Virus record (IMG/VR): IMGVR_UViG_3300029862_000001
Location: 53,276-117,275 of that record
Source of the DNA: a virus
Taxonomy: Duplodnaviria; Heunggongvirae; Uroviricota; Caudoviricetes
Direction: 5' to 3' (one strand)
DNA length: 64,000 bases
In this document: one piece after another, positions 1-64,000 of the stretch
How the letters are laid out: each line of letters opens with the position of its first letter
Numbering within the stretch: the first letter of the stretch is position 1
Position numbers and translations under genes: made by a program
Notes under the pieces: generated by a model
The model's input: the letters and a program-made list of their open reading frames with translations, nothing else
The model's database searches: none
Told to the model about the DNA's origin: nothing

Positions 1-21
1 GGAGAGGGAGGGCACTCTCTT

Positions 22-272
22 CCAACAAGATTAAGACTTACAGCGTTTTAAAACAGTATTCTCTACCAACAAGATTAAGACTTACAGCGTTTTAAAACAG
101 TATTCTGTAGGGTTTACCAACAAAATAAAGTATGATAGCGTTTTAAAACAGTATTCTCTTCCAACAAGATTAAGACTTACAGCGTTTTAAAACATCATTC
201 TCTTCCAACAAAATAAAGTATGATAGCGTTACCAACAAAATAAAGTATGATAGCGTTTTAAAACAGTATTCC
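22..272. repeat. Tandem direct-repeat array (~6 units of 41-44 bp in two alternating subtypes, each carrying the palindrome GTTTTAAAAC)
   Basis: Units at 22-64, 66-106, 117-159, 161-203, 205-230 (partial) and 232-272. Subtype A is ccaacaagattaagacttacagcgttttaaaacagtattct; subtype B is ccaacaaaataaagtatgatagcgttttaaaacagtattct. Units are contiguous with no unique spacers. Confidence 0.85.
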
Positions 273-319
273 ATAGGCTGGTAGTAAGTGAAATGTTTAA
301 CAATTAAAACATAAACAAC

Positions 320-526
320 ATGAACGTAGACTTTGCGCCTGACTTAGATTTGAGTAAGGAGGTAGAAGGTTTTATTTTTGGGGTGAAAGGAATAGAAGGT
401 AGTGATGGTATAGTATATGCTATTACAGTTGTGATAGGTGTATTTTTTTATGATTGTTATAAGGATAAATGTTTGTTATCGCGTAGTGATAGTTGTATAG
501 AACAGGCTGCCATAGAGGGGGAGTAG
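320..526 (+). CDS. hypothetical protein (68 aa)
   Basis: ATG at 320 immediately downstream of the repeat array; A-rich upstream leader; no recognisable motifs. Confidence 0.3.
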   Translation: MNVDFAPDLDLSKEVEGFIFGVKGIEGSDGIVYAITVVIGVFFYDCYKDKCLLSRSDSCIEQAAIEGE

Positions 527-714
527 GCGGCGCCTTGGGCTAAGGCCTGCGGTTGTAGGTGGAACGTAGGTCGGAGCAGAGCCGGGACAGTTTGTTGTGG
601 AACTAAAAAAAATAAAAAGGAGGAGATAGCGATATGAAAAAAGGCATTTAAGATATTTTCTATTATGTTTGTCATAGAAATAGTGCTGATAGCTATTTTA
701 GATGCTATGGCGTA

Positions 715-841
715 AGTGAGAAAAATTTCTTCATTAATTTTCTTATGCTTTAGACAGAGTGCTCCCGTCTGCGAAGATCGGAGCACTTGCTTTATGGGAT
801 TCATGGTGCGGTAGGTCGGTTCGATTCCGGCGATCTCACAC
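715..841 (+). ncRNA. tRNA-like element (T-arm GGTTCGATTCC plus acceptor-like 3' strand closed by a distal GTGAGA/TCTCAC stem)
   Basis: Canonical T-arm gtcgg-ttcgatt-ccggc at 815-831, then gatctcaca. The 5' partner gtgaga lies at 716-721. A full cloverleaf could not be folded by eye. The 3' ~45 nt are near-identical to the element at 1607-1689. Ends 28 nt before the start codon at 869. Confidence 0.4.
759..786 (+). other. Hairpin with conserved 12-nt loop GTCTGCGAAGAT (7-bp stem gtgctcc/ggagcac)
   Basis: Read directly from sequence. The same loop sequence recurs in the terminator hairpin at 5399-5426 with a different stem. Confidence 0.6.
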
Positions 842-868
842 AACATTAAAAACAAAGGAGGAAAGAAA

Positions 869-1216
869 ATGAAAGATGGTATTACATTACATCCAGAACA
901 CGGATTGAATCCGTCTATAGAAGTCTGCATGATATGTGGCGAAGAGATGGGGATTGCTTTATTAGGGAATAACATCAAGGGGCAGGCGCCGCATCATATA
1001 TGCACGGGAGAGATATGTGACAATTGCAAAAAGATAATAGATGACGGAGGTTGTTTTATTATCGAAGTCGAGGATGGATCAGATCAAAAGAATCCGTATC
1101 GTACAGGGAGATATTGCGCGATAAAGAAAGAGGCAGCAAAGAAAATACTTGGACAGGAACATAGTGTTGTGTACATGGAAAAGTCTGCATACAGTCAAAT
1201 AATACCACAAAAATAA
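869..1216 (+). CDS. hypothetical Cys-rich (CxxC...CxxC) zinc-ribbon protein
   Basis: ATG with strong RBS aaaggaggaaagaaaATG; MICGEE...CDNCKK motifs. Confidence 0.6.
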   Translation: MKDGITLHPEHGLNPSIEVCMICGEEMGIALLGNNIKGQAPHHICTGEICDNCKKIIDDGGCFIIEVEDGSDQKNPYRTGRYCAIKKEAAKKILGQEHSVVYMEKSAYSQIIPQK

Positions 1217-1224
1217 AGAAAGAT

Positions 1225-1548
1225 ATGTTTACAAAAGAAGAGCGATTATTCATTTGGAAAAAGGTATATGAGGAGATCGAAAGGTTAGAGGATGGGGATT
1301 ATATATGCGTCATGTTGAGAAATATAGTATTTAAGTTTTTCAGTACTCCTAAAAAAATAGAATCCATTTATGGGTTATATTTAGATAAACTGGTGAAAAC
1401 ATATTTCCCGGAATTGGAGGAAAAGAAAAGTATGACTACAGAACCAGAAGAAGAATGGAGGATATATGGATGGTTTGGTTGTATTAGTCCAGAAACGAAG
1501 GAGGTGAGGCTAAATATTGTGAAAGATATTATAAAAGAGTTAGAATAG
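1225..1548 (+). CDS. hypothetical protein (107 aa)
   Basis: ATG start; tightly packed after the previous gene. Confidence 0.5.
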   Translation: MFTKEERLFIWKKVYEEIERLEDGDYICVMLRNIVFKFFSTPKKIESIYGLYLDKLVKTYFPELEEKKSMTTEPEEEWRIYGWFGCISPETKEVRLNIVKDIIKELE

Positions 1549-1606
1549 TATTTTTGTTAATCTATTTTATTCATCAAATTAAGTTTTGGGTTTTGGCATG
1601 TCGGTT

Positions 1607-1689
1607 CGTGAGAATAGGCATGTCTATTTCTGTATCATAGAGGGATGGCGAGGCGTGCCGGTCCTGGTTCGATTCCGGGCATCTCACAA
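1607..1689 (+). ncRNA. tRNA-like element, second copy (~82 nt)
   Basis: T-arm cctgg-ttcgatt-ccggg at 1663-1679, then catctcaca; 5' gtgaga at 1608-1613 pairs with tctcac at 1682-1687. The 3' end and downstream leader (atctcacaaacaataaaacaaaagag) are near-identical to the element at 715-841. Precedes the start codon at 1709 by ~20 nt. Confidence 0.4.
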
Positions 1690-1708
1690 ACAATAAAACA
1701 AAAGAGTT

Positions 1709-1942
1709 ATGAGAATATACAAGAATGATATTATAAAGGCGTCAGCGATAAGCACCGGCGATGACAGGGGATTATTACTATGTTCAATAACGGATTCAGG
1801 CTTTACGTCTATAGCTGGTGTAATATCGGCTATTAAAGACAAGTTGCCAGGCAAAGATCATAAGAAGATGATTTTTGAAATACGGAATGATGGAAGAAAC
1901 GAATATGGCAGATATAATAATTGCGGAACAAAAGTATTGTAA
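1709..1942 (+). CDS. hypothetical protein (77 aa)
   Basis: ATG start after the tRNA-like element; no motifs. Confidence 0.4.
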   Translation: MRIYKNDIIKASAISTGDDRGLLLCSITDSGFTSIAGVISAIKDKLPGKDHKKMIFEIRNDGRNEYGRYNNCGTKVL

Positions 1943-1998
1943 TAAAGAGTAGAAAACAATATGTTTATGTAATATTAGTTTTTTCATTTTTATTGAAA

Positions 1999-2028
1999 GG
2001 AGCGCCGGCCTGTGAAGGTATGCGCTCT
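1999..2028. terminator. GC-rich hairpin ggagcgc/gcgctct, T-rich on the + side
   Basis: Stem 1999-2005 / 2022-2028. On + it is followed by tttgtatttatat and could terminate the 1709..1942 gene. On - it lies ~17 nt downstream of the orphan IS right-end copy. Confidence 0.4.
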
Positions 2029-2044
2029 TTGTATTTATATAATG

Positions 2045-2165
2045 CTTGACATACTCCCATCGCTAAAGCAAACGGGATTCTTGGATACAAACGTACGGAA
2101 CCCCCGGTTTTACAATCGTTGGAATCACCCGCACTTTCCAACTCGGAAATGCCCTTCCGAGGTCG
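2045..2165 (-). mobile_element. Orphan IS200/IS605 right-end (omega-RNA scaffold-like) copy with no adjacent tnpB
   Basis: ~120 bp, ~80% identical and co-linear with 63176-63292, which is the 3' end of tnpB plus its right end. Similarity stops at exactly the same point in both copies (cttgacatac...; on the - strand the element ends ...GTATGTCAAG). No surrounding TnpB-like coding sequence. Confidence 0.55.
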
Positions 2166-2252
2166 CAAGACAGGGCAAATATAATGTTTAATTATCATCT
2201 GACACATAAATGGGATCAGTATTACCATTAAATAACATAAAACAATAATAAT

Positions 2253-2507
2253 ATGACAGATAATAACATAGATGTGAATATCGTACCTGTAAAGAATGGT
2301 GCGAAACGTGTTGTGGTATCATATTACCATTATTCACGCAAGGACAAAAATCACATGAGTTCCCAAACGGATTACGTTTGGGAAACAAAGAATGAAGAAA
2401 TGTTTAAATACTTTGAGGCCAGGAGGACAAAAGTATTTTATAGTCAGATTCGTGCCATGTGTAGATTCTATGGCAAGAAAAATGTACGTAAATACAAAAA
2501 GTTATGA
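2253..2507 (+). CDS. hypothetical protein (84 aa)
   Basis: ATG start; basic C-terminus. Confidence 0.45.
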   Translation: MTDNNIDVNIVPVKNGAKRVVVSYYHYSRKDKNHMSSQTDYVWETKNEEMFKYFEARRTKVFYSQIRAMCRFYGKKNVRKYKKL

Positions 2508-3313
2508 TATTAAAAACGACAACCAACGAGTTTTGTTTCATTAACGTAAGTTTCTATGAAACAATAGCAGATCCTCGCTATTTCTTTGAACAAGATTATA
2601 AAGAGATGCCGGAATATGAGGAGGAATTAGATTTTGATTTTGATTCTTATTGCAATAAGTTTATTCCTTTTGTACAGGAATGGGCGAATAAGGTGGGCGA
2701 ACGCCTTTATGAATATGGTGTGAATAACATAAAGGTAATATCGGTCGGACATCCAAAAGATCGCAATTATGGTACTGATTGGATGGATGTAAGGGTAGAG
2801 TTTTGTGATGAATGGAGGCAAAAGATGTTATCTAACATTGGTAAGATTGTTAATGATGATAAATGCAAGAAGTATGCGGAGGCTAATTACCGGTCGGTAT
2901 CAGGATACATCTTTTTAGGACCTGAAGATTTAGAGGAATTTGAAAAGGAAATAATAGAAAGAAAGTCAGATTCGGGATATGATGTAACAATATTGTTAAA
3001 TATGTATCTAACTTTGGCTTTTGTAAAAGAATTTGGATTTAAAGCCGGAGAAGCATGGAGTGAAATAACAGAATATGCTTACGGATGTTTGTCGTATTCT
3101 GATTTTGCAACAACAGAGATGCTTATACCGGAAGGTTCGGAGCATTTATTCAAAGACATTTACACGGCAAAGGCCGACGAATTATATCATCATGTCCTGG
3201 ATAAATTCGGATGGGCGTGGCGTGATCCGAAATATAAGTCAGAAACAGAATTATGCGCGATGCTAAAGTGGGTAAAAGAAAAAGGCTTGACCATTGAAGA
3301 GTTAAGTATTTAA
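2504..3313 (+). CDS. hypothetical protein (269 aa)
   Basis: ATGA overlap with the upstream gene; long ORF with no competing frame. Confidence 0.6.
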   Translation: MILKTTTNEFCFINVSFYETIADPRYFFEQDYKEMPEYEEELDFDFDSYCNKFIPFVQEWANKVGERLYEYGVNNIKVISVGHPKDRNYGTDWMDVRVEFCDEWRQKMLSNIGKIVNDDKCKKYAEANYRSVSGYIFLGPEDLEEFEKEIIERKSDSGYDVTILLNMYLTLAFVKEFGFKAGEAWSEITEYAYGCLSYSDFATTEMLIPEGSEHLFKDIYTAKADELYHHVLDKFGWAWRDPKYKSETELCAMLKWVKEKGLTIEELSI

Positions 3314-3376
3314 TTGTTAAACATAAGGCAGTATTGGTGCGTGAGTATAGGTGCTGCCGTTAAAATATTTTATAAG

Positions 3377-3625
3377 ATGAAAAAAGAAGAGATTCAAACT
3401 ATTTTATACACAATCAAAGAAGGAGACAGTATTAAAATCAAAGTACAAGACAAAAGTGAAGAGATAAGACTGCGGGATCATGTAAGAAGAGTACAGAAAT
3501 ACGGATACAGGTTTTGTTTGTCTCATTTACATGATGGAATTTTCTATCTGGAGAAGTTGAAAGAAGGGGATAAGGATAAATACTATAGAGTAATAAACAG
3601 AGGAAATGAAAAGACCGGAGTATAA
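3377..3625 (+). CDS. hypothetical protein (82 aa)
   Basis: Track start at 3314 is TTG; the first in-frame ATG is 3377 (MKKEEIQ...). Confidence 0.45.
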   Translation: MKKEEIQTILYTIKEGDSIKIKVQDKSEEIRLRDHVRRVQKYGYRFCLSHLHDGIFYLEKLKEGDKDKYYRVINRGNEKTGV

Positions 3626-3899
3626 TAAGCTACGCAAAATGGCTAAGACTACTCCAGGTCTGATAGTGGACGAGGTGCAAAACATGATGCGTGTATCGCT
3701 ATACGATAATGGGGAGCTTAAGAAGGTGGTAGTAGTAATGAAATGCGATTCTTTTTTACAGTCAAAAAGTAACATAGAAAAGATAATGTTATTATCATCT
3801 TCTATAGAAGATAGAAAAAACAAAGAAAAAAATAAAACAAAATCAGAAAATGAACAGAATAACAAAAATAAGAGAAGAAATAGGAGGAAAACAGGTTGA
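3606..3899 (+). CDS. hypothetical protein with highly basic K/R/N-rich C-terminal tail
   Basis: ATG at 3606 overlapping the previous gene; C-terminus KNKEKNKTKSENEQNNKNKRRNRRK. Confidence 0.4.
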   Translation: MKRPEYNKLRKMAKTTPGLIVDEVQNMMRVSLYDNGELKKVVVVMKCDSFLQSKSNIEKIMLLSSSIEDRKNKEKNKTKSENEQNNKNKRRNRRKTG

Positions 3900-4233
3900 T
3901 TTGACCTTTTACGGGCGCTTTTGCAGCCTTATCGAAGGTGATAGGGAGATAATACTAAGGGCAATAAAAAACGGTCGTAAAAAAGGCGTAATCGGGGCCA
4001 TTCAGCCTGGGAGACATGACAGAATTTGGACCACATGGTCTATTGCTTTTAACGATCTGAAGGTAGGGGATACGGTAGAGTTCAGTACATCTGGAAAATA
4101 CAATCCCGGATTTCATGCTACGGAAAAGTATGTAGGGTGTGTAGAATGGATAAAAGGGTCGGAATGTGCGATAAAAACCGGTAAGGGGATAGCAGTAGTA
4201 TTAATTAAACACGTGGAAAGGGTGATAAAATGA
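3850..4233 (+). CDS. hypothetical protein (127 aa)
   Basis: ATG start; overlaps neighbours by a few codons, typical phage packing. Confidence 0.5.
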   Translation: MNRITKIREEIGGKQVDLTFYGRFCSLIEGDREIILRAIKNGRKKGVIGAIQPGRHDRIWTTWSIAFNDLKVGDTVEFSTSGKYNPGFHATEKYVGCVEWIKGSECAIKTGKGIAVVLIKHVERVIK

Positions 4234-4514
4234 TGGATTTAAGAATGTTTATAGACCTATTTCAGGAGATTGAGGTAGAGAACTTGTTTAAGGCGTTAGA
4301 TTTATGTATGGAATATGTAAGATTAGATTTACATGTGTTTAATGTAGGAGCTCATGTAACGTGTTCATACAGCAATGATCTTGAATCTCTTTCACAGGCA
4401 GAAGGTTGTAATGTGAATATGATAATAGAGGTACCCTACTTATTCGAAGCATTCATGGAATATGCTTCACCGGAAATGAAGTTGTATTATGAAAAACTAA
4501 CAGAGATAGTATAA
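4230..4514 (+). CDS. hypothetical protein (94 aa)
   Basis: ATGA stop-start overlap. Confidence 0.5.
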   Translation: MMDLRMFIDLFQEIEVENLFKALDLCMEYVRLDLHVFNVGAHVTCSYSNDLESLSQAEGCNVNMIIEVPYLFEAFMEYASPEMKLYYEKLTEIV

Positions 4515-4515
4515 T

Positions 4516-4989
4516 ATGAAAGAAGAAGTAGAACGGATAAAGAAGTTGGTAGGCATAGATCATAACAGATGGGAGCAACCTTGTGCATGTGATAAATGCA
4601 AGAACATGTGTAAGGTTCCTTGTATTGGTACGCCAAAAAACATAGAGGCTATCATAGATGCCGGATACGCTGACAGGTTAAAAGAAACAATGTGGATGGT
4701 AGGGTATCTTGCAGTGAAAGAAAAACCAATAGCGATGATCCAGCCAACAGAGAAAGACGGGTGGTGCGCATTCCGCCAGCCAGACGGTCTCTGCGAGCTG
4801 CATGACCGTGGACTAAAGCCGACTGAAGGAGTTCTGGCTTCTTGTAAGGTGGTTGAAGAAGACAATGTCCCAACATATGAAACGTCTGTACTTAGAGCAG
4901 TAGCTCATGAGTGGGTTAAGGTGGAGAACTTTGGAAATGTAATGAAGGTCGTTTTTAAATTTTTGCATGAAAATGAACGTAGAAAATAA
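4516..4989 (+). CDS. hypothetical Cys-rich protein (CACDKCKNMCKVPC)
   Basis: ATG start 2 nt after the previous stop. Confidence 0.55.
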   Translation: MKEEVERIKKLVGIDHNRWEQPCACDKCKNMCKVPCIGTPKNIEAIIDAGYADRLKETMWMVGYLAVKEKPIAMIQPTEKDGWCAFRQPDGLCELHDRGLKPTEGVLASCKVVEEDNVPTYETSVLRAVAHEWVKVENFGNVMKVVFKFLHENERRK

Positions 4990-5377
4990 ATTAGATAAAG
5001 TGGTTAATATCCTAAAAGAAAAAGGATTTGTAGTATATAGAAAGGGCGGGAAGGAGCCAGGTGTGTTTTACGCTAAAGAAGGTGACAGCCGGATAGGATT
5101 CGTTTATCCCAACAACGGATATATATACGACAGGATAAAGATGTGGTCTTTTTCAAGGGTATATAAACCACATAAGAAAACCGGGTCTTCGTGCTTAATG
5201 TGTGTCAGCGACGAATTTACTATAGAGAATGCGATTAAGAACATAGAGGATAGACTGTGGGTAAATTACATAAAAGACGGTAACAGAAAACGACCAGAAG
5301 AATATAAAAATATAAGAGAATTTGTTGGTAGCTTCACTAAATTCTACAACTCTGTAGAATTAGTTGAGGTTAAGTAG
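4967..5377 (+). CDS. hypothetical protein (136 aa)
   Basis: ATG start overlapping the previous gene's end. Confidence 0.5.
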   Translation: MKMNVENKLDKVVNILKEKGFVVYRKGGKEPGVFYAKEGDSRIGFVYPNNGYIYDRIKMWSFSRVYKPHKKTGSSCLMCVSDEFTIENAIKNIEDRLWVNYIKDGNRKRPEEYKNIREFVGSFTKFYNSVELVEVK

Positions 5378-5398
5378 TTTTCCATGTAAGTTAGTTAC

Positions 5399-5432
5399 CG
5401 GCACTGGTCTGCGAAGATAGGTGCCGTTTTTT
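5399..5432 (+). terminator. Rho-independent terminator (stem cggcac/gtgccg, loop GGTCTGCGAAGAT, then TTTTTT)
   Basis: 7-8 bp GC stem followed by a T6 run, directly after the stop at 5377. The loop is identical to the hairpin at 759-786. Confidence 0.65.
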
Positions 5433-5452
5433 ATTCAAGAAAGGAGGACAAA

Positions 5453-5705
5453 GATGGAGAAAAGAGACAAGAAGATGCCTTACGAGGTAGTCATACAGGA
5501 AAGAAAAAGAGTGGATTTGTACGGTAACGTAGTGTATTATATCCATTGGTTTGATAAATATGGGGACAATATCACAAACGAATGGAAATTCTGGAGCAAG
5601 GGTCCGAAAAAGAAATACGATAGAGTTAATCGTTATCTAACGGATAGTTGGTTGAAGGAATACTGTGGGAATAACAATTTAAAGATAAGGAGAATAAAAG
5701 AATGA
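5453..5705 (+). CDS. hypothetical protein (84 aa)
   Basis: Track start at 5421 is GTG inside the terminator hairpin; ATG at 5453 has RBS aaggagg 7 nt upstream. Confidence 0.5.
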
Positions 5706-5815
5706 AAAATATAAAAGTAGATAAAGTGATATTATATTACATGGATCGGGTAGACCCTGACGGGAACTTATACCGGTTCTATGTGTATAAAGGAATGGCA
5801 TCTGAAATAGAATAA
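5702..5815 (+). CDS. small hypothetical protein (37 aa)
   Basis: ATGA overlap with the previous gene and RBS taaggag; below the ORF-track size cut-off. Confidence 0.3.
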   Translation: MKNIKVDKVILYYMDRVDPDGNLYRFYVYKGMASEIE

Positions 5816-5963
5816 TTTTGCACGGAAGAGGCAGGTAATATGACCATACCAATCGGAGAAGGAGAGTATGTCGAGATCGTACTTGACAACGGAGAGAAAC
5901 AATAGAACATATATCAGAATCGGTTATTAAAAAAATATATAGATGACCAAAAGAGGCATTGAT

Positions 5964-5990
5964 CCCCTGCTTAAAAGCAGGGGCTTTGCT
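5964..5990 (+). terminator. Perfect 8-bp hairpin cccctgct-taaa-agcagggg followed by cttTgct
   Basis: Seen in sequence, in a ~390-bp stretch of low coding density (5816-6098). Confidence 0.35.
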
Positions 5991-6098
5991 AAAGATCGTA
6001 AAGTGCGAAGAACCCAGGTTCAGGGGAGACGCGGCCTGTTCTGCGTGGCGTAAGGCTACAGTAGATGAAATTATTGAACATTTTAAAAACAGATAATT

Positions 6099-6512
6099 AT
6101 GGGATATATATGTACAAGATGTGGTGGAACAAATGTTGCCTGTGAAGCCATAGTAAATCCGAATACCGGAAAAATAATAGATTATTTTGATGGATCTTTC
6201 GCGCATGCTATTTGCTCGGATTGTGAAAACGAGGTAATAATATCCAACATTGAAGAAGTCAAACATGAAATTGATTTAAGATTTCATGAATTTGTAGAAA
6301 GAACAGGGAAGGAGCCTGAATACGTAGAATGTCAGATTGTGTGGAAAGAGACAGGAGACGATAAAAGAACGACAATCAAACTATCGCTGAGTATCAACGA
6401 TGATGATAATGATGATGTTTTTTATTATTGTAATGGAATAGAATCGTTTAAGCAACTTGCTGAATACGGGATGGTAAAATTTATCGTAACAGGTTGTTGG
6501 AATTTCTTTTAA
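6099..6512 (+). CDS. hypothetical zinc-ribbon protein (CxxC...CxxC)
   Basis: ATG start; CTRCGG...CSDCEN motifs. Confidence 0.55.
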   Translation: MGYICTRCGGTNVACEAIVNPNTGKIIDYFDGSFAHAICSDCENEVIISNIEEVKHEIDLRFHEFVERTGKEPEYVECQIVWKETGDDKRTTIKLSLSINDDDNDDVFYYCNGIESFKQLAEYGMVKFIVTGCWNFF

Positions 6513-6549
6513 GAAACATATGTAGTTATCATTTTTAATAACATATCTT

Positions 6550-6876
6550 ATGAAAACACAAGAAGAATATGCCCATGAAATTGACGAAATCGTTCGCCGG
6601 GATGTAGAGAGCTGCCAGAGTGACTGGTTTATAATCGACAAGGAGATATTTATGCAGCCAGAGAATAAGAACAAGGCATTTATTTTGGGAACAAGAAAGA
6701 CCGGGTGCGATATGATCGTACTTGGAGGTACTAATTGCAGTGGATCCAATATAGATCGGCTTTTCGGTTGCCTTGGCAATGAAAATTTCTATGTATGTCA
6801 GCCGTTATCTTTCTATAAATCACAACAAGAAATCCAGAAAGTAAATCCGCTTTATGCTTTCCCCGTTAATCAATGA
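6550..6876 (+). CDS. hypothetical protein (108 aa)
   Basis: ATG start. Confidence 0.5.
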   Translation: MKTQEEYAHEIDEIVRRDVESCQSDWFIIDKEIFMQPENKNKAFILGTRKTGCDMIVLGGTNCSGSNIDRLFGCLGNENFYVCQPLSFYKSQQEIQKVNPLYAFPVNQ

Positions 6877-7051
6877 TGATTACACTGGATTAACGGATGA
6901 AGAATGTGAGGAAATCCAACGCTTCTTGGAAGCAGCAGAAGGTTATCCGGTAGATGTAGATTTGGAAACACAAGGGTTTTACCGTTGTAATGACGCAGGA
7001 ACACTTCCCGGAGAGTGTGCAGATTTTATTTTTCATAAGTGTAATGATTAA
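6854..7051 (+). CDS. hypothetical acidic protein (65 aa)
   Basis: ATG start overlapping the previous gene by 23 nt. Confidence 0.35.
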   Translation: MLSPLINDDYTGLTDEECEEIQRFLEAAEGYPVDVDLETQGFYRCNDAGTLPGECADFIFHKCND

Positions 7052-7071
7052 CTTAAATAAAATACAAGATA

Positions 7072-7388
7072 TGGAAAAAGATTATTATTCTGCTACTACG
7101 AGCAAACATCAATGCTATGTTCGTAATGCGATACCAACTTGGGCAATGGTTTTCAGTGTAGGGGATAATATATCGGATACTGGTAATATGAGGTTTGTTG
7201 CCAGCAAACTGTGGCGGGCTGTGTCGGCAATGCACCGGGGCGCCGAGTTTCGGCACGGTCTGGTGGAGGACATCACCGGTCACCAGTGGAGTCTAAATCG
7301 GTACGAAAACGATTTGCTAACCGCTGGATGTCATAGGATAGCATATAACGAAATGGAGAGAATAGCAAAACAACTGGGATGGGTTTAA
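7072..7388 (+). CDS. hypothetical protein (105 aa)
   Basis: Internal ATG chosen; the track start at 6990 overlaps the previous gene. Contains a GC-rich codon-anomalous segment at 7190-7300. Confidence 0.45.
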
Positions 7389-7434
7389 GTAACCCATCTT
7401 GTTTTATTGATTACATAATTAAAAATAAAAAGAT

Positions 7435-8178
7435 ATGGAAAATCCAATTATTGTTCCGTTTGATTTAAATACGGCGAGAAAAATTAAAAGCGGAGAAATA
7501 GAAGGTTCAGTATTAATTGGTAATATTAAAATAGAATTTGTATATGAGTCAAAAGACTGGGCAGATCGTTATAATTTACTTTTTGTAAAAAAAAATGAAT
7601 CTAGGATAAGTGCTATATATGCCGATACAGAAGGTCGTACTTTTTTCAACAACGTTCTGGAATTGGAAGTAGAGGCTGGAGCGTATTTTAAGAAAGGAGA
7701 TGTATTAATAAGCACGCTTGGGAACCCATTTATATATAATGGTATTATTAATAGAGAAGGAGATATGGGATGCATATATGGTATATCGGCATATGGCGAG
7801 ATTACATCTGAAGAAGTTCCAATATGGACAAGTGTGTGTGGTGAGGATAAATCCAAGTATGTTAGATTAGCCACAGAGGAAGAGAAAAAATCTTTTGCTG
7901 AAAGAATTGCTAATACAGAAAACCTTAAAAAAGCAGGAATAATAAAACAATATCTAAGTGAGTACGAATACTTGCTGACTAAAGAAAAGAAATGCGATTT
8001 TAAGCCATTCGATCAAGTCTTGGTGAGAGCAAGCAATTTGGGAAATTGGAATCTACACTTATTTGCCAGAGTAAGAGAAGAAGAATATAAATATGAATGC
8101 TTGGGAGGTTTGAGATACAAAGAGTGTATCCCATACCAAGGAAATGAGCATCTTTTAGGAACTAATAAAAATGGATAA
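7435..8178 (+). CDS. hypothetical protein (247 aa)
   Basis: ATG start; long uninterrupted ORF. Confidence 0.6.
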   Translation: MENPIIVPFDLNTARKIKSGEIEGSVLIGNIKIEFVYESKDWADRYNLLFVKKNESRISAIYADTEGRTFFNNVLELEVEAGAYFKKGDVLISTLGNPFIYNGIINREGDMGCIYGISAYGEITSEEVPIWTSVCGEDKSKYVRLATEEEKKSFAERIANTENLKKAGIIKQYLSEYEYLLTKEKKCDFKPFDQVLVRASNLGNWNLHLFARVREEEYKYECLGGLRYKECIPYQGNEHLLGTNKNG

Positions 8179-8183
8179 CAAAT

Positions 8184-8459
8184 ATGAAAACAATAACATA
8201 CGAAGGGGTGCAGCATGGAGACTGGGTGAGATGTGTCTTATGTGGGGCGCAAATGCTTCTTCCATGTGGGGCAGATAAATGCCCGGAATGTGGAGAAAAT
8301 GGCACTTTAAGGTGGGTCGACGAAGAGAGGCAGGAGATGGATGCTAAAGATTTGGATTGCTTAGGTTATGTAAGAGAGTTGAGGATAGATGATTATTTAT
8401 CTCCAACAACATTAGAAGAGATCGCGGAAGAAATAAAGAAAAAAGTAAATAGAGGATAA
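8184..8459 (+). CDS. hypothetical zinc-ribbon protein (CVLCG...CPECG)
   Basis: ATG start; two CxxC pairs. Confidence 0.55.
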   Translation: MKTITYEGVQHGDWVRCVLCGAQMLLPCGADKCPECGENGTLRWVDEERQEMDAKDLDCLGYVRELRIDDYLSPTTLEEIAEEIKKKVNRG

Positions 8460-8582
8460 CTCTAATGAGAAAATTATTAAAAGTAAAATTTATTCAAAAA
8501 TGTGCATGCGGGGCGGTCACTATCAGATTTGATAATGACCGCTGAATTAAGTAACATAGCTAAGAATTGTAAAATATAGAAA

Positions 8583-8813
8583 ATGTTAGGATGTCAGACA
8601 TATTGTATATCAGACAGTCCTTCGAATAGATACTGTCTTATTGGACCTATTGAGTGCAATGAGAAGTTAATAGAAGTGTTTAAGAAGGGGATAATGGTAA
8701 AACTCAAATACGTGGAAAAACGAGTCCTGGATACATTTACGGACAACGGAGTCGACCTGAGCAATTACACTCACTGTATTATTGTGAAGCGGAATTTTTA
8801 TCTCGCTTGGTAA
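8583..8813 (+). CDS. hypothetical protein (76 aa)
   Basis: ATG start after a 120-bp intergenic hairpin (gcggtca...tgaccgc at ~8509-8544). Confidence 0.4.
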   Translation: MLGCQTYCISDSPSNRYCLIGPIECNEKLIEVFKKGIMVKLKYVEKRVLDTFTDNGVDLSNYTHCIIVKRNFYLAW

Positions 8814-8831
8814 CGGCAAAACATAAACAAT

Positions 8832-9494
8832 ATGAATAATTTTGTAATAGATACTCCAGATAATTTCTGGCAAATAAGATGGCTTGACAAGTATATGGAA
8901 GGCCACAAAGGATTCATAGCTGGTGGATGTTTTAAAAATATCCTTTCCGGAGAAAGAGTAAAAGACATTGATATTTTCTTTGAAAGTGAAAGCGATTTTC
9001 AGGAGGCTATTGATTCGTTCAATGATGAAAAACATCAGAAAGAAGGATGGAAATTTAAGTACAGAAATGAGAAGGTATGTGCGTTCCAGAAAGAGGGAGA
9101 AAAGGTATGGATAGAGTTCATAGAGTCAGAGTTTGGAAAGCCGAAAGAGATTCTTAGGAGCTTCGATTTTACTGTGACAAAAATGGCTTACTATAAGGAG
9201 CCCAAATACGAAGAAAAAGAAGATGATTATTTTCCATTCTCATCTGCAAGTATAGTAGCATACGAGTACAAACTACTCTATCATGAGAAATTCTTCGAAC
9301 ATCTTCATATGAAGAGGCTGGTTATTGACGAAAATATCCCTTTTCCAGTAAGTACATGGGAGCGCTCATATCGGTATAAAGGATATGGTTACAATATGTG
9401 CCGGGAGACAAAGAAAAAACTTCTACAGGCTATTAAAGGTGTAAACGTAGAGGAGGAAGATGTATCTTTGTACACTACTGGAAGATGGGATTAA
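8832..9494 (+). CDS. putative minimal nucleotidyltransferase (polymerase-beta-like fold)
   Basis: Motif IAGGCFKNILSGERVKDIDIFF matches hG[GS]-x(9-13)-DhDh of the Pol-beta NTase superfamily. Judged by eye only. Confidence 0.45.
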   Translation: MNNFVIDTPDNFWQIRWLDKYMEGHKGFIAGGCFKNILSGERVKDIDIFFESESDFQEAIDSFNDEKHQKEGWKFKYRNEKVCAFQKEGEKVWIEFIESEFGKPKEILRSFDFTVTKMAYYKEPKYEEKEDDYFPFSSASIVAYEYKLLYHEKFFEHLHMKRLVIDENIPFPVSTWERSYRYKGYGYNMCRETKKKLLQAIKGVNVEEEDVSLYTTGRWD

Positions 9495-9952
9495 CCTATA
9501 AAACAAAATTGCTTATGAAAACATTAGAACAACTTAAAGAATTAGCATCAAAATGTTTAGACGGTAGAGATTTTAACAGACTGGCTAAATTTATCCCATA
9601 TAACATGATAAAGGATTTCGATATGGAGCCGAACGAAGAATACAATAACGAAGAAAGGTGGAACAGTACTGTAGTTGAATTTACCAGGGAGAATGTTTTG
9701 AAACAGCTTGAAGAAGATGTAAGATTCGGTTTTGAAAAGGCATTAAATCAGAGAGGAATATCAGCCAGTTTAATGTTTGAATGTGTAATGATGTGGAACT
9801 ACATCCTGGAAGAAGGTCTTGAAGACTGGGATGAGGATGATTATGGATTTTACGGGCTACCTCTATTTAAAGCTACGGCTGTAAAATACGGATGGGATAA
9901 TCCTATAGGGGAAGACAGCGGGAGAGAAAGAAAATATGATTCACAGTATTAA
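9485..9952 (+). CDS. hypothetical acidic protein (155 aa; alternative start at 9515)
   Basis: ATG at 9485 overlaps the upstream stop; no HEPN Rx4-6H motif seen. Confidence 0.45.
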   Translation: MGLTYKTKLLMKTLEQLKELASKCLDGRDFNRLAKFIPYNMIKDFDMEPNEEYNNEERWNSTVVEFTRENVLKQLEEDVRFGFEKALNQRGISASLMFECVMMWNYILEEGLEDWDEDDYGFYGLPLFKATAVKYGWDNPIGEDSGRERKYDSQY

Positions 9953-9963
9953 ATGGGCATATC

Positions 9964-10818
9964 ATGAGCACAAGTAAAGAATACAAGGCAGTAAGGAACT
10001 GTATATTAAATGAACTTCACCTTACCAAAGAAGATATAATCAAAAACATAGAGCCGTTATTGGAGAAACACGTAAAACGGTACATGGTTAATACATATGG
10101 AGGTGACAACCAGATAGAAAACTGGATCAGATGCATGGTGAATGATGAACTCAAACGAAGAGATCATGATTTTGTAAGAAAAGCGTGCGAGAGCGTCATC
10201 AGGGATCATGTATTAAATGAGTTGAATATAATCGTAAGATCCAAAAGTGAGAAATGTACATGTGAAAACAGAGTACCATCCGAAGAGGATAAGAAAGAGT
10301 CAACTGACGGACTGTATATAATCTACAAAGACGGACATGCAGAGCCGTTTACCGGCGATAACTCCAAAGATTGTGTACGATACATTGGGTTGAAGCACAG
10401 ATACATGTCATTTGCAATCTCACTGACGGAGCATGATATCGTACAATTGCTTGACGATGATAGCCGTGAAGAATCCGGAAGTGGGACATATTACGAATGT
10501 GAATGTGATGCGCTGTTTGACATTGACGGACGCGGCAATACGGAACGCCTTGTAGCCAGAAATCCAAAATTGAGAAATCTGCTGGAAGATGGCGAGTATA
10601 TACCATCTCTTGGTCAATTAAATTTAATGGCCCATTATATGAACGAACTAAACAAAGCATTCGCTTATGTTTCGGCATCTCCCCTCTCCTCGACGTGGTA
10701 TTGGTCCAGTACTGAGAACAGCCAGGCCGTCGCGTGGTACGTGGTCTTCTCCAGTGGCCTCACGGGCACCGGCAACAAGCACATCGGAGACATGGTTCGG
10801 GCGGTAATTGATTTTTAA
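9964..10818 (+). CDS. hypothetical protein (284 aa)
   Basis: ATG start; the last ~45 codons (10680-10815) use GC-ending codons, unlike the rest of the gene. Confidence 0.55.
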   Translation: MSTSKEYKAVRNCILNELHLTKEDIIKNIEPLLEKHVKRYMVNTYGGDNQIENWIRCMVNDELKRRDHDFVRKACESVIRDHVLNELNIIVRSKSEKCTCENRVPSEEDKKESTDGLYIIYKDGHAEPFTGDNSKDCVRYIGLKHRYMSFAISLTEHDIVQLLDDDSREESGSGTYYECECDALFDIDGRGNTERLVARNPKLRNLLEDGEYIPSLGQLNLMAHYMNELNKAFAYVSASPLSSTWYWSSTENSQAVAWYVVFSSGLTGTGNKHIGDMVRAVIDF

Positions 10819-10829
10819 AAAGGATTACA

Positions 10830-11498
10830 ATGATAACATCAGTAAAAATAAAAGACAATACAAAAACTCCATTTGAATATGCTTCGGACATAGAAGCGTT
10901 TGAAAATGGTAAAGAATTTATTTTCAAGCCAGGAGTGAATGTAATTATAGGTAAAAACGGTAGTGGAAAATCAACTTTGCTTAACATCATATCAATGTAT
11001 GCGTTATGCGAGAAGTCCATGTGCTCTGAAATGCCGGCTGAGGCGCTGGATTTTCCACCTATATTTGATGATGATGACAAGGTTCTTGATGGGATTGACA
11101 TATCATCTGATTATGCAGGGAAAGTATTCCGTTTATTGCCATCGGCGGAGATGAATCGAGATAGCGTATTGAAAAACATCAGCAATTTCGATTTGTATGT
11201 GAATAATATTCGAAGATCTTATGGAGAGAAAGTGGTGTTATCATTGGAATCACTCTTCAATTTAATGTTCGGTCAAAAGGATTATACATTTCCAATACAA
11301 GATCTTGTAGAATACAAGAAAAAATCAAATGCGTTTTGGATTAAAAGAATTGATAACCTGTTGAAGTATTATGGAAGAAACCGCATAACATTAACAGAAA
11401 GCAGTTTTGAATACACGGTTCTCATGGATGAGCCAGATAGGAATCTTGACATTGACAACGTAATGCAAATTTATAATGTATTGTCATTCCATATTTGA
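10830..11498 (+). CDS. minimal ABC/SMC-type P-loop ATPase
   Basis: Walker A VIIGKNGSGKSTLLN, signature-like RSYGEKVVLSL, Walker B/D-loop VLMDEPDRNLD. Confidence 0.6.
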   Translation: MITSVKIKDNTKTPFEYASDIEAFENGKEFIFKPGVNVIIGKNGSGKSTLLNIISMYALCEKSMCSEMPAEALDFPPIFDDDDKVLDGIDISSDYAGKVFRLLPSAEMNRDSVLKNISNFDLYVNNIRRSYGEKVVLSLESLFNLMFGQKDYTFPIQDLVEYKKKSNAFWIKRIDNLLKYYGRNRITLTESSFEYTVLMDEPDRNLDIDNVMQIYNVLSFHI

Positions 11499-11502
11499 AA
11501 AC

Positions 11503-11937
11503 ATGGCTTTGCTGAATATAGAAGACTACAATGAGCTTAAAGCTAAAGCCGAAGCAACAGATGAGCAGATAAAGAAACAAGCCGAAGAAATGGCTAAGCC
11601 TGAAGTTGTCACATTGAAAGTGTGCTTTGATACATACGGATTATTATACAGGCCAAATACTTGTGTTGATGTTGAAATACCATTCTATGATGATGAAAAA
11701 ATCAGAGATATGCTTAACAAAGCAAGTGCTGATATAATGAAATGGTGTGACAAAAATATGATAAAATACAACAAAGAACTCAAAGAATCCAGGTCTACAA
11801 AAAAACATTGCGAAGGACTAAGAAAGCATATCGCAAATCTCGAAAGACGCCTTTTAAGGCATACATTGGCAAATGTTATTTTATCTATTATATCAGTTGC
11901 GACTATAATTGCCCTTTTCACATTAATTCAAAACTAA
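11503..11937 (+). CDS. hypothetical coiled-coil protein with C-terminal transmembrane helix
   Basis: The internal ATG at 11503 avoids overlapping the ATPase gene; C-terminus VILSIISVATIIALFTLI is hydrophobic. Confidence 0.45.
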   Translation: MALLNIEDYNELKAKAEATDEQIKKQAEEMAKPEVVTLKVCFDTYGLLYRPNTCVDVEIPFYDDEKIRDMLNKASADIMKWCDKNMIKYNKELKESRSTKKHCEGLRKHIANLERRLLRHTLANVILSIISVATIIALFTLIQN

Positions 11938-11944
11938 AAAAAAT

Positions 11945-12190
11945 ATGAATAAGAATATAATCAACAACGCTCAACTTTTAGAGATTAAAACTAAGATTAG
12001 ACAACTTGGAGCAATGATGAATGCATATCAATGCAGGTTTGTGGTTTCTTCGGGTCAATTGTTTTTTGTGGATGATGAATATGCTGGAACGGTTAAACTG
12101 ACTAATCTTGATAATGGAGAATCTAACATATCATTCCCTTCATGTGACGATGGATTGATAATCAATCCAGCCGATAAGCATATTAAATAA
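11945..12190 (+). CDS. hypothetical protein (81 aa)
   Basis: ATG start. Confidence 0.45.
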   Translation: MNKNIINNAQLLEIKTKIRQLGAMMNAYQCRFVVSSGQLFFVDDEYAGTVKLTNLDNGESNISFPSCDDGLIINPADKHIK

Positions 12191-12234
12191 TTTCAAAACT
12201 AAAAATATTTAAATTAATTAAACAATAATAAGAC

Positions 12235-12501
12235 ATGAAACAAGATATAGAATTTGCTGTTCCTCTTTTTAAAGCTGGTGCAGAATGGCGTATTAACAGC
12301 GTGTGGCATTCTATAACAGTAATTCCAGATTGCCACCGTTTTATTGTGTTTCTCCCTAAGAAATCAACAATAGGATCAAAGAATCCAATTATGGGTATAT
12401 TGGAAGAGAACAGAACTTTTATATCCAGCCGTCCAGGATGTATTTTATGCAGATTAGATGAAATGGAATCATGGGCTTATTTGGATGATCTATTACCTTA
12501 G
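12235..12501 (+). CDS. hypothetical protein (88 aa)
   Basis: ATG start. Confidence 0.45.
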   Translation: MKQDIEFAVPLFKAGAEWRINSVWHSITVIPDCHRFIVFLPKKSTIGSKNPIMGILEENRTFISSRPGCILCRLDEMESWAYLDDLLP

Positions 12502-12574
12502 GTAATTATATACTCAATTTTAAAAGTTAGAATTATGAAAAAAAGATTTAACAGACAAAGAAAAAGAGGAAAGA

Positions 12575-12784
12575 ATGAATTACCTTACCATTCATAAATG
12601 TAAAAACGAGGATGAACGTAAAGAGTTAAAAGAATTATGTGATTGGTATTTTAAGGATACTCCTACATTAACTATGTCTTTTTCTTTAACAGAAGAAGAT
12701 TTTCGGGTAACAATGGAAAGGGACGTGGAGTTGTCGGAGGTAGCCAGAGCGGTAAAGAATCAACACCATAAGAAGAAAATTTGA
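12575..12784 (+). CDS. hypothetical protein (69 aa)
   Basis: ATG start. Confidence 0.4.
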   Translation: MNYLTIHKCKNEDERKELKELCDWYFKDTPTLTMSFSLTEEDFRVTMERDVELSEVARAVKNQHHKKKI

Positions 12785-12790
12785 AAGGTT

Positions 12791-12994
12791 ATGACCGACA
12801 GAGAACTTCTTGAAGAAAACAATAAGATGTTAAAGGAAATCCTAAGTTTTGTGAGAAAAGTCGATTCTGTTGAATATAGGGATCATCATGACTTTATGGA
12901 ATTTCTTAGAAATGTGGTAGCCGATATATGGGTAGAATATACGGAGCCTGAACAAAGAGGTAGATTGTTTAATTTAATAAATAAAAAGAAATGA
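12791..12994 (+). CDS. hypothetical protein (67 aa)
   Basis: ATG start. Confidence 0.4.
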   Translation: MTDRELLEENNKMLKEILSFVRKVDSVEYRDHHDFMEFLRNVVADIWVEYTEPEQRGRLFNLINKKK

Positions 12995-13293
12995 AAACAG
13001 TTTTTGATTTAAGCAGAGATGAGATTGTGGCATTGACAGACGAAAAGATAAGTCTGTATATAGACAAAGAGCTTGTTGGTAAGGGTATTCCAATTGAAGC
13101 TAAAAATTGGAATATAAAGAACGAAAAAGAAGTCGTGTATCCAAGAACTGGAGTTCCAGTATTTATGTTAAAAGATGTCGGCATCGGTTTTAGAACCATA
13201 GAAGGTGCAACTGAGGTGGCTAATTTGCTTGTTAAATATAATGCATTTAAAATAGAATCAAGGTTTCTGACAGGATCGTATGAACAGTTTTGA
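12991..13293 (+). CDS. hypothetical protein (100 aa)
   Basis: ATGA overlap; ends at TGA 13291-13293. Confidence 0.5.
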   Translation: MKTVFDLSRDEIVALTDEKISLYIDKELVGKGIPIEAKNWNIKNEKEVVYPRTGVPVFMLKDVGIGFRTIEGATEVANLLVKYNAFKIESRFLTGSYEQF

Positions 13294-13389
13294 ATCATAA
13301 AAGAAAGTGTTTGCCCGGCTATTAAAGGGGAAGCGGGGTATAGCAAAGAAGAGTTTGATAAGGTAAACAAGGAAAACCAAGATCCAGAA

Positions 13390-13659
13390 TTGGAAAGTAT
13401 AAATTCCTTCAATAACACTTTGAAAAATGCCAATGAAATTAAAGACAGGGTGTTGAAATACGTGTACAACATAAAACAAGAGCGTTCATATAACAATGAC
13501 CTGGTTGGCATCTTTGAAAGGTATAAAGATATAGCAGATGGTGATATGGAGGTAGCTATGAATTTTATTAAGGAGACCTATCCATTCAATGAAGAAACAG
13601 AGTCGTTTATCAAAAAAAAGTTTGACATGCCTATACCGGACGAATCAAAAGAGCAGTAA
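13390..13659 (+). CDS. hypothetical protein (TTG start; same frame as the upstream gene, no intervening stop after TGA 13291)
   Basis: No ATG between 13294 and 13390; either a TTG start or a read-through/annotation ambiguity. Confidence 0.3.
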   Translation: MESINSFNNTLKNANEIKDRVLKYVYNIKQERSYNNDLVGIFERYKDIADGDMEVAMNFIKETYPFNEETESFIKKKFDMPIPDESKEQ

Positions 13660-13733
13660 TTAAGCTAAATTAAATCATTTTGAATCTTTTTTATTATCAA
13701 AAGACATATCTTTGTCCAAAAAAAACAAACAGA

Positions 13734-13988
13734 ATGGAAGAAAAAGAGATAAAAGAAGCTATGATTGAAGCCCTGACGCACTTAGAGGGGTGTAAGTATT
13801 TCGTGGCTACGATAGTAAATGAAGAGGAAAGAAGATTTGATATGAGCCTAAGAATGTCACAGCATCAATTGGCGTTAATTATAAAAGGCATCTTATCTAA
13901 TAACGAGATGATGATGATGGATGTTTTGCAGTGGTGTTCTGAAAGATTTAAAAATAGTATAGAGAAAGGAAAGAAATCAACTAATTAA
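13734..13988 (+). CDS. hypothetical protein (84 aa)
   Basis: Track start at 13680 is TTG; the first ATG is 13734 (MEEKEIKE...). Confidence 0.45.
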   Translation: MEEKEIKEAMIEALTHLEGCKYFVATIVNEEERRFDMSLRMSQHQLALIIKGILSNNEMMMMDVLQWCSERFKNSIEKGKKSTN

Positions 13989-13999
13989 ATATTAATACA

Positions 14000-14470
14000 A
14001 TGAATCGCTGGTTTGAAATTACGGTAAAAGCCGAGATTGATAATATCGAGAACGGCAAAAAAAAGAAAGTAACTGAAAAGTATTTAGTGGATGCCTTGTC
14101 TTACACAGAGGCAGAATCAAGATCGTTGGAGATCTTCAAGGATTTGTACAATTCTTTCGAGGTTGTAAAAATTAATCCTATTAAAGTGTCGGAAATCTTC
14201 TTCAACGGAGAAGCTGAGTACTGGTATAAGTGTAAGGTGAATTACATTACACTGGATGAAAAGAAAGGTAAAGAAAAGAAAACTCCATGCTATATGTATA
14301 TCCAGGCCGGCAATCCTAAGGATGCCGAAGCTGTGTTGACTAAAGGTATGCAGGGTACGTTAGGAGACTGGAATTGCGAGTCTATTGTGGAAACGAAAAT
14401 CATTGAAGTGTTTAAATACGATCTTCAGAAGGGAGCTGAAAAATTAGGCGAGAAGAAGAGTGAAGAGTAA
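14000..14470 (+). CDS. hypothetical protein (156 aa)
   Basis: ATG start. Confidence 0.55.
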   Translation: MNRWFEITVKAEIDNIENGKKKKVTEKYLVDALSYTEAESRSLEIFKDLYNSFEVVKINPIKVSEIFFNGEAEYWYKCKVNYITLDEKKGKEKKTPCYMYIQAGNPKDAEAVLTKGMQGTLGDWNCESIVETKIIEVFKYDLQKGAEKLGEKKSEE

Positions 14471-14699
14471 GGCTGATGTAGTTTCCAACATAGCGCTTGT
14501 TGTGGCGATAATATCATTGCTTTCAGCAGGCGCTTTCCTTCTGATAGTGATTAAGACAGACGAGGTATCTAAATTATTAATGAACGTACCTTATCTACTG
14601 GCTTCAGCGGGATTGTTCTTTTCAATAATATCATTATTATTCGAATGGAAAGCAAGGAAAAGAAGCTATACGTCTGCGAAAAATGCGGACGAAAAGTGA
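14460..14699 (+). CDS. small membrane protein with two predicted TM helices and a charged C-terminus
   Basis: GTG start overlapping the upstream stop; hydrophobic stretches IALVVAIISLLSAGAFLLIVI and YLLASAGLFFSIISLLF. Confidence 0.4.
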   Translation: MKSKADVVSNIALVVAIISLLSAGAFLLIVIKTDEVSKLLMNVPYLLASAGLFFSIISLLFEWKARKRSYTSAKNADEK

Positions 14700-15169
14700 T
14701 GATAAGAAGTCATGGCTTATGCCAGGCTTGCAGGAGCAAAGAGTTGACTCCGAAGAAAAAAGACAGAATTACATCCATTAAAAACAGCAGCAAGAAGAAA
14801 AAGTTAGAGAACCCGGATTTATCCGGGTTTTTTCGTCTTATGTTGGAGGAATTGAGTACTATTCGAATGTCTATGACTGGTAAGGCTATTCATTTTCCTA
14901 CAGTATGTAACGTCTGTCACATACTTCCGAAAAGGTTATATAAGTCGGTTGCCACTTGCAGAGATAATATAGTTTTCCTTCATGAATCGGAGCATACGGT
15001 ATTCGACATGTATCTTGACCGGATGGAATTTGATAAACTTGAAACAGAATTTCCTTTTGTGTGGAAGTATGCGGTAAAGAAGGTACTGGATATGGAAAGC
15101 AGGGGAATGATTAAAGAAAGAGGTAGATTAATTATTGAAATAATTGACAGATATGAGAAAACTTTATAA
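14645..15169 (+). CDS. hypothetical zinc-ribbon protein (CEKCG...CQAC)
   Basis: ATG start. Confidence 0.5.
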   Translation: MESKEKKLYVCEKCGRKVMIRSHGLCQACRSKELTPKKKDRITSIKNSSKKKKLENPDLSGFFRLMLEELSTIRMSMTGKAIHFPTVCNVCHILPKRLYKSVATCRDNIVFLHESEHTVFDMYLDRMEFDKLETEFPFVWKYAVKKVLDMESRGMIKERGRLIIEIIDRYEKTL

Positions 15170-15329
15170 AATAAGAATAGAAGCTGACGATGAAACTATC
15201 TTTTATGCTCACATACGAAGAGAGAGTTATGGTAAGGATATAGCTATCGCAGTGAAAGATAGAGATAAAGATGAAGTGGAAACAGTGTTACATTGTATTA
15301 AAGAAGAATTGATTAGAGGAAGATCATGA
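15153..15329 (+). CDS. hypothetical protein (58 aa)
   Basis: Track start is TTG at 15144; ATG at 15153. Confidence 0.35.
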   Translation: MRKLYKIRIEADDETIFYAHIRRESYGKDIAIAVKDRDKDEVETVLHCIKEELIRGRS

Positions 15330-16642
15330 AAGAAAAAATAAAAATATTGACAGATTTAGGATTTGTACCTATGGTGGAAGGAGAAGGAAATACGTTGTTT
15401 AGAATGAACGATGTTGTGATATCGGTGTCAGATCCCAACCAAACACCAGAGCAGTTAAAGAAGGAGGTTATGTCTTTAATAAAGAACAGAGACATAGCAG
15501 AAAGAGGCGGACAGGTTCCAGTAGTTGAAGAGCCGGCGCCTGAGCCAGAGCAGGCCCAGAAGGAGGAACCGGAAGCTCCGGCGGAGGGAGCCGCTTCTAA
15601 CCCTGGAGAAGAGGATTCGAATCCGTTTACAGAAAATCAGGAAACGTTAGAGCCGTTTTATATCTGTGATGAGTTAAAGAAGATCGAGACTCCCAAATTC
15701 GTAAGATTGACATTAGACGGTAATCGTTTTTATGTAAGAAAGATGGATGATGGGACAGCCAAGATATATGCTTCGGTAACAACCATGATCAGAGACGGAT
15801 TCGTAGATGACAAGACGGCTCTTCAAGAATGGAGACAGGAGATGAGGATGATTGGTCGCAATCCGGAAGAAGTATCAGAATATGATGCAGATAAAGGAAC
15901 GATCATGCACTACCTATACGGATTGTACTTGACGGGCAGAGATATGGTCTTAAATCGAAGTTTTATAGTTAAGACAGTGCAAGAAGGCAAGCTTAAAATA
16001 TCAAAAAAGAATCTTGACAAATTCTTTGGTAGCATAGATGATCTTGACGATATGATTGTCAGAGTTATGAAGTTTGCTAAGTTTTGTTCGGAGTATAAGG
16101 TTAAGCCGATGATGATTGAAAGAATATTGTCATTAGAAGATTATTTGGTAGCTACGCCGATAGATGCGATGGTTAAAATGACATTCAAATACAAAGAAGA
16201 AGGTTATTTTGGAGCCGTGTATCAAAGGGCTACGGGGCAGTTCAAAAAAGGAGATCCGAAGAAGGAAGTGAGAGAAGTGGAGAAAGAAGAGATTGTTATC
16301 TTAGATTTTAAATCAGGTGACATACGAAATGAACATGCTTTTCAATTGGAGGCTGAAAGGAGAATGGTTAAAAACTGGTACGGAATTGATGCACGTATTA
16401 TGAATTTTTCTCCAAAAAGCACGAACAGTAAAGGTTATACGCTAAAAGAATGGTCTGATAAAAATGCTGCTATGGAGAAAGCGGACTGTGTGTTCCAACA
16501 AGGGATGTTGAATCATATCAGAAAAGATAAGAGGTTTAAAGTGAGAAAAGGAGTGCTGAATATCAATAAGCCGTACAATGAAGAGGATCATATTGTCGTA
16601 TATGATATTGCTGAGGAAATGTCTAAAAGATTCGTAATATGA
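15326..16642 (+). CDS. putative PD-(D/E)XK-family nuclease with acidic Pro/Glu-rich linker
   Basis: C-terminal motifs ATPIDAM ... EIVILDFKSGD (D...DxK); N-terminal low-complexity PAPEPEQAQKEEPEAPAEG. Confidence 0.5.
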   Translation: MKEKIKILTDLGFVPMVEGEGNTLFRMNDVVISVSDPNQTPEQLKKEVMSLIKNRDIAERGGQVPVVEEPAPEPEQAQKEEPEAPAEGAASNPGEEDSNPFTENQETLEPFYICDELKKIETPKFVRLTLDGNRFYVRKMDDGTAKIYASVTTMIRDGFVDDKTALQEWRQEMRMIGRNPEEVSEYDADKGTIMHYLYGLYLTGRDMVLNRSFIVKTVQEGKLKISKKNLDKFFGSIDDLDDMIVRVMKFAKFCSEYKVKPMMIERILSLEDYLVATPIDAMVKMTFKYKEEGYFGAVYQRATGQFKKGDPKKEVREVEKEEIVILDFKSGDIRNEHAFQLEAERRMVKNWYGIDARIMNFSPKSTNSKGYTLKEWSDKNAAMEKADCVFQQGMLNHIRKDKRFKVRKGVLNINKPYNEEDHIVVYDIAEEMSKRFVI

Positions 16643-16872
16643 GTGATATTGTTATTCCTGAAGGAGATTATGTGGAAATCGTAAAACCGATATGTATCAA
16701 TCCTTTTGGTGGTTATTTTATTAACATCAAAAGGGGTTCAAGATTAAGATTATCGAAAGATTTGAAAATAGGGGATAAGTATGCAATATGCATACTCACA
16801 TCTTATGAGAAATATGGTAAGACCGTTAAAGTAGTAATGCCTATACTGGTTAGAAACACAAGAAGAGTATGA
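16639..16872 (+). CDS. hypothetical protein (77 aa)
   Basis: ATGA overlap. Confidence 0.45.
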   Translation: MSDIVIPEGDYVEIVKPICINPFGGYFINIKRGSRLRLSKDLKIGDKYAICILTSYEKYGKTVKVVMPILVRNTRRV

Positions 16873-17114
16873 AAAGAAAAATTAGAAGAACCGGGGAGAT
16901 AATAGACGTAATCACCTTCAGCGGCTCAACTACAAGAAGCGACTGTGACAAAATACAGTTCTATGACAGAAACGGAAGTGTGATAAATGAGAGTTTAAAT
17001 TATTATCTCGATACCCTTCCTGTGGATGATGAAAACAAAGGCGTAGATTGGGAACAACGTAGATTCGATCTTGTTAAGGCTTATTCTATTGAGTTTATCA
17101 AAAATGCAAAATAG
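16869..17114 (+). CDS. hypothetical protein (81 aa)
   Basis: ATGA overlap. Confidence 0.45.
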   Translation: MKRKIRRTGEIIDVITFSGSTTRSDCDKIQFYDRNGSVINESLNYYLDTLPVDDENKGVDWEQRRFDLVKAYSIEFIKNAK

Positions 17115-17212
17115 AAAAGGAGAGATAGATTGCGGAGTATATGTACAGAATGTGGTGTCATGGTCTATAGATATAGCGGATAGAATCATAGAAGCAATGA
17201 GAGGAGTTGAAA

Positions 17213-18226
17213 ATGCTTGATTTCAGGAAATACGAAAACGTACCTCGGTTTCAACTTGACCGCAGGCCCGGAAGGAGCCGACTGAAGCTAACCTGCCCGG
17301 CTTGCGGAAAAAGCCGGTGCCTCACTCCTTATATTGATGTGGCAACAGGTCAGGTTGTTGGAAACGAGTTCGGAAGATGCGATCATGAACGGACTTGCGG
17401 TTACGATAAACGACCTACTGGTAAGGATGTAGGCGACAAAGATCTTTGGATTTCGGGAAACAAGTGTATAAGAGCTTATCGTCCTCCTGTAAATCCTGAC
17501 GTTGTAAATTACATACCTTTTAGCGAGTTTGAGAGGACTGTAGTTCCAGACGATAGAAACACTGTATTTAGATTTTTATCGTCTCTATGGGGAAAAGAAA
17601 GGGTATCTGATGTGTTCAGAAGGTATCATGTCGGAACAATGGATTTATGGGGATGGAAAGGGTGTTGTATATTCTGGCAGATAGACAAAGAATTTGTATG
17701 TAGAACCGGCAAGATCATGGACTTTTATATAAAGACCGACAGCCAGGGGAATGAGATTGATGTAAAAAGAGTGAAAGAGAAAGACGGTGACAATGAGCGG
17801 TCTCATGTTATGTTTTATCACTCGTTGCATGCAAGAGACTTCTTGTTTAGGCAATGCTTGTTCGGAGAGCATCTTCTAAGCCAGTATCCGGATAAGGTGG
17901 TTAATCTGGTGGAATCAGAAAAGACGGCTATTATATGCGCTGTGAATAAACCAGATGAGTTATTTGTAGCTACCGGTGGGTTGCAGAATCTAAGGCCGGA
18001 AGTGATAGATGTTTTAAAAGATAGAAAGACCGTAGCTTTTCCGGACAAAGGACAAGCATTTGAGACATGGAGTAAAAAGATAGATGGGATGATGATGAAG
18101 TCAAGGATAAAAGTATCGGACTATCTTCAAAATGTTGAGAATGTAGGAGACGGAGATGATGTGGCAGATCTGATAATTAGTAACAAGGTAAAAGAAAAAT
18201 ATCATGAGCCTGGATGTTTATATTAA
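17213..18226 (+). CDS. putative DNA primase (N-terminal Cys4 zinc-binding region plus TOPRIM-like region)
   Basis: ATG at 17213 with RBS gagaggag (track start is TTG at 17207); CPACGKSRC...CDHERTC; conserved E in LVESEKTAIICAV and D-containing segments downstream. Confidence 0.45.
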   Translation: MLDFRKYENVPRFQLDRRPGRSRLKLTCPACGKSRCLTPYIDVATGQVVGNEFGRCDHERTCGYDKRPTGKDVGDKDLWISGNKCIRAYRPPVNPDVVNYIPFSEFERTVVPDDRNTVFRFLSSLWGKERVSDVFRRYHVGTMDLWGWKGCCIFWQIDKEFVCRTGKIMDFYIKTDSQGNEIDVKRVKEKDGDNERSHVMFYHSLHARDFLFRQCLFGEHLLSQYPDKVVNLVESEKTAIICAVNKPDELFVATGGLQNLRPEVIDVLKDRKTVAFPDKGQAFETWSKKIDGMMMKSRIKVSDYLQNVENVGDGDDVADLIISNKVKEKYHEPGCLY

Positions 18227-18437
18227 GAACAAGAAGAAAGAAGAGGATTGTAGATGGGTTGCAAACATCACCCACAACATGAACAAGATGGCACAAAGAA
18301 TATTCGTATCAAAAAATAAAGAAACGCTGTACGATTATGTTTGGAGACCAGAAGAATTGTATAGAGAAATATATACCAATGAGATGAAGAATGTACTTAC
18401 AAAAGGTATATGTATTATGATCTCCAAAGTCTTTTGA
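18204..18437 (+). CDS. hypothetical protein (77 aa)
   Basis: ATG overlapping the primase gene's end. Confidence 0.4.
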   Translation: MSLDVYIKNKKKEEDCRWVANITHNMNKMAQRIFVSKNKETLYDYVWRPEELYREIYTNEMKNVLTKGICIMISKVF

Positions 18438-18552
18438 GATACGAGCCGGAAAACGGATGGGGGGTCTTATGATTCATTTCTTAAGTTTCTTATCGAATAT
18501 AAAGAGGCGTGTGAAGATCATCCGGGTTATATAATTAAAGCAAGTAGATAAT

Positions 18553-18810
18553 ATGGAAAATTATAAAAACACTTTAAATGAGGTAGTGGTGATCGAATCA
18601 TCACCAGAAACGTATTTTGTTTACGCTATTCGTAATGCTATTCGTATCTCTAAATGTGCGTATCCGACAGCCAAGAAAGTAATTTTCAAAAGAGAGGACG
18701 TAGAGGTAGAGATTTCGGAAATGGAAACTGAGAGCAGTTTGTATGAAAAGTTTAAAGAAAAACAAAAGAATAGGGTATGGAACTTAATGAGCACCAACAA
18801 CGGGTTTTAA
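18553..18810 (+). CDS. hypothetical protein (85 aa)
   Basis: ATG start. Confidence 0.45.
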   Translation: MENYKNTLNEVVVIESSPETYFVYAIRNAIRISKCAYPTAKKVIFKREDVEVEISEMETESSLYEKFKEKQKNRVWNLMSTNNGF

Positions 18811-19343
18811 GAGGCGAAATTTGTCCTTATTGTGGAAGAGAAACCGAGTTGGTCAATGCCGATAAAATATATAGCAGAAAAGGCTTAGGGATGGTTATGA
18901 TGTGTAAACCATGCAATGCTTATGTCGGTGTTCATGAATCAGGGCCGAATAAGGGAAAAGCTAAAGGCCGGCTTGCGGGGCCATCACTGAGGTCTCTTAA
19001 GATAAGAGTCCATGCCGAACTTGATAGACTATGGTCTACGCCGGAGGAACGGAAAAGGATGTATAAAGATTTATCTGAATTTCTCTCTATACCGGAAGAG
19101 TACACACATATAGGTATGTTTGGCGAGAAGACGATGGGAAAAGTCTTTCAGTTCTGTCATGTAAACAAAGAACGATCAGGTTCGAGAATAGAATGGCATA
19201 AACCTGGAGATAAGTGCCCTAATAAAAACAATCAAATAGTGTCAGGCAGTAGCGCATGTAGAGGATGTCCTGAGTATCTTCATGATGAGAAAGACGGGTA
19301 TGTCTGGTGTGATCCTGATATGAGCTACGGCAGGTTGAAATAG
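18777..19343 (+). CDS. hypothetical Cys-rich zinc-finger protein
   Basis: CPYCG...CKPCNAY...CRGC motifs. Confidence 0.5.
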   Translation: MELNEHQQRVLRGEICPYCGRETELVNADKIYSRKGLGMVMMCKPCNAYVGVHESGPNKGKAKGRLAGPSLRSLKIRVHAELDRLWSTPEERKRMYKDLSEFLSIPEEYTHIGMFGEKTMGKVFQFCHVNKERSGSRIEWHKPGDKCPNKNNQIVSGSSACRGCPEYLHDEKDGYVWCDPDMSYGRLK

Positions 19344-19395
19344 GGCGTGAATTGCCTATCTTTGTGCTATTATTAATCAAAAAAAATATAAGCAC

Positions 19396-19674
19396 ATGGG
19401 TAGATCGACAGAGTACTACAGGACTCATCCCGAAGCCAGGAAGAAAAAGGCTAAAAAGGACAAGGAGATAAATGCCAGACCGGAACAGAAAGCCAAACGC
19501 CGAGAGCTTGGTCGTAAAAACTACGAAACGGACAAGAAGAAGGGTAAGGGCTGGAGAAAAGGAAAGGATTGTTCTCATACCAAGAACGGTCTTAGGTATA
19601 AATCAGTAAAAGCTAATAGGGGATCCAAATCGGATACGAAAGGTGACAAAAATGCAAGAGGAGATAGCAAATAG
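19396..19674 (+). CDS. extremely basic K/R-rich small protein (92 aa)
   Basis: ~40% Lys+Arg; overlaps the helicase start by ~20 nt in another frame. Confidence 0.4.
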   Translation: MGRSTEYYRTHPEARKKKAKKDKEINARPEQKAKRRELGRKNYETDKKKGKGWRKGKDCSHTKNGLRYKSVKANRGSKSDTKGDKNARGDSK

Positions 19675-20776
19675 GATAGATATAAGAAGGATATTCAAGA
19701 CCTCTAAACAGGTTATGGAAGAGGCGTATGAGAATATCTTGAAATACAGGCGGGGAGAGCTTATCCCCGCTAAAACCGGATACGATTATATTGATGAGGC
19801 TTTGCTTGGAGGTATTTTTCCTCAGCACGCTATTGCCATAGGAGCCCGGCCATCTGTAGGTAAATCGTATGTGGCCCAAAAGATATTGGAAAATGTGATG
19901 AATCCGATGATCAACCCGCAAGCAGAAGATTATTTTCTTGTTAATTGCGAGTTCGAAATGAATCCTCAAGATCTTCTTCTTCGCAGAATGAGCCAGGATA
20001 TGAAAAAGCGAGCTCCTGAAATATTAAGAAGGCAAGATTCTAATACAGTAGAAGAGATGAGGATGTTTGAAATCCTTCAAGGTGAAATTAGGAATAATAT
20101 AATATACATCGATGCTCCGTGTACGGTAAAAGAGTTTGAGGCGGCTGTGTATCATATAGCTACCAAACACAAAGACAAACGTCTTATAATATTTAAAGTC
20201 GATCATATTGCTTTGATAAAAAGAATGGGGTTAGATCCTAAGTCGGCTATAGATGATTTGGTGGCGGTTATGAACGAAGCTAAATTAGTATATAAAAACA
20301 TATTTTTCCTCATCATATCCCAATTCAACAGAGAGATAGAAGGAAGGATAAAAAGCCCACAAGAGCAGCCTCCGCGTCTTTCTGATTTTTACCAGTCTGA
20401 TACGCTGGGTCAGTTATGTACGTTAATGATAGGTTTGCACAATCCTCGTAGGTACGGGCTGGATAAGTATATGATATTTGGGAAAGACTGGTATCAGACT
20501 CTTGATAGGTTTAAAACTGAAAACAAAACATCATTCAGGACAGCCGGACTGGTGTTTCATCATATACTGAAGGTAAGACAGGTTAGTATGGAAGAGCTTA
20601 CTAATACAATCCACCCAGAGATACTGCCGGGACATGGATGGATGTACGGGGAGGGCGGGACGAAGTTCGTGAACCCCAACCAGCCGCCGACGCCGCCTAA
20701 GCTCTATACTGTGGAAGACGTTACGGACAATCAGGAACAAGAACAAGAGACAAAAGAAGAACAGTCATTGTATTAA
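19652..20776 (+). CDS. DnaB-like / RecA-fold replicative helicase (C-terminal ATPase domain)
   Basis: Walker A GARPSVGKS, Walker B LIIFKVDHIAL; ATG at 19652 (track GTG start at 19643). Confidence 0.6.
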   Translation: MQEEIANRIDIRRIFKTSKQVMEEAYENILKYRRGELIPAKTGYDYIDEALLGGIFPQHAIAIGARPSVGKSYVAQKILENVMNPMINPQAEDYFLVNCEFEMNPQDLLLRRMSQDMKKRAPEILRRQDSNTVEEMRMFEILQGEIRNNIIYIDAPCTVKEFEAAVYHIATKHKDKRLIIFKVDHIALIKRMGLDPKSAIDDLVAVMNEAKLVYKNIFFLIISQFNREIEGRIKSPQEQPPRLSDFYQSDTLGQLCTLMIGLHNPRRYGLDKYMIFGKDWYQTLDRFKTENKTSFRTAGLVFHHILKVRQVSMEELTNTIHPEILPGHGWMYGEGGTKFVNPNQPPTPPKLYTVEDVTDNQEQEQETKEEQSLY

Positions 20777-20791
20777 AAAAAAATAAGAACC

Positions 20792-21394
20792 ATGAGACTA
20801 ACAGTAGAAGAAAACGAATACCTGATAAGTAAGTTCCTTTTGGTTCTTACTGAGTTTGCAGGAGATGAAAGAGAGATGTTTTTAATCAACTCCATACATG
20901 ATAAGGCGGTGGCGGATATGAATTATCGTCTTCCGTCTTTAATAAGCAGAGAACGTAAAAGACGAGTTATTGAACTCCTTAAAGAAGGAACCAGAATAAT
21001 CAAGGACTTTTCCGGCTATGCAGGTGATATGGGTATGATTAACGAATACGATCGCCTAAAGAAAGAAATAGGAACCGTCCAAGACCAGCTTGGTGACGTA
21101 GAAGGTCAACTTCGGGCAGCAGGAGAAGTTATTAAAAAAGAACTTGATATGATTGCTGACCGAATCAAAGAAGACCTCCTCGACCGGGAGCTGGCTAAAA
21201 GTAATGCCGAGGCTGAAAGAAAAGCCAAAGTAGATCCGAGATACGAAGTAGCTTTAGGTGATTACAAGGAGATGCTGGAAGTGATTTTTACAACCAGAAA
21301 CAAGTACTCTACGGTAGATTCTGTACATGACGATCTTAGACAGTCGGTATCTACCGGTAGAAATTCGATTATTAAAGAAGGGTACAACAGTTAA
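20792..21394 (+). CDS. hypothetical coiled-coil protein (200 aa)
   Basis: ATG start. Confidence 0.5.
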   Translation: MRLTVEENEYLISKFLLVLTEFAGDEREMFLINSIHDKAVADMNYRLPSLISRERKRRVIELLKEGTRIIKDFSGYAGDMGMINEYDRLKKEIGTVQDQLGDVEGQLRAAGEVIKKELDMIADRIKEDLLDRELAKSNAEAERKAKVDPRYEVALGDYKEMLEVIFTTRNKYSTVDSVHDDLRQSVSTGRNSIIKEGYNS

Positions 21395-21410
21395 AAAACA
21401 AGGAGGGAAT

Positions 21411-21608
21411 ATGGAAAAGAAGGAATTTAAAGTAGGAGAAGTGTTTGATGCCGGACTTGTAAGATTAAAATGCGTGGAAAATGATACATGCGATGGATGT
21501 ATATTTGAAGATTGTATGTCATGTTCATTTAGAGATGGGACTATTGGTCCATGCGATTGTGCAGAAAGAGAAGACAAAAAGAATGTTATTTTCATTAAAG
21601 CTGATTAG
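21411..21608 (+). CDS. hypothetical Cys-rich protein (65 aa)
   Basis: ATG with RBS aacaaggaggg (track start at 21327 overlaps the upstream gene); CDGC...CMSC...CDC. Confidence 0.45.
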   Translation: MEKKEFKVGEVFDAGLVRLKCVENDTCDGCIFEDCMSCSFRDGTIGPCDCAEREDKKNVIFIKAD

Positions 21609-21610
21609 GC

Positions 21611-22324
21611 ATGTACATCAATTTCAGACAACTTGCAGCATCAGACATGACTCCTAATGATCTTGCTAATCTTCTTGCCATAAGACAGAAGGATTCGGTT
21701 ATGATCGAAGCCATGCCGAAAGAAGATGCTGGGAGGTATATAGAGCTTGGCCTGGTTGAGAAATTAAAATCAGGTGTGATGAGATTAACCAACAAAGGAA
21801 CGTCTTTTGTGAATTATATAGAGACACCGGAAATGGCAGACGAGGTTCTGGAAACGTTGAAGATTATGATAGGAATGTACGAATCATATTCAAAAGACAT
21901 AGGTGTCAGTAGAAAAGAAGCGGAATCCAGATTGTGTTGGTTTATGGGTAACACCTCATTCAAGAAAGAGGTCATACTTCAGGTAACGGAATCTTATATA
22001 GCAGAGTCAGGAGATTATACAATGAGCTTATGTAACTTCATATGGAAACCGCCTTCTCAGGCTTTTTCAGTCCATATGAACCTCAAAAACTCAAAGCTCT
22101 TTGACTTAATAGCTGAAAAATTCAAGATCGCTACCGAGCCTTATTTGGAGTCTAAGAAGAATAAGGAAATGGATTGGTTGTTTGCCGTATCTAAATTGCC
22201 TACGCCGCCGGCTAAAGGCAATCCGGATTATTTGTTTACCGGAAGTTCTGAAACAGACAAAGAGCGATTGAAAAACATAAAAACGTATTTATTTAACAAA
22301 ATTAGAAAGCAATGGAAAAAGTAA
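21611..22324 (+). CDS. hypothetical protein (237 aa)
   Basis: ATG start. Confidence 0.55.
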   Translation: MYINFRQLAASDMTPNDLANLLAIRQKDSVMIEAMPKEDAGRYIELGLVEKLKSGVMRLTNKGTSFVNYIETPEMADEVLETLKIMIGMYESYSKDIGVSRKEAESRLCWFMGNTSFKKEVILQVTESYIAESGDYTMSLCNFIWKPPSQAFSVHMNLKNSKLFDLIAEKFKIATEPYLESKKNKEMDWLFAVSKLPTPPAKGNPDYLFTGSSETDKERLKNIKTYLFNKIRKQWKK

Positions 22325-22563
22325 GAATCAGAAAGATAATAGAGGATATAATTATTACTCAGTTTCTTAATTCGGAAATAGATATAGTTCATGAAGAAGA
22401 TGTGACGTTTAAAGAACTTGGATTAGATTCTGTTGATCGGATTGAGCTTGATGTGATGGTGGAACAAAAATTCAATATTGTTATTATTGATTATGATATG
22501 GAGACCATCAAAGATATGACTGATCTTGTTTACAAAATAATAACAGAAGGGTATGGGAAGTGA
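22312..22563 (+). CDS. acyl carrier protein-like (83 aa)
   Basis: Classic ACP phosphopantetheine-site motif FKELGLDSVDRIELDVMVEQKF (GxDSL...E). Confidence 0.55.
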   Translation: MEKVRIRKIIEDIIITQFLNSEIDIVHEEDVTFKELGLDSVDRIELDVMVEQKFNIVIIDYDMETIKDMTDLVYKIITEGYGK

Positions 22564-23047
22564 CATAATTTTATGCATGGCTTTAATAGCGTCATTTGCT
22601 TTTGTTATACAGTTTTTGTTGTCGATATTAGGATCTGATCTGGATACGGATATTGACATTGACAGTGCTTCTGATTTAAGTATGTCTTTGTCGGACATCA
22701 TATCATTCAAGGGCATAACACATTTCATCCTTGGATATAGCTGGACTACCTACTTTTCGGGTTCTCATTTAGTAGGGGTTGTGATAGGGTCGTTTTTCTT
22801 TATCGTTTTGTTTTACGTATATAAGTTACTTCTTAAGTTAAAACAAGAAATGGTGTACGAATGTCCAGAAGATTTAAACGGAAGAGAAGTTGAGATAGTA
22901 TTTAGATCAGGAAAGAACCATTATATGGTAAATATTGTGAAAAACGGGAGACAGGAACAGATGAGAGTAAGGTGCTTGTCTGGAAAAACCTACAAAAACG
23001 GCGACAAGGCGAATATAAAATATGAAGAAGGAGAATTAAGTATCTAA
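22553..23047 (+). CDS. NfeD-like membrane protein (short YqiJ/YuaF type)
   Basis: Two N-terminal hydrophobic segments plus a C-terminal beta-rich ~70 aa, immediately upstream of the flotillin gene (the conserved NfeD-SPFH operon arrangement). Confidence 0.45.
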   Translation: MGSDIILCMALIASFAFVIQFLLSILGSDLDTDIDIDSASDLSMSLSDIISFKGITHFILGYSWTTYFSGSHLVGVVIGSFFFIVLFYVYKLLLKLKQEMVYECPEDLNGREVEIVFRSGKNHYMVNIVKNGRQEQMRVRCLSGKTYKNGDKANIKYEEGELSI

Positions 23048-23078
23048 TTTTTTTATCAACAATTAAATTTTAAAAGTT

Positions 23079-24779
23079 ATGACAACAATCATGTACGTGT
23101 CAGCTATCTTAGCTGTAGTGATTATTTTGACAATCATCGGAGTCTTATCAAGGTATCGTAGATGTAAGCCTAATCAGGTCTTGGTCGTTTATGGTAAGAC
23201 AGGTGGGGAAAAGAAATCGGCGAAATTATATCATGGTGGAGCAGCATTCGTGTTGCCTATTATCCAAAGCTATGATATTTTATCTATGGAGCCTATGCAA
23301 ATAGATTGTAGGCTTACTGGTGCTTTGTCATCTCAGAATATTAGAGTAGATGTGCCTACAACTATTACAGTAGCTATCAGTACAAATCCTGAAATCATGC
23401 AAAATGCAGCAGAAAGACTTTTGGGGATGGATACCGAATCTACTGAAAATCTTATTACAGACATCGTTTACGGTCAGATGCGTTTGATTATTGCCGAAAT
23501 GACAATCGAAAAACTTAATTCTGATAGGGATGAGTTTTTGGATAAGGCAAGAAAAAACATTGATAACGAACTTAATAAATTGGGTCTTTATCTTTTGAAC
23601 ATTAACATCAGTGACATCAGAGATGAAGCCGGCTACATCATGAATCTTGGTAAAGAGGCTGAAAGCAAGGCTCTGAACGAAGCACAGGCTAATATCGAAG
23701 AACAGGAAAAGCTGGGTGCTATTAAGATTGCTGTACAGCAGAAGGAAAAAGAAACGGCTGTAGCTAATACCCAAAAAGAGCAAGAGATTCAAATTGCCTA
23801 TACTGAAAAAGAAAAAGAAACGGTAGTAGCTGAAACAAAGAAAGAAAAAGAAGTAGCTTTGGCTTTAACCGATAAAGAAAAACAGATCGGTGTAGCTCAA
23901 GCCGATAGAGATAGGGCTGCGGCTATAGCAAAGACTTTGGCTGACAAGGAATCAGCGATCGCAAGATCTAAGGCGGAACTTGAAGTAAACAAAGCTGAAG
24001 CCGAAAGAATGGAAGAAGTTGGGAAGAATAAAGCTGAAGCTGACAAACAAGCAGCTATAGCAATACAAGACTCTGAAGCTCAGATTAAGAAAGCTGAAGC
24101 TGAGAAAAATGCTTCTGTAGGCTACAACAATGCCCAGAAAGAGGTTGCTGTATCAGAATCAGAATTGCAGGTTATCAAAGCTCAATCAGAAAAGAAAGCC
24201 GGGGAAGAGAAAGTTAAATCGGAAGCGGCTGTGAAAACGGCAAAAGAGCTTGCTGATAAAGAAGTGGAAGAAGCTAAAGCTAAGAAGGTTCAAGCTGCGC
24301 TTAAAGCTGAAAAGATTGTGCCGGCTGAAACCCAGAAGGAAGAGGCTATCTTGCAAGCTGATGCTGAAGCTGAGAAGATCAAACGCCGGGCCGATGCTGA
24401 AGCAGCAGCACATTTGGCAAAAGCAGAGGCGGAAGCAAAAGCTATTCAGATGAAGCTGGAAGCGGAAGCCGAAGGTAAGAAAAAGTCGTTGATGGCAGAA
24501 GCCGACGGATTTAAGGCTATGGTGGAAGCAGCAGAATCCAATCCTCAGATTGCTATCCAGTACAAGATGGTTAATCAATGGAAAGAAATTGCTGGAGAAC
24601 AGGTTAAGGCGTTCGAGCACATCAATCTCGGAAATATCACGGTATTTGACGGTGGTCAAAACAGCACCGGTAATTTCCTTAACAATGTTGTTAAGACCGT
24701 TGCTCCAGCGCTGGGAGTCATTGATCAGCTTCCGATTGCAGATACTTTAAAGAAGTTAAAAGGAGATGACAAAAAATAA
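23079..24779 (+). CDS. flotillin-like SPFH/band-7 domain protein (YqiK/FloA type) with long Ala/Glu/Lys coiled coil
   Basis: N-terminal TM helix; SPFH-like segment VLVVYGKTGG...AAFVLPIIQSYDILSMEPMQIDC...ITVAIS; ~250 aa of EA/KE repeats. Confidence 0.6.
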   Translation: MTTIMYVSAILAVVIILTIIGVLSRYRRCKPNQVLVVYGKTGGEKKSAKLYHGGAAFVLPIIQSYDILSMEPMQIDCRLTGALSSQNIRVDVPTTITVAISTNPEIMQNAAERLLGMDTESTENLITDIVYGQMRLIIAEMTIEKLNSDRDEFLDKARKNIDNELNKLGLYLLNINISDIRDEAGYIMNLGKEAESKALNEAQANIEEQEKLGAIKIAVQQKEKETAVANTQKEQEIQIAYTEKEKETVVAETKKEKEVALALTDKEKQIGVAQADRDRAAAIAKTLADKESAIARSKAELEVNKAEAERMEEVGKNKAEADKQAAIAIQDSEAQIKKAEAEKNASVGYNNAQKEVAVSESELQVIKAQSEKKAGEEKVKSEAAVKTAKELADKEVEEAKAKKVQAALKAEKIVPAETQKEEAILQADAEAEKIKRRADAEAAAHLAKAEAEAKAIQMKLEAEAEGKKKSLMAEADGFKAMVEAAESNPQIAIQYKMVNQWKEIAGEQVKAFEHINLGNITVFDGGQNSTGNFLNNVVKTVAPALGVIDQLPIADTLKKLKGDDKK

Positions 24780-24786
24780 ATACAAT

Positions 24787-24808
24787 GGCCCAAGGTTACA
24801 CTTGGGCC
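24787..24808 (+). terminator. 8-bp GC hairpin ggcccaag-gttaca-cttgggcc just after the flotillin stop
   Basis: Seen in sequence; the downstream T-run is weak. Confidence 0.35.
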
Positions 24809-24996
24809 TAATTGAAGAAATAAAAGCAGCATTTATAGATTTTATTCCAGCAGGAATAGTGATTTTTAGTGCTTTATTGATTAATATGTTTTTAATATGG
24901 ATTTTGGACAAGATTTAGAACCAGAAGAACTGACAGGACATTATGATCAGTGTTATGGAATTGATTTTGAAACAGAAGAAGAGGAGGATGAAGAAT

Positions 24997-25302
24997 ATGA
25001 CTGACGAAGAATTTGCATTGGATAATAAGAAAAAGGTTGTTGTAAGAAAAAGAATATCTTATTTAAGCAAAGGGGATAAAGTGTGGATCGTCTCGTCCGA
25101 CGGCTACCTGCTACACACGGACGTCGTTCGGCGGGACCGGGGCCGATCTTATGTGGATATAGACGGGATACTGTATTGGAAACGAGGATTGGATGGCAAA
25201 CATCGTAATCGTAATAACTACATACAATTCGCCATGACGCCGGAGGATGGCAAGAAATATGTTGTATATTACCCAGAAGGATTTAAAGACGATAGCTTAT
25301 GA
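24997..25302 (+). CDS. hypothetical protein (101 aa)
   Basis: ATG at 24997 with RBS gaggaggatgaagaatATG (track start is 24943); contains a GC-rich codon island at 25080-25160. Confidence 0.45.
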   Translation: MTDEEFALDNKKKVVVRKRISYLSKGDKVWIVSSDGYLLHTDVVRRDRGRSYVDIDGILYWKRGLDGKHRNRNNYIQFAMTPEDGKKYVVYYPEGFKDDSL

Positions 25303-26318
25303 TGGTCCCGGAAACGCATTTGCTATATAAGGAGTTTAATGGTGTGAAACGTCTTGCCATTTCTTATTCCCAGATAGATACGTTTCTTACTTGTCCAATG
25401 AAATGGTATAAGACTTACGTAGAGGGCAAAAGGTCTACAGAAAAACAAGAAGCTACGTCTTATGGTACGGTTATTCATAAGACACTGGAATACTTCTTCA
25501 AGAACGGAAGGCAGCCTTCTGGCAAAGACCTTGGAGAAGCAATAAGTTACTATGCTTACCAAGAAGACATACCTTGGCAATCACCGGAAAATATGATGAT
25601 AGCCATGAAACAATCTGGGGAGCTTCTTGCTTGGATTGTGGATCTGTTTAAAAAAGACGGCAATAGGTTTATGATAGTTGATAGTGATCTTAATCCTTGT
25701 GAGAAACTTATCAGACACGGCGCTATAGTTGGAGTCGAAGAAGATTTTGTGCTGCCGTACCGCCTTCCTAAGCCAGTTGACATAAATGGGGTAATTCATA
25801 CCCATGTGTACATAGTAGGATCAGTAGACCTTCATCTGGCTATAAAGAGCAAGAACGTAATTCACCATTATGTCATAGATTGGAAATCAGGGAATAAGGT
25901 TTTTGATTCTAAGAAGTTGGAAACGAATTTACAGCATCCTATATATTCGTTTTACATCTATAGAAAATATGGTGGGGTTCTACCAGATATGAACATCTAT
26001 TTCTTTACCAGAACCAGGCAGTACCAAAAGGTTAAGGTGGATGAGGAACGTAAAACAAAATCTATAGAGATGCTAAATGACACTTTATCTAAAATGTATG
26101 ATTTTGAAGATAATAGTGTAAAATCATTTCAAGCGTACATCCAGGGAGCAGAAGGAGCCAGATATAGCAAGCGGCGTGCCACCCTAAGCCAGTCTGTTTC
26201 GCAAAACAAGCTACCCTGCCCGTCGGCACTGTGTTATTATTGTGACTTTGGATTACATAACAAAAACGAATGCCCTTTCTCTTCAGATTGGGATCCGTCT
26301 AAAAAGATAAATCGATGA
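25299..26318 (+). CDS. Cas4-like/RecB-family PD-(D/E)XK nuclease with Cys cluster
   Basis: Motifs VGVEEDF...YVIDWKSGNK (D/ExK) and Cys at LTCPMKW plus C-terminal CPSALCYYC...ECPF, consistent with a 4Cys Fe-S nuclease. Confidence 0.55.
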   Translation: MMVPETHLLYKEFNGVKRLAISYSQIDTFLTCPMKWYKTYVEGKRSTEKQEATSYGTVIHKTLEYFFKNGRQPSGKDLGEAISYYAYQEDIPWQSPENMMIAMKQSGELLAWIVDLFKKDGNRFMIVDSDLNPCEKLIRHGAIVGVEEDFVLPYRLPKPVDINGVIHTHVYIVGSVDLHLAIKSKNVIHHYVIDWKSGNKVFDSKKLETNLQHPIYSFYIYRKYGGVLPDMNIYFFTRTRQYQKVKVDEERKTKSIEMLNDTLSKMYDFEDNSVKSFQAYIQGAEGARYSKRRATLSQSVSQNKLPCPSALCYYCDFGLHNKNECPFSSDWDPSKKINR

Positions 26319-26487
26319 AATACGAGGACGTTCAAAAGTTAAGAACAAAATACCGGCAAGATCCGGAAGTCATATATCTTGAAGAGATGAGGAGCGTGGC
26401 GGTACGGTGCGGAAATTTTAAAAAGGCGTTTGAGTTCCAGGAGAAACTTGAGGCTATTTGGTTTAACTACTTAAAGGGAGTGCAATG
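26315..26487 (+). CDS. small hypothetical protein (57 aa)
   Basis: ATGA overlap with the upstream stop; fills an otherwise empty 167-bp gap. Confidence 0.35.
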
Positions 26488-26808
26488 AAAGAAGATCTAA
26501 TATGTGGAGTAGCGATCCTTTTGTATTTAGTTTTATTATACTTGCTCACGACAATTTTCATAAAAACAGGTGAAGCAGTAGATCGTTATAAGATGAAGAA
26601 GAAAACTGACAAAATCAAAGTAGGTCAAAGATACGAACATAAGAACTACTTTGAGGATCCATTTGAAAGAGGCAAGCATGTGATTAAGATATTAGACATA
26701 AAAGAAGGGTACGCTCTATATGAGTACGAAGAAAAACTATATATACGTTCTTCTGAGAGTCTTGAATATATTGTTAAAAAATATATTTTAATTACTGATA
26801 TAAAATAA
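26485..26808 (+). CDS. hypothetical protein with N-terminal TM helix
   Basis: ATG with RBS aagggagtgcaATG. Confidence 0.5.
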   Translation: MKEDLICGVAILLYLVLLYLLTTIFIKTGEAVDRYKMKKKTDKIKVGQRYEHKNYFEDPFERGKHVIKILDIKEGYALYEYEEKLYIRSSESLEYIVKKYILITDIK

Positions 26809-26814
26809 GGGGTC

Positions 26815-27201
26815 ATGGAAAAGAAAGTCACAATCAAAGAAGGGATGGATATTTTTTACAAAAATGCAGGGAAAGATATATGGGTCTATATTGGACTTTT
26901 TGGAAATAAAGTGCTATCCATTTTAAAAAACAAAGGTGTTATTGCATGTGAAAACGATGCTGAATATTGCGTGTTGATGGATGGAGAAGATCATTTTATA
27001 AGTATAGCAAAAGACATGAGTCACGACTATTGTTGTGAATACGTTGTAGAAAGAGCAGAAGCCTACAGAGACTACCCCTCCAAAGGTGCTACATGCAGTG
27101 TATGTCTGTTTGAAGATAATGAGAATAAAGCGAGAGAAATGCTAAAGGAGGCGATAATAGAACTTTCAAAAAACAGTAAAATAGATTGCGATGGGCTTTG
27201 A
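26815..27201 (+). CDS. hypothetical protein (128 aa)
   Basis: ATG with RBS taaggggtcATG. Confidence 0.5.
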   Translation: MEKKVTIKEGMDIFYKNAGKDIWVYIGLFGNKVLSILKNKGVIACENDAEYCVLMDGEDHFISIAKDMSHDYCCEYVVERAEAYRDYPSKGATCSVCLFEDNENKAREMLKEAIIELSKNSKIDCDGL

Positions 27202-28612
27202 ACTTAGACCTTACCAAAAAGAGGCCGTAGATGCCGGGCTTAAGTTTCTTACAGGAAAATCTAAGAAGCCTGGCATAATAGTGGCCCCATGCGGAGCAGG
27301 TAAGAGCCTTCTGATATCCAAGATAGCGCATGAGATAAATAGACCGACGTTAGTATTGCAGCCATCAAAAGAGATTCTGGAACAGAATTATGCGAAAGCC
27401 ATATCATTTGGAGCTAAACCTACCATATACTCTGCCTCATGTGGCGTAAAGGAATTATCGGCTATGACTTATGCTACACTTAAAAGCATAAAGAAAGACG
27501 TAGCAAGGTTGAAAGATATAGGGATAGACGCCTTATTGGTGGACGAATGCCACTCGGGGTATTCCCCTGAGGAAGGTTCTGAATTTATGGAGTTTATGAG
27601 CGAGTTTCCCGAGGCGAAGGCGCTGGGCTTCACCGCCACGCCCTGCCGCCTCCGGACCTACAGCTCCATGCTGGAAGGAAACTACAGCAAACTTAATATG
27701 CTGACGAAAGACGAACATAACTTCTTCAAGAAAATAGTTCATGTAATACAAATACAAGAGCTAACTTCTCAAGGTTTTTGGTGTCCACTTAAGTACGAAC
27801 GATGGTCGTTTGATGAATCGGCTCTGATGTTAAACAGTACCGGAGCCGAATACACCAACGAATCTATCAAAGAAAGCATTGTACGAAACGGCTTAAACAA
27901 CTCTATCTATAAGCGTCTTCTTCAGCTTATGAACGAGCGTAAGGCCATTTTGGTTTGCATGGATTCTATCGAATCATGTAATAGAATATCCGAGTTCATG
28001 AATGCCAGGATGGGAGCCATAACAGGTGTCGTAACATCGCTAACAACCAAAAAGAAAAGAGAGCAAATCATATCCGATTTCAAAGAAGGTAAGTTAAAGG
28101 TCGTGTTTAATTATTCAACGCTTGCTACCGGATTTGATTTTCCTGAACTTGATTGTGTGATGTTTGGACGACCAACGTTCTCATATTCAGTATTTTACCA
28201 AATTGTAGGTCGAGCCGTCCGCATCCATCCTGACAAGAAAGAGGCGCTGATAGTTGATTGCTGCGACAACATGAGGCGTTTCGGCCGGATAGAAGATTTA
28301 ACGATCGAACAATTTCCTTCTAAGGGATGGTGTATGTTTGCCGGCGATCAACTTCTGTCCAATATAAGGATGGGTGATATTATTACCAAAGACGAAATCC
28401 TTCGCCGGGCAGCCTCGCTTAAATCCGTAAATGGAGATGGTAGGAGAGAGGACGATCTTGATAGTATAATAATGTGGTTTGGAAAATATGAAGGAATTAG
28501 ATTCAAGGACATACCGGTGTCGTATTTTAGGTTCTTGGCTGAGAATATGGCAGTAAAACCAGGAGAGAGAAAAGAAAAGGTTATAGAATATTATAATAGG
28601 ATAAAAGCATGA
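27191..28612 (+). CDS. SF2 DEAH-box DNA/RNA helicase
   Basis: Walker A IIVAPCGAGKS, motif II LLVDECH, helicase C-terminal motifs TLATGFDFPELD and VGRAVR. Confidence 0.7.
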   Translation: MGFELRPYQKEAVDAGLKFLTGKSKKPGIIVAPCGAGKSLLISKIAHEINRPTLVLQPSKEILEQNYAKAISFGAKPTIYSASCGVKELSAMTYATLKSIKKDVARLKDIGIDALLVDECHSGYSPEEGSEFMEFMSEFPEAKALGFTATPCRLRTYSSMLEGNYSKLNMLTKDEHNFFKKIVHVIQIQELTSQGFWCPLKYERWSFDESALMLNSTGAEYTNESIKESIVRNGLNNSIYKRLLQLMNERKAILVCMDSIESCNRISEFMNARMGAITGVVTSLTTKKKREQIISDFKEGKLKVVFNYSTLATGFDFPELDCVMFGRPTFSYSVFYQIVGRAVRIHPDKKEALIVDCCDNMRRFGRIEDLTIEQFPSKGWCMFAGDQLLSNIRMGDIITKDEILRRAASLKSVNGDGRREDDLDSIIMWFGKYEGIRFKDIPVSYFRFLAENMAVKPGERKEKVIEYYNRIKA

Positions 28613-28965
28613 ACAACAAGAGAAGAAAAAAAATATCGGATGTTATTAACAACGTAAATAAGTATAAAACAGATTTTGAATACATCAAATCAAAGTTATC
28701 GGAGTTGAAGTGCAACATAAATTCAGCCAAAGATGATGTTGATATGATTTTAGACGAAGAGACTGAGGCGAGAGATAATATACCGGAATCGTTACAAGAC
28801 TCAGAAAGATATTGGGAATCAGATCAGGCTGTAGCTAATATGGAGGAGGTGGTTGATGACATGGAAAGTATTATAAATGATATAGATGATGTGATTTCAA
28901 CCATAGATGGGAGCATTAAAACCATAAATGGTTCTATTAAAGTAAATTTGGAAGGAGTAATATAA
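28609..28965 (+). CDS. hypothetical acidic protein (118 aa)
   Basis: ATGA overlap. Confidence 0.45.
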   Translation: MNNKRRKKISDVINNVNKYKTDFEYIKSKLSELKCNINSAKDDVDMILDEETEARDNIPESLQDSERYWESDQAVANMEEVVDDMESIINDIDDVISTIDGSIKTINGSIKVNLEGVI

Positions 28966-29271
28966 ATGAAAACAAATGAATTAAGGGAAATACTTAAATT
29001 GTATGGTCTTCAACATGATGTTGTTATCAACAAAAGTTCAAGAAGGTATTCTATTATCTTAGATAATAACATAATAGGAACCAATCACGACAAAGAGAGG
29101 GTGGTTGTGTTCCGTCCTATACCGGAAGGGAAAAACACATTCTGCATGGAGCGAGATAGGTTCTACACGGAGTTTGAAGAAGCTTTTGATGATGATAAAG
29201 CCATAGAAGCCGTAAGACAATATTTTGAAAACAATAAAACAGAAAGTCATGAACGAAAACGAAATATTTAG
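28966..29271 (+). CDS. hypothetical protein (101 aa)
   Basis: ATG start. Confidence 0.45.
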   Translation: MKTNELREILKLYGLQHDVVINKSSRRYSIILDNNIIGTNHDKERVVVFRPIPEGKNTFCMERDRFYTEFEEAFDDDKAIEAVRQYFENNKTESHERKRNI

Positions 29272-29602
29272 ATTAAAGGGCAGAATAGCCATATCCAACC
29301 TATCACGTGAGGACAAGGATATGATAAATAGCATCCTTGATGGTATCAATAAAAAGGATGAAGAAGAAAAAGGATATCTCTATACCGTGAGAGTAAAACT
29401 AAACAACGGAAGGGTTGTGCATGCTACTTTATTTTTTAAAGACAAGAAAGGCCCTACATTTGAAGATTTAAAGAAGGAGCTTGATGACATGGGAGTTAAA
29501 AATGATAGTTATAGCAATAACGGCATAATTATCATTAACCGCATTATCATGAGCGGAGAAGAATTTGATCGCTTTGTAGGAGATGATGGACGATATTATT
29601 AG
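29249..29602 (+). CDS. hypothetical protein (117 aa)
   Basis: Track start at 29225 is TTG; ATG at 29249. Confidence 0.4.
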   Translation: MNENEIFRLKGRIAISNLSREDKDMINSILDGINKKDEEEKGYLYTVRVKLNNGRVVHATLFFKDKKGPTFEDLKKELDDMGVKNDSYSNNGIIIINRIIMSGEEFDRFVGDDGRYY

Positions 29603-29638
29603 ACAGTTAATTAAAATAACGATAAAACAAAATAAAAG

Positions 29639-30184
29639 ATGGACGATATTATTATTAAAAAAGGAACCGATGTAGTTCTTAACAGAGATCTTAATGTTCG
29701 TGAAGTAACAGTAGCCAGAAAAGGACTTAAGGTTGCATGTGAAAAGGATATCAAAAAAGGAGATACAGAAGTTACACTGTCATACGAAGGTCGTATGGAG
29801 TTCGATGTACCAGTTGAATATGTATCTAAGAGTGATAATACTCTTTTTGAAAATAAAGAAAGTAAGTCGGCAAAGAATGACATCATTGACGACAAACTAC
29901 GATGGGATTTGCTTCCAATGGAAGAGATTGAGGATATTGTAAGAGTCTATCATGCTGGTGCAAAGAAGTACGGACCCAATAAATGGCAGAACCTTGACAA
30001 CGGGTTTGAACGGTATCGTGCTGCGGCTGCCAGGCACTTAATGGAATACATGAAAGGGGAAAGAATAGACTCAGATACAGGAGCTTTTCATCTTGCACAA
30101 TGTGCATGGAACTGTATAGCTATGCTGTGGTATGATAAGCACGGGAAAGGATTAATACCATTAAATAAGGAGGAAAAGAAATGA
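29639..30184 (+). CDS. dATP/dGTP diphosphohydrolase-like (MazG-type NTP pyrophosphatase) protein
   Basis: Segment LRWDLLPMEEIEDIVRVYHAGAKKYGPNKWQ...ERYRAAAARHLMEY resembles the N-terminal domain of phage dNTP diphosphohydrolases. From memory, not searched. Confidence 0.45.
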   Translation: MDDIIIKKGTDVVLNRDLNVREVTVARKGLKVACEKDIKKGDTEVTLSYEGRMEFDVPVEYVSKSDNTLFENKESKSAKNDIIDDKLRWDLLPMEEIEDIVRVYHAGAKKYGPNKWQNLDNGFERYRAAAARHLMEYMKGERIDSDTGAFHLAQCAWNCIAMLWYDKHGKGLIPLNKEEKK

Positions 30185-30489
30185 CAATAGAACAACTAAA
30201 TTATTTATTAAGAAAAGAGCTTTATGCTATAAAAAAACATAAAGACAATATTGATAGAATCAAAAAAGAATATTTTGATTCCAATTATGGATTAAAAGAA
30301 GGAGATAAGATCCGTATTTTACACGAAGCAGGAGATGAAATGATAGGCTTCTTGAAAAAAGTTGAAGTATGTGAAGACGGAGATCTGTACTTGACAATCC
30401 AAAAACAAAACGAAAAAGGTGACAGAGGCAGAGGGACATGGAATATGTATCTATCATCAAAATCAATTAAAATAGAAAAATTATCATAG
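30181..30489 (+). CDS. hypothetical protein (102 aa)
   Basis: ATGA overlap. Confidence 0.45.
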   Translation: MTIEQLNYLLRKELYAIKKHKDNIDRIKKEYFDSNYGLKEGDKIRILHEAGDEMIGFLKKVEVCEDGDLYLTIQKQNEKGDRGRGTWNMYLSSKSIKIEKLS

Positions 30490-30555
30490 GTGGTTATATA
30501 CAATATTATACTAATCATGTTGTAAAACATAAAGTAAATCTAAAATTTGAATGCG

Positions 30556-31269
30556 ATGATTAATTACGCAGCAAAAGCCAGAAAAGCTTATTTGATAAAC
30601 AATTTCGATAAGATTCTTAACAGCCTCAACACGCTTCATTCAACGGTTGAAAGCATGACGTTGTTCGTAAACGACCAGGCTTATAATTACATTCTTAAGC
30701 TAAAGGAAGTAATTAAAACCAGTCCTATGTATAAGCACAATATCAAGCGTCTTTTAAATGATATGGACAAAGAGATAAAGAGGTACAATGCTTCTATCTA
30801 CTACATAAATAAAGAGCGTAGTGAGGTTATAGCTGATATAACACAAGCGATGGAAGATTGCCTCATGCCATACATAAACGACCTGGCCGGCGCTATAAGG
30901 GCAGCCGTGTGGTCGAAGGGCGTGTCCGAGGAGCGGACGGAAGCGGCGGTACTGTCCCTAATCGTATCCTCCTTGGCCATGACATCAGGCAGACTTATTT
31001 CAGGTGGATATCAGATCATGAAAGAAATGGGTGGTGGCTGGGGTGGTAATCCATTTACGTTTATGAGCATTGATAAAATAAGACACTTATCTACATCATT
31101 ATCTGATGCTATTACCGGTGGAGAAATAGCTCTTGAGGAAAAAGAAGCCAATGACATAACTAAGGCGATGGATGTTTTTATTGAGAAGATGTCCGATTCA
31201 GATATTGTCGATAAAGTAATTAGCATACTCGAAGAGGCAGAATCTAAAAACAAGGAGGAGCGATCGTGA
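30556..31269 (+). CDS. hypothetical protein (237 aa)
   Basis: Track start at 30547 is TTG; ATG at 30556; contains a GC-rich island at 30880-30960. Confidence 0.5.
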   Translation: MINYAAKARKAYLINNFDKILNSLNTLHSTVESMTLFVNDQAYNYILKLKEVIKTSPMYKHNIKRLLNDMDKEIKRYNASIYYINKERSEVIADITQAMEDCLMPYINDLAGAIRAAVWSKGVSEERTEAAVLSLIVSSLAMTSGRLISGGYQIMKEMGGGWGGNPFTFMSIDKIRHLSTSLSDAITGGEIALEEKEANDITKAMDVFIEKMSDSDIVDKVISILEEAESKNKEERS

Positions 31270-31457
31270 ATTATTTGGATGGGTATGTAGAAGAGATTCT
31301 TTCCGAGCCGTACTATGATGATTATGGCTCTGGGATTTTTAGGTGGTGGGTGGAAGTATCTTACGTTTGTTATGGCATAGGAGCTGTCACTACCTTAATG
31401 TTTGATACGAGAGAAGAAGCTGAGGCTGTAAAACCAGGTTACAAATTTTTATGTTGA
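31266..31457 (+). CDS. hypothetical protein (63 aa, GTG start)
   Basis: Strong SD caaggaggagcgatcGTG. Confidence 0.35.
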   Translation: MNYLDGYVEEILSEPYYDDYGSGIFRWWVEVSYVCYGIGAVTTLMFDTREEAEAVKPGYKFLC

Positions 31458-31464
31458 AAATAAT

Positions 31465-31701
31465 ATGAAGTATTTTGTTTTATTGATGGCACTTGTGTTA
31501 TCATCATGTTCGCATGATGATAGTCAGGTTAATAACGGATGGGTTATATATGATCTACTTCCTTTAGAAGATGGATGTATAATGTATTATGGTGAAGACG
31601 AAAGAATTTCAATATTTTATAATAATAGGCTTATAAAATTCGTTGGATACCAAGGGGAATACAATATAGGAGATTCTATTAAAATCGTAAAAGTGAAATA
31701 A
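31465..31701 (+). CDS. putative lipoprotein (78 aa)
   Basis: Signal peptide plus lipobox MKYFVLLMALVLSSC. Confidence 0.5.
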   Translation: MKYFVLLMALVLSSCSHDDSQVNNGWVIYDLLPLEDGCIMYYGEDERISIFYNNRLIKFVGYQGEYNIGDSIKIVKVK

Positions 31702-31702
31702 T

Positions 31703-32191
31703 ATGAAAAATAATTTAAAACTCGTATGTCCAAAATGTGGCACCCCTCACCAGCCTCATTCTCCGCACACGATGGATGCAGATGGATTTGAAAGGAGTGA
31801 GATAAGAACTGTCATGGAAGACATGGGATGGTGCTACGAATGCTCTTTTTGGCAAAACTTGTACGACAAGCACAAAGACGATCCTGGATGGGTTAGGATA
31901 GACGGTGTAAGCTGGGTGCTTAAGCCTATGGTGAAAAACGTACCAAACGGATGGAACTGCCTTGGATGCGGTGGAAGAAAAATGTATATCAATATCGAAG
32001 GGAAAGGCATTGTTGTATCAAATAACTGCTGGTGCCAAGGTGATGTTTCGGATGCATTTAAGGATCTGATGCCTGATAATGCTACTTGGGCTACGAAGGA
32101 GGAATTTGACAAAGCTCCTGTAGTAGGACATATCATAGAAGGTATTGGTTTAGTTTTCACGGATAGGGGAGGTCATGAAGTTAATGCTTAA
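31703..32191 (+). CDS. hypothetical Cys/Trp-rich protein (162 aa)
   Basis: ATG start 2 nt after the previous stop; last gene of the + block. Confidence 0.5.
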   Translation: MKNNLKLVCPKCGTPHQPHSPHTMDADGFERSEIRTVMEDMGWCYECSFWQNLYDKHKDDPGWVRIDGVSWVLKPMVKNVPNGWNCLGCGGRKMYINIEGKGIVVSNNCWCQGDVSDAFKDLMPDNATWATKEEFDKAPVVGHIIEGIGLVFTDRGGHEVNA

Positions 32192-32232
32192 AAACTTAGG
32201 TAATTATATACCTTTTTTTCATAACAAAAGAA

Positions 32233-32266
32233 ACCGGTTCTCTATCATCTCTGACTGAGAACCGGT
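32233..32266. terminator. 10-bp hairpin accggttctc / gagaaccggt between the convergent + and - gene blocks
   Basis: Stem 32233-32242 / 32257-32266 with a 14-nt loop; T7 run at 32212-32218; lies in the 212-bp gap between the last + gene and the first - gene. Confidence 0.45.
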
Positions 32267-32403
32267 AAGAAAACAATTTCAGAAAAAAAATTAACCTACA
32301 TAATCTTTCAAGTAAGAACAAAAAACGTACAATCTACTCTTTAACGATGCTAATATAGCATATTGGAATCATACAAAAACAATGCAAGTCCGATATTCTT
32401 CGT

Positions 32404-35400
32404 CTACTTGTAGCTAACATCATCGTCCCCTTCCGAATCAGGAGTAGCGCCGATGAAGAACATCATTGACTTGTTGTTCGTCTGCTGCCACCAATTATAG
32501 GCGCGCGCTACGTTTTCCGGCGTCTTGATATTATACCATTGTTTGATAAACGTCTGTTTGGCGAGTTGCCTAAATAACTTAGACTCTCCCTTGTATGTAC
32601 CGGATGTTACTTTATCAAGTGAATAATTCCTAAGATCGGTAAGATCCTTCAGTTTTCGCCCCATAACAAACGGATCGTTAATGATATCTACCACGTTAAG
32701 CTCCATAATAAACGGCATCTGTGAAGCTATTTCGTTTATGGTTCTGAATCCGACATAGGATCCAAATTGAGTAAGCCAACTTTCCTCGTTTTCATCATCA
32801 TCACGCCACCCGGCAAGAAGCATAGATACGGCTTGCATAATAAGGAACGTGCCGGCATAGACACTGAGGCGTTTGAGATTAGTTTTCTCTACCTCATTCA
32901 TATTGTCTTTATTTTCGTTCCAGGCATCTATGATGTTTTTCATACCAGACTCGGAAGCCAGGCTAAATGTTTTGACTATCATATTCTTTAACGTAATTGA
33001 CAACCCTTCCTCTTCTTGCATTGTCTGGAAATTGAAGCCACGTCTTTTCCACAGACGTTGAGCCGCCAGCACCAACCATCCTCGGTGGGCGGTCATGAAC
33101 CTGGCTATCCAGTTGCGCGATGCGGCAGTTCGGTTTTCTTCATTCAAAGATCCGTTACATATCTGCGACAAGCTACGGACTTGATTCCTGGTTATAGCCA
33201 TCTGGGTTTCAACTTCCTCAACAGTAACACCCGATCCCGGCTTTACAACCACCTTTCCATCCACGACGTCTACCATACTCCATAAAGTACGATCTTTTAA
33301 TGCGTTCCATTCTCTTTTTATGGTACTCTGTTCTTTATTGCGTTCTTTTTCCATCTTGAAATCTTGGAACGTGTAGAACCGGCCTTTGTAATAACGAACA
33401 TTGTCCATAGTAGCAATCATAACCTGCGGATCAAGAGGGTAGTTCAGGATTTCCATAAAAGCATACATAGGTGAACGCATTAAGGTCCTGGCCACTCTAT
33501 TATATCCGGCACCATACATACGATTTCGGATATTGAATATCCCCATTCTCTCACCTATGACATATAATTTGCTTTTCCTATCTATGTCTCCGGTTTCTGC
33601 TATACAAGATGGAGCAAGGCGTGAAAATTCAGCCGATGCGTATTTAAGGGAATCTTTACTTATATACTGTCCTACGGCAGATTCCATGATGAGGTTGATA
33701 TGACCTGTTAAGGCGCCGGTAGCTGCCACAAACGGGGACAGTGCCAAGTTCATGACCGACATAAATCTTTCAACAGCTATCATAATTCTTGTAAGGTCTA
33801 CCGTATATCCTCCGATGTTCACCGTAAGTTTTTTGGTGTTCATCCTAATGCCATAATAATGATCGTTGAAGAAGTCCCTGAACATCTGATATGCTTGGGT
33901 TGCTTCAGCCTTTTTACCGCCTTCAAATTGTTTGTTCAGCAACATCTGCTCCAGTCCTTGAGCGAGCTCTATAGACTTCTGCTTTTCGTTGTATAACGAT
34001 GACTGCATCATAAGCATCGAATAAGAGTAGCCAAAATCGTGAGATACATCATCTTGGTTCTCCAATTCATATATGTAGTATTTAGGTATAGACCTAAGTC
34101 TGTCTTCCGGATCATATACTTCCCCTTGTCTGGTTTTACCGTATAAAGAATCGTCTACTCTGTCCAGGCACAGATCTGATACAAAATTACGAACCGTATT
34201 TTTGAAGTTAATACCCAATCCTTCTATACGTTCTATATCTTGTTTTGATATCTGTGGAATAGCATATAGATTCGGGCTCTGCTCTTTGTATAGATCAAGT
34301 GATTGTCTTTTTATTTCCTTGAGTTTTTGAATCATATTCCACTGCTCTACGTTTTTAGTAGCGACCTCATTACCATCAGCATCATACTTAATGCCGAAGT
34401 CGTTGAAATACGATTCATCACGATACAGGCTCTTCTTGGGCATACGATGACCATACCCATGATCTTTTACATAATCAGGGTTACGACCGCTATTTTCGGC
34501 CTCAGATTCAGCCACCCACGCTCTTGCAGGGTCGAAAGACAGGTATGATATGTCCATACCATAATCTTGTGTGGAAGTCCCATTCTGTACGTCCTTAACC
34601 ATCTGCGCCACATCTATCTCACCTCGACCTATTTTGTCGATCATAGCCGCATATCCGGTAGGCGCCATGCGTTTATAGTACGAAAAGACTTGGCTCCTGG
34701 CAAATTCATTAACGATATCGTTCACTTCAGCTACTCCGTTATCGTGTCCAAATATGTCAGACATCTTAGCTCTAACCGCATTCCTAAAATCTCTACGATC
34801 TAGCTTTTTATCTATTCCCAATTTTTCTGACAAGTAGTTGGTTTCAGAGACGGTAAACATATACCTGTTATCTTGAGCCATGAATAACTTATCTCTAAGA
34901 GCCTGAATCTTTTTGGCTTTTTTGGCAGTAGTATGACGCTGTGCAAACTGCCATTCAATTTCCTTAGAGTCAGCAAGAGCATTTAAATAAGACTGATTGA
35001 CTTCGTTTTCAGCTTTACTGCTTTTAGTAAGGTACTTATCAATATCTTCAAGACCCACCATCTTAGCATAATCTATTAAGATAGCGTAATCGACTTCAAT
35101 AGCTTCAGATGCAGCCCTAAAAGCATCTCTTTCAGATGAGGTAAATGTCGCTTCGTTAATCTCTCCGATATCAGCCACATCTCGGTTGTTTCCGATTATT
35201 TCCTTGATAATGGCCTTATTTTTTTCTATATCTTTTACAATAGAATCCACGTCAGTCTCATATCTATCACTTGTCGTAGAACTAATGATATCATGCGCCA
35301 TTTTGATATACGAAGCCTTGTTATTTGATTCGGTACGCGCCGACTGTTCCGATTCTACGTCATTCCAAAACCGATCATTAAATGACAGGTGACCTCCCAA

Positions 35401-38400
35401 CATAAGTGTCTTCAACGCAGCTTCTCCTCCTGACTCGTTCTGAATCGTTCTTAATTTTTGCAAAAACGATTCTGATACGGCATTAGTGGCATTATTTGAT
35501 TCTTTTCTCCAAACTTCATTTATGGCTTGTATTTCTTTGGCCATCTTAAGTTGGTCGCCAGTTTTTTCCACTCTCCTGGTTCCTACATATATGTATTCTG
35601 AAGCTGCTTCCTTACGTTGTTTACGAAGCAGTCCTTCTTCTTCGTAATTGCTGCTTTTAAAATAGGCAACCTCATCAAAATTACCACCGCTATCAATAAA
35701 AGGCTGCCTCAATATCCGTTTTTGCCTGGATAGGGCATTAAGGTATTCTTTGGTTGTTTGAGAAACCGGATGCCCTAATTCTTCTTCAGCCTTTTTGTAT
35801 ATGGATTCCATTCTTGTGGCATAACTTTCGCTAAATTCCAGTTCCGAATTTTCAGCATCCCACTTTTCCATCTGCTCTGTATAGATCTTTTCCTGTTCGA
35901 TGGTAAAAATATCGGTATTAACTCTATCAGACGATGGTTTGAATTTAGCGTTTTCAGTAACCGTATTTCCATCCTTGTCAACTACTTCTCTTTTAAATAC
36001 GTAATTACGGTTATTGTCAACCACATCACCAATTTCTTCTTCTGATATCTCTATGTTCATGGCAGTCGCAAACGCTCGCATCTGTGCCAGCTTCTTATTA
36101 CGATCGTATTTAGCCATATCAAGAGCACTGCGAAGGTAATTAGAAGTTTTGCCATCTACTTTCTGAAGCAGTTTTTCAAATTCAGATTTGTTAAAACCAT
36201 GCTTTTTAGCATATGCCAGGAAGTCGGATATGGCGGGCTGGGCATTCACCATCGCATTGTAATTGTCTTTTGCAATCATAGCTCCAAGAGCGTTATTGAA
36301 CGGACTGGAAGAATGCTCTAATATACCGAACCACCTACTTATCCAAGAAACATCGTGTTGAACCTTGTCAAAAAATTCTTTTACTCCCTTTACCTTATCT
36401 GCCGGCACATGAAGTTCGTTCATTAACTTATCAAGCAACGTACTTTCATCAAGGTCTTGTACTGATTTAATATCAGACTGAATACCATTGATGTCGGCGA
36501 TGACGGTATTGATCCTATTTGTATAATCCTGCTTTTCACGTTCATCAAATTCGGTACTTCTGTTACGGATATATCCTCGAAGATCGTTCATGATCGGAAG
36601 AATCTGATTGTTGATAATATCTACGTTCTTTCGATCATTGGTATTGAAGTGAAGCTTACCGCCTTTGGTATCACCATGAAGGATGGTGTTTACCACATTA
36701 CTTAAGTATCTGACCTGAGCTTCGGCTGTGGAGATCATGCTGTTCATGGCAGCCGCCATCTCATTCTTGTCTATTTTGGTCTCTACCTTATTTATCTTAT
36801 CTTCTATGGTCTTAAGCTGAGCAAGGGTCATAGACGTAGTTACAGCCCTATCAGAACTTATCTGACGTAAGTCTCTTAATGTTTTTCTTAGCGATCTGAT
36901 CTTAGACTCAAGAAACTTGTTCTTGTTCATAGAAGAAAGGGAGTATAATGTAAAGTCATTATCCTTTAACAGAGAAGTGTCAAATCCTTTATCTATGTCA
37001 GTAATGGCAAGATCACGAATGTTTTTAATAACGTTATTCAAATCTTGTCTTTGGGTTGATAAAGCTGATTTAAGCCAGCTTACTATTCCAGAGAAAAGCC
37101 GCCGGACGCGCCCCAGGAAGGAGGTGGGCTCTACCGGAGCCTGTGCTGTGCCGGTCTGCATCTCCCTGGCGAGGATCTTTCCAAGAATTTCTCTCCTAAC
37201 AGCATTATCAAGCTCAGCTCCTTCATATACCTTACCGTATGTATTATAATACTGACCTGCATACTGGTTCCACTCTTCCGTACCTTCCACATCTTGCAGA
37301 ACAGCCTCAACAGCATTCTGATCTCTGTATGCCTCTACAAGGAAGTGGGCTGTTTCTTCTACTAAATCAGATAAAGTAGCATCTTCACCAACTGCTATTA
37401 CGTTATTAGCAATATCCGCCAATGCCTTAGCAGAAGGTTCGTGCCCGTATTTGGTTTGGTACTTCTCTATATAGTCGGTCATACCTATGACACTAACGCC
37501 AAGCGTTTTCAGTATCTCGACAATAGAATTTCGTTGGTCACGTTCCTGCCTGCTATAATCTGATACGATCTTAGCTTTAGTATCAGCATAAAGATCGTTA
37601 TCTTCTAATATGAATGAAACTACAAGCGCATCAAAATGATCGTACTTGGCGTCCAATTCATTGTATCTTCCTGACTTAAGATCGTTCTTTATCTGTTCCC
37701 TACTAACCCTTTCCGTTCCTCCGGTGGCGAGTCTCATAGTTACCTTACTGTTATCCAACGAGCTTATGGTTATCATACCCTGGTCGTTCATGGAAACATC
37801 GGAACCAAAATGATTACGGAGCTCGGTGTATGATAAGGCTGAATTGAAAAGTCTAATTTGTCCTGTATGACCTTCTCCTGTAAGATAATAGCTTCTTGTT
37901 TCAGGATCGAATATCTTAGATCCTGACAAAAGACCTTTCTTTATAAGGTAGTTAATTATCCCGCCTTTTGTTGATAAAGAAGTAGAAGCAGAAGCGGTCA
38001 TGACCGGTATAAAAGACTTGGGATTATTAAGAACATACTTTCCAGCTTTGTAAGTAATGTCTGCCACGCCATCCACGGTAGATTCTTGAACGGTTCCTGA
38101 TAAGAATCCTATTCTAATATCATTCCCGCCAGAGCGAAGAGCTTCTCCGTAATCTTCAAATAATTGACTACGATCGTTCATGAAAAACAAACGAGGCTCT
38201 CCAGTCTGATACGTTACACCCACAGGATTAGAATCTGTTTCTGGTAGCTCTTCTGGGCTAAATATCTTAAGACCGTCTTTTATAACCATATAATTAACAC
38301 CCTTATCCTGTACCACAGATACGGGAGTGAAGTCCGAAGATATAGCATCTTGTAAATACTGCCCGGCGTCTATTCCTGGTTCTTCCGGTACGGAAATACT

Positions 38401-38817
38401 TGATGGGATCATAGCATCCACCAACATAATATTATCACCCAGATCTTGGCTATAGAATCCGAAGCCTGATTCTTGAATCCCATAAGTTGCATCTGATTTT
38501 GATACAAGAACAGGATTACTCATCTTAGAAGCCTTATCCAGTACCCTTTCTCTATAAGCTTCCGGAATAAGATCGATGTTGGATTTTACCTTATTATAAG
38601 CCGGTTTGTTGATAGGCACTCTCTTTCTCCAGTCGCCAAAAGCCTTTAAGAACTTATTGGAAAATACGGTTTTAAAAACAGTAGTAGCCCGTTCCCTGTT
38701 CTCCATAAGAGGAATAGATGCTATCTTATCAAACAACATAGACCTGTCCCCTGATCTGGTAGAGACAGAAACAACTTTCTTTTTATTATCTCTTTTAATA
38801 ATACACGTTGATGCCAT
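32404..38817 (-). CDS. giant virion-associated protein (2137 aa), function unknown
   Basis: 6.4-kb uninterrupted ORF on - with ATG start; no catalytic motifs recognised by eye; sits within the block of large structural genes. Confidence 0.8.
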   Translation of the reverse strand: MASTCIIKRDNKKKVVSVSTRSGDRSMLFDKIASIPLMENRERATTVFKTVFSNKFLKAFGDWRKRVPINKPAYNKVKSNIDLIPEAYRERVLDKASKMSNPVLVSKSDATYGIQESGFGFYSQDLGDNIMLVDAMIPSSISVPEEPGIDAGQYLQDAISSDFTPVSVVQDKGVNYMVIKDGLKIFSPEELPETDSNPVGVTYQTGEPRLFFMNDRSQLFEDYGEALRSGGNDIRIGFLSGTVQESTVDGVADITYKAGKYVLNNPKSFIPVMTASASTSLSTKGGIINYLIKKGLLSGSKIFDPETRSYYLTGEGHTGQIRLFNSALSYTELRNHFGSDVSMNDQGMITISSLDNSKVTMRLATGGTERVSREQIKNDLKSGRYNELDAKYDHFDALVVSFILEDNDLYADTKAKIVSDYSRQERDQRNSIVEILKTLGVSVIGMTDYIEKYQTKYGHEPSAKALADIANNVIAVGEDATLSDLVEETAHFLVEAYRDQNAVEAVLQDVEGTEEWNQYAGQYYNTYGKVYEGAELDNAVRREILGKILAREMQTGTAQAPVEPTSFLGRVRRLFSGIVSWLKSALSTQRQDLNNVIKNIRDLAITDIDKGFDTSLLKDNDFTLYSLSSMNKNKFLESKIRSLRKTLRDLRQISSDRAVTTSMTLAQLKTIEDKINKVETKIDKNEMAAAMNSMISTAEAQVRYLSNVVNTILHGDTKGGKLHFNTNDRKNVDIINNQILPIMNDLRGYIRNRSTEFDEREKQDYTNRINTVIADINGIQSDIKSVQDLDESTLLDKLMNELHVPADKVKGVKEFFDKVQHDVSWISRWFGILEHSSSPFNNALGAMIAKDNYNAMVNAQPAISDFLAYAKKHGFNKSEFEKLLQKVDGKTSNYLRSALDMAKYDRNKKLAQMRAFATAMNIEISEEEIGDVVDNNRNYVFKREVVDKDGNTVTENAKFKPSSDRVNTDIFTIEQEKIYTEQMEKWDAENSELEFSESYATRMESIYKKAEEELGHPVSQTTKEYLNALSRQKRILRQPFIDSGGNFDEVAYFKSSNYEEEGLLRKQRKEAASEYIYVGTRRVEKTGDQLKMAKEIQAINEVWRKESNNATNAVSESFLQKLRTIQNESGGEAALKTLMLGGHLSFNDRFWNDVESEQSARTESNNKASYIKMAHDIISSTTSDRYETDVDSIVKDIEKNKAIIKEIIGNNRDVADIGEINEATFTSSERDAFRAASEAIEVDYAILIDYAKMVGLEDIDKYLTKSSKAENEVNQSYLNALADSKEIEWQFAQRHTTAKKAKKIQALRDKLFMAQDNRYMFTVSETNYLSEKLGIDKKLDRRDFRNAVRAKMSDIFGHDNGVAEVNDIVNEFARSQVFSYYKRMAPTGYAAMIDKIGRGEIDVAQMVKDVQNGTSTQDYGMDISYLSFDPARAWVAESEAENSGRNPDYVKDHGYGHRMPKKSLYRDESYFNDFGIKYDADGNEVATKNVEQWNMIQKLKEIKRQSLDLYKEQSPNLYAIPQISKQDIERIEGLGINFKNTVRNFVSDLCLDRVDDSLYGKTRQGEVYDPEDRLRSIPKYYIYELENQDDVSHDFGYSYSMLMMQSSLYNEKQKSIELAQGLEQMLLNKQFEGGKKAEATQAYQMFRDFFNDHYYGIRMNTKKLTVNIGGYTVDLTRIMIAVERFMSVMNLALSPFVAATGALTGHINLIMESAVGQYISKDSLKYASAEFSRLAPSCIAETGDIDRKSKLYVIGERMGIFNIRNRMYGAGYNRVARTLMRSPMYAFMEILNYPLDPQVMIATMDNVRYYKGRFYTFQDFKMEKERNKEQSTIKREWNALKDRTLWSMVDVVDGKVVVKPGSGVTVEEVETQMAITRNQVRSLSQICNGSLNEENRTAASRNWIARFMTAHRGWLVLAAQRLWKRRGFNFQTMQEEEGLSITLKNMIVKTFSLASESGMKNIIDAWNENKDNMNEVEKTNLKRLSVYAGTFLIMQAVSMLLAGWRDDDENEESWLTQFGSYVGFRTINEIASQMPFIMELNVVDIINDPFVMGRKLKDLTDLRNYSLDKVTSGTYKGESKLFRQLAKQTFIKQWYNIKTPENVARAYNWWQQTNNKSMMFFIGATPDSEGDDDVSYK

Positions 38818-38868
38818 AATAAAACATTTTTGTTATGAGACAAAGGTAGTTAAAAATCAAGCATATCA

Positions 38869-38907
38869 TAAAAAATAAAGCCACCTAACTTCTCAGTCTG
38901 ATGGCTT
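38869..38907 (-). terminator. Rho-independent terminator (stem aagcca/tggctt plus TTATTTTTT on -)
   Basis: Hairpin 38878-38907 preceded on + by A-run 38869-38877, immediately downstream of the - gene ending at 38959. Confidence 0.5.
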
Positions 38908-38958
38908 AAAAATAATATGAAAAAAAATATAATCTGACGAAAAATCGTCAAGTTCAGC

Positions 38959-39282
38959 TTATATGTAATGCATGTACCCATCTCGGTGTATAAACCTTCC
39001 CGATTCAAAGCGCTCAATATCTTCAGGGCAAATAGGGCCCGAATCCTCTCTCCTGGCTTCAAACCAAAGCCCCGGCTTACGAAGTCGGCAAGTTATGATA
39101 TAGTTGAAGCAATTGTGCGTAAAATGGAAAACAGATCCTACAGGGAAATACCTATCAGCTTGAAATACGATTCTTTTTCGTTTAGTATCAAACGTGATAT
39201 CCCCTACTATCTTAGCCACGTAATAGCTTCTGCCATTTAACGTTTCATCTGTCTGCGGTATCCAATAATAACCTCTTGCCAT
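38959..39282 (-). CDS. hypothetical protein (107 aa)
   Basis: ATG at 39282 (MARGYYW...) just after the terminator hairpin at 39293-39326; the track start at 39351 would overlap that hairpin. Confidence 0.45.
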   Translation of the reverse strand: MARGYYWIPQTDETLNGRSYYVAKIVGDITFDTKRKRIVFQADRYFPVGSVFHFTHNCFNYIITCRLRKPGLWFEARREDSGPICPEDIERFESGRFIHRDGYMHYI

Positions 39283-39292
39283 GCCACAAATA

Positions 39293-39326
39293 TATAAAAA
39301 AAGTCGGACAAGACACATGCCCGACT
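39293..39326 (-). terminator. Rho-independent terminator (agtcgg/ccgact hairpin plus T-run on -)
   Basis: + strand tataaaaaaagtcggacaagacacatgcccgact. Confidence 0.45.
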
Positions 39327-39491
39327 TTATATTACTTTGATTCATTTTCAAACCGCTTTATAAGAGAAGCAATATCATCACCACAAATAAACATCATTCG
39401 ACGTTCTTCTTTTGGTTTATGAGACACTGGAATGGTTTTGTTTATCTTAATCTGATTCGCCAGACCTCTACCTAAACGAATATCAACTTTT

Positions 39492-39809
39492 TTACCTTTC
39501 ATGAATTATTTGTTTAAACAGATCAATTCCATCTATTATAATATGACCGCTTTGCATACGACCATTATTAGGATTGTAAAGAAAGTTGAAACCACTTTCT
39601 TTTTCCTGTCTTTCAAAAAAACTGATATCCTTTCCTCTACGGGCTCTTTCAAAAGCTTTCTTGAACAACTTGCCTCTAAAGGTCTTGACGAGGTTCTTGG
39701 TAGCGTTATTGCCGGCTCTTACCATTGCTTTCCTTGCCTGGTCCTCCGAGACAAAACTGCTTCGGAAAATATACGATGTTGCTGCTTGTATATCTTGCTT
39801 GGTGATCAT
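39492..39809 (-). CDS. hypothetical basic protein (105 aa)
   Basis: ATG start; followed on - by a 56-aa overlapping small ORF (39321-39491) that is not scored. Confidence 0.45.
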   Translation of the reverse strand: MITKQDIQAATSYIFRSSFVSEDQARKAMVRAGNNATKNLVKTFRGKLFKKAFERARRGKDISFFERQEKESGFNFLYNPNNGRMQSGHIIIDGIDLFKQIIHER

Positions 39810-40159
39810 ATGACAAACATTTCTTTCAGAATACTGATCTTTATTCCGTATATCAATTTCATCTCATCTCTATCATATACGCCAAAAAAGGATTCACTGG
39901 GATCCTTTGGATTTACGCTCAGTTGAATTATACAATTGTAAAGATAGACCTTAAGTTCATAATTATCAGAGTATCTATCCCGTATGGTTTCAAATGTCTT
40001 AATTAATTCTTCAACAAGTACTCTGCTGAATGAAAAAGGTTCTCTACAATTACCTTTAAATATGATATGATTTAAATCATTGGTATTATCAAATTCGTAC
40101 TCTACCCGACTGTCGTCCATCATATCATAAGTGATTGACTTTTTGATTTTAAACCCCAT
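39806..40159 (-). CDS. hypothetical protein (117 aa)
   Basis: ATG start; ATGA overlap with the downstream gene. Confidence 0.45.
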   Translation of the reverse strand: MGFKIKKSITYDMMDDSRVEYEFDNTNDLNHIIFKGNCREPFSFSRVLVEELIKTFETIRDRYSDNYELKVYLYNCIIQLSVNPKDPSESFFGVYDRDEMKLIYGIKISILKEMFVI

Positions 40160-40176
40160 GTTGTTTTGTTTTTTAG

Positions 40177-40482
40177 TTAATATAGATCTTCTGAATACAA
40201 TTGTTCTCTAATGGCACTCCTATCTACTACCATTTCCTGATTATTGCTCTTAACAAGAGCAGATGCCTCCTCTCTTGTTAGAAACCGATTCTTGCTTGTC
40301 AAAAATCCTTGAACACTGCGGTTTTTATGGGCTATTCCGTATGCCGCAAGTTGCGATATTATGGAACAGTGTCTCAATCCACAAAATACGGTTCCGGATG
40401 GTATATTTACTGGACCGTGAGGCTTGTTCTTGTGATCTTGAACCCATATAGCTGCGCATACAACAATTTCCTTATCACACAT
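40177..40482 (-). CDS. hypothetical protein (101 aa)
   Basis: ATG start. Confidence 0.45.
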   Translation of the reverse strand: MCDKEIVVCAAIWVQDHKNKPHGPVNIPSGTVFCGLRHCSIISQLAAYGIAHKNRSVQGFLTSKNRFLTREEASALVKSNNQEMVVDRSAIREQLYSEDLY

Positions 40483-40485
40483 AAT

Positions 40486-40692
40486 TTACATATTTAAAAT
40501 ACCGTTTTTACCAATATGCTTCTTTTCTTCTTCAGTAGGCCATTCTTTCTTGAACTTACCATGCCACGTTCCAGGAACTACCACCAGTTTATCATCCTTA
40601 TCATATTCAATAGCGGCGCATTCAGAACAAAGAGGCTTGCCTTCATATCCCTTTAGCGACTTATCGTAAATACGATGATTTGCAAACTTCAA
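40486..40692 (-). CDS. hypothetical protein (68 aa)
   Basis: ATG start. Confidence 0.4.
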   Translation of the reverse strand: MKFANHRIYDKSLKGYEGKPLCSECAAIEYDKDDKLVVVPGTWHGKFKKEWPTEEEKKHIGKNGILNM

Positions 40693-40927
40693 CCTGTCCG
40701 CTTCTGGCTAATAGATTAAAGAAGGCAGCGTTATACAACATGCGATACCGATACAATTCATTGAAAGTATGGTATCCATCAGAAACCTCTCCCATGTCTC
40801 CAGGTTCTGCTTTAGGTTCAGGATGATTCGGATAGCAGTAGTCCACTGATGCTTCTAACACTGACTTTACGTGTTCTATTATCCTCGCAACATCATCATG
40901 TTTAAAAAAAATGCTTAAATCTTTCAA
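40661..40927 (-). CDS. hypothetical protein (88 aa)
   Basis: ATG start. Confidence 0.4.
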   Translation of the reverse strand: MKDLSIFFKHDDVARIIEHVKSVLEASVDYCYPNHPEPKAEPGDMGEVSDGYHTFNELYRYRMLYNAAFFNLLARSGQVEVCKSSYLR

Positions 40928-41120
40928 CGAATTTAATATCTTCGTTGATTGCTGATTCGAACTCTTCTTTTGTCATTATCCTGACTAAATCTTTTAATTC
41001 CATTATTTGTAATATTTTAGTTGTTCTGAAATCCTATATTTACTTACATCATCGCATAAGTTACACCCTCCCGTACATCCACAAACCGAACAATACGAGT
41101 CTCTTTTAAAAGTAGTGTTT

Positions 41121-41339
41121 TCATGATTTTGGTAAAACATTCATATAACACGGTACATCTACCACATCTCTTCTGCAAAGTCCCTTCTCAAAATAGGAAA
41201 CCATATAAGTGCTTTTACCTTCGTAATCAGGTTTAGGATCAAAGCATTCAAAAACGAATCTTGTTCTACCTTCAAGATGACCAAACATGAAAACAAATTC
41301 TCCACCGTATCTTTTGTTAGCCAATTCTTCTACTGTCAT
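41121..41339 (-). CDS. hypothetical protein (72 aa)
   Basis: ATGA overlap with the upstream gene. Confidence 0.4.
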   Translation of the reverse strand: MTVEELANKRYGGEFVFMFGHLEGRTRFVFECFDPKPDYEGKSTYMVSYFEKGLCRRDVVDVPCYMNVLPKS

Positions 41340-41563
41340 AACCTGTCTCCTCCCAATCCTGAATTGATACTCACATACTTAACACTGACACCATTTCCAC
41401 GTCCAAGCTGACCCCAGCCGGGCGATGGCGTTCCCTTAGCCGGAGCAGCGACAGCCCTAAGCCGAGACCAGTCCTGCTTTTGTCTCATGGCTTCAGCCTC
41501 TTTGTAATATCGGTTACACAGTTCTTGATCTTCGTAACCAACGTAATCTTCCTTATTTTCCAT
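41336..41563 (-). CDS. hypothetical protein (75 aa)
   Basis: ATG start. Confidence 0.4.
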   Translation of the reverse strand: MENKEDYVGYEDQELCNRYYKEAEAMRQKQDWSRLRAVAAPAKGTPSPGWGQLGRGNGVSVKYVSINSGLGGDRL

Positions 41564-41640
41564 AAAAAAAATACTTTTTCAACAAATGTACGACATTCAT
41601 AAATTAATTAGGTTTAAAATAAAACAATATGAATTAAAAT

Positions 41641-41673
41641 AAAAACCCGATACGTTAAAATCGCATCGGGTTT
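41641..41673. terminator. Bidirectional terminator-like hairpin cccgatacg/cgcatcggg flanked by A-run (5') and T/A-runs (3')
   Basis: aaaaacccgatacgttaaaatcgcatcgggtttggtatcgaaaaaaaa. Confidence 0.5.
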
Positions 41674-41693
41674 GGTATCGAAAAAAAATAGGT

Positions 41694-41876
41694 TCAGATC
41701 TTGGGTAAAGATTCGAGCCAATTTTTAACATCTTTATATTTAGGGTCTTTGTCTATTCTATCTTTCAGTTCATGCAATGCTGAGTCCATAACCGTATTCG
41801 GTACGCCAATCAACTCTCCTATTAAATACAATGGGGTTTTATTCGATTTAGATTCGTGTGCTATATTCATGTCCAA
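41694..41876 (-). CDS. hypothetical protein (60 aa)
   Basis: Short ORF on the coding strand of the island. Confidence 0.35.
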   Translation of the reverse strand: MDMNIAHESKSNKTPLYLIGELIGVPNTVMDSALHELKDRIDKDPKYKDVKNWLESLPKI

Positions 41877-42033
41877 AAAAAAGTTATGTGAAACAAACCG
41901 GCCACGGGTATTCTATTGCCCGCCGACCGGTATAATATTTTTATTCTTTTTTTCCAAACGGGAAAAACGGGAATGCGGGAATCATATTTTTCACTATGGC
42001 TCCCGCACCACCGGAAGGACCTGGGTCTGGATC

Positions 42034-42327
42034 TCAGGTCAGATCCTTCCAGTTTATTTTTTCGCCGAGGTAATCTTGCACGGCAAGCCATCTTATAAAG
42101 GCTACTCCTTCGGGAGCATCCGGATCATCCAAATACATTAACGTAGCTTTCACCAACTCGTTCTCACATTTGAAGACCTTCGGAAAACCATCCGAATAGT
42201 ACATTGCAAAGACATATTGGACATCGCCCCATGTCGCTTTATCCGGCTTCTTCGCTCCGCACTTTTCAAAAATATCTTTTATTTCCGGCTGCTTCCAGAT
42301 CCTCTTGGATCCATCGACGTTGACCAT
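42034..42327 (-). CDS. hypothetical protein (97 aa)
   Basis: ATG start. Confidence 0.45.
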   Translation of the reverse strand: MVNVDGSKRIWKQPEIKDIFEKCGAKKPDKATWGDVQYVFAMYYSDGFPKVFKCENELVKATLMYLDDPDAPEGVAFIRWLAVQDYLGEKINWKDLT

Positions 42328-42332
42328 CTTCT

Positions 42333-42686
42333 TTACCGCCTCATCAGCAAGAGCAGAACCTCAGATGTTACCCATTTCTTAAATCTCTTAGCAGACTCTA
42401 ATTTTGAAGATAATATAAGAGAATATAAACCAGATTCATTAATTATTCTTATACTATCTATATATCTGGTTTTCAATATAGATCGTTTTACGCCCCATTG
42501 ATTATCAGATACTTGCAAAAGCATAGAATCATCATCATCTACATGTCTTTTTACCGCATCTTTAGCATTTATATATCCAAGAGATTTAGCCACATCTGAC
42601 GCCACAAACCAAACATCTCCTTTTGGATCTACAATAATTCTAAGCTCTCCAAAATCCGAACTTTCAAAAACAGAAACTTTATCCAT
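42333..42686 (-). CDS. Bro-N domain protein (phage antirepressor-like N-terminal domain)
   Basis: FGELRIIVDPKGDVWFVASDVAKSLGY...DDDDSMLLQV...GVKRSI matches the Bro-N consensus by eye. Confidence 0.55.
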   Translation of the reverse strand: MDKVSVFESSDFGELRIIVDPKGDVWFVASDVAKSLGYINAKDAVKRHVDDDDSMLLQVSDNQWGVKRSILKTRYIDSIRIINESGLYSLILSSKLESAKRFKKWVTSEVLLLLMRR

Positions 42687-42973
42687 GATAAAAAAAATAG
42701 GCCCAAAAGAGAATGTCAGATCCCACTATGACAAACCCTAATGAGCCAAAAATATCTTTCAACATCAAACAACCAGAGGTGGGATCTCGTTGTTCATTGT
42801 TTCTGGAGCAAAGATAGGAACAGGATTTTAAATAGCAAATATTTTAATACTTTTTAAATCAAACCAGGGCCCGCATCACTGCGAGCCCTGATCTACACTA
42901 ATCTAAACTAATACCATGAAAAACTTAAATCTAAAAACTAAAGAACACACAAATGTAGGAAAATATATGCCTT

Positions 42974-43171
42974 TCACAAAGAATCTGTATCCTGTTCTTT
43001 TGTGTGATTCAAGACATGGGATATAGTTCTGATACTTAATCCGGTTTGATTTTGTATCAGATTATAAATATAGGATTTTGAAACTACAGTTCTTAATTGA
43101 CCTAAATCATTCATAATGTTTTTATACATAAGATGAATGCTGTTGTTACATTTGATGGTACTGATTCTCAT
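42974..43171 (-). CDS. hypothetical protein (65 aa)
   Basis: Only ORF in a 700-bp AT-rich gap; hairpin cagggc...gccctg at 42859-42884 lies downstream. Confidence 0.3.
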   Translation of the reverse strand: MRISTIKCNNSIHLMYKNIMNDLGQLRTVVSKSYIYNLIQNQTGLSIRTISHVLNHTKEQDTDSL

Positions 43172-43394
43172 TTCCTACTGTTATTAGTTACGTTCGGTTC
43201 TTACTTTTTCCTTATTTCCATAATCCCTTCCTGAAACTAATATTGCAAACTTAATAAAAATAATTCATAAACAATGAAAATCTAACTTTTCTTGTATGTT
43301 ATTGATATACGTGCATATATAAGAAAAGTGAGACTTTCACAAGCCTCACTTCCCAAATTATAACCATGAAAAAAACTATATATATATACAAAAA

Positions 43395-45653
43395 TTACCT
43401 GCATTCCAATTTGTTAAGATCATCCAATTCAGGCTTGCTTACGGTCATGTCTTGCGTCAAGCCAGATCTGTTTTGGTATGGAGCGTAATCGGTTTCTACC
43501 GTCTTAGCCTTCTGAGTAGAATCGTATTTCACCTCTGATTCGGTTCCTGTCAGATTTTGGTAGATAGAGCCGGAACTACTCTCGCTTACTTTAGACCATA
43601 TCTTATTACCTACTCTTATAAAATTATCATAAATACCTTCTGCTGTTATAACACCATCTTGCTCTACGATATTAGAACCCGATTTTTCTTTTAACAAATA
43701 CGGGTGCCTGGTGTAAAAATAGTGTTCAAAATCATTCCCAGCATACGAAGGGTCATACCTCTCCAAATAAAACAATTCTGATAAAGAAGGGTCGGTACTG
43801 GTCATGCTATAATCAAACAACATCAACCTGTCTTTTCCAGATAAAGATAATTCTATTGATTTCAAAATATCAGGATCATCAGAAATAAGACCCAAAGATG
43901 GACCAGGTTTGAAGTCAAGATACTTATAGGCATTATCATATAATTTTGTTTTATGGAGTTTGTTGTCAAGGTAAGATTGGTATAAATCGAATAAGGATAA
44001 TGGGTTTTCGCTATCTTGTTTTTTGTTCATGTATCGACTATACTCCCGATCCACATCCACGTAAGGAACGTCAAGTACCGCAGGGTGCCCAAACGCCATC
44101 CTGGTCATTATCATGTCCTCTGTGTTCTGAGAATCCATGAACGATCTGACGTATTTTTTAATGGAAGCCATGAGCGTATTATTATCTACGTTCCGTACTT
44201 TCTCTTTATCCAAAACGCCGTTCTTAAAACAAGATTCAGGATATATTTTAGTAGAAAAATGAGTTAGGTTGTGCTTGGCTAATACTGTTGATATTTGATA
44301 CATCTCGTTAAGATCATCTTTGCTGATCCTTTGATATAGATTATCTCCTACCTTAAGCAATGAATGTTTCTCAAATGCCTCTACTGGGTCTATATCGGAT
44401 TCAGAATAAACGATATTCAAATTATCCATATACTCCGGCAATAATCCAAAATAATAGTCTGTACTATCACCAAGAACATCATCTATAGAAGATGCCAGCG
44501 TTGGAGCATAATTTACATCATTATGCCTGGCCACATAAATATCAAGATCCAGCATCAAATTATCTATCTTATTCAAAGATTCTTCTGTGCCATCATAAGT
44601 TTCCGATGTCCCTATTATATCTATGCCAAACCACGTACAAGCCTCTTCTATATCCCATATCATGCTTCTTAAATCGGATTCGGTGTCGGCATTAGCCCTA
44701 TGTAAATAAGCTGATATACGAGCTCTTAGGAACTCTATTTTGCCGGAATTGTAATAAGAAAGATCTTGTAGCTTAGACAAAGATCTTCTCTTGCCTTCCA
44801 CCACATCATCCCCTTCTATGTTTATTACCGGAATCTTATTCGTAGATGAGAACTCATCAAACATAGATTCGGCAAATTCTTTATCAGAAACGAATTTCTC
44901 AACCAGTTCAGGATATGAATTTCTCAACGATTCAAAAGCAGATGAAAATTCAGAAAAGTTTTTTATGCCGGCTACTGTTTTACGCATAGCATAATAAAGC
45001 TCAGAAGGATTATATGGTACTTTTTTACCAAATTGGTTAAACACTCCCTCCTTGTAAACAATAGGACCATACTGATAGTCAATAGACATAAAATAATTAT
45101 CTTTTTCCCTATCATGTTCGTTAATAGAAGAATCTATTAACTTTCTCATGGAAGTCGAAACCTCGTTTAAAACAGAAGGATCGGATAAAATACGACTTAT
45201 TTCTGTTTCATCATACAAACCGGATCTCCTTAATTTCTGCTCATTCAGTATCAAACTGCCATCTACATAAAAATCGAAGAGAATAGCATTAGACAATGAA
45301 GACGCATTGAAAAAATAATGAGTAGACAAAAGGAAATCCCTTACATCCTTAATGTCCTGAGCCGTTAAAGGATCAGCAAAATAAGTCTGACGCTTCATAT
45401 ACGACAGCACGTCTTCTAAAAGAGGTTCGCCATTGGGATCGGTATTAAATATCTCCCCTGGAGCCGGGTTATTCCAATGACCGTAATACGACAAAAAACC
45501 CGGAGTGTAAGCCTTAGCCCATACCTGAAGAGCCCGCTCGCTGTTTCCTAATACTTTTAAAGCACTTTCGTAAAGAACGGAAGGCTCCCCGTTAGGAGCC
45601 TTAACCCGTTTTATTTCATTTTCCTTTTTTTCTATCTGACATTTGACACCCAT
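43395..45653 (-). CDS. large virion/tail-associated protein (752 aa), function unknown
   Basis: ATG at 45653 (the track start at 45674 is TTG). Confidence 0.65.
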   Translation of the reverse strand: MGVKCQIEKKENEIKRVKAPNGEPSVLYESALKVLGNSERALQVWAKAYTPGFLSYYGHWNNPAPGEIFNTDPNGEPLLEDVLSYMKRQTYFADPLTAQDIKDVRDFLLSTHYFFNASSLSNAILFDFYVDGSLILNEQKLRRSGLYDETEISRILSDPSVLNEVSTSMRKLIDSSINEHDREKDNYFMSIDYQYGPIVYKEGVFNQFGKKVPYNPSELYYAMRKTVAGIKNFSEFSSAFESLRNSYPELVEKFVSDKEFAESMFDEFSSTNKIPVINIEGDDVVEGKRRSLSKLQDLSYYNSGKIEFLRARISAYLHRANADTESDLRSMIWDIEEACTWFGIDIIGTSETYDGTEESLNKIDNLMLDLDIYVARHNDVNYAPTLASSIDDVLGDSTDYYFGLLPEYMDNLNIVYSESDIDPVEAFEKHSLLKVGDNLYQRISKDDLNEMYQISTVLAKHNLTHFSTKIYPESCFKNGVLDKEKVRNVDNNTLMASIKKYVRSFMDSQNTEDMIMTRMAFGHPAVLDVPYVDVDREYSRYMNKKQDSENPLSLFDLYQSYLDNKLHKTKLYDNAYKYLDFKPGPSLGLISDDPDILKSIELSLSGKDRLMLFDYSMTSTDPSLSELFYLERYDPSYAGNDFEHYFYTRHPYLLKEKSGSNIVEQDGVITAEGIYDNFIRVGNKIWSKVSESSSGSIYQNLTGTESEVKYDSTQKAKTVETDYAPYQNRSGLTQDMTVSKPELDDLNKLECR

Positions 45654-45694
45654 AGTGATAAATATTTTAGACAAAGATACTGTAAAAATAGAAA

Positions 45695-46276
45695 TTATGA
45701 AACTTCTATTTCATAATGCGAAGCCTCTGTCTCAACTATCAATCTTCCCTCTCCTTCAAACTCAACACTATCATTTCCTGGACCAGTAACAAAAGGGAAA
45801 TCAGATACGGATGTTACATAATCTCCAGAACCACCGGAAAAAGACTGACTTTTATTTTGTTTGTAATTGATAGTCAATTGTGTTTTACCTATCTGAAGAG
45901 TTCCAGATAAATTTTTAGTATAAGTAGTGGTAGTTGTAATATCCCCATTTTTATAACAATACATTATAAAGATGGTAACCGGACTCTTTTTTATATTACT
46001 ATCCGGACCTGCATGATAAGATTCATTTCCTCCAAATATGCTATAAATGTGACAATAAGGACCGACTCTTTTACTTGAAGTTTTAGCCTTATCCTCGACT
46101 CCTTTCAAAGATATAGTAACCTTACTCTTGTATTCAATATCCTTCCAATTACAGACTCCTTCACTTACGTTTCCAACAAACCTGTCATCAACATAAACCT
46201 CTATATTCCCCTGCTGATTGGTCTTCAACTGATACTGAACAAGACTTGAAACATCTTCGTATCTCCTTCTCATACT
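45695..46276 (-). CDS. beta-rich structural protein (~193 aa), possible fibre/adhesin-like
   Basis: ATG at 46276 with RBS aaggag 8 nt upstream (the track TTG start is 46282); Thr/Gly/Ser-rich, beta-strand-like composition. Confidence 0.5.
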   Translation of the reverse strand, partial: SMRRRYEDVSSLVQYQLKTNQQGNIEVYVDDRFVGNVSEGVCNWKDIEYKSKVTISLKGVEDKAKTSSKRVGPYCHIYSIFGGNESYHAGPDSNIKKSPVTIFIMYCYKNGDITTTTTYTKNLSGTLQIGKTQLTINYKQNKSQSFSGGSGDYVTSVSDFPFVTGPGNDSVEFEGEGRLIVETEASHYEIEVS

Positions 46277-49200
46277 CAACACTCCTTATTTAACTCATTT
46301 ATCGAATCCGAATTATCAGAACCTTCTACAAGATTCTTATTCCTATCTATCTCTTCCTGGCTCATATTACTAATCATATTTTGTATTTTCCTACCAGATT
46401 GAGATAAAGAACGGATGAATGCGCTGGAACTTATCTTAACTCCAAGATCCGGTTTTGCCCTAAACGCTTCACCGGTACTGATATTATACAAATCATACAC
46501 ACCTGAGTTCATATAGAATTTATATATCCAGTTTCCACCAGCTTTTTTGTACCCTAATTTGGTTAACTCGACTACACTCATACCAAATTTAATGCCATTA
46601 CGACCCATTATCTTCTCCGGTATAGGTTCTACCTTAGCCGGAACAGATGTATATGCTTCATCGCCGCCGTACAGGAAATAAGGGGTTGTCACCCTTGATA
46701 TGTGAGTAAGCGGTTCTTCGGATATACGAGGCTCGTCTTTCGCAGCCTTATATTCTTCCCTTGGATTGGATATCCTAATAAAAGGATCGTATGTCAAAAA
46801 GGTTAAGCCGTATTCTACTTTATAACCTGATACGCCGTTAAGATCCCTTATAGCCTTAGTCGTATGCGAGTGATTGATGGTGTCTATACCATACCTTGAT
46901 TCCATATCGGTCATAATACTATTAACCTCATCTCCCTCTACATAAACCTCTTCTCCTTCCGGGATAGAGGTTATGCCGGCAGCCCTTCTAAGTAGCCATA
47001 AAGTGACTTCAGCAATGTCAGAGAACTTATCTCCGTTCTTCCTATAGTTATCTACTCTTCCTTCTTCATATCCAGGTAATTCGACATTTCCTTTAACTTC
47101 GACATTTGTTCTGGATTGTCCTTTGCCTTCTCCATCTCCCTTTTTATCGCCATCTTCCTCAGTGCGTACTGCACCGCCTTCTGCACTTCCTTCTTTTCCA
47201 TCATTTAAAATATTATCTGATTCTGACTCTATAGACTCCACGACAGCATCATACTCTGGTATGCCGCTAAGGAAATCTGCTACGTTATTCAAAAACTCTA
47301 TTTTTTCCTCGTTTGTCATATCAAGGCTTTCCACGGGCTCCCATATGGCAGGCAAGTTGTTTGATTTTATTGCAGTAGAAACATCTTCTACAGTTTTATT
47401 ATCCACCGTAGGCAAAACTTTAGAAACCAAACTATTGATATCAGATTCCATTTTTTCTACTTCCTCTTTTGTGCCATATTCTTTTAGGGTATCCATGCCA
47501 TTGACTCTAAGAGAATAATTCAAAGCCTTACTTGGAACAAAATTAATATATTTCAAAAAGTTTTTCAACTCTGATATAATTTGTTCGTTGTTGCCATTTC
47601 TACTATTTAAATAATCTACAACTACTTGCTCTTTGCTTTTCTTTAGGTAATCAACGTATTCATCCATAGTCAAACCCTTACTGTAAGATATTCTATCACC
47701 TACAGTACCCTTAGGGTCTAACCCCATTTCAGACTTAAGATCTTTAGGATTACCTCTTTGTCTTAAAAATCTAATATCTCCACCTACAATCTTTCTTGCT
47801 ATAAAATCATAGATATTAGCAAAAGGGGGTAAGTTGTTTTCCTTTATATAAGATTCTATATCCTCTAACCTTGCAGCAAAAGACTTCCTTGTAGTCCTGG
47901 TTGTTCCAGTAGAAGAAACTGACGAGCCGCTCGTGGCTGTAGGCTGCTGTACTGGGGCAGTCTTGCCGGCAGCCGGCTGCTGTTCTTCCTCTGGCATTTC
48001 CTCTTCATAAACATCCACGTATTCTTTAGAAGTAACGGTCTTACCCTCATCAGAGAAAGGAAGATCATCCTCTATAAGCGACTTAGGGCTGGAAGATGAT
48101 TTACCAAACTGAATCCTGATCTTAGGAGCAACAAACATCTCACCTTCGAAATCTATTCCAGATTCTACTTCAGACGTCACAATGTCTTTAACGCTCCTAC
48201 TTCCATCTTCTACCCACTTAACAACATCAGGAACCGTAGATAATTTTTCTATAGCCTCACGAGCTTTTCTAAGCCCTGAAATAGGATTCAAATACGATAC
48301 TTGATACGAAGCCGGATCAAGACCTAACTTGGTTAGATACGCATTAAGATCTTGTATATCATCTTGACCCATCTGTAGCAATTCAGAATCACCAGATTCA
48401 AGTAGCATATCTATAAAAGACATCCATTTCTGCCCTTCCTCTGATTCTACAGAACGTAGACTAACTGGGAAAAGATAATTAAGACCGTTTTTACCTTTGA
48501 TGACAACTACCGGAACTCTTACATTTTTGTAATTATTCCCCTTGTCATTTAATATAGAATAAGCAAATGGGAAGCCTGTGTATTTAGATCCGTTCTTAAG
48601 CACGACTTTGCCATTTAATACATATCCGACATCAGATACTTTTTCAGCACCTTTTTCGGTAATGGGGAGATTTTCTACCTGGCCATATCCTTGACCGTTT
48701 ACCTTCATGTTAAACACCGGTCTTCCGGGAAGAGTCTGGGCAACAACATGCGTGCCGACGCTGATGGTAGCCGACCGACCAGCATCTTTCTTCCACTTGT
48801 TAAAAGCCGTTCTTCTTATTTTACTTATACCATCTATGCCCCCTGTGTCAGCTTTTACAACAGAAACGAATCTGTTCCCACTCATGACCTTGATAACCAT
48901 ATTGGACACCAGTTTATTCTCAGCAGATTCTATTCTTTTTTTATCGCCGGACTGAACAGCATCATTGTATTCGGCAAAAAGAGACTGATTATAGGTATCA
49001 TTTACATCTATTTCGAGATTAACCTTATCTCCTTTTTTCAAAGAAGATAATGCTTCCTGATCTATTTTATCTACTTCATTCTCTCCGAATCCGACACCCG
49101 TTCTGTACGGAACCAACTCATCTGAATCAAGACGCTTATAAACCAAAGAATAGGAATTACCCACGTCCTGAATAGACACATCTGTATAACGGTTAAGAAC

Positions 49201-52200
49201 ACGAGCCGATTCTTTATCTATAGACCATCTCGCATGATAAGGAAGTTCAATTATAGTAGCCGTTTCTCCACCTATGTTAAGAGAATACCTTTTAGTGCCA
49301 TTAGCGTTCGTTTCAGAGCTTATTTGAATAGGAACCAATGATTTTATGGAAGATATAAATTTATCGGCTCTAAGACCCGCAATTTCATACCTTTCATTGC
49401 CATCATTAGAGATTCTTCTAACCATCAACGTCTCTGGATTCTGGGCGCTATCTATATTGGCTCCCGGCGTATTATCAGATTCGTCTAATTCATTTACAAG
49501 AGAATCTATATTAGCATCATCCTCCCCGAAATTACTTAACGTAGATTCAGAGATACGACCTTTATCAATCCTGTTTTGCTCGATATAAGGAAGGAGGTCC
49601 GTGATATTTCCAACCTGGCCAAGATCTTCTATGGTAAATACCGAATCTGCAAGTTTATCTTCGTCAACTTTCTCTCCTTTGTCCCGCCTGTTCATTATAT
49701 CAACATACGAAGAAATAGCATCATCAAGCTCCTTTCTTTGATCTGGCTCCAAATTAGACTTAGCCATATCAATAATAGCTTTATTTTCCTCATATACTGA
49801 TCTCGGACTTGTAAGCCTGTCAGCCTTTTCAGATAATGATTTAATGAGATTAACAGGACTATCACCTAAAGACGATACATAATCATCAAAATCTTGTTTG
49901 TATTTATCATACACATCTTTTTCTCTCGCAGTAAGAAGATCGGCATTACCTGTATATAGTTTATCAATTATAGACTGCCTTACTACCGGAACCATAATAG
50001 GATTATCCATAGCAGCCTCATAATCTTCATCCGATACAGACTCCGTAAGCGGTGACTCTTTTATATCATCTTCTGCCTCCTTCATCCTATCTTCCCTTAC
50101 TCTATCAAGAGCATGCATAAAAGCCTTGATAGTCCAAGCTTCGTCTTCCGAAATCTTACCTTCTGACACAGCTTGATCTACTACCTCATCAGTGTCATAT
50201 TCACCAACTTTATTAGGCTCTGCAAGATCAGGAACCTTGTCATCCTTCTTATAAGGAGTAGACCATAGAGAAGACAGCGCTTTTGAAAACTCCCTGTTTT
50301 CCTCAGCTAAGAATCTTTTATCAAGCATCTTAGATAAGAAGTTATTCATATTCCTATAATCCATCAAACTCCTGCGGTATTCATTTACCAAGGATCTCAT
50401 GGCTTTATCTTTGGCCGTAAACTTCTTTTCCTGTCTTGATTTTACATTGAAATAATCATCAAAAGCTACAAGCGTATCATAGGCCTCTATTACATTTTGT
50501 GAACTCATAGGAAAAAGAGGTGATGATAAAACAGATTCGGTTCTACTTACCAACTCTTCTATCGAAAACTCTTTTCCTGTTAACGTTGATAACTCAGACA
50601 ACGAATTATTGTAATTGGTTCTAAGATCTTCCAATTCTTTGGTTTTTCGTTGTATAGATTCAGCTTGTGGATCTTTTCCATCTACGTTACGAGGACGAGT
50701 AGCAAGATCTTCTATTTCGGATTCAAGTTCTTCTATCCTTGACCGTATGCCACGGGTAGCCATCGCCCGCTCCCTTGCCCTGTCCGACAGCCGGGAGAAC
50801 GTACTTAGTGCATATGCCACGCGAGGCTGACCCGAAAGCGTTTCTATGACAGAAGCTATGTCTTTCATTCTTGATTCCGATTGAAGACCAAGAAAAGCAT
50901 TACGAGCCACGTATTTTCTAAACTCAATCTTAGAATCATCACCTATAAGATCTTCGGCAAAACTCTGGGCAGATCTGAAATCCGAAAGACGATTATTATA
51001 ATTATCAATAATAGAATCCTTGTATTTCTTTGCCTCTTCCAAAGACATTCCGTTGGCTTCGGCTATTTCCGAAATAGGCATCATATCAACCATCTGCCTG
51101 AAATTTTCAGCCGAATCCTCTAAGGTTCCCATTTGGTTGTCAATAGACATCTTTTCAAACATTGCATCATCAAGCTCCTTGCCGGTCATAGACTGAGCAT
51201 CGGAACGAACTTGAGGCCCTAAACTCATTGACTTTTTCAACGTATTCAAAGCCGCCGTATTAAGATTAGAAGATGCTTTGTTATATTCATTTACTTGCCT
51301 TTCTAGCAATATCTGATTATTACTATACTCTTTCACTCCAGAGAAGCCTTCCCTCATACCAAACAAAGAACCGATAATAGCACCGATTCCTATTTCAGTC
51401 CATCCTTCTTTAGACGTATATTGTTTTTTAAATCCTTCAGAAATAGCATCAAGAACATCAACGGCCCCGTTCATAGCAACATTGTCATATCTTGACTTAA
51501 CATATTCCTCAGCCGTATTCTGGACAGCACCTTGAGACCCTTCTTCCCACAGACCCTCAGATACCGGTCTTTTCATGATATTGAAAACATTGCCTGCTAT
51601 CTTCTGTCCTATATTGGGATTGGTTATTTTAATAGCCATCTCTCCCGGCTTCGCAACTTCCGTCCCTAATCCAAATAAATGCTTGTTGAGCTTCTTTTCC
51701 AACCCAGGTATAGCCTTGCCTCCTAACCCTATATACTTACCAAAAAGAAGCCAGTTGGATAATCCTACGATACCCATATTGGCGGCAAATATAGCACTAC
51801 CTACATCAGCATTAGAATTACGAAAAACAGCCATTTCCTCTACATTGGGATCACGACCATAAATCTTACGATAATAATCCTTGAAATCAGACTCGGATTG
51901 CTTCATAAAAGAATTTGCTTCGACCGATGACTCGAATCCAGCACTGGTAGCCAACAACGTCATGGTCTTAGCCGCCTCCCCTACATTTCTTCCGGTAGCA
52001 ACTCCTTTTCTCACATAGTTGTTAAACATGCTTTTAAGGCTTCCTATGCCCCTATTAGCAGCTTGCTCTGCTGCTAACTTAGCTCCGATTCTTCCACCTA
52101 ATTTGGCACCTATATTACCCAATGATCCAACTCCAAGTCCTCCGGTCATGTACGCTGATATCATGGCTCCTACGGTAAAAGACATACCGTTACCAAGGAC

Positions 52201-52914
52201 ATCATTCCATAAGAAATTACCGGTATCCTTAAAAAGCTTCTGACCGAAATTATAATCTTCTACCTCTTTCTTGTAATAATGAGGAAGAAGCATGTCTATT
52301 TGCTGGTCAAGATCACTTACAAACTTATCCATGTTAGTATTTAACGCAGCTTTGAAACTTCCCTCAGATGCCATATTGATAAGTTTGTCAGGCAATAACA
52401 CAACTCCATGCACACCGTACAATGCGGACTTTAAAGCGAATTTACCTACACCATTCCAAAACTTACTCCATCCGCTCTGTCTTCTGGCATAATAATCCTC
52501 ATTATTTATACCCGGAATATAGTTGGGATATTTTGTACGCCATACCCCATCATTACCCATCTGATGACTTTCACGGATACTTACCTTCGGTCCATAAGGA
52601 TTAAGAGGCGGCGGGGCAGGTGTAGCCCCCCTGTAGCTGTTACGAGCCAGTGCCTCCGAGTAGCTGTTGCTTATCTCCTTGGCTATATACGGTTCTTCGT
52701 ATTCGGCAGCAGCTATCCTTGATGCGTAATCCGGAAATTTAGGTTGGGCATACACACCTTCACCAGGCATATAATTAGGAACCAGAGGCGTTGTCGTCTC
52801 TGGTAATGTAGCCGGAGTGTAATTTTCTTCTTCGGCTAATTTCCTTTGCCTTGCCACATCTTCGTAAGTGGTTTTAGCAGCAGGATTATATCTATCTATA
52901 TTATTATCAGCCAT
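46276..52914 (-). CDS. giant virion-associated protein (2212 aa), function unknown
   Basis: 6.6-kb ORF with ATG start; Gly/Ala-rich N-terminal segment and long helical regions; partly tape-measure-like composition. Confidence 0.8.
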   Translation of the reverse strand: MADNNIDRYNPAAKTTYEDVARQRKLAEEENYTPATLPETTTPLVPNYMPGEGVYAQPKFPDYASRIAAAEYEEPYIAKEISNSYSEALARNSYRGATPAPPPLNPYGPKVSIRESHQMGNDGVWRTKYPNYIPGINNEDYYARRQSGWSKFWNGVGKFALKSALYGVHGVVLLPDKLINMASEGSFKAALNTNMDKFVSDLDQQIDMLLPHYYKKEVEDYNFGQKLFKDTGNFLWNDVLGNGMSFTVGAMISAYMTGGLGVGSLGNIGAKLGGRIGAKLAAEQAANRGIGSLKSMFNNYVRKGVATGRNVGEAAKTMTLLATSAGFESSVEANSFMKQSESDFKDYYRKIYGRDPNVEEMAVFRNSNADVGSAIFAANMGIVGLSNWLLFGKYIGLGGKAIPGLEKKLNKHLFGLGTEVAKPGEMAIKITNPNIGQKIAGNVFNIMKRPVSEGLWEEGSQGAVQNTAEEYVKSRYDNVAMNGAVDVLDAISEGFKKQYTSKEGWTEIGIGAIIGSLFGMREGFSGVKEYSNNQILLERQVNEYNKASSNLNTAALNTLKKSMSLGPQVRSDAQSMTGKELDDAMFEKMSIDNQMGTLEDSAENFRQMVDMMPISEIAEANGMSLEEAKKYKDSIIDNYNNRLSDFRSAQSFAEDLIGDDSKIEFRKYVARNAFLGLQSESRMKDIASVIETLSGQPRVAYALSTFSRLSDRARERAMATRGIRSRIEELESEIEDLATRPRNVDGKDPQAESIQRKTKELEDLRTNYNNSLSELSTLTGKEFSIEELVSRTESVLSSPLFPMSSQNVIEAYDTLVAFDDYFNVKSRQEKKFTAKDKAMRSLVNEYRRSLMDYRNMNNFLSKMLDKRFLAEENREFSKALSSLWSTPYKKDDKVPDLAEPNKVGEYDTDEVVDQAVSEGKISEDEAWTIKAFMHALDRVREDRMKEAEDDIKESPLTESVSDEDYEAAMDNPIMVPVVRQSIIDKLYTGNADLLTAREKDVYDKYKQDFDDYVSSLGDSPVNLIKSLSEKADRLTSPRSVYEENKAIIDMAKSNLEPDQRKELDDAISSYVDIMNRRDKGEKVDEDKLADSVFTIEDLGQVGNITDLLPYIEQNRIDKGRISESTLSNFGEDDANIDSLVNELDESDNTPGANIDSAQNPETLMVRRISNDGNERYEIAGLRADKFISSIKSLVPIQISSETNANGTKRYSLNIGGETATIIELPYHARWSIDKESARVLNRYTDVSIQDVGNSYSLVYKRLDSDELVPYRTGVGFGENEVDKIDQEALSSLKKGDKVNLEIDVNDTYNQSLFAEYNDAVQSGDKKRIESAENKLVSNMVIKVMSGNRFVSVVKADTGGIDGISKIRRTAFNKWKKDAGRSATISVGTHVVAQTLPGRPVFNMKVNGQGYGQVENLPITEKGAEKVSDVGYVLNGKVVLKNGSKYTGFPFAYSILNDKGNNYKNVRVPVVVIKGKNGLNYLFPVSLRSVESEEGQKWMSFIDMLLESGDSELLQMGQDDIQDLNAYLTKLGLDPASYQVSYLNPISGLRKAREAIEKLSTVPDVVKWVEDGSRSVKDIVTSEVESGIDFEGEMFVAPKIRIQFGKSSSSPKSLIEDDLPFSDEGKTVTSKEYVDVYEEEMPEEEQQPAAGKTAPVQQPTATSGSSVSSTGTTRTTRKSFAARLEDIESYIKENNLPPFANIYDFIARKIVGGDIRFLRQRGNPKDLKSEMGLDPKGTVGDRISYSKGLTMDEYVDYLKKSKEQVVVDYLNSRNGNNEQIISELKNFLKYINFVPSKALNYSLRVNGMDTLKEYGTKEEVEKMESDINSLVSKVLPTVDNKTVEDVSTAIKSNNLPAIWEPVESLDMTNEEKIEFLNNVADFLSGIPEYDAVVESIESESDNILNDGKEGSAEGGAVRTEEDGDKKGDGEGKGQSRTNVEVKGNVELPGYEEGRVDNYRKNGDKFSDIAEVTLWLLRRAAGITSIPEGEEVYVEGDEVNSIMTDMESRYGIDTINHSHTTKAIRDLNGVSGYKVEYGLTFLTYDPFIRISNPREEYKAAKDEPRISEEPLTHISRVTTPYFLYGGDEAYTSVPAKVEPIPEKIMGRNGIKFGMSVVELTKLGYKKAGGNWIYKFYMNSGVYDLYNISTGEAFRAKPDLGVKISSSAFIRSLSQSGRKIQNMISNMSQEEIDRNKNLVEGSDNSDSINELNKEC

Positions 52915-55846
52915 AAATTTTTTGCAAAAAATCGTTCAACTTACTAAACTTGTCATTCATGTTGGGCATGATATTTATTCCTCTCATATACGGATCTCTC
53001 ATCTGATCAAGACGCTCTTGAATAGCCTCCTTCACGTATTTTACAAAGAAGTACTGAGGACACTTCTGGTGAATGCTATTCCAGTAATCCGCATACTCAT
53101 CATTACCAGGATCCAAAGGAACAAAATCCGAGAACAACAATGCAGGATTTTTAGAATTTTTAGTCCTTTTGTCATAGAAATTGACCGCTACCTCTCTCGA
53201 ACCCCTGTCATCCATTCCTTCCAACTGAACTGATATGTTATCAGACATGTCAATAAAATTATCAACAAAGGTTTTAACAACATTCATTTCTTCTGGCTTA
53301 AGGTAAGAACCATGAACCATTACTATATCATAAAGATCATTCTTAACATCAGCCTTAGAAGCCAAACGGGGAAGACCATTACGTATGAGATACTTATCAT
53401 AAGAATAGCCTTCCTTCTTTCCGGTATCTACAAAATCACAGGTTCCAAAACTTGATTTGTAACCATCTACTGGATAATTGCGCTCCTCAACCGAAGGATC
53501 TATACCCGCCTTAAGAAGTTCATCATTCGTGATCTCTACCCTTTTTGTAACATAAGAGTTTTCACCGGACCCTACTTGAGCAGTCAAGAATCTTCTGACA
53601 GTGCCATTATCTATCTCGGCGTCCATATTGATAGTATTAATAGCAGTAGGATCCAGATTATTTACCTTTCCTGCCATGTAACCAGACAATCTTCTAAACT
53701 GAGCCTTCTGCAAAGACTTTTCTGGTGAATCGGCATTCCAATTGTATCTTTTGTAAGAATCAAAGTAATGATACTGAGATAACTTATCAGAAATCTGATC
53801 GGGAGATACAGACATTTTTATCTCATCCTGCATCTGACCCGCTATCATGTCAGACACCCTACTATTTTTCTCAACATATCTTAACTGAGTAATAGTCAAA
53901 GGCTCCCCTTCCTGATAATCTTTTAAATCTATATCACCATCCTTATCTATGGTCATATAATCGGATATATTAAAATCAGGATCGCCATTGAGTTTCTTCA
54001 TTCCATTAATAAGAGCCAACGTGCCAGTAGAAGAACCATTATCCTCGCTTGTAACGGTATCAAATACGCCAGTTGTTATGGCCGTGGCGAGTAGGAAAGC
54101 TCCAGCCTTATCATCCGTATCGGTAAGATTTATAAAAGAATTTCCTTTCATAAACTTAGCATTACGAACTTTCCTGATAATATCCTTATTTTTTTCAGTA
54201 ACTATGTTATCGATTTGATAATCAGTTATGTTATTTATAGCCTTTGTGGCTCCGTTTGCCTTAGAATCAGAAAGAAGTAAAGCATCATAAGCTTCAGATA
54301 ATCTGTTATTTCCTTGTCCGAAATATCCGTTTTTCTGACCTCCATTGTTTTTTAAATAAGAATATATCCGCTCTTCAGGAGTCATATTAGCATACAATCC
54401 TGGATCAGTTTTTTCTTCTTCGTATGATGCTGCAACGATATTGTTTCTATCTGTAGGAGATAATGAATTATACAATTTCAATAAATTGGCTTTACGATCT
54501 GTAGAATGAGATTTAAGTAACTCATAAGGAATATCAGCCAAGTTAATAGATCCTGTCTTACCCGTTCCAGAGTTAATAGCCGTAGGCCCGTCCATAGGAG
54601 CCATCGGTACTCCCATACCGTCTGCGTCTGTCGTGCCTGCGGATGAGCTTTCAGTTCCCATCTTGGAGCCGTAAGTGCGCATGTACTCGGTTTCAATCTT
54701 AGCCTGAGCAAGTTGCTCTTTTGCCAACGATATTTCAACCATAGACTTAGCATTGTCAGTCAAAAACTTTTGCTGAGCCCTATCCTCTGCCAACCTTGCA
54801 AAATAAAGATCGTCTTTCTTCCTTTCAAAACTTGTATTGTCGTATCTCCATACATCAGTCATCTTATCGAAAAGATTATTAGTAACAACAAAATTAGCAG
54901 CCGCTACCGGATCAGACGAAGCTATTATCATATCTGCCTTCCTCTTGGCTTCTGCTTTCTGATTTTTAGCTTCCTGTATCTGGCTGTCAATACGATCAAT
55001 AATATCTTTATTATCCCCCACTGATTTCTTTTTTGCTTCCAATGCTCCTATGTGCCTATCGTATCTTTCGACATAAGACCCAATGTATTGACTAACCAAA
55101 TCCGGATTACTGAACACCGGATTGGTGGCTGCCATGTACGATGCTTCTATTCTCATCTGATTCCTCATGTTTTCAGATAAGTTAGCAGACACAAAATTCC
55201 TTATCTGGGAATCTGTAAGTTCATCTACATTAACTTCTATAATACCACCAGTAGGATTACCTTTAACATCATATTCTGTTGTCTGAATCTTCTTGCCTTC
55301 GTTATTTTTCCTAAAGTCACTAACCAGCTTATTTATCTCCTTAGTATAATCGACATAAGGAGAATAATGAAGACCTCCTAACCTTGATCCTGCTTTACCA
55401 TCTGACCTCCATTTGTAATAAGGATCCAAAGCATGCCATTCATTAATAGGAGAATAAAGTTCAGGATGATTCTGTTTTATAGATTCTATTTCCTTCATAA
55501 CCCTCTTGCCTTCTTTTGTGCCGGCAATCGCGTTAATGACCGTATCGTCCAGCACCGAGCTAATCTCTCCTTGTATGGCTCTCGTAACTCCATCAGAAGA
55601 AAGATCCACGCCTTTAAATTTTTGATTGATGTTAGCAATCACACCTGACATCTTATCCTCCATATAAGCTCGGGCTTCAGGCTTATCTATCTCTTGACCC
55701 ATAAGATAATCTACCTGGGTATAGATCTTTTCACGAGCAGCATCAACCTTCTGCTGTTTGTACATCATGACGTCCTTAACAAGATCTATGTTGTAAGGAC
55801 TAACATACGGGGCATATTGCCTTAAAATACTATACTGTGAAGCCAC
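52907..55846 (-). CDS. large structural protein (979 aa)
   Basis: GTG start at 55846 with strong SD aaggaggaccaaataGTG; overlaps the next gene by 8 nt. Confidence 0.7.
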   Translation of the reverse strand: MASQYSILRQYAPYVSPYNIDLVKDVMMYKQQKVDAAREKIYTQVDYLMGQEIDKPEARAYMEDKMSGVIANINQKFKGVDLSSDGVTRAIQGEISSVLDDTVINAIAGTKEGKRVMKEIESIKQNHPELYSPINEWHALDPYYKWRSDGKAGSRLGGLHYSPYVDYTKEINKLVSDFRKNNEGKKIQTTEYDVKGNPTGGIIEVNVDELTDSQIRNFVSANLSENMRNQMRIEASYMAATNPVFSNPDLVSQYIGSYVERYDRHIGALEAKKKSVGDNKDIIDRIDSQIQEAKNQKAEAKRKADMIIASSDPVAAANFVVTNNLFDKMTDVWRYDNTSFERKKDDLYFARLAEDRAQQKFLTDNAKSMVEISLAKEQLAQAKIETEYMRTYGSKMGTESSSAGTTDADGMGVPMAPMDGPTAINSGTGKTGSINLADIPYELLKSHSTDRKANLLKLYNSLSPTDRNNIVAASYEEEKTDPGLYANMTPEERIYSYLKNNGGQKNGYFGQGNNRLSEAYDALLLSDSKANGATKAINNITDYQIDNIVTEKNKDIIRKVRNAKFMKGNSFINLTDTDDKAGAFLLATAITTGVFDTVTSEDNGSSTGTLALINGMKKLNGDPDFNISDYMTIDKDGDIDLKDYQEGEPLTITQLRYVEKNSRVSDMIAGQMQDEIKMSVSPDQISDKLSQYHYFDSYKRYNWNADSPEKSLQKAQFRRLSGYMAGKVNNLDPTAINTINMDAEIDNGTVRRFLTAQVGSGENSYVTKRVEITNDELLKAGIDPSVEERNYPVDGYKSSFGTCDFVDTGKKEGYSYDKYLIRNGLPRLASKADVKNDLYDIVMVHGSYLKPEEMNVVKTFVDNFIDMSDNISVQLEGMDDRGSREVAVNFYDKRTKNSKNPALLFSDFVPLDPGNDEYADYWNSIHQKCPQYFFVKYVKEAIQERLDQMRDPYMRGINIMPNMNDKFSKLNDFLQKIYG

Positions 55847-58662
55847 TATTTGGTCCTCCTTCTTCTTTTAATTTCATCATCTTCTTCATTTAAACTTTTC
55901 AAGTAAGGTGTAGAATAATCACCCATATTCATCACATCCTGATTACCTTGAACGTAAATAATTTGACCACTTGGAAGCATTCTCATATTCGGAGCTATGG
56001 AAGCTATGGTATTCAACGATGTACGAACATTGAACTTATTCTGTATCTCGCTGTTTATGCTATCATAATAACGAGCAAGATTTTCATCCCTTATAGCCAT
56101 AGCTTTCAACAACCCAGATTCATAACGTTGCCTTTCTGCTATGTTCTTATCATCTGTCTGAACATAAGCCATTTCATTGAACCTGTCAGCTTCGTTTATT
56201 TGCCTTGCGTTATTGAAATTTACTTCATTAACGTACTTGGCTATATTGCTTCCAGCTATGGCGTTCATATTAGCCAGAATAGCAGCCCGCTGGGAGTCGG
56301 GCACGTCACCTACTGCGTCTAACTGAGCCGATGTCGCACGGTTGAGCTCGTTGATATACTGATCAGCAGATTGAAGAACCGGGTCTATTCTCGGAGCCTG
56401 ATGTCTTTCCAGGCCTTCTATCTCCAAGCCAGTGTCAAGGGTTCTCAGCATTTCCGGGAAGATAGGACCGAACGCTGCCGGCCGCCCCTGTCTTTTAGTT
56501 CCGTTGTCTTCAACCACCTCCTCTGTATCGGTGTCGGTTACAGTCGTGGGTGTATCGGTTTTCGATTTTACTTCTATCCTTCCAGGAGATCCAATATTAG
56601 GTGGTGTAAGACCTGGTGCTATGGGACCGGCCTCAATAGGCTTCATTTCTGGTTTAACAGACTCAAGAACGAAGTCTATTTCCGGCATTAACCCACTATC
56701 TCTTAAAGCAACAAACTTATTATAATCGGAGCCCAGAATCTTCTTAGCGGCATCAGATTTATCACCAAATAAGTCAACATAATTCTTTATCCCTTTTTCG
56801 TTTAACAATCTTTTTTGCTCTGCCGAAACAACGTCCAACCCATAATAAGAACGAGTAGCTGTTGTCTGACCAAACTTATCATCTACGGCAAATGAATTAT
56901 AAGCCTGATTCCCTCCGTAGCTTCCGGCGTCCTGGCCCCAGAATCCGTACTCATCTCTGAATTTCTTGGCTGCATCAGCATTCGTGATAGCGCCTACATC
57001 AGCTAACGCCCACAATGCATTTAATTGCCTGTTATATCCTTTCTGAAAACCTTCTGTATCAAAATCACCATCCGTATTGTACTTGTTAGCCCATCGGTTT
57101 ACATCAAGCAAATTAGATACCGCCTTATCATTTACCCTTCCGTATCCTAAATTGCTTCTATGTTGTAGATTCTGATTGGCATTGACACTGGAATCGGGAT
57201 TAAGAATCTGCTCACGACCACTAACATCAGACATAGTCATATTAAGAGTTCGTCCAAATAACTGATTGATAAGCTTATTGTAGCCGATAGCATTCTTTCT
57301 AAGTTCCTCCAGCTCCTTCTGAGTAGGTCCACCTTCAGCCATTTTCCTGGTTTGCTTAACATACTCGTCATATATCCAGTTCTTGGCATCTGATTCTGCA
57401 ATATTAAAAGCCTTGGCTTGTTTCTTTACCTGATTCAGATCAACAACCCCGCCATCCCTGAAGAAAGCATCCATCTTCTCGTTACGCTTAGATTCTTCCT
57501 GTTTGCCATAAACGATTTCAGCGAAAGAACGAAATTGTGCTTCAAGCTCGTCTATCTCTTTCTGGTTTTCATTGACGTACTTGGAAAGAATAGAAGCATT
57601 AAGATTAGATGTATTTTTATCTTTTACATCTTCATTTTTCTCTAATCTCTTATATACACGCTCCTGATCTTCGTACTTATCAGACAAACCAATCTTCTTC
57701 TTATATCGATCAAGAAGTGCAGCATACGTATCTTTAGACGTTGCCTTAATACCGTAGTTTTCTCTAACGTAAGAGGCGAACTCATCATCTATCTTACGAT
57801 AATCGGAAACAATATAAGCTTCCGGTAAATCAACTGGCGTGCCTCCATTCTCATGCCTGTTTCCTTTAGCTTCCATAGGCCCCACTGAATCAGGCGTCAG
57901 CACATACTCGCCTTTCTCTATCTCTACGTTAGCATTATCCTCCATAGATTTAGGAAGAGGATAAATATATTCGCCGGTCATATCAGACGTATCCATCTTC
58001 TGACCGTTACCTAAATTCACGCCACCACCTTCACGTTCCCACTTGATGAATTGCTGACGACGCTCCTTGGCAAGTTTTTCCCTTGCAGCCTGCTCGTCTC
58101 TGCTGGCAGCATATGCAGCAGATGAAGCTCCCATGATATTACGGGTAAGACCTAATCCTAAACTAACACCAGATAAGGTAGCTTGAGCCACGTTAGCGCC
58201 CACCTTATTACCAGCTCGTATCCTGCCAAGGCTGGATCCGAACATCTGAGCTCCGCTGGTTAGGTCGGGTGAGTAATATGGGATAGTCATAGGATCGAGA
58301 GGATTTCCATCCTGTGATCGCTTTTCTTTTGATTGATTTTCTTCTTTATCAACACTAACAATAGTTCCTTTGGGCATAGACTTAGGATCGAACGTATTGT
58401 TATTACTTACATTCATAGTCGAAATAGAAGGTTCTTGCCTTTTTATAGTAGAATAGTCAGGACCTATAATATTGTCAAATCCCGCCTCCATCATGTCTAT
58501 TTCCGAATTTATCTCACTCATACCAGGAACATTGGACATATCCATATCAATATAAGGATTAGATGTCGTATCAGCCTGTTGTGTAACATCCTGAACACTA
58601 CCACCAGGAGCGAATACCGGACGATTTTTTATGATTCGTAATCTCATATCATCTTTTTTCAC
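55846..58662 (-). CDS. large structural protein (938 aa)
   Basis: ATG start; uninterrupted 2.8-kb ORF. Confidence 0.7.
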   Translation of the reverse strand: MKKDDMRLRIIKNRPVFAPGGSVQDVTQQADTTSNPYIDMDMSNVPGMSEINSEIDMMEAGFDNIIGPDYSTIKRQEPSISTMNVSNNNTFDPKSMPKGTIVSVDKEENQSKEKRSQDGNPLDPMTIPYYSPDLTSGAQMFGSSLGRIRAGNKVGANVAQATLSGVSLGLGLTRNIMGASSAAYAASRDEQAAREKLAKERRQQFIKWEREGGGVNLGNGQKMDTSDMTGEYIYPLPKSMEDNANVEIEKGEYVLTPDSVGPMEAKGNRHENGGTPVDLPEAYIVSDYRKIDDEFASYVRENYGIKATSKDTYAALLDRYKKKIGLSDKYEDQERVYKRLEKNEDVKDKNTSNLNASILSKYVNENQKEIDELEAQFRSFAEIVYGKQEESKRNEKMDAFFRDGGVVDLNQVKKQAKAFNIAESDAKNWIYDEYVKQTRKMAEGGPTQKELEELRKNAIGYNKLINQLFGRTLNMTMSDVSGREQILNPDSSVNANQNLQHRSNLGYGRVNDKAVSNLLDVNRWANKYNTDGDFDTEGFQKGYNRQLNALWALADVGAITNADAAKKFRDEYGFWGQDAGSYGGNQAYNSFAVDDKFGQTTATRSYYGLDVVSAEQKRLLNEKGIKNYVDLFGDKSDAAKKILGSDYNKFVALRDSGLMPEIDFVLESVKPEMKPIEAGPIAPGLTPPNIGSPGRIEVKSKTDTPTTVTDTDTEEVVEDNGTKRQGRPAAFGPIFPEMLRTLDTGLEIEGLERHQAPRIDPVLQSADQYINELNRATSAQLDAVGDVPDSQRAAILANMNAIAGSNIAKYVNEVNFNNARQINEADRFNEMAYVQTDDKNIAERQRYESGLLKAMAIRDENLARYYDSINSEIQNKFNVRTSLNTIASIAPNMRMLPSGQIIYVQGNQDVMNMGDYSTPYLKSLNEEDDEIKRRRRTK

Positions 58663-58715
58663 AAAGATAAGAGAAACGAACGAAAAAATCCAACGTTATG
58701 CAACAGGTTTAAAAA

Positions 58716-59780
58716 TCAGGGACGTATGACAGGCAAACCGCCCGAATCAGGATCGTACTTAAGACCGCATGCCATGCGATAGTTTTTAAGCACTCTCTTG
58801 TACAAAAATAGCACCGTCTTGGAATCTATTTTTTTCATAGACTTAGTTAAAACCTCTTCTGTTGAAACAGACATCAGACAGCTATTCAAGAACGACCTGA
58901 CATTGGAACCGAACAAGGTCTTCACCATTTTTCTAAACGTTCTAAAAAGATATGATGCAGAAAGAGACTTTAACCCATTGCGAGCCAGTCTCTTATTAAG
59001 ATAATTAATGGCTTTTTCAGATAGACAAAGCCTGTTCTTTCCTTGACTGTCCACCTCTGACGAGAACCACGAATACAAGGTGGTAGGATGTTTCTTGAGA
59101 TGATTGATAAAGGAAGTTATAATACCTTCTTTTAAAGCCCTTTTATGAGCTACACATGCGGCGATTTTTTCTTCTCTTTTCAAAGAGCTGTCAAGGCACC
59201 TAAACACCGTCCTATCGTCTCCAATAAAATACTGAGGACGTTCTTCTTTAAACTTAGCCCGATAAGCGGCATATCCTTCCTTACGGAGCATATCTATCTG
59301 AGACCGGATATAGAACCTTACACACTTTTCTTCGGCTTCTTGCACGCTTTTAAGATAAGGAACTGACTTTCTTCCATATCGAAGATAGTCATAAACCATA
59401 GCCTCTATGAAGTCATTGTATGGGAAGAATCTTCCAAAACCAAAGTTCCAAACTATGAAACATCGCACTCTATCTTTCCAATAATCAGATATGAGAAAAT
59501 TGCTACAATATCTCAACTTCCTGTCTTTCTGATAAAAATGATGAGTATGTTTGTCATAAAATAGATTAAAATATCTCAAATTGCCTAAACACTGACCGGC
59601 TGGACGGCGTACTACATTATACCCTAAGTTGCTGAAGCTATTGTATATAACTTCTATCGGAGAGACCTGCTCTTTCTTAAAGAGCTTGTCGTGTAACTTG
59701 TGAGGATCTGTTATTTCTTTTAACTTTGTGTCCATATTTTTTTGTTTTTTTTTTAGTGCAAAGATATGGTTTTTCATCAT
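58716..59780 (-). CDS. hypothetical 354-aa protein with possible HUH-like motifs (KHTHHF; YAAYRAKF)
   Basis: The track start at 59837 is TTG; ATG pair at 59780 (MMKNH...). Motif assignment is speculative. Confidence 0.5.
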   Translation of the reverse strand: MMKNHIFALKKKQKNMDTKLKEITDPHKLHDKLFKKEQVSPIEVIYNSFSNLGYNVVRRPAGQCLGNLRYFNLFYDKHTHHFYQKDRKLRYCSNFLISDYWKDRVRCFIVWNFGFGRFFPYNDFIEAMVYDYLRYGRKSVPYLKSVQEAEEKCVRFYIRSQIDMLRKEGYAAYRAKFKEERPQYFIGDDRTVFRCLDSSLKREEKIAACVAHKRALKEGIITSFINHLKKHPTTLYSWFSSEVDSQGKNRLCLSEKAINYLNKRLARNGLKSLSASYLFRTFRKMVKTLFGSNVRSFLNSCLMSVSTEEVLTKSMKKIDSKTVLFLYKRVLKNYRMACGLKYDPDSGGLPVIRP

Positions 59781-60065
59781 ACGCTCAAAGAAGAAAATGC
59801 ACGGCCTTGTATCCGGTTTGAGAGAAATAGGATACAAGGTTTTTTTGTTTTATGACAGTTTGGAAAAGAGACGAAATAACGGATCTAAACGTAACCGCCT
59901 GACCGTCAGTGGTGGGACAACAAATCTTGAATTAAAACTACACCTATGAATAGTCTTCGTTTTCCTTAATATTAAGACCATTTTCAATGATCTTATCCAT
60001 TATATTATTTATATTATTTTATATACTTTATCATTTATTCATATAATTGTTTACAGTGAATGAAC

Positions 60066-60235
60066 TTGACGACCGAAGGGAGTTAAGTGAGTGAACGGAT
60101 TGACAAATTACTTTTTCCGTCATTGTATTGTTAGCCTAATTGTGTTAAAAGATTGAGTATCGTGACCGAAGGGAACGATGCGAAAGAACATATAATATTT
60201 AAAAACGACTGAACCTATCGACTGAAGGGAGATAG
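60066..60235. repeat. Three dispersed copies of GAC(C/T)GAAGGGA(G/A) within a 660-bp non-coding region
   Basis: Copies at 60069-60080, 60162-60174 and 60218-60230; the first and third also share downstream tta/ata-(a/g)gtga(g/t)...gtga. Confidence 0.5.
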
Positions 60236-60390
60236 GTGATGGAGTGACGTTAATAATTATATTAGGTAGCCAGTGGAGAATTAGGCAGGTTTGTAGGCGA
60301 GACGGGCGTCCATGCCCGTCAGGACAGTGGAAGTACGTAGGTCTGTTCTGTTAAACCAAGACGATGATAGTTCCATCCTTCACGAAATCG

Positions 60391-60464
60391 CACAAAAAAG
60401 CCGGATTATCTTGATATCGTTCTTCAACCTTCGGTATCCGTGTAACGAGTCTCAAATCCGGCTT
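60391..60464 (-). terminator. Large two-level hairpin (outer 10-bp stem aagccggatt/aatccggctt, inner 7-bp stem gatatcg/cggtatc) followed on - by TTTTTTGTG
   Basis: Lies 36 nt downstream of the - gene ending at 60500. Confidence 0.5.
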
Positions 60465-60499
60465 CGATTTATTAATATGAGAAATAAAATAATATTGTT

Positions 60500-62920
60500 C
60501 TAATTATCAGTGACGCCTTTAATGCGAAGCTGTATATTGGGAAGCACGGCATTAATCAAAGCCATTTTCTTATCCTCTTCGCTTTCTTTTTCATGCTGTC
60601 TATACATCATGCTGTAATCACTGTCATCACCATCCTTTTTCCCGTCTAACGTCAGTAAATGATTTATGATGTCCTTACCATACGTTTCAGCCCATGTACG
60701 GAATCTCTCTTCCTCGGACTGTCTCTCCTGGGACGGAGCTTCCGGGTTAGGAAGGGCGGCTGCCATTTCTACCTCTGGAAGTGTTACCGATGCTGCTATT
60801 TCCCCATCATCTCCGAATCCCATTTGACCATACGAAGATACGGAATTTTCTTCAATATCCAAACCAAGATTTTTAGCAACCTCCATAGCATAGTTATAAC
60901 GGTCATCGTTTCGTATCACGCTTTTATGAGGACGTCCTGCTCCTTGGTTCCAAGCTACTACAGCATCTTTAAGGTTATCGGCGTTCATGAAGTCCTGCCG
61001 GCTGTAGTTGTAATACCCTGGTCCTTCTTTTCCTTTTCTTGTGTATAAGAAATTAGAATATCCGGTTTTCCCTTCATATTCGTCAGCCAAGAACTCAAGT
61101 TGGTCTTTGAATGTGGGTGTAGAATGACCTTTCTTTTTGGCATGCTTGAATAGCTTATCCATGCGCTCATTATGCCATTGCTGTATGCCGTATGATGTTC
61201 TGTTGTCTCCGTATATGTCATCTTTAAGACCGGATTCAGCCATGAGATTACCTATGATAGCAAGCGCCTGTATCTTAGACATGCCTCTTTTATTAGTAAA
61301 ATATTCATATGCTTCACGCTGTTTACCAACCACGCCACCTTCTTTCTTGATATTGGTATTGTATCTCTTTCCATTCCACGTAAATTCCTTAAGACCTCTT
61401 TTCCTGGCTTCTTTAAAGGCTTCGCCTCTTGTAGTGGAAATCGGGTCTTGTAATTCAAGATCGTTTTTTATACCAAGAATGGCATTAATAATATTATCAT
61501 CCTTTTTATCATCATCATCTAATTTATCAACATTATTCGAAACGTAAGATTGGCTTATTAAATTTGATACGCTTTTTCTATTTTTATAAGTTCCTTCTTT
61601 ATCTGATGGAGCTTCAAAAGCATACACAAGTGGATACGAATAATCCGTATCTGGATCTTCTGACATAAATTCGCTTACTGCATGAATGGCTTTATTGTAT
61701 TTAGTATCCTTTATACTATACATCCCAGCATCTTGAACATGATCATAAAATCTGTCTATCATGTAATTGATATATCCACGCTTATCCCCCTTAAATCGCT
61801 CTTTATCTTTCTCAAACTCTTTGGGTGGATATCTTTTATCGGATTCTTGGAAAAGTCCCTTAAACCCTCCATAATCAGATACGGCATAGGGATTACCACC
61901 AGATTCTTCAATAATATTTCCAAGTACGGTTTCTATCTGGCGTTGATTGAAACCTTTATCATATAAAGCATCATAGATCATATTCATTCCATCTACGTCC
62001 ATAGTGCGGTGCGTACCCTTACCCACGCGCTTCATATTTTCATATTTGGATTTGAATAAATCCCAATCTATTTCCGGCTTAGAAGAATCCCCTCCTTGTT
62101 TTTTAGATCTTATCTTCATTTTTTTATCCAGATCATTCTTGGAATCAATGGCGGATTTCAACAAAACCTTGTTTGGATCATTCTCTTCATATGGATTCTT
62201 ATCTTCTACATAATCCAGAATATCAAACGGGTATCCTATTGTATCAAGAATCTTAGTAACAATCCCTACACCAAGAGGTTGATCGCTTCTATAAAAATCA
62301 TACTTATCTTTTACGACCATCCTACCTCTATCATCACGGTACATAGTGAAACTTGATAAGCCTGATAAATCATTTAAATCGCCGTAAGCGTCTGGTATAA
62401 AATTGTATTCGTTAAATACCTGATGTTCTCCAGTTCTGGCTTTTTTTAAGAGATCTATTCCCTCTTCCACCATTCCAAGTTTCCTACTTGTTACATCCCT
62501 TAACTCCTCCAAATCAGATACGTCCTTGCCTGCAACTTTTCCATCAATTATCTTATTATCTAAGGAATCAAGCTCCCTTTCATATTTTTTAGTCATTTTC
62601 TCCCACCCACCATTTATCCTGTCAGATATAATGGATTTGATATTGTCTGGTATTCTGACAATCCCATTTTCTTCTTTCAGATTATTTGGTTGGTTTAAGA
62701 ATCTAAACCAAAGATTCTGACTAAAATCATCTACATTGGCTTTCGGAACATCTTGACCAAAAAATTCCATTATTTTGGTTTTTAATCCTCTTTCATTAGC
62801 ATACACGTCAGGTGTTATATTAGATGCCAGATATTCTCTAAGTTTTACAAACGGACCAATTTTACTCCATAATGTTTTTGGTTGTTTGTCTCTTACATAA
62901 TTTTTAGTCTTCTTTGCCAT
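60500..62920 (-). CDS. virion-associated peptidoglycan hydrolase with two lytic transglycosylase (SLT-like) domains
   Basis: ATG at 62920 with RBS aagaaggaggaagaaaaaaATG. Motif 1 is ESGGNPYAVSDYGGFKGLFQ (ES...AxSxxGxxGLxQ); motif 2 is ESGLKDDIYGDNRTSYGIQQW. Confidence 0.6.
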   Translation of the reverse strand: MAKKTKNYVRDKQPKTLWSKIGPFVKLREYLASNITPDVYANERGLKTKIMEFFGQDVPKANVDDFSQNLWFRFLNQPNNLKEENGIVRIPDNIKSIISDRINGGWEKMTKKYERELDSLDNKIIDGKVAGKDVSDLEELRDVTSRKLGMVEEGIDLLKKARTGEHQVFNEYNFIPDAYGDLNDLSGLSSFTMYRDDRGRMVVKDKYDFYRSDQPLGVGIVTKILDTIGYPFDILDYVEDKNPYEENDPNKVLLKSAIDSKNDLDKKMKIRSKKQGGDSSKPEIDWDLFKSKYENMKRVGKGTHRTMDVDGMNMIYDALYDKGFNQRQIETVLGNIIEESGGNPYAVSDYGGFKGLFQESDKRYPPKEFEKDKERFKGDKRGYINYMIDRFYDHVQDAGMYSIKDTKYNKAIHAVSEFMSEDPDTDYSYPLVYAFEAPSDKEGTYKNRKSVSNLISQSYVSNNVDKLDDDDKKDDNIINAILGIKNDLELQDPISTTRGEAFKEARKRGLKEFTWNGKRYNTNIKKEGGVVGKQREAYEYFTNKRGMSKIQALAIIGNLMAESGLKDDIYGDNRTSYGIQQWHNERMDKLFKHAKKKGHSTPTFKDQLEFLADEYEGKTGYSNFLYTRKGKEGPGYYNYSRQDFMNADNLKDAVVAWNQGAGRPHKSVIRNDDRYNYAMEVAKNLGLDIEENSVSSYGQMGFGDDGEIAASVTLPEVEMAAALPNPEAPSQERQSEEERFRTWAETYGKDIINHLLTLDGKKDGDDSDYSMMYRQHEKESEEDKKMALINAVLPNIQLRIKGVTDN

Positions 62921-63098
62921 TTTTTTCTTCCTCCTTCTTAAATTTGTGGTAAGCATCACAAACCTTGTCAACCAACCATCCCATTAGATAGGCAGCGTGC
63001 TCATCTTCTCCGGCGTCAAAACTGTAGTTAATATTAAGATACTTACAATAAAGGGAAAGACCGTGCAGACATTCGTGTCCTATGGTTCTAACATCCAT
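62904..63098 (-). CDS. short ORF / possible C-terminal remnant of a gene abutting the IS right end
   Basis: The frame stays open from 63221 across the IS boundary (63176) to 62904; the part inside the IS is an artefact, and the first ATG in flank DNA is 63098. Confidence 0.25.
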   Translation of the reverse strand: MDVRTIGHECLHGLSLYCKYLNINYSFDAGEDEHAAYLMGWLVDKVCDAYHKFKKEEEKNGKED

Positions 63099-63175
63099 AT
63101 CAGATAGTGAATGAAATAAGAAACATATTTCTTTCCTGTGATTGGTTCGGTTTCCTACGAAAATAGTCCTGCCAC

Positions 63176-64000
63176 CTTGACATACTCCCATAGCTAAAGC
63201 AAATGGGATTCTTGGATACAAACGTATGGAACCCCGGTATTTCTATCGCTGGAATTACCCATACTCTCCAATTCGGAAATGCCCTTCCGAAGTATATTAC
63301 GGGCTGCAAGAACATCACGGTCGTTAATTGCGCCGCACGCCGGGCACACCCACGTGCGGTCGCGTAACGACAATCCTTTATTAATGCAGCCACATTCGCA
63401 AGTTTTGGAAGAAGGATACCATTTGTCAATCTTGTGTACTATCACTCCATACTTTGAAGCAACATACATTAGCTTATCAATAAAAGAAGAATGGCTAAGA
63501 TCAGAAACCTTCTTTCCCCACAAACGCTTCATTCCTTCAATGTTTAAATCTTCAATAAAAATATAATCATATTGTTTGCATAACTGGTGTGCTAATCCCC
63601 ATTGAAAATCCGATCGAAGATCTTTTATTTTACGATATGCTTGTTGGAGTTCAAACAGTCTCCTTCTTCTATTGTTGGATCCTTTCTTTGCATTAGAAAA
63701 CCGTTTGTTTAGTTTTCTAATCTTGTTTTGATATCGTTTGAAGAATAGTGGAGAATCGATTTTGCTACCATCGCTTTTAGTTAGATAAGTTTTCAGCCCA
63801 AAATCCAATCCGATAGATGCACCATCATGTGTCTTTCTATAAGAGTTTGAAGGATTATGGTCTGTAACTATAATCAAACTAAAACGTGAACAGGTTTCTC
63901 TAACTATTCTAATTTGTTTAACATTACCTTCATAAGGTCTACTGTATGAGAATCTAAATCGTTTCTTTCCTTTGTTAATTGTTAGAAAATTACCATTCAG
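63176..64000 (-). mobile_element. IS200/IS605-family element right end with tnpB (runs past the window edge)
   Basis: tnpB coding sequence plus ~18 bp beyond its stop; the terminus ...GTATGTCAAG (- strand) matches the TCAA-type right-end cleavage motif of this family; the boundary is defined by comparison with the orphan copy at 2045. Confidence 0.65.
63194..64000 (-). CDS. tnpB: TnpB (IS605 OrfB) RNA-guided nuclease, C-terminal ~270 aa (N-terminus outside the window)
   Basis: RuvC-I GASIGLDFGLKTY, RuvC-II YIFIEDLNIEGM, zinc finger CECG...CPACG, RuvC-III NDRDVLAARNI; the frame is open from 63877 up to position 64000 with no stop. Confidence 0.75.
   Translation of the reverse strand: MNGNFLTINKGKKRFRFSYSRPYEGNVKQIRIVRETCSRFSLIIVTDHNPSNSYRKTHDGASIGLDFGLKTYLTKSDGSKIDSPLFFKRYQNKIRKLNKRFSNAKKGSNNRRRRLFELQQAYRKIKDLRSDFQWGLAHQLCKQYDYIFIEDLNIEGMKRLWGKKVSDLSHSSFIDKLMYVASKYGVIVHKIDKWYPSSKTCECGCINKGLSLRDRTWVCPACGAINDRDVLAARNILRKGISELESMGNSSDRNTGVPYVCIQESHLL

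Follow-up and report, generated by a model that had tools for sequence, protein, structure and literature searches.

What purpose, if any, does the right-hand part of an IS200/IS605-family insertion sequence serve in a phage genome when it lacks the tnpB gene? The question is raised by one locus in a 64,000-nucleotide stretch of DNA from an epsilon crAss-like phage of the gut, hereafter the window. At this locus, on the minus strand between two small plus-strand genes, lies DNA akin to the end of a tnpB-bearing copy found 61 kb away. The original prediction held out three functional options: an omega-RNA acting in trans with the TnpB encoded at 63194, a decayed IS footprint, and a regulatory RNA derived from an omega-RNA. 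Action in trans is the best supported of the three: the two copies have a matching TTAT motif, the scaffold is intact, a promoter-like box precedes it and the population pattern is consistent with homing. The reading favoured here, which we regard as about evenly poised between right and wrong, is that the locus holds a TnpB-less, PATE-like IS605 derivative whose omega-RNA would act in trans with the TnpB of 63194 on the derivative's own vacant allele.

A 191-nt insertion and its two ends

The extent of the element is fixed by relatives that lack it. In csAssE-Sib and at least 81 IMG/VR contigs the empty site reads ...TATAATGC|ATAAAACAATAATAAT (TTAT|G) with nothing in between, and this insert, nearly invariant, occupies the site in 20 IMG/VR carrier contigs; the comparison of related phages that the original prediction had called for thus yields 20 occupied against at least 81 empty contigs. 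Judged against csAssE-Sib and 81 of these contigs, the empty site is scarless and the insertion has no target duplication. The stretch 2046–2236 is a non-autonomous derivative of an IS200/IS605-family element of the tnpB-only, IS1341 type, here termed the mini-element, and tblastn detects no TnpB coding sequence in its 191 nt. The supposed orphan right end does consist of IS200/IS605 right-end and scaffold DNA without tnpB, but the exact empty sites delimit a complete insertion bounded by a left-end tip and TTAT; the similarity, which was thought to end at 2165, does not stop there, and the insert continues to 2236, where it ends with that tip. The locus comprises the following features.

2046–2236, minus strand: TnpB-less mini-element, a complete 191-nt insertion relative to the empty site.
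2046–2160, minus strand: omega-RNA scaffold of 115 nt and five helices, made up of helix 1 (UCGGAAG/UUUCCGA), the closing helix 2, helices 3 and 4 with a GNRA loop, a 3′ hairpin and the 10-nt tail AGUAUGUCAA.
2046–2081, minus strand: right end, with the subterminal hairpin CCCGUUUGC-UUUA-GCGAUGGG and a 10-nt tail ending in TCAA, in IS608-like geometry.
2161–2236, minus strand: left-end-derived part, with the tip GTTATTTAATGG (GATTATTTAACC in full copies) and then 60 nt without a stable hairpin.
2176–2183, minus strand: promoter-like box TATATTTG, matching TAnnTTTG, 15 nt upstream of helix 1.
2237–2240, minus strand: TTAT, the target and transposon-adjacent motif (TAM), in the flank immediately 5′ of the left end.
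2026–2045, minus strand: putative guide template GCAUUAUAUAAAUACAAAGA, flanking DNA just beyond the right end, placed from the right-end boundary.
2000–2027, given without strand: backbone hairpin GAGCGC...GCGCUC, outside the element.

The mini-element therefore sits immediately 3′ of its TTAT motif and retains the left-end tip, the promoter-like box, the complete scaffold and the right end, while tnpB and the left-end hairpin are missing. The right end displays the arrangement typical of the IS200/IS605 family, with a subterminal hairpin and a cleavage tetranucleotide at a fixed 3′ distance. As DNA it reads CCCGTTTGC-TTTA-GCGATGGG, then AGTATGTCAA, and stops at ...GTCAA. Across more than 40 insertion sites the right-end consensus finishes in ...GGGAGTATGTCAA, TCAA being constant and the next base variable. 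The boundary originally drawn has accordingly to be moved by one base: the true end is ...GTATGTCAA, the following G belongs to the flank, and the guide (2045 down to 2026) begins one base before the position claimed, with GCAUUAUAUAAAUACAAAGA. Insertion also conforms to the family pattern, being 3′ of a specific tetranucleotide, scarless in the empty site and free of target-site duplication, and TTAT is kept in the empty site. The same motif stands 5′ of the left end at no fewer than 12 different insertion sites of the tnpB-only class, as well as at the window's own full copy. Spacing is IS608-like, with 10 nt from the right-end hairpin to TCAA and, in full copies, 19 nt from the left-end cleavage site to the hairpin.

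The picture at the left end is different. Whereas the left end of full-length copies folds as DNA at −11 kcal/mol (z −2.8), that of the mini-element attains −2.9 kcal/mol (z 0.13) and the hairpin is absent. When the left 76 nt are compared with the left ends of full copies, the best local alignment score is 22 against a shuffle mean of 23; local alignment recognizes only an 11-nt match to the promoter box, ATTATATTTGC, and the 12-nt tip, and the part recognizable as an IS200/IS605 left end is this tip of 12–17 nt only. An 87-aa open reading frame at 1965–2228 was considered as a gene and rejected: it is a frameshifted remnant of the TnpB C-terminus that reads through into the flank.

The omega-RNA scaffold and its TnpB partner

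The partner copy lies at the opposite side of the window.

63177–64000, minus strand: full-length IS copy, truncated here by the end of the window, with right end and scaffold at 63177–63290.
63194 to beyond 64000, minus strand: tnpB, stop codon 63194–63196, with the Pfam domains OrfB_IS605 and Cas12f1-like_TNB.
63157–63176, minus strand: putative guide template of the full copy, GGUGGCAGGACUAUUUUCGU, adjoining its right end.

Its identification as the 3′ end of a minus-strand tnpB plus an IS right end holds good, as shown by the stop codon and the OrfB_IS605 domain. The gene is open from residue 112 (of 379) to the stop, the visible part is apparently intact and the RuvC motifs GLDFG, IEDL and NDRD are present. 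In the relatives L213 and L214 a 379-aa TnpB occupies the site of the window's full copy, with the left end TTAT|GATTATTTAACC and no tnpA, and IMGVR_UViG_3300045988_119379 likewise has the 379-aa protein at that site; the TTAT motif is common to the mini-element and the window's full copy. Repeat search and MAFFT align 2045–2163 with 63176–63293 at 84–91% identity per block, with one 1-nt indel. The repeat first noticed against 63176–63292 is thus real and co-oriented, as MAFFT and the covariance model agree, but its identity was underestimated at ~80%: the scaffolds at 2046–2160 and 63177–63290 are about 88% identical (88.7%), and they fold alike and share the A.C mismatch of helix 4.

Derived from 44 relatives, with both window copies in its training alignment, a covariance model matches the window only at 63177–63290 (138 bits) and 2046–2160 (124.5 bits), both on the minus strand. 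The consensus structure of these 44 relatives contains 34 pairs, 14 of them with compensatory changes; 98% of cells are paired, against 32–56% in slid controls, and none of 500 shuffles attains the observed values. The mini-element preserves 33 of the 34 consensus pairs, and its private states relative to TnpB-linked scaffolds number two, both at unpaired positions. The right-end hairpin is helix 5 and covaries, a signal to be read with the caveat that this helix doubles as the DNA hairpin for TnpA. In L034 and L092 helix 4 is swapped for an unrelated UUCG-type hairpin. Helix 1 is invariant because it served as the search pattern, which misses copies without helix 1 and so biases any statement that the entire scaffold is retained in every mini. 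Structural support comes from relatives only: folding of the single scaffold sequence is no better than that of shuffles (z −0.76), and the fold of the whole 211-nt putative transcript is uninformative (z 0.0). The region shows structural attributes of an omega-RNA, namely a scaffold that spans the tnpB 3′ end and the right end and stops at the element boundary, a guide that would be provided by the adjacent flank, and a secondary structure whose conservation is backed by covariation. Related genomes with a full IS here, and no conserved scaffold structure, had been named as an outcome that would speak against such an RNA; no relative carries a full IS there, and the structure is conserved with covariation. 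The suggested Rfam search, by contrast, did not deliver a family: no omega-RNA or IS605 model matches the whole window at the gathering threshold, and matches at E ≤ 10 on 1900–2400 are at chance level only. This scaffold type is therefore absent from Rfam 15, membership of which is not defining for omega-RNAs.

The box upstream of helix 1 matches TAnnTTTG, which we take to be the Bacteroidetes −7 promoter box. A sigma-70-like match, GTGTCA-16-TATATT, runs from 2205 down to 2178 and overlaps TATATTTG, and ATTATATTTGC also precedes the tnpB start codon by ~25 nt in relatives with tnpA. TAnnTTTG is unenriched in the window (73 occurrences observed, 68 expected), and the promoter evidence is for this reason weak; promoter-like matches occur on both strands at the mini-element. 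The common carrier allele differs from the L240 variant in having the A.C mismatch and one more G in a run of 5–7 G that is prone to slippage; these differences could be early decay.

The IS605 lineage to which the mini-element belongs is abundant in epsilon crAss-like phages, with more than 119 viral contig matches. It is a lineage that has repeatedly produced guide-only derivatives: in three independent TnpB-less lineages (the mini-element, group B and group C) the upstream DNA joins ~3–12 nt from helix 1. The conserved 18-mer of the lineage has no real match in 185,579 species-representative prokaryote genomes. Among prokaryote contigs, the helix-1 18-mer has 24 matches in unrelated bacteria, but the remainder of the scaffold accompanies none of them, nor does a TnpB homologue; a host or bacterial source was therefore not found. 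A relaxed 17-mer junction search for a full-length progenitor added 10 matches, which were discarded as chance occurrences in unrelated contigs.

The vacant allele and the spread of the insert

In the window the guide sequence is preceded by TCAA, not TTAT, and is consequently not a self target; TTAT followed by the guide is absent from the window altogether. The search for TAM-adjacent matches, also advocated in the original prediction, was rewarded elsewhere: each of the 90 related loci retrieved has the combination once, in every case on the vacant allele, as a perfect match or with one mismatch. The predicted target there is TTAT-GCATTATAYAAATACAAAGA (also written TTAT-GCATTATACAAATACAAAGA). 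At guide position 9, in the TAM-proximal half, the window allele has T and most empty alleles have C, which makes one mismatch. An A/G variant at position 9 is not specific to carriers: although 0 of 82 empties had it, a looser anchor scan found A in eight empty alleles, in linkage with a variant of the right flank that the narrower pattern had excluded.

The hairpin described at 1999–2028 is genuine (2000–2027; RNA fold −14.5 kcal/mol, z −3.3), but it is conserved in all empty-site relatives and hence belongs to the phage backbone rather than the element. It fails a consensus terminator scan. It is likely to be the terminator of the plus-strand gene 1709–1942 and could also end the minus-strand omega-RNA transcript.

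Under the favoured reading of action in trans, the scaffold would be transcribed from the internal TATATTTG or GTGTCA-N16-TATATT promoter, and the transcript would cross the right end into the flank and pick up the guide GCAUUAUAUAAAUACAAAGA, with the backbone hairpin 18 nt downstream perhaps helping to set the RNA 3′ end. The TnpB of the full-length copy at 63194 would bind this RNA in trans, and IS copies of co-infecting phages may be a further source of TnpB. The complex would cut only DNA in which TTAT adjoins a guide match, that is, the vacant allele, be it carried by sibling phages or by a copy from which the insert has gone. Recombinational repair from an occupied genome would then copy the insert in, amounting to homing or retention, and failed repair would harm the competitor phage.

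The population pattern is consistent with homing. The polymorphism concerns one site, the insert is far less diverged than its surroundings (π 0.002 across the 20 carrier contigs, against 0.02–0.29 in the flanks of the same genomes) and several flank haplotypes are represented. Carriers are not monophyletic and are interspersed among empties; the occupied L212 has 800-nt flanks identical to those of five empties. Haplotypes recombinant across the insertion point account for 8 of 19 carriers and 1 of 122 empties, with a nominal p of 2e-7. The contigs cannot count as independent samples, and ascertainment differed between the scans. The insert is missing from ~80% of related genomes, and its site is a conserved linker with highly variable gene cassettes on either side. 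Ordinary mosaic exchange among phages, with no nuclease needed, could also give rise to this haplotype pattern. Among the matches listed, about a quarter of related empty-site contigs hold another copy of the IS family, mostly with tnpB, which supports a partner in trans. Full-length TnpB copies are not enriched in carriers (~20% as against 27% of empties, again for contigs among the matches listed), a comparison that does not discriminate.

The rival that fares best is an inert relic, a reading to which we accord a substantial but minority probability. After the insertion of a full IS here, internal deletion would have removed tnpB and the left-end hairpin, leaving a young, functionless passenger that spreads by homologous recombination of co-infecting phages in the conserved linker and by crossovers inside the 191 identical bases. 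The decayed footprint of the original prediction is partly true in this sense, the left-end hairpin having gone, and the confinement of the element to a single locus, the A.C mismatch and the variable G-run all agree with decay. Elsewhere, forms of this IS that arose by deletion in situ are common (L021, L097, L113, L031, L018); in one relative, L239, the scaffold is deleted, and in another, L058, the guide region is rearranged. Hypervariable cassettes, with π up to 0.29, surround the site as is typical of mosaic boundaries, and low diversity by itself shows only that the insert is young. It is harder to reconcile with a relic that nothing of the scaffold is missing up to a few bases from helix 1, likewise in two independent TnpB-less lineages, that just two changes are private to it, both unpaired, although it diverges by 11% from the closest scaffold linked to a TnpB, and that a promoter-like box lies exactly upstream. 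Recombinant haplotypes across the site are moreover ~50-fold commoner in carriers than in empties, and occupied and empty alleles are found on otherwise identical 800-nt backgrounds.

Much less probable is a mobilisable PATE, in which Y1 TnpA supplied in trans, by tnpA-carrying copies of related phages or by the host, would excise and re-insert the mini-element and so generate the presence/absence polymorphism. The precise, scarless empty sites resemble those of peel-and-paste excision, the right-end hairpin, TCAA end and left-end tip are intact, a Y1 TnpA of 132 aa is encoded in 10 related loci, and other minis (group C) retain a full left-end hairpin (−10.4 kcal/mol, z −3.4). The mini-element is indeed short, at 191 nt, and devoid of a protein gene, as PATEs are; but they have both terminal palindromes and dispersed copies, whereas here the left-end palindrome is absent and the locus is one. 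The lack of a stable left-end hairpin means that TnpA probably cannot move the mini-element, which fits its occurrence at a single locus: a 31-mer specific to its left part is found in 21 IMG/VR contigs, all at this locus, and at no other IMG/VR site. Independent re-insertion at one TTAT among thousands is very unlikely. No tnpA was found in the mini-element or in the 64-kb window, and the tnpA-carrying classes use TTAC, not TTAT.

A domesticated regulator, be it an antisense RNA or promoter/terminator module acting on genes 1709–1942 and 2253–2507 or a binding-only repression guide of the TldR type, is the least credible reading of all: the insert does lie 16 nt upstream of the start codon of gene 2253–2507, antisense to both neighbours, is nearly invariant in carriers and bears promoter-like matches on both strands, but its absence from ~80% of related genomes means that the phage does not need it, the catalytic RuvC motifs retained by the partner TnpB are not those of a dead repressor, the guide matches the vacant allele only and the gene content beside the insert shows no sign of alteration.

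Action in trans on the vacant allele can be taken one step further. The mini-element may be a guide-only homing element, a 191-nt hyperparasite that consists of an omega-RNA gene alone. It would rely on TnpB from unrelated full-length IS copies, whether of its own phage or of another crAss-like phage in the same infection, and would pass between phages as vacant alleles are cut under RNA guidance. We advance this proposal tentatively and consider it rather unlikely.

Comparison with known systems

To our knowledge, TnpB homing has been shown only as the restoration of an excised copy from the sister chromosome. Protein homing endonucleases damage competitors in T-even and jumbo phages. Phage co-infection brings together vacant and occupied alleles of different genomes, and an RNA-guided nuclease active at that time could drive super-Mendelian spread and could also damage competitor phages. 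Guide-only homing, if true, would thus be genuine allele-to-allele homing, and perhaps interference competition, in co-infection; if the mini-element is merely a relic, the locus illustrates ordinary IS decay. It offers a testable case, with a defined guide, a TTAT-flanked target in ~80% of siblings and a partner nuclease in the same genome, and natural AT/AC variants of the target exist, with changes at seed positions 1–2.

Bacteria are known to harbour elements that lack TnpB yet retain an omega-RNA; that these act in trans has mostly been an assumption. Guide-RNA-only IS elements are a known kind, of which we know of no report in phages. Meers et al. (2023) described PATEs that often encode omega-RNAs and would require TnpB in trans, and demonstrated TnpB-driven homing at donor joints (PMC10055086). 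Like the PATE-like elements of Geobacillus stearothermophilus (PMC10055086) and the haloarchaeal PATEs, the mini-element has no protein gene, IS605-type ends, a scarless TAM-adjacent insertion and a right-end omega-RNA scaffold, so that a TnpB encoded elsewhere must use the guide. Unlike them it has lost the left-end palindrome, occupies a single locus instead of being dispersed, resides in a lytic-type crAss-like phage genome and is polymorphic among sibling phages.

The TnpB–omega-RNA mechanism of IS608/ISDra2-type elements was reportedly set out by Karvelis and co-workers in 2021. With these elements the mini-element has in common a TCAA-type right-end cleavage site 10 nt beyond the subterminal hairpin, and the full copies of its lineage a left-end cleavage site 19 nt before the hairpin. 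In the lineage as in IS608/ISDra2, the 4-nt target equals the TAM, the omega-RNA and the 3′ end of tnpB overlap, and the guide derives from the right flank, so that the target is the donor joint. The target motifs are TTAC for IS608 and TTGAT for ISDra2, as against TTAT here; the scaffold of the mini-element matches no Rfam family, and both tnpA and tnpB are missing from it.

Closer relatives are the full-length IS copies of epsilon crAss-like phages, which a published account treats as transposase genes only; the tnpB-only copy in csAssE-Sib (OR575929.1) is annotated 'transposase, IS605 OrfB family' (PMC11054128). They belong to the same lineage, with scaffold DNA 76–88% identical, the same right end and a related left-end tip, and differ in having a 379-aa TnpB, a left-end hairpin and many different sites.

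A further parallel is provided by the free-standing homing endonuclease genes and mobile introns of T-even phages (intronless homing, marker exclusion). For the mini-element the proposed nuclease takes an RNA guide and is the product of a gene elsewhere in the genome, the mobile unit carries the guide only, and homing is what we infer; as in the T-even systems, there is a presence/absence polymorphism at one site, an insert far less diverged than its flanks, and a re-assortment of flanking markers.

Boundaries of the insertion and its partner copy

In csAssE-Sib (OR575929.1), a related epsilon crAss-like phage, only ...TTTGTATAATGC/ATAAAACAATAATAATATG lies between the two flanking genes, and the window harbours 191 additional bases precisely at the position of the slash. 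This insertion, hereafter the mini, reads on the - strand, together with its flanks, ...TTGTTTTAT/GTTATTTAATGG...GGGAGTATGTCAA/GCATTATATAAATACAAAG... The principal features are:

2000–2027: GAGCGC...GCGCTC hairpin, stable on folding
2046–2236, - strand: the mini, which retains the 115-nt scaffold in full, right end included (2046–2160)
2176–2183, - strand: TATATTTG box upstream of scaffold helix 1, matching TAnnTTTG
63177–64000, - strand: tnpB-bearing full copy of the insertion sequence (IS), cut by the window end

The original prediction described an orphan IS200/IS605 right end: right-end and scaffold DNA without tnpB is indeed present, as part of a complete insertion relative to the csAssE-Sib empty site and not as a bare end. 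Among the loci listed, the element end is constant (...GGGAGTATGTCAA) at more than 40 different insertion sites and the following base is variable, so that the boundary G, formerly assigned to the element, is flank and the first base of the guide. The hairpin placed after the right end is real, but it is kept in every insert-free relative and is therefore part of the phage backbone. Its most probable role is as the terminator of the + strand gene at 1709–1942; a - strand transcript could also be ended by it, incidentally, 18 nt past the mini.

The direct repeat linking the two sides of the window was confirmed: repeat search and alignment gave 84–91% identity per block between 2045–2163 and 63176–63293, with one 1-nt indel. 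The far copy is, as had been proposed, the 3′ portion of tnpB, here on the - strand. From the window edge the tnpB frame stays open until the stop codon at 63194–63196, and its product, with the C-terminus ...ARNILRKGISELESMGNSSDRNTGVPYVCIQESHLL, has Pfam matches to OrfB_IS605 and Cas12f1-like_TNB. In the same frame the mini reads ...RKGISELESAGDSNDCKTGG and then shifts frame; no TnpB coding was found upstream of this remnant. Two related viral loci, L213 and L214, encode a 379-aa TnpB at the insertion site of the full copy (63177); the left end there is flanked by TTAT, and tnpA is absent. The full copy in the window has a scaffold of the GUAUGGG class; L213 and L214 differ from it in both scaffold and TnpB C-terminus, which would indicate that IS copies have recombined or undergone gene conversion. 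The right end of the full copy is followed directly, on its downstream side, by a small - strand ORF (62904–63100) with a HECLH (HExxH-type) motif; as the mechanical call of this ORF begins inside the IS right end, the insertion may have changed its 5′ region.

Full copies of the main class have the left end TTAT/GATTATTTAACCAACAAAA-CCACC...GGTGG, with TTAT conserved at at least 12 independent insertion sites. Spacing in this lineage is IS608-like: 19 nt separate the left cleavage point from the left hairpin, and 10 nt the right hairpin from TCAA. The mini harbours an identical TTAT and a recognizable left-end tip, GTTATTTAATGG; the left-end hairpin is lost (DNA fold −2.9 kcal/mol, z 0.13, versus −11, z −2.8, in full copies), as is tnpB.

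Elsewhere in the window, 19–271 contains six direct repeats of ~44 nt (CCAACAAGATTAAGACTTACAGCGTTTTAAAACAGTATTC and variants) spaced by 44–51 nt, near the counterpart of the right end of csAssE-Sib's linear record; these could represent a packaging, replication or regulator-binding array.

The omega-RNA scaffold and its relatives

An alignment of 44 distinct scaffolds yields a consensus of five helices and 34 pairs, with compensatory changes at 14 of them. Pairing holds in 98% of cells, versus 32–56% with partners slid, and the observed values were reached by none of 500 column shuffles, with the caveats that helix 1 was the search pattern, hence unable to vary, and that, at the DNA level, helix 5 is also the hairpin expected to be bound by TnpA. 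The mini has 33 of the 34 pairs intact, the single A.C mismatch being common to the window's own full copy, and only two of its states, both unpaired, are unseen in TnpB-linked scaffolds. A covariance model from the alignment has exactly two matches in the window, the mini and the full copy; no Rfam family matched the scaffold. The earlier omega-RNA reading is partly supported: IS605 scaffold DNA without tnpB stands; its boundary, bare right end and hairpin membership do not. In two relatives (L034:363–480 and L092, - strand, about 3000–3107) helix 4, a GNRA hairpin, is swapped for a shorter CUUC-UUCG/UUCA-GAAG hairpin, and this replacement by an unrelated UUCG-type hairpin preserves the structure and supports the RNA model.

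TAnnTTTG is the consensus of the Bacteroidetes −7 promoter box. The TATATTTG box overlaps a sigma-70-like GTGTCA-N16-TATATT match, and in relatives that carry tnpA an identical ATTATATTTGC is located ~25 nt 5′ of the start codon of tnpB. Because TAnnTTTG is not enriched in the window, the box is a weak candidate for a putative promoter of the mini RNA.

An IMG/VR scan with the conserved scaffold 18-mer TCGGAAGGGCATTTCCGA recovered at least 119 loci on gut phage contigs of 30–160 kb, whereas 185,579 species-representative prokaryote genomes gave chance matches only; judged by exact matches of this 18-mer, the lineage appears to reside in phage genomes rather than host chromosomes. Full tnpB-only copies occupy many sites. 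At 10 of the loci listed the copies are autonomous and have a Y1 tnpA (132 aa) that is divergent; no tnpA was found within the 64-kb window. The tnpA-carrying copies sit 3′ of TTAC, the tnpB-only class and the mini 3′ of TTAT (TTAC left ends: L011, L024, L062, L064, L065, L071, L080, L084, L104, L117; main class TTAT: L003–L079). One scaffold with two target motifs would imply that the DNA guide at the left end and the TAM specificity of TnpB co-vary within one lineage.

In-situ internal deletions of the IS are present in L021, L097, L113, L031 and L018, and two more independent TnpB-less minis occupy other phage sites. In group C (L038, L045, L050, L081, L087, L090, L098, L099) a full left end, with its hairpin and TAACTTTG box kept, is joined to ...AAAAACT-TCGGAAGG; in group B (L014, L019, L026, L060) another left-end class is joined to AATATACT-TCGGAAGG. 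In all three mini lineages (the window's, B and C) the junction lies within ~3–12 nt of helix 1, a pattern biased by a search that detects helix-1-bearing copies only; it suggests that the functional RNA begins at helix 1.

Polymorphism at the insertion site

Among IMG/VR contigs, 20 carry the insert and 81 the canonical empty site. A looser anchor revealed extra empty alleles, in which target positions 1–2 are changed from GC to AT (n = 16) or to AC (n = 15) or the motif is CTAT (n = 2); in one further empty allele a 4-nt deletion (TATG) falls precisely on the junction of TAM and target. A full IS at the mini site, part of the outcome named as contrary to the original prediction, was looked for in these contigs and none was found; the mini-specific left part occurs at the mini locus alone in IMG/VR.

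Across carriers, pi is 0.002 for the element and 0.02–0.29 for the flanks; the element varies in the length of its G-run and at a single biallelic position in helix 3 (A-U or G.U). A single contig, L240, contains a variant that shows three differences and has a perfect helix 4. Carriers are interspersed among empties: the 800 nt of flank in L212 are shared without a single difference by five empties, and L077 and L207 are <1% from empties. The mean carrier-carrier flank distance is 17% over 800 nt, a value inflated by hypervariable left-flank stretches. For markers 9 nt left and 16 nt right of the insertion point, recombinants number 1 of 122 empties versus 8 of 19 carriers (nominal Fisher p = 2e-7), and the GC junction is found in all carriers versus 89 of 122 empties (p = 0.007); both tests treat as independent contigs that are not, from scans ascertained differently. 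A flank variant considered as carrier-specific was rejected as an ascertainment artefact, exposed by the looser anchor. Two loci show local changes: in L239 (~9500–9565) a deletion between a point within the upstream gene and position ~2170 of the element has removed hairpin, guide, right end and scaffold, and in L058 (563–690) the flank sequence changes 9–10 nt past the right end.

Set beside these recombinants and the intact scaffold pairs, the main rival explanation holds that the mini is an inert young relic, moved among haplotypes by ordinary mosaic recombination in a conserved linker between hypervariable cassettes; we consider this possible, if somewhat doubtful.

Target logic and comparison with known elements

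In the window, the bases immediately before the guide template GCATTATATAAATACAAAGA are TCAA instead of TTAT, and the occupied allele is therefore not a target. Each of the 90 related loci retrieved contains TTAT plus guide (with Y at position 9) exactly once, every time at the vacant allele; position 9 is T in the window allele and C in most vacant alleles. The mini is an IS605-family TnpB-less element with an intact omega-RNA gene, TTAT and a defective left end, present at one locus and polymorphic across haplotypes. Its RNA would be transcribed from its own putative promoter and loaded on TnpB supplied in trans, and the complex would cleave the vacant allele of the mini's site; recombination after cleavage would result in homing or retention of the mini and possibly in damage to competitor phages. 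That the omega-RNA of this PATE-like mini acts in trans via TnpB against the vacant allele is a proposition we hold to be evenly balanced; that the mini spreads from one crAss-like phage to another as a guide-only homing element seems unlikely.

The csAssE-Sib paper mentions two TnpB-family transposase genes only (PMC11054128), and no paper on TnpB-driven homing between phages was found in the literature collection searched. The TnpB mechanism has been demonstrated at donor joints by Meers et al. (PMC10055086), who also report that PATEs often encode omega-RNAs requiring TnpB in trans; the same mechanism is proposed for the mini, here by inference from sequence. The mini is a PATE-like guide-only IS605 derivative, of a kind already known, in an unusual host genome.

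Follow-up and report, generated by a model that had tools for sequence, protein, structure and literature searches.

Gene X and its cassette

The window analysed here is a stretch of 64,000 nucleotides from a large gut Bacteroidota phage. Between two of its tail genes lies a cassette made up of a gene, here called X, and a long non-coding region (Table 1). A preliminary description of this segment listed the gene, three copies of GAC(C/T)GAAGGGA, a palindrome at 60301-60320, a nested hairpin and an AT-rich block. All of these are present, although the sizes it gave (354 aa and 660 bp of non-coding DNA) need revision. The open reading frame from 58716 encodes 373 aa when read from a TTG, 354 aa from the ATG chosen in that description, and 339 aa from the ATG at 59735, which is the start in the homologues and the one annotated in csAssE-Sib, a phage that is 92.5% identical. 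With this homologue-based start, the non-coding stretch beside X runs from 59736 to 60499 and measures 764 bp.

Protein X is basic (pI 9.7) and has no match in Pfam, PHROG, NCBIfam, PADLOC or PDB, nor by fold. Its family is very small and found only in phages, a word-index search giving 17 clusters and a set of 1.84 billion proteins containing only 22 representatives, and the gene is intact in most loci. The family has no conserved catalytic residues. Two stretches, KHTHHF and YAAYRAKF, had been proposed as the H-x-H and Y-x2-Y-x2-K motifs of an HUH enzyme. The first is variable, reading GRFDRWY, SKTGHFF or VKTRHFF in homologues, and the HUH assignment fails because it is not conserved. In the second, only the second tyrosine (Y158) is nearly invariant, and the lysine is unconserved. 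X is probably a nucleic-acid-binding protein, basic and apparently non-enzymatic.

X and the non-coding region co-occur in all 72 phage loci with enough sequence, and in each of them X is opposite in strand to the E1 motif, about 500 nt away. The cassette occupies one or two sites per genome; in many genomes there are two copies, paralogous to each other and separated by about 35 kb. It is gained and lost: at the window's site it is present in 79 of 80 loci, the sole exception being a 1.5-kb internal deletion, and at the second site, counted in 80 loci that share at least 98% identity in the flanking gene, 25 are filled and 55 are empty. One of the empty ones is csAssE-Sib. In Cellulophaga phage phi4:1, homologues of both flanking genes are adjacent with no X between them; X is absent altogether from the Cellulophaga relatives, and one contig has lost most of the cassette, so the cassette is neither the ancestral nor the sole origin. 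The presence/absence polymorphism and the paralogous copies support a discrete insertion, the earlier suggestion having been a mobile or satellite-like one; a search for flanking direct repeats found no target-site duplication or terminal repeats at the cassette. It sits amid late structural genes, far from replication genes, and in csAssE-Sib the GC skew shows no inflection there, tracking gene strand only. We read the cassette as an autonomous accessory unit of large gut Bacteroidota podophage-like genomes.

Conserved elements of the non-coding region

The non-coding region is 96% identical to that of csAssE-Sib, versus 92.5% for a 2-kb stretch that includes coding sequence. Its blocks are kept in loci where X is only 60% identical and partly kept at 41% and 19-22%; at loci L148 (X 41% identical), L280 and L150 (19-22%), too, a long non-coding stretch upstream of X carries the terminator and mini-hairpin motifs seen in the window. 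The region is strongly conserved and structured, with strong compensatory changes; that it is structured had been proposed. It contains no conserved ORF, and no Rfam family (group I/II introns, retron msr, Y RNA or any other) matches it in the window or in relatives.

Table 1. Coordinates of the cassette features in the window
Feature	Position	Strand	Description
Gene X	58716..59735	-	ORF of 339 aa; start set by homologues and csAssE-Sib annotation
Opposite-strand -7 box	59721..59728	+	TAACTTTG; overlaps X codons 2-4; predicted cis-antisense RNA promoter
P hairpin	59756..59802	+	Arms GUGCA (59756-59760) / UGCAC (59798-59802); X promoter box inside
X -7 promoter box	59759..59766	-	TATCTTTG (TAnnTTTG); ~25 nt upstream of ATG; read from sequence
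Terminator T	59805..59846	+	Intrinsic; 10-bp stem, conserved 15-nt loop GGUUUGAGAGAAAUA, U7
Conserved block	59899..59933	.	CTGAnnnTCAG-(T/G)GGTGG(G)AC...ATCTTGAAT; kept across three sequence groups
AT-rich block	59945..60058	.	~25% GC
Hairpin A	60064..60088	+	Stem ACUUGAC/GUUAAGU, tandem G.A, CC-GAA-GG tip
Hairpin B	60159..60179	+	Stem AUCGU/ACGAU, tandem G.A, CC-GAA-GG tip
Hairpin C	60214..60236	+	Stem CCUAUC/GAUAGG, tandem G.A, CU-GAA-GG tip
E1	60265..60327	+	G-rich GTAGCCA-N11-GGCAGG-N4-5-TAGGCGAG, variable hairpin (60301-60320), then CAGGACAG; conserved across groups
E0 nested hairpin	60394..60462	-	U6 follows on - strand; read from sequence

An exact TAnnTTTG, the Bacteroides -7 consensus, stands at the X promoter position in 122/122 distinct sequences. 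Another exact box, on the + strand, immediately precedes the complement of the X start codon in 94 of the 122, the other 28 having near-exact or slightly shifted boxes; it is kept although the N-terminal residues of X differ (DTK, ETK, AKI, SKS). The arms of the P hairpin covary between groups (GUGCA/UGCAC, UUUGGAGC/GCUCCAAA, UUGGGC/GCCCAA and AGCAAUU/AAUUGCU, by descriptive comparison), and in the P0008 group a U.G pair in these arms is workable on the + strand only. Terminator T is scored over 11 pairs, of which 9 have changed on both sides; 92.9% of cells are paired, and the covariation score of 0.558, against 0.264 in shuffles, is reached by none of 500 shuffles. Its wobble variants pair on the + strand only, and in every group the stem is followed by a T-run, loci with X 19-41% identical among them. 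The terminator and the conserved + strand box together lead us to infer an antisense RNA of about 110 nt against the X start. The hairpin with its T-run had been overlooked in the preliminary description.

Beyond the terminator, the conserved block shows no covariation beyond 4 bp and is possibly a protein-binding site. GC content is about 25% across 59900-60124; the AT-rich block occurs in all groups with differing sequence and contains no host-type TAnnTTTG box. The E1 pattern is found in phage contigs solely beside X, and its GC skew is +0.31 to +0.38, versus negative flanks. A two-tetrad G-quadruplex-type motif is present on the + strand in 133/133 distinct regions and on the - strand in 0/133. 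The palindrome within E1 is GACGGGC-GTCCAT-GCCCGTC. E0, with outer arms at 60400-60406 and 60456-60462, is the predicted terminator of the tail-lysozyme gene that lies upstream, and forms the cassette's outer boundary; the deletion variant L386 keeps it.

GACYGAAGGGA occurs in exactly three copies, at 60071, 60164 and 60220, each of them on the + strand and the set spanning less than 160 nt, and elsewhere in the 64 kb there is one match only, with one mismatch. These repeats are hairpin tips, not double-stranded iterons. Across hairpins A-C, 97.2% of cells are paired, 7/9 pairs have changed on both sides, and 0/500 shuffles reach the covariation score. Wobble pairs are rare (about 5% of cells), and a change on one side alone leaves G.U or G.T when the + strand is read but A.C when the - strand is; the C-G, U.G and U-A variants of pair 4-8 in hairpin C all pair on the + strand only. 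In hairpin A, G.A-rich flanks lengthen the stem to about 60056-60096. As DNA, the + strand hairpins are predicted to be more stable than their complements, hairpin B for example folding at -4.9 kcal/mol (z -3.1) versus -3.3 on the - strand. The hairpins fold on the + strand only, which serves as template for X and is antisense to it. That each repeat caps a hairpin with a covarying stem was missed in the earlier description.

The tip loops (GAA, GTA or GGA) have a C-G closing pair, with C-G, G-C or A-T as the second pair; at L148 the tip is C-GUGA-G. The tips read C-GNA-G or C-GNNA-G, are clamped by the tandem G.A pairs and match the DNA mini-hairpin rule, under which GCGNAGC and GCGNNAGC fold into DNA mini-hairpins of exceptional stability and CC-GG is allowed as the stem (PMC13037366). 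The 11-nt core is invariant at the three tips in loci with X 60% identical and still recognisable at 41%. Single-stranded purine motifs flanking each hairpin are conserved, as is a sequence on the template 5' side of each (TTTAAAAG-GAnTGA). The 64-kb window holds no similar hairpins elsewhere beyond chance.

A candidate single-stranded DNA initiation module

A protein acting with an origin-like cis region had been suggested, and in a non-HUH form this reading stays live. We tentatively favour, at somewhat less than even odds, hairpins that serve as single-stranded DNA initiation signals beside the AT-rich block, with X as their cognate binding protein. The AT-rich block adjoins the hairpins, and the G-rich block lies on the same strand. 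X would be expressed from its own host-type promoter. An antisense RNA starting at the box over X codons 2-4 would span the X leader and start codon, fold the P hairpin, end at terminator T and throttle X, as plasmid countertranscripts and IS10 RNA-OUT do. The hairpins would extrude beside the easily melted AT-rich block and the G-rich block and recruit a polymerase or primase, with synthesis starting at the hairpins and running towards X. X would recognise the hairpins, a role suggested by co-occurrence only. The most coherent version is an origin-like module that would combine an initiator-like binder, a countertranscript, an unwinding block and ssi-type hairpins.

Several known systems resemble parts of this module. 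Plasmid rep genes and transposases are controlled by countertranscripts such as R1 CopA, ColE2 RNA I and IS10 RNA-OUT. Like these, the cassette has a predicted short opposite-strand RNA whose promoter faces that of its target, and which would cover the leader and start codon, form stem-loops and end at an intrinsic terminator. Unlike them, the cassette RNA is a prediction, and it has no sequence relation to them. A loop-loop contact with the short X mRNA would be impossible because transcription of X is predicted to start downstream of the conserved loop of the terminator. The G4 origin has three hairpins on one strand; the cassette resembles such complementary-strand origins in that its three hairpins share a strand and fall inside about 175 nt. 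In RSF1010, ssiA and ssiB lie on opposite strands, unlike the three cassette hairpins, and the primase RepB' has about 330 aa. X differs from RepB' and other primases in lacking conserved acidic catalytic residues and a fold match. As in ssi signals, the hairpins are strand-specific, adjoin an AT-rich block and have the gene for a dedicated protein of about 330 aa alongside. The heptamer CCGAAGG is identical to one in RSF1010 ssiA, and the N4 P2 promoter contains GCGGAGC (PMC13037366). Unlike ssi and origin systems, the cassette lacks a GC-skew origin signal and is dispensable at one site. The lack of a skew inflection in csAssE-Sib, the late-gene setting, the Cellulophaga relatives without X, the contig with most of the cassette deleted, the placement of all three hairpins on one strand and their greater length and complexity compared with N4 promoters all count against single-stranded DNA initiation.

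RNA, promoter and accessory-gene alternatives

Covariation with G.U-compatible changes, the purine-rich make-up and the better RNA folding of the + strand would suit a structured RNA equally well. As a possible though doubtful alternative, the + strand, antisense here to the flanking genes, would yield a structured non-coding transcript of some 350-450 nt that presents the hairpins as a multivalent platform for X or a host protein (an RNP decoy or regulator, for example). Compensatory and G.U-compatible changes fall on the + strand, which folds better both in RNAalifold (-49.4 vs -19.9 on the - strand) and in RNAfold (-119 kcal/mol, z -2.35, vs -93, z -1.3). Its composition is G-rich and purine-rich, with conserved single-stranded purine motifs at the hairpin flanks; X and the region strictly co-occur and diverge jointly, and terminator T points to + strand transcription nearby. 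However, such an RNA would lack an obvious start, because there is no host-type promoter between T and hairpin A and T, a strong terminator directly upstream, would stop antisense transcripts. A convincing + strand terminator was not found after E1, complementarity to the rest of the window is not above chance, wobble pairs are few, and Rfam gives no match. C-GNA-G triloops are a DNA stability motif not common in RNA (PMC13037366). A precedent is the crAss-like phage phi14:2, whose long intergenic regions give rise to abundant long non-coding RNAs with no assigned function (bioRxiv 10.1101/2020.03.07.982082). The cassette likewise lies in a long intergenic region of a Bacteroidota phage, but those regions show no sequence or hairpin similarity, occupy another genome position and have no X homologue.

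The hairpins could also be N4-style structural promoters, extruded on the template strand of supercoiled DNA and serving early X transcription by a phage RNA polymerase with single-stranded DNA as its template; we consider this unlikely. N4 has three early promoters, in each of which inverted repeats of unconstrained sequence flank a GC-rich heptamer; they require a C:G closing pair and a loop with 5' G and 3' A, and the stable hairpin forms on the template strand only (PMC4496689). The cassette likewise has three tandem copies, a GC-rich tip heptamer, a 3-nt GNA loop closed by C:G, inverted repeats that are free in sequence if paired, and stability only on the strand that templates the downstream gene. 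The template 5' side of each hairpin is conserved. The virion polymerase of phi14:2 accepts single-stranded DNA as a template but not double-stranded DNA, and no linear motif was found ahead of its early transcripts. Against this, the cassette stems are far longer (9-11 pairs plus tandem G.A mismatches, as opposed to 5-7 bp in N4), the base at the centre of the loop is unconserved, and the -8-equivalent position is C, not G. X already has a host-type promoter, and the hairpins lie 330-500 nt upstream of the gene, with the antisense terminator and the AT-rich block between. No above-chance hairpins of this type occur elsewhere in the window, and no virion RNA polymerase, of N4 type or otherwise, is identifiable among its giant proteins.

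That X is a rolling-circle HUH Rep or transposase acting at an origin of iterons or hairpins is highly improbable. One nearly invariant tyrosine and hairpins on one strand are what speak for it; beyond the failure of both motifs in the family, X matches no HUH, Rep or IS91 profile or fold, nor any other, and the cassette lacks terminal hairpins at both ends and target-site features.

It is also improbable, if less so, that X is simply a 'moron' of the usual kind: an added gene that brings its own promoter and terminators, with only conventional regulatory sites upstream and hairpins that serve only termination or mRNA stability. Its promoter, the flanking terminators, the presence/absence polymorphism and the position between late genes would all agree, but the tip core is invariant on covarying stems across divergent X, E1 is confined to the X neighbourhood, and the non-coding part is better conserved than the coding part. 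The cassette fits no described family. With morons and free-standing homing-endonuclease cassettes it shares insertion between conserved genes, its own expression signals, presence or absence among near-identical relatives, and flanks that co-diverge with the insert. It differs from them in that X has no nuclease motif or family and a conserved, structured region of 0.75 kb is always attached.

Genomic setting and protein X

A 2-kb stretch around the locus is 92.5% identical to the phage csAssE-Sib (OR575929, 151 kb, human gut), its sole match among GenBank phages. Every gene from 32.4 to 63 kb of the window lies on the minus strand, and the 938-aa virion protein next door is distantly related to proteins of Cellulophaga phages phi4:1 and phi17:2. 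All sequence features listed in the preliminary description were found in the sequence. The open reading frame that it assigned to a 354-aa protein also stands, but its start does not: that start was an upstream ATG, and homologues and the csAssE-Sib annotation use the ATG at 59735, which gives the 339-aa protein X. Residues between the two starts lack protein-level conservation in homologues. With the start at 59735, the non-coding stretch is therefore 764 bp long. None of the ORFs checked within it is conserved, and its 96% identity to csAssE-Sib is above that of the surrounding coding DNA.

Features of the cassette (gene X plus the non-coding region) and its flanks, in window coordinates
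Feature	Position	Strand	Remarks
938-aa structural protein gene	55846-58662	-	flanks cassette, on the X side
Gene X	58716-59735	-	339-aa basic orphan protein
Non-coding region	59736-60499		
TAnnTTTG box, Bacteroidota type	59721-59728	+	upstream of P; overlaps X codons 2-4
Hairpin P	59756-59802	+	
Hairpin T	59805-59846	+	
AT-rich block	59945-60058		~25% GC; immediately 5' of hairpin A
Hairpin A	60064-60088	+	
Hairpin B	60159-60179	+	
Hairpin C	60214-60236	+	
E1, G-rich block	60265-60327	+	
Tail lysozyme gene	60500-62971	-	Pfam Phage_lysozyme2; flanks cassette, other side

Protein X is basic (pI 9.7) and belongs to a very small family, with 17 clusters recovered by a word-indexed search and 22 representatives when 1.84 billion proteins were searched exhaustively with a profile. 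It has no match in Pfam, PHROGs, NCBIfam, PADLOC or PDB sequences. An AlphaFold model built from a 13-sequence alignment (pLDDT 76) is mainly helical with one beta-hairpin. The gene is intact in most loci. An HUH-type Rep or transposase had been considered conceivable for X on the strength of two weak motifs, and neither survives comparison. The KHTHHF segment, read as an HUH H-hydrophobic-H motif, is variable, and homologues have GRFDRWY, SKTGHFF or VKTRHFF in its place. In the presumed catalytic tyrosine motif (Y-x-x-K or Y-x-x-x-Y), Y158 is nearly invariant (contexts YRAKF, YREEF, YRKAV, YTEEI and YKEEL), and the first tyrosine and the lysine are not conserved. The 13-sequence family alignment contains no invariant histidine, no acidic or histidine residue is invariant across the X family, and profile and fold checks against HUH Rep proteins, relaxases and IS91-IS200 transposases returned no similarity. 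The probability of an HUH element is accordingly close to negligible. We take X to be a functional protein that probably binds nucleic acid without enzymatic activity. In one Logan-assembled contig (L005, ~5659-6747), the X gene is interrupted by three in-frame stops that the nearest homologue lacks, representing either a pseudogene or an assembly error.

Strand-specific hairpins and a predicted antisense RNA

The three GAC(C/T)GAAGGGA copies form the tips of hairpins A, B and C, each of which is built, from the outside in, of an outer stem, tandem G.A pairs, two further pairs and a 3-nt loop. An alignment of 20 distinct hairpin variants has 97.2% of cells paired, with two-sided changes at seven of nine pairs. 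The covariation score of 0.763, compared with 0.29 in shuffles, was reached by none of 500 shuffled sets and collapses when the pairing partners are slid. Nearly all one-sided changes are of the G.U type on the plus strand and would be A.C mismatches on the minus strand; examples are ACUU(G/A)AC with GUU(A/G)AGU, and an inner pair of hairpin C that is C-G, U.G or U-A. RNAalifold, RNAfold and DNA folding alike favor the plus strand. These covarying, strand-specific hairpins bear out the earlier suggestion that the non-coding region is structured.

The hairpins sit between a block of 25% GC and the G-rich block E1, which carries a G-quadruplex-type run pattern on the hairpins' strand in 133 of 133 distinct regions. 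On the same strand, a conserved TTTAAAAG-GAnTGA segment precedes the hairpins and GAGnGAAC follows them. Elsewhere in the window, hairpins of this type do not occur beyond chance. No host-type promoter box lies between hairpin T and the first of the three hairpins on either strand.

Hairpin T has a 10-bp stem and a run of seven U residues on the plus strand, and the U-run directly follows the stem in all groups. Its 11 aligned pairs have 92.9% of cells paired, with two-sided changes at 9 of 11, and it favors the plus strand as hairpins A-C do. The stem, strand bias and U-run together therefore indicate an intrinsic terminator for plus-strand transcription. A simple terminator scanner missed T because its loop exceeds the scanner's 8-nt limit. 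Conservation of the loop extends to the most distant loci. Its sequence (GGUUUGAGAGAAAUA, window 59815-59829) is similar to purine-rich stretches located after the hairpins (GCGAAAGAAC, GAGAGAAC...AAAUA), as at 60180-60189 and homologous positions; this likeness may reflect a single-stranded binding motif common to both, or coincidence.

Upstream of T, hairpin P is a further covarying plus-strand hairpin, and it encloses the promoter box of X, which is exact in all 122 distinct sequences. The opposing TAnnTTTG box is exact in 94 of the 122; the others have it in near-exact or slightly shifted form. Across window positions 59721-59735, the N-terminal peptides DTK, ETK, AKI and SKS all preserve TAnnTTTG on the opposite strand. 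Codons 2-4 of X thus look constrained to keep this box, an apparent case of dual coding. From such face-to-face promoters, an X mRNA with a ~20-nt leader and a plus-strand RNA of ~110 nt would be produced, the latter complementary to the X leader and start codon. We infer a cis-antisense RNA of this length. As predicted from sequence, the cassette shares with CopA and RNA-OUT an opposite-strand promoter, an overlap with the leader and start, stem-loops and a terminator, which is the layout of plasmid countertranscripts and of IS10 RNA-OUT.

Conservation, gain and loss of the cassette

X and the non-coding region behave as a single unit. The same upstream architecture is present in loci whose X is ~60% identical, including one (L002) in a different gene context. 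A 21-base gapped pattern derived from E1 and used as a search probe matched at least 118 phage stretches, and in all 72 of the phage stretches with enough flank, X lies on the opposite strand ~500 nt away. The pattern also matched eight bacterial contigs, of which three were too short; the five with enough flank lacked X and were taken for chance matches. Distant X homologues in L148, L150 and L280 (41%, 22% and 19% identity) are preceded by 0.55-1.1 kb of non-coding DNA that contains a T-like terminator arrangement and related mini-hairpin motifs.

The idea of a known structured RNA found no support in Rfam. Three matches at chance level (E 0.48-1.7) were all that a scan of window 58000-64000 produced; they scored far below the gathering thresholds and lay outside the non-coding region, and five related loci gave nothing at E values up to 1. 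Group I and II introns, retron msr/msd, Y RNA, GOLLD, ROOL and other Rfam families are thus without a covariance-model match. A Type III toxin-antitoxin system (ToxIN-like) was also rejected: the repeats are on the opposite strand, their spacing is uneven (93 and 56 nt), their stems differ, and the cassette has no PADLOC or Pfam match to such a system.

Many contigs contain two paralogous cassette copies on the same strand, ~35 kb apart. The second site lies between a DUF6808 gene and a gene for a 292-aa structural protein. Among 80 loci whose flanking gene is at least 98% identical, this site is filled in 25 and empty in 55, and it is empty in csAssE-Sib. The insert consists of the non-coding region and X, with nothing more. 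This presence/absence polymorphism, with filled and empty alleles at the second site, agrees with the earlier proposal of a discrete, mobile-type insertion. Comparison of the two allele types revealed neither terminal inverted repeats nor a target-site duplication, and a transposon-like insertion was set aside; the flanks instead co-diverge over ~100-150 nt. Within ~150 nt on each side of the insertion point (L285-L364), filled and empty alleles differ in the final ~100 nt of the DUF6808 gene and in the promoter region upstream of the following gene. Co-conversion, or the survival of two old haplotypes, would fit this pattern better than a simple insertion. Some 4 kb downstream from the second site is a tail-fibre gene targeted by an annotated diversity-generating retroelement (VR, TR, IMH and reverse transcriptase; L152 15752-17817, csAssE-Sib 45751-47816).

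The window's own site is filled in 79 of 80 loci. The exception, L386 (junction 2885/2880), has lost an internal segment of 1,537 bp that corresponds to window 58774-60310. Gone with it are most of X, the antisense unit, the AT-rich block, hairpins A, B and C and half of E1, whereas the lysozyme terminator is retained. By its sequence, L386 is a natural knock-out allele. In Cellulophaga phage phi4:1, homologues of both flanking genes abut.

Candidate functions of the hairpins

Extraordinarily stable DNA mini-hairpins have the sequence GCGNAGC or GCGNNAGC, and a CC-GG stem is tolerated; ssiA, a priming signal of RSF1010, contains CCGAAGG, and one N4 promoter contains GCGGAGC (PMC13037366). Tip cores in the cassette are CCGAAGG, CCGTAGG, CCGGAGG, GCGAAGC and ACGTAGT, with C-GTGA-G in L148. 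The DNA mini-hairpin rule asks for a GNA or GNNA loop with G and A at its ends, a C-G closing pair and a second pair that is G-C or C-G. The tips follow it exactly, their folding as DNA in vivo being putative. Phage N4 has three early promoters, each a GC-rich heptamer with inverted repeats whose sequence is free if pairing is kept, and these require a C:G closing pair and a loop with 5'G and 3'A, the stable hairpin forming on the template strand only (PMC4496689). Like them, the cassette has three tandem heptamers with 3-nt loops and inverted repeats of free sequence. X is on the minus strand, and the plus strand that carries the stable hairpins is therefore the template strand of this downstream gene, again as in N4. 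The AT-rich block beside strand-specific hairpins is a likeness to origins with ssi signals.

If the hairpins act at the DNA level, the loop rule, the asymmetry between strands, the neighboring AT-rich and G-rich blocks, the missing plus-strand promoter and the non-enzymatic partner are all explained. The hairpins may be DNA initiation signals of an origin-like form, a possibility that we rank first among the readings but hold at appreciably below an even chance. Such a module would combine a binding protein, a countertranscript, an unwinding block and ssi-type hairpins, and would account for more parts of the cassette than any other reading. It sits uneasily, however, with the placement of the cassette among late genes, its absence from the Cellulophaga relatives, its dispensability at one site and the lack of a GC-skew inflection. 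In csAssE-Sib, 5-kb GC skew is 0.141-0.166 before the cassette and 0.188-0.206 after it, and the lone sign change coincides with the switch in gene strand at 110 kb; the test is weak because skew here is dominated by gene strand. A hairpin promoter of the N4 kind has a fitting geometry, and the crAss-like virion polymerase shows a preference for templates that are single-stranded and is not known to use a linear promoter motif. Yet X already has a conserved host-type promoter, a long spacer separates it from the hairpins, the hairpins are unique within the window, and no suitable polymerase was identified there, making this form improbable. The giant proteins of the window, which leaves most of the genome outside, have no PDB sequence match, DxDGD-type motif or informative PHROG. 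Two of them (32404-38817 and 46276-52914; 2137 and 2212 aa) include one that PHROGs call a virion structural protein, their only call.

Covariation and composition fit a structured plus-strand RNA equally well, and the uncharacterized long non-coding RNAs of Cellulophaga phage phi14:2 offer a precedent, but such an RNA would lack a promoter and terminator and would leave the DNA-type loop rule unexplained; we consider it unlikely, though not markedly so. The 1.7-kb gene-free region of phi14:2 (L445 2904-4602, 29% GC) is reported to yield abundant long non-coding RNAs (bioRxiv 10.1101/2020.03.07.982082) and has no hairpins of the cassette type. Mini-hairpin initiation signals, antisense control and moron-like cassettes are separately known already, and the chance that the whole is an ordinary moron is slim. 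A small remainder of the probability falls to none of these readings.

The cassette matches no Rfam family, protein family or solved structure, and no description of it was found in the literature searched. There is a real chance that it is a new class. More specifically, we tentatively propose an undescribed cassette class in which a fold-orphan protein and strand-specific mini-hairpins start priming or transcription, forming a portable accessory origin or promoter that would pass between genomes with its own antisense brake, although we doubt this more than we believe it. To our knowledge, the model systems in which structure-specific initiation on extruded DNA hairpins is documented are few: the early promoters of N4, origins of the G4 type and the ssi sites of RSF1010. 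If the proposal is true, structure-specific initiation on single-stranded DNA would extend to abundant gut Bacteroidota phages; with the hairpin trio and orphan protein present in hundreds of human-gut phage genomes, the mechanism would be used in a dominant gut phage group, and the X family would gain a function that can be tested. Should the hairpins work as RNA instead, these phages would have in them and X a new pairing of a structured RNA with a protein. In both cases the unit is clean and portable, spans ~1.7 kb and is experimentally tractable through its naturally occurring filled, empty and deleted alleles, and the predicted antisense promoter within X codons 2-4 offers a compact dual-coding example.

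Two further elements were noted, one of them in relatives. There, two genes past the lysozyme, a gene for a Ro60-related (TROVE) protein (L001 12831-14800, csAssE-Sib 72756-74725; L005 1-1452) is found together with tRNA-Lys and tRNA-Tyr. L005 gave no match to a Y RNA model, and no tRNA genes were found in the window; a phage Ro60 without a recognizable Y RNA may deserve separate attention. At window 63177-64000 (ORF 63194-63877 and beyond, minus strand), a TnpB/IS605 OrfB gene with Pfam OrfB_IS605 and Cas12f1-like_TNB domains continues past the end of the window. At 63176, within a gene encoding a 137-aa HExxH-like protein, the homology to csAssE-Sib breaks off, and the element has therefore apparently inserted in that gene in this phage only.

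Follow-up and report, generated by a model that had tools for sequence, protein, structure and literature searches.

We found that the edge of a 64,000-nt stretch of viral DNA (the window; positions 53,276 to 117,275 of IMG/VR record IMGVR_UViG_3300029862_000001), whose source is an epsilon crAss-like phage, carries on the minus strand the 3' 824 nt (63177–64000) of a 1,243-bp element of the IS200/IS605 family. As a whole, the locus is best explained, and we hold this with good confidence, by a non-autonomous tnpB element that would have entered after the Ro60 terminator, lost phage DNA on its right-end side and spread by homing. A sequence-only reading of this DNA had proposed an IS200/IS605 tnpB insertion whose right-side flank would serve as guide and which may truncate a phage ORF. 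This core is supported by the analysis, which also located the left end, the TAM and the omega-RNA.

The element and its TnpB protein

On the minus strand, TTAT (the TAM) is followed by the element itself: an 86-nt left end, tnpB (379 aa), and a structured right end and omega-RNA that overlaps the end of tnpB and finishes in TCAA (63177). The following parts of the gene lie in the window.

63194–64000, minus strand: 3' part of tnpB, residues 112–379 of 379, with the TAG stop at 63194–63196
63797–63811, minus strand: RuvC-I motif GLDFG (catalytic Asp), aligned to ISDra2 GVDVG (D191)
63542–63556, minus strand: RuvC-II motif IEDLN (catalytic Glu), from the ISDra2 TnpB alignment
63311–63325, minus strand: RuvC-III motif NDRDV (catalytic Asp), from the ISDra2 TnpB alignment
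63311–63400, minus strand: zinc ribbon and RuvC-III region, with CECGC at 63386–63400 and CPACG at 63332–63346, from Pfam and the ISDra2 alignment

The 268-aa translation of 63194–64000 matched Pfam OrfB_IS605 (5.6e-18) and Cas12f1-like_TNB (1e-19), and TnpB matched PHROG 506 (1.9e-92), showing the OrfB_IS605 core and C-terminal zinc ribbon that characterize the family. Thus, the RuvC motifs and zinc finger, which the sequence-only reading had called clear, were all located. The rest of the element was supplied by metagenome contig L003, which is 100% identical to the last 4,000 bases of the window and adds 419 element bases past 64000, where tnpB had been noted to run off. A full tnpB ORF was called at 8588–9727 of this contig, placing the expected ATG at 64333, beyond the window. 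The encoded 379-aa protein aligned at 8e-28 with the ISDra2 TnpB structures 8bf8, 8exa and 8h1j, and the RuvC D/E/D triad was intact in this alignment, as in OMEGA nucleases. Neither loss of RuvC residues nor C-terminal truncation, the marks of TldR proteins, was observed: all three residues and the zinc ribbon are kept.

On the left side, L003 has TTAT, then the 86-nt left end with a subterminal hairpin and then the tnpB ATG, so that the left end and TAM on which the reading of an insertion had been made to depend are both present. The hairpin (AACCAA..CCACC/GGTGG..TTGGTT) has the fold expected for IS200/IS605 elements, and subterminal imperfect hairpins occur at both ends. The shared sequence ATGATTAT upstream of the element was considered as a target-site trace of the truncated phage gene and rejected, as it consists of TTAT and the first bases of the left end. 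No tnpA was present in the 86 nt between the start of the left end and the tnpB ATG of L003, and none was found in the window; nor did a scan of the 95–230-aa ORFs over the first 150 kb of phage crAssE-Sib (OR575929.1) find any. The window copy thus lacks the Y1 HUH transposase TnpA of the IS200/IS605 family and is therefore a non-autonomous member.

Right end, omega-RNA and putative guide

63177–63301, minus strand: right end and omega-RNA scaffold, from RNAalifold covariation and covariance model R1
63177–63180, minus strand: TCAA, the last four element bases (right-end cleavage tetranucleotide), at the end of the conserved block
63161–63176, minus strand: 16-nt putative guide GGUGGCAGGACUAUUU, the flank directly 3' of the scaffold

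In all sampled copies the conserved block of the family ended in ...GAGTATGTCAA at 63177, and homology to crAssE-Sib stopped at 63176, directly outside the right end. Because the unoccupied target is TTAT|GGTGGCAG, the right end stops at ...GTCAA (63177), and the guide therefore begins with GGUGGCAGG and not with GUGGCAGG; a one-base ambiguity of the junction arises because the left end and the flank both begin with G. The sequence-only reading had placed the right end correctly to within one base, its final G (63176) being also part of the empty site. Its proposal that the flank directly 3' of the element serves as the guide is retained as probable, but with the shifted start.

The scaffold was characterized by three stems and a terminal hairpin, with the tnpB stop codon contained in the CUUUAG loop of this hairpin. 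Among 22 sequences, RNAalifold gave 35 pairs, 23 of them with compensatory changes; such changes also back the terminal hairpin (CCCAUU.GC/GC.AUGGG), which ends 10 nt before the cleavage site. The covariance search that had been suggested for the omega-RNA, run with a model (R1) trained without window sequences, scored 146.7 bits at the right end (E 1.2e-38), with the match ending exactly at 63177. Rfam release 15 gave no omega-RNA match at gathering threshold and only chance-level matches at E<=10. A match in Rfam is not a defining feature of TnpB elements. A structured RNA overlapping the 3' end of tnpB, stopping at the element boundary and followed by a guide from the flank is the arrangement of OMEGA systems, here with predicted expression. 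In 82 related sequences with an intact copy of the gene described below, TTAT is followed by GGUGGCAGGACUAUUU. If this flank is used as the omega-RNA guide, as its position suggests, the predicted cleavage target of TnpB would be TTAT followed by GGTGGCAGGACTATTT.

Insertion site and missing phage DNA

62904–63176, minus strand: remnant of a 137-aa gene (codons 48–137 and stop), from comparison with the intact gene
62904–63221, minus strand: chimeric 105-aa ORF, with a TTG start within the right end, reading into the gene remnant
63032–63051, minus strand: TTAT (63048–63051) and the right-flank/guide sequence of sister copies L006 and L007, from sequence comparison

Comparison with relatives lacking the insertion defined the empty site at codon 47/48 of a 137-aa gene in crAssE-Sib and at least 82 other sequences. 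This gene is conserved, belongs to PHROG 1365 (a family of unknown function), carries an HECLH motif and has no family in Pfam; it was found in full in crAssE-Sib (WOZ57296.1) and in 80 viral loci. The left junction of the element lies directly after the upstream Ro60 terminator. In unoccupied genomes the two flanks are ~165 bp apart, and the gene leader and first 47 codons are missing here, so that this is not a simple insertion. Insertion into or next to the 3' end of a gene had been suggested; a phage ORF is indeed truncated, but it is the 5' part that is lost, and codons 48–137 remain. Similarly, the frame noted as open from the element into the flank is real and overlaps the start of the next gene (17 nt, ATG at 62920), but that gene, described as SLT, matches Pfam Phage_lysozyme2. 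The 105-aa ORF was called as a gene on L003, and only a 64-aa ATG version was called on L004. A sigma-70 promoter scan, with 10 matches against 6.8 expected, was uninformative beyond confirming the Ro60 terminator.

Locus L006 encodes a TnpB 100% identical to that of the window copy and shares its left junction, and its right junction lies ~130 bp deeper in the same gene. On sequence comparison, 63032–63051 is a potential cleavage site in the window genome for the L006 and L007 copies. These two loci also bear on the idea that the element simply inserted at codon 47, followed by an unrelated left-side deletion that ended by chance at the terminator TTAT. In its favor, 82 intact sequences show a perfect site next to TTAT at the position of the right junction. 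However, the deletion would have to end exactly at the TAM and leave the left end intact, and the same left junction with different right junctions in L006 and L007 fits one insertion with changes on its right side. The converse, one right junction combined with several left junctions, was not seen, and we regard this history as very unlikely.

Distribution and mobility

The collection searched contained TnpB genes in 416 phage records. Viral contigs yielded confirmed close TnpB relatives at 297 places; at least 24 left junctions or sites were occupied by the 80 that were examined, with type-1 left junctions all ending in TTAT and type-2 all in TTAC. Seven sites were precise insertions, with a gap of 0 bp relative to unoccupied genomes and no target duplication; at three of the seven, this window has no copy. 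Insertion 3' of a fixed motif, without duplication or terminal inverted repeats, is characteristic of the IS200/IS605 family. In fourteen junction types DNA was missing, in every case from the right-end side alone; the junctions created by these losses almost always followed TTAT or TTAC. In five sets, a precise insertion and a derivative without the right-side DNA had a common left junction; no such precise-insertion ancestor was found at the left junction of the window copy among 160 loci sampled. A TnpB scan of bacterial and archaeal genomes gave a single match, at 56% identity; it lies, without a neighboring tnpA, in a Cryptobacteroides MAG and gave no clue to the host. Judging from the phage genome comparisons, the family has clearly been mobile in these phages.

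An autonomous element of 1,671 bp, with tnpA (HUH and Tyr motifs) and a tnpB of 76% identity, was found in MT839900.1 and 17 large viral contigs. In MT839900.1, tnpA and tnpB are in opposite orientations, as in IS605, and TnpA is 43% identical to an IS608-like TnpA. This relative uses TTAC and a left-end hairpin unlike that of the TTAT-type window copy, so cross-mobilization is unproven. The type-2 left end retains the last tnpA codons, as expected for a derivative formed by deletion of tnpA.

The junction data also allow a second origin of the missing DNA to be weighed, namely recombination between two copies, one after the Ro60 terminator and one at codon 47 (TTAT|GG), which would delete the interval and leave one hybrid copy. 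Both junctions follow TTAT, and some genomes have two copies. In addition, L052 and L054 share the window junctions and are 5–15% diverged in the interior with flanks 98–100% identical, which implies that copies exchange sequence. On the other hand, two nearby direct copies occurred in no sampled genome, and the 5' part of the gene is the left flank of no copy. Crossing-over between genomes would also yield duplications, whereas all 14 non-contiguous junction types are deletions, and in all five sets with a known ancestor it is the left, not the right, junction that is kept. We consider this origin rather unlikely; loss of right-side DNA after a single insertion remains our preferred reading.

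The same data address the possibility that TnpB has lost its mobility through domestication by the phage, which would use it as a TldR-like regulator or as an RNA-guided means of attacking rival phages. The absence of tnpA, an ORF matched over residues 1–379 in nearly all of the 80 listed loci and a guide matching a gene found in most relatives would all agree with domestication. However, the RuvC triad is intact and TnpB is therefore not TldR-like. The conserved left end, right end and TAM, the copies at at least 24 sites (including precise insertions) and the patchy presence among close relatives also argue for mobility, and domestication is quite improbable.

Relics within the window

2046–2167, minus strand: orphan right end/omega-RNA-like relic, from model R1 (113 bits, E 2.8e-29)
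5883–5997, minus strand: isolated left-end relic from the second (TTAC-type) subfamily, preceded by TTTAC

The copy at 2046–2167 has neither tnpB nor a recognizable left end. Of 23 viral contigs, 20 have it, always at the same position, and it was ~87% identical to the right end of every sampled full element; crAssE-Sib lacks it and has TTTTAT|GCATTATAC contiguous there. To judge by these sequences, it is an old relic and no recent product of the element at the window edge. The orphan right end, which the sequence-only reading had taken as a sign of an active or recently active transposon, is thus real (its score came from a model without window training) but is not evidence of recent activity; such activity was seen in the population data instead. 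A reading of 2046–2236 as a miniature element of 191 bp that includes a left end was also considered and rejected: its 5' 52–70 nt belong to the end of a 127-aa gene found complete in L179, and they did not match the left ends of the relatives checked. Similarly, the copy does not show the two ends and several sites of PATEs or MITEs, having one site in 20 contigs. At the site of the 5883–5997 relic, L024 and L025 carry a full-length element.

With two decayed relics in the window, it could be asked whether the edge copy is also a dead insertion whose RNA and protein are no longer expressed. Its 379-aa ORF is full-length with all catalytic residues, the right junction differs in the copy whose protein is 100% identical, and the RNA stems are kept paired by compensatory changes, all of which leave very little probability for an inert relic.

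Discussion

The window copy resembles IS608/IS605 of Helicobacter pylori in its single-strand-type ends with subterminal hairpins, its lack of inverted repeats and target duplication, and the tnpB adjoining the right end. Both insert 3' of a tetranucleotide, which is TTAC for IS608 and either TTAC or TTAT for the phage elements. The right end of IS608 stops at TCAA with a hairpin 10 nt from the end, and the same values were observed here. In contrast to IS608/IS605, the window copy lacks tnpA, has TTAT as TAM, encodes a TnpB only ~37% identical and is carried by a crAss-like phage of the lytic type, not by a bacterial chromosome. Similarity to the ISDra2 TnpB-omega-RNA system includes domain order, the D/E/D and zinc-ribbon residues, an omega-RNA overlapping the tnpB 3' end and a guide derived from the flank (putative here). 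However, the two proteins are distant (E 8e-28), the window RNA has no Rfam match, and the ISDra2 TAM is TTGAT, unlike TTAT. IS1341-type tnpB-only derivatives and PATEs likewise consist of ends with tnpB, or ends alone, without a transposase and therefore need TnpA to be supplied in trans. The window's two short relics differ from these in keeping one end each, as decay products and not mobile miniatures. Another relative is the crAssE-Sib TnpB (WOZ57285.1; 79% identical), from the same phage group and with the same right end, but its gene is at another locus and the window's site is unoccupied in that genome. The accessible text of a study (PMC11054128, Viruses 2024) notes TnpB genes in only some Epsilonunovirus genomes and is confined to the genes; element ends, a TAM, an omega-RNA, relics and deletions do not feature in it.

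The TTAT directly after the Ro60 terminator is the most likely point of entry of the element. On the right-end side, ~165 bp of phage DNA would then have been lost, fusing the omega-RNA scaffold to codon 48 and removing the gene leader and first 47 codons. On the ISDra2/IS608 paradigm, TnpB and an omega-RNA with the ~16-nt flank guide GGUGGCAGGACUAUUU would cut TTAT plus that sequence in the intact 137-aa gene of related phages. In a mixed infection the break may be repaired from the element-bearing genome, and by such repair the element and its deletion would spread by homing. Movement to new TTAT or TTAC sites would need a Y1 transposase in trans, which the autonomous tnpA and tnpB version in related phages could supply. 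The sequences establish how the element is built, where unoccupied sites lie, which phage DNA is missing, that the RNA stems covary and how widely copies have spread; expression of the RNA, cleavage, homing and the source of TnpA are steps that we infer.

The element itself is ordinary, and TnpB genes were already on record for epsilon crAss-like phages; what lacks an explanation is the one-sidedness of the deletions. Among literature on IS608 flanking deletions and on crAss-like phages with IS605 elements, no title or abstract addressed this deletion pattern. Self-cleavage by TnpB was set aside as their cause: ISDra2 TnpB cuts 15–21 nt into the target, and the deletions start exactly at the last base of the element. 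Tentatively, and with less than even expectation, we suggest that these deletions may be guide-reprogramming events, forming a ratchet that spreads a transposase-less TnpB element. A deletion from the right end to just past a TTAT or TTAC would give the omega-RNA a new guide, whose target would be present in every genome without the deletion, including the element's own ancestor, while the deleted genome would no longer have the ancestor's target. Each deletion would therefore out-drive its predecessor in mixed infections. If this is true, the element would spread through the phage population while erasing its neighbors (the 137-aa gene here; elsewhere tRNA-Tyr, tRNA-Lys and Ro60).

These abundant gut phages, with many near-identical genomes with and without the element, provide a natural record, in which empty sites can be placed exactly, the TAM is defined, the omega-RNA covaries, and both decayed relics and an autonomous relative are present. 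This record makes it testable how TnpB-only elements persist and spread without a transposase of their own, and whether an RNA-guided nuclease drives elements through virus populations. By removing DNA from the right-end side alone, the deletions also show that these elements remodel phage genomes, including the loss of tRNA and Ro60 genes.

A tnpB-only element at the window edge

Positions 63194–64000 (- strand) of the window translate into 268 aa without stops, which match the Pfam families OrfB_IS605 (5.6e-18) and Cas12f1-like_TNB (1e-19), and the tnpB frame continues past the window edge. Through the neighbouring lysozyme protein we found two metagenome contigs of ~141–144 kb, L003 and L004, one of them labelled human gut. 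The last 4,000 window bases are identical in L003 (window position = 72921 − L003 position), where the complete tnpB ORF has 379 aa. Its product aligns to solved ISDra2 TnpB structures (8e-28), with the RuvC Asp/Glu/Asp residues and the CxxC...CxxC ribbon conserved. These data agree with the sequence-only reading, which had recognized a TnpB with RuvC motifs and a zinc finger whose gene exceeds the window. The features are as follows (protein motifs from the ISDra2 TnpB alignment):

L003 8498–8501, TTAT preceding the left end
L003 8502, left-end start
L003 8588, tnpB ATG
L003 9744 (window 63177), right-end terminus
63797–63811, - strand, RuvC motif GLDFG
63542–63556, - strand, RuvC motif IEDLN
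63311–63325, - strand, RuvC motif NDRDV
within 63332–63400, - strand, zinc ligands

The best 80 of 297 confirmed viral-contig matches to TnpB (89–100% identity) were examined, nearly all of them on phage contigs of 75–160 kb. Their left flanks are of at least 24 kinds; the conserved block always starts T-TAT/GATTATTTAACC... (slash, boundary) in type 1, the TTAT-type elements that include the window copy, and TTAC/GATCTTTAACAAAGCCCCTGC... in the second subfamily (type 2); on the right it is always ...GAGTATGTCA(A), with sequences diverging beyond. The element on L003 is 1,243 bp and, with no more than 86 nt from the start of the left end to the ATG, lacks tnpA. The sequence beyond 64000, proposed earlier as a check, thus holds a left end after TTAT and no tnpA. 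Folding showed a subterminal imperfect hairpin at the left end and a hairpin 10 nt from the terminus at the right end; the same terminal TCAA and 10-nt hairpin spacing are found in IS608. The unoccupied site, too, contains the G at 63176, and in copies with a different flank this base is A, T or C; therefore, the boundary is 63177/63176, with one-base ambiguity. The right end had been placed earlier to within one base, but with this final G included.

Right-end RNA

No Rfam family matched the right-end RNA. An alignment of the terminal ~135 nt from 22 copies included distant ones (crAssE-Sib's own, MT839900.1, Parabacteroides phage PF672P2, MT835597.1 and a Cryptobacteroides MAG). The consensus fold consists of three stems and a terminal hairpin, whose CUUUAG loop contains the tnpB stop codon, and compensatory changes were found in 23 of its 35 pairs. 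A covariance model trained without window sequences, the search suggested earlier for an omega-RNA, matched exactly two places in the window, 63177–63301 (146.7 bits, E 1.2e-38) and 2046–2167 (113 bits, E 2.8e-29). The right-end structure fits an omega-RNA scaffold with its 3' end abutting the flank, which would be expressed and would use that flank as guide.

Loss of phage DNA at the insertion site

The flank at 62000–63176 is 93.9% identical to csAssE-Sib (OR575929.1), an epsilon crAss-like phage spelled crAssE-Sib in its paper (PMC11054128), and homology ends at 63176. The crAssE-Sib empty site, ...GGACTGATGATTAT/GGTGGCAGAACTATTTT, falls at codon 47/48 of a 137-aa gene (WOZ57296.1; PHROG 1365, function unknown; HECLH motif), which is whole at 80 further viral loci. 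Relatives without the insertion thus supplied both the empty site and a TTAT-adjacent target, with TTAT directly preceding GGTGGCAG in 82 sequences. The window retains codons 48–137 (62904–63176), so the gene lost its 5' end, not its 3' end; the earlier proposal of an insertion into or next to the 3' end of a gene was correct as to truncation of a phage gene but not as to the missing part. The frame seen earlier to stay open from element into flank is a 105-aa ORF that spans the junction and starts at a TTG within the right end. Pfam places the next gene, previously called SLT (60500–62920, - strand), in Phage_lysozyme2 (phage tail lysozyme; 4.2e-31), and there is a 17-nt overlap between its ATG and the stop of the truncated ORF before it.

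To the left of the element on L003 lies a Ro60 (TROVE) gene with its terminator, followed by ...TATTTTATTTAT/. In unoccupied genomes this junction point lies 22–24 nt upstream of the ATG of the 137-aa gene, with TTAT there in some relatives and TTAC in crAssE-Sib. Since the right junction is at codon 48, ~165 bp (leader and 47 codons) are absent, and by these junctions the window element is not a simple insertion. L006 and L007, whose TnpBs match the window copy at 100% and 96% identity, have the same left junction and a right junction ~130 bp deeper in the 137-aa gene, after CCTTTAT/; their target is still present in the window at 63032–63051. Besides, L052 and L054 have the same junctions as the window and flanks near-identical to those of L003, with element interiors diverged by 5–15%, a pattern that points to gene conversion among elements occupying separate sites.

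One-sided deletions across the family

We mapped 150 nt of each flank of loci L003–L085 onto crAssE-Sib and the window. Precise insertions, with contiguous flanks and no duplication, occurred at seven distinct sites, three of which are unoccupied TTAT/G in the window (45698/45699, + strand; 13166/13167, + strand; 26698/26697, - strand); other phages have full elements there (L017/L019, L045/L049 and L020). G follows TTAT in 9 of 9 precise type-1 insertions, which suggests that either the preferred motif is 5 nt long or the ends are shifted by one base.

Another 14 junction types had 12 bp to ~2.5 kb missing, always on the right-end side, and in none of them was the left junction altered. No duplications were found in this mapping, every signed gap being zero or positive. 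For five sets, the sample also included a precise insertion whose left junction is identical; no set in L003–L085 combined a common right junction with differing left ones. As located in intact genomes, the new right junction lies after TTAT or TTAC in 13–14 of 16 cases, compared with 1.45% of all positions across the genome (binomial P ~1e-21 to 2e-24). For example, a frequent derivative (L008, L027, L028, L033–L036, L039, L040, L046, L069, L078 and L081) is without tRNA-Tyr, tRNA-Lys and Ro60 (TROVE) except its last 116 nt.

Deletions that start exactly at TCAA and end at a TAM suggest, as judged from the junctions, a possible role of a Y1 transposase, whose chemistry would link the 3'-OH of the right end with a target further downstream. 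A possible alternative is that two direct copies recombined, consistent with the exchange of sequence between copies (L052/L054); however, it predicts intermediates and duplications, none of which were seen. The pattern could also be a product of selection, because only such deletions make a new guide with a cleavable target.

Candidate source of the transposase

With regard to Y1 chemistry, no Y1 transposase was present among the best 25 of 28 matching Pfam families for 69 window ORFs, or among the best 25 of 28 for 79 crAssE-Sib ORFs (95–230 aa, first 150 kb). With the IS608-like TnpA of Helicobacter phage phiHP33 as query, a tblastn search of the 1.5 Mb of sequence compared gave one match (7.6e-33), a 132-aa TnpA in MT839900.1 with DHVHLF (HUH) and KYIENQ (Tyr) motifs. 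The tnpB beside it is encoded on the other strand and has 76% identity to that of the window. This autonomous element (1,671 bp, TTAC TAM, TCAA end) has a left end resembling type-2 tnpB-only copies, in which the last codons of tnpA are still kept. An MT839900.1 gene is ~70% identical to a crAssE-Sib gene, so MT839900.1 comes from a related phage. Its TnpA was found at 95–100% identity on 17 viral contigs of 10–157 kb (most 80–157 kb) at no fewer than 7 sites; the wider phage group therefore holds an autonomous source, which may act on the TTAT-type ends of the window copy (autonomous-element loci: L002, which is MT839900.1, L197–L212 and L219). One left junction of this element was paired with four different right flanks. 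No close TnpB relatives were found in 185,579 bacterial and archaeal species genomes, where the single match had 56% identity.

Relics and other copies

2046–2167, - strand, orphan right-end, omega-RNA-like relic with all stems kept
2168–2236, tail of a 127-aa gene (whole in L179), 5' side of the relic
5883–5997, - strand, solo left end of the TTAC-type (type-2) subfamily, after TTTAC, ending ...CCGTTGTCAA

The right-end relic has ~87% identity to each of the full copies sampled. It lies at a single site, shared by 20 of 23 contigs, at which crAssE-Sib has TTTTAT/GCATTATAC with nothing between. The right-end copy noticed earlier at 2045 is thus real, but this identity and single site give no sign of recent copying from the resident element. 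The 52–70 nt 5' of the relic were considered as a left end and rejected, being the tail of the 127-aa gene. Apart from one mismatch, the relic's flank, GCAUUAUAUAAAUACA, would match the empty site next to TTAT in crAssE-Sib, and the relic could be a guide-only module for TnpB made elsewhere. The solo left end lies inside ORF 5679–6266 (- strand), and L024/L025 have a full-length element at its site. Together, the two relics show repeated invasion and decay; neither gives evidence that the resident element was copied recently.

Other remnants included two head-to-head right-end fragments (L063, ~5040–5147), internally deleted copies retaining the right end only (L129 and L139, ~2140–2271) and a duplicated terminal GTCAA (L072, 4157). 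OR575929.1 also carries, at 64190–65413 and 45751–47816, a second, unrelated TnpB and a diversity-generating retroelement (reverse transcriptase, TR/VR).

Relation to known systems

By the criteria tested, the element is a non-autonomous IS200/IS605 member and a nuclease-competent TnpB-omega-RNA pair, for which we infer expression and guide use. It is not TldR-like. The crAssE-Sib paper reports two TnpB genes, the second 18% identical, and patchy presence in Epsilonunovirus (PMC11054128). A 2026 review covers restorative homing by TnpB and, separately, phage homing by free-standing endonuclease genes (PMC13565253). The literature searched yielded no account, for these phages, of the element's ends, TAM or RNA, nor of the relics and the one-sided deletions. 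The overall interpretation of the sequence-only reading is supported once the one-base end, the 5' loss and the departure from simple insertion are taken into account. The finding is of value mainly for the pattern of deletions at population level and as a test system.
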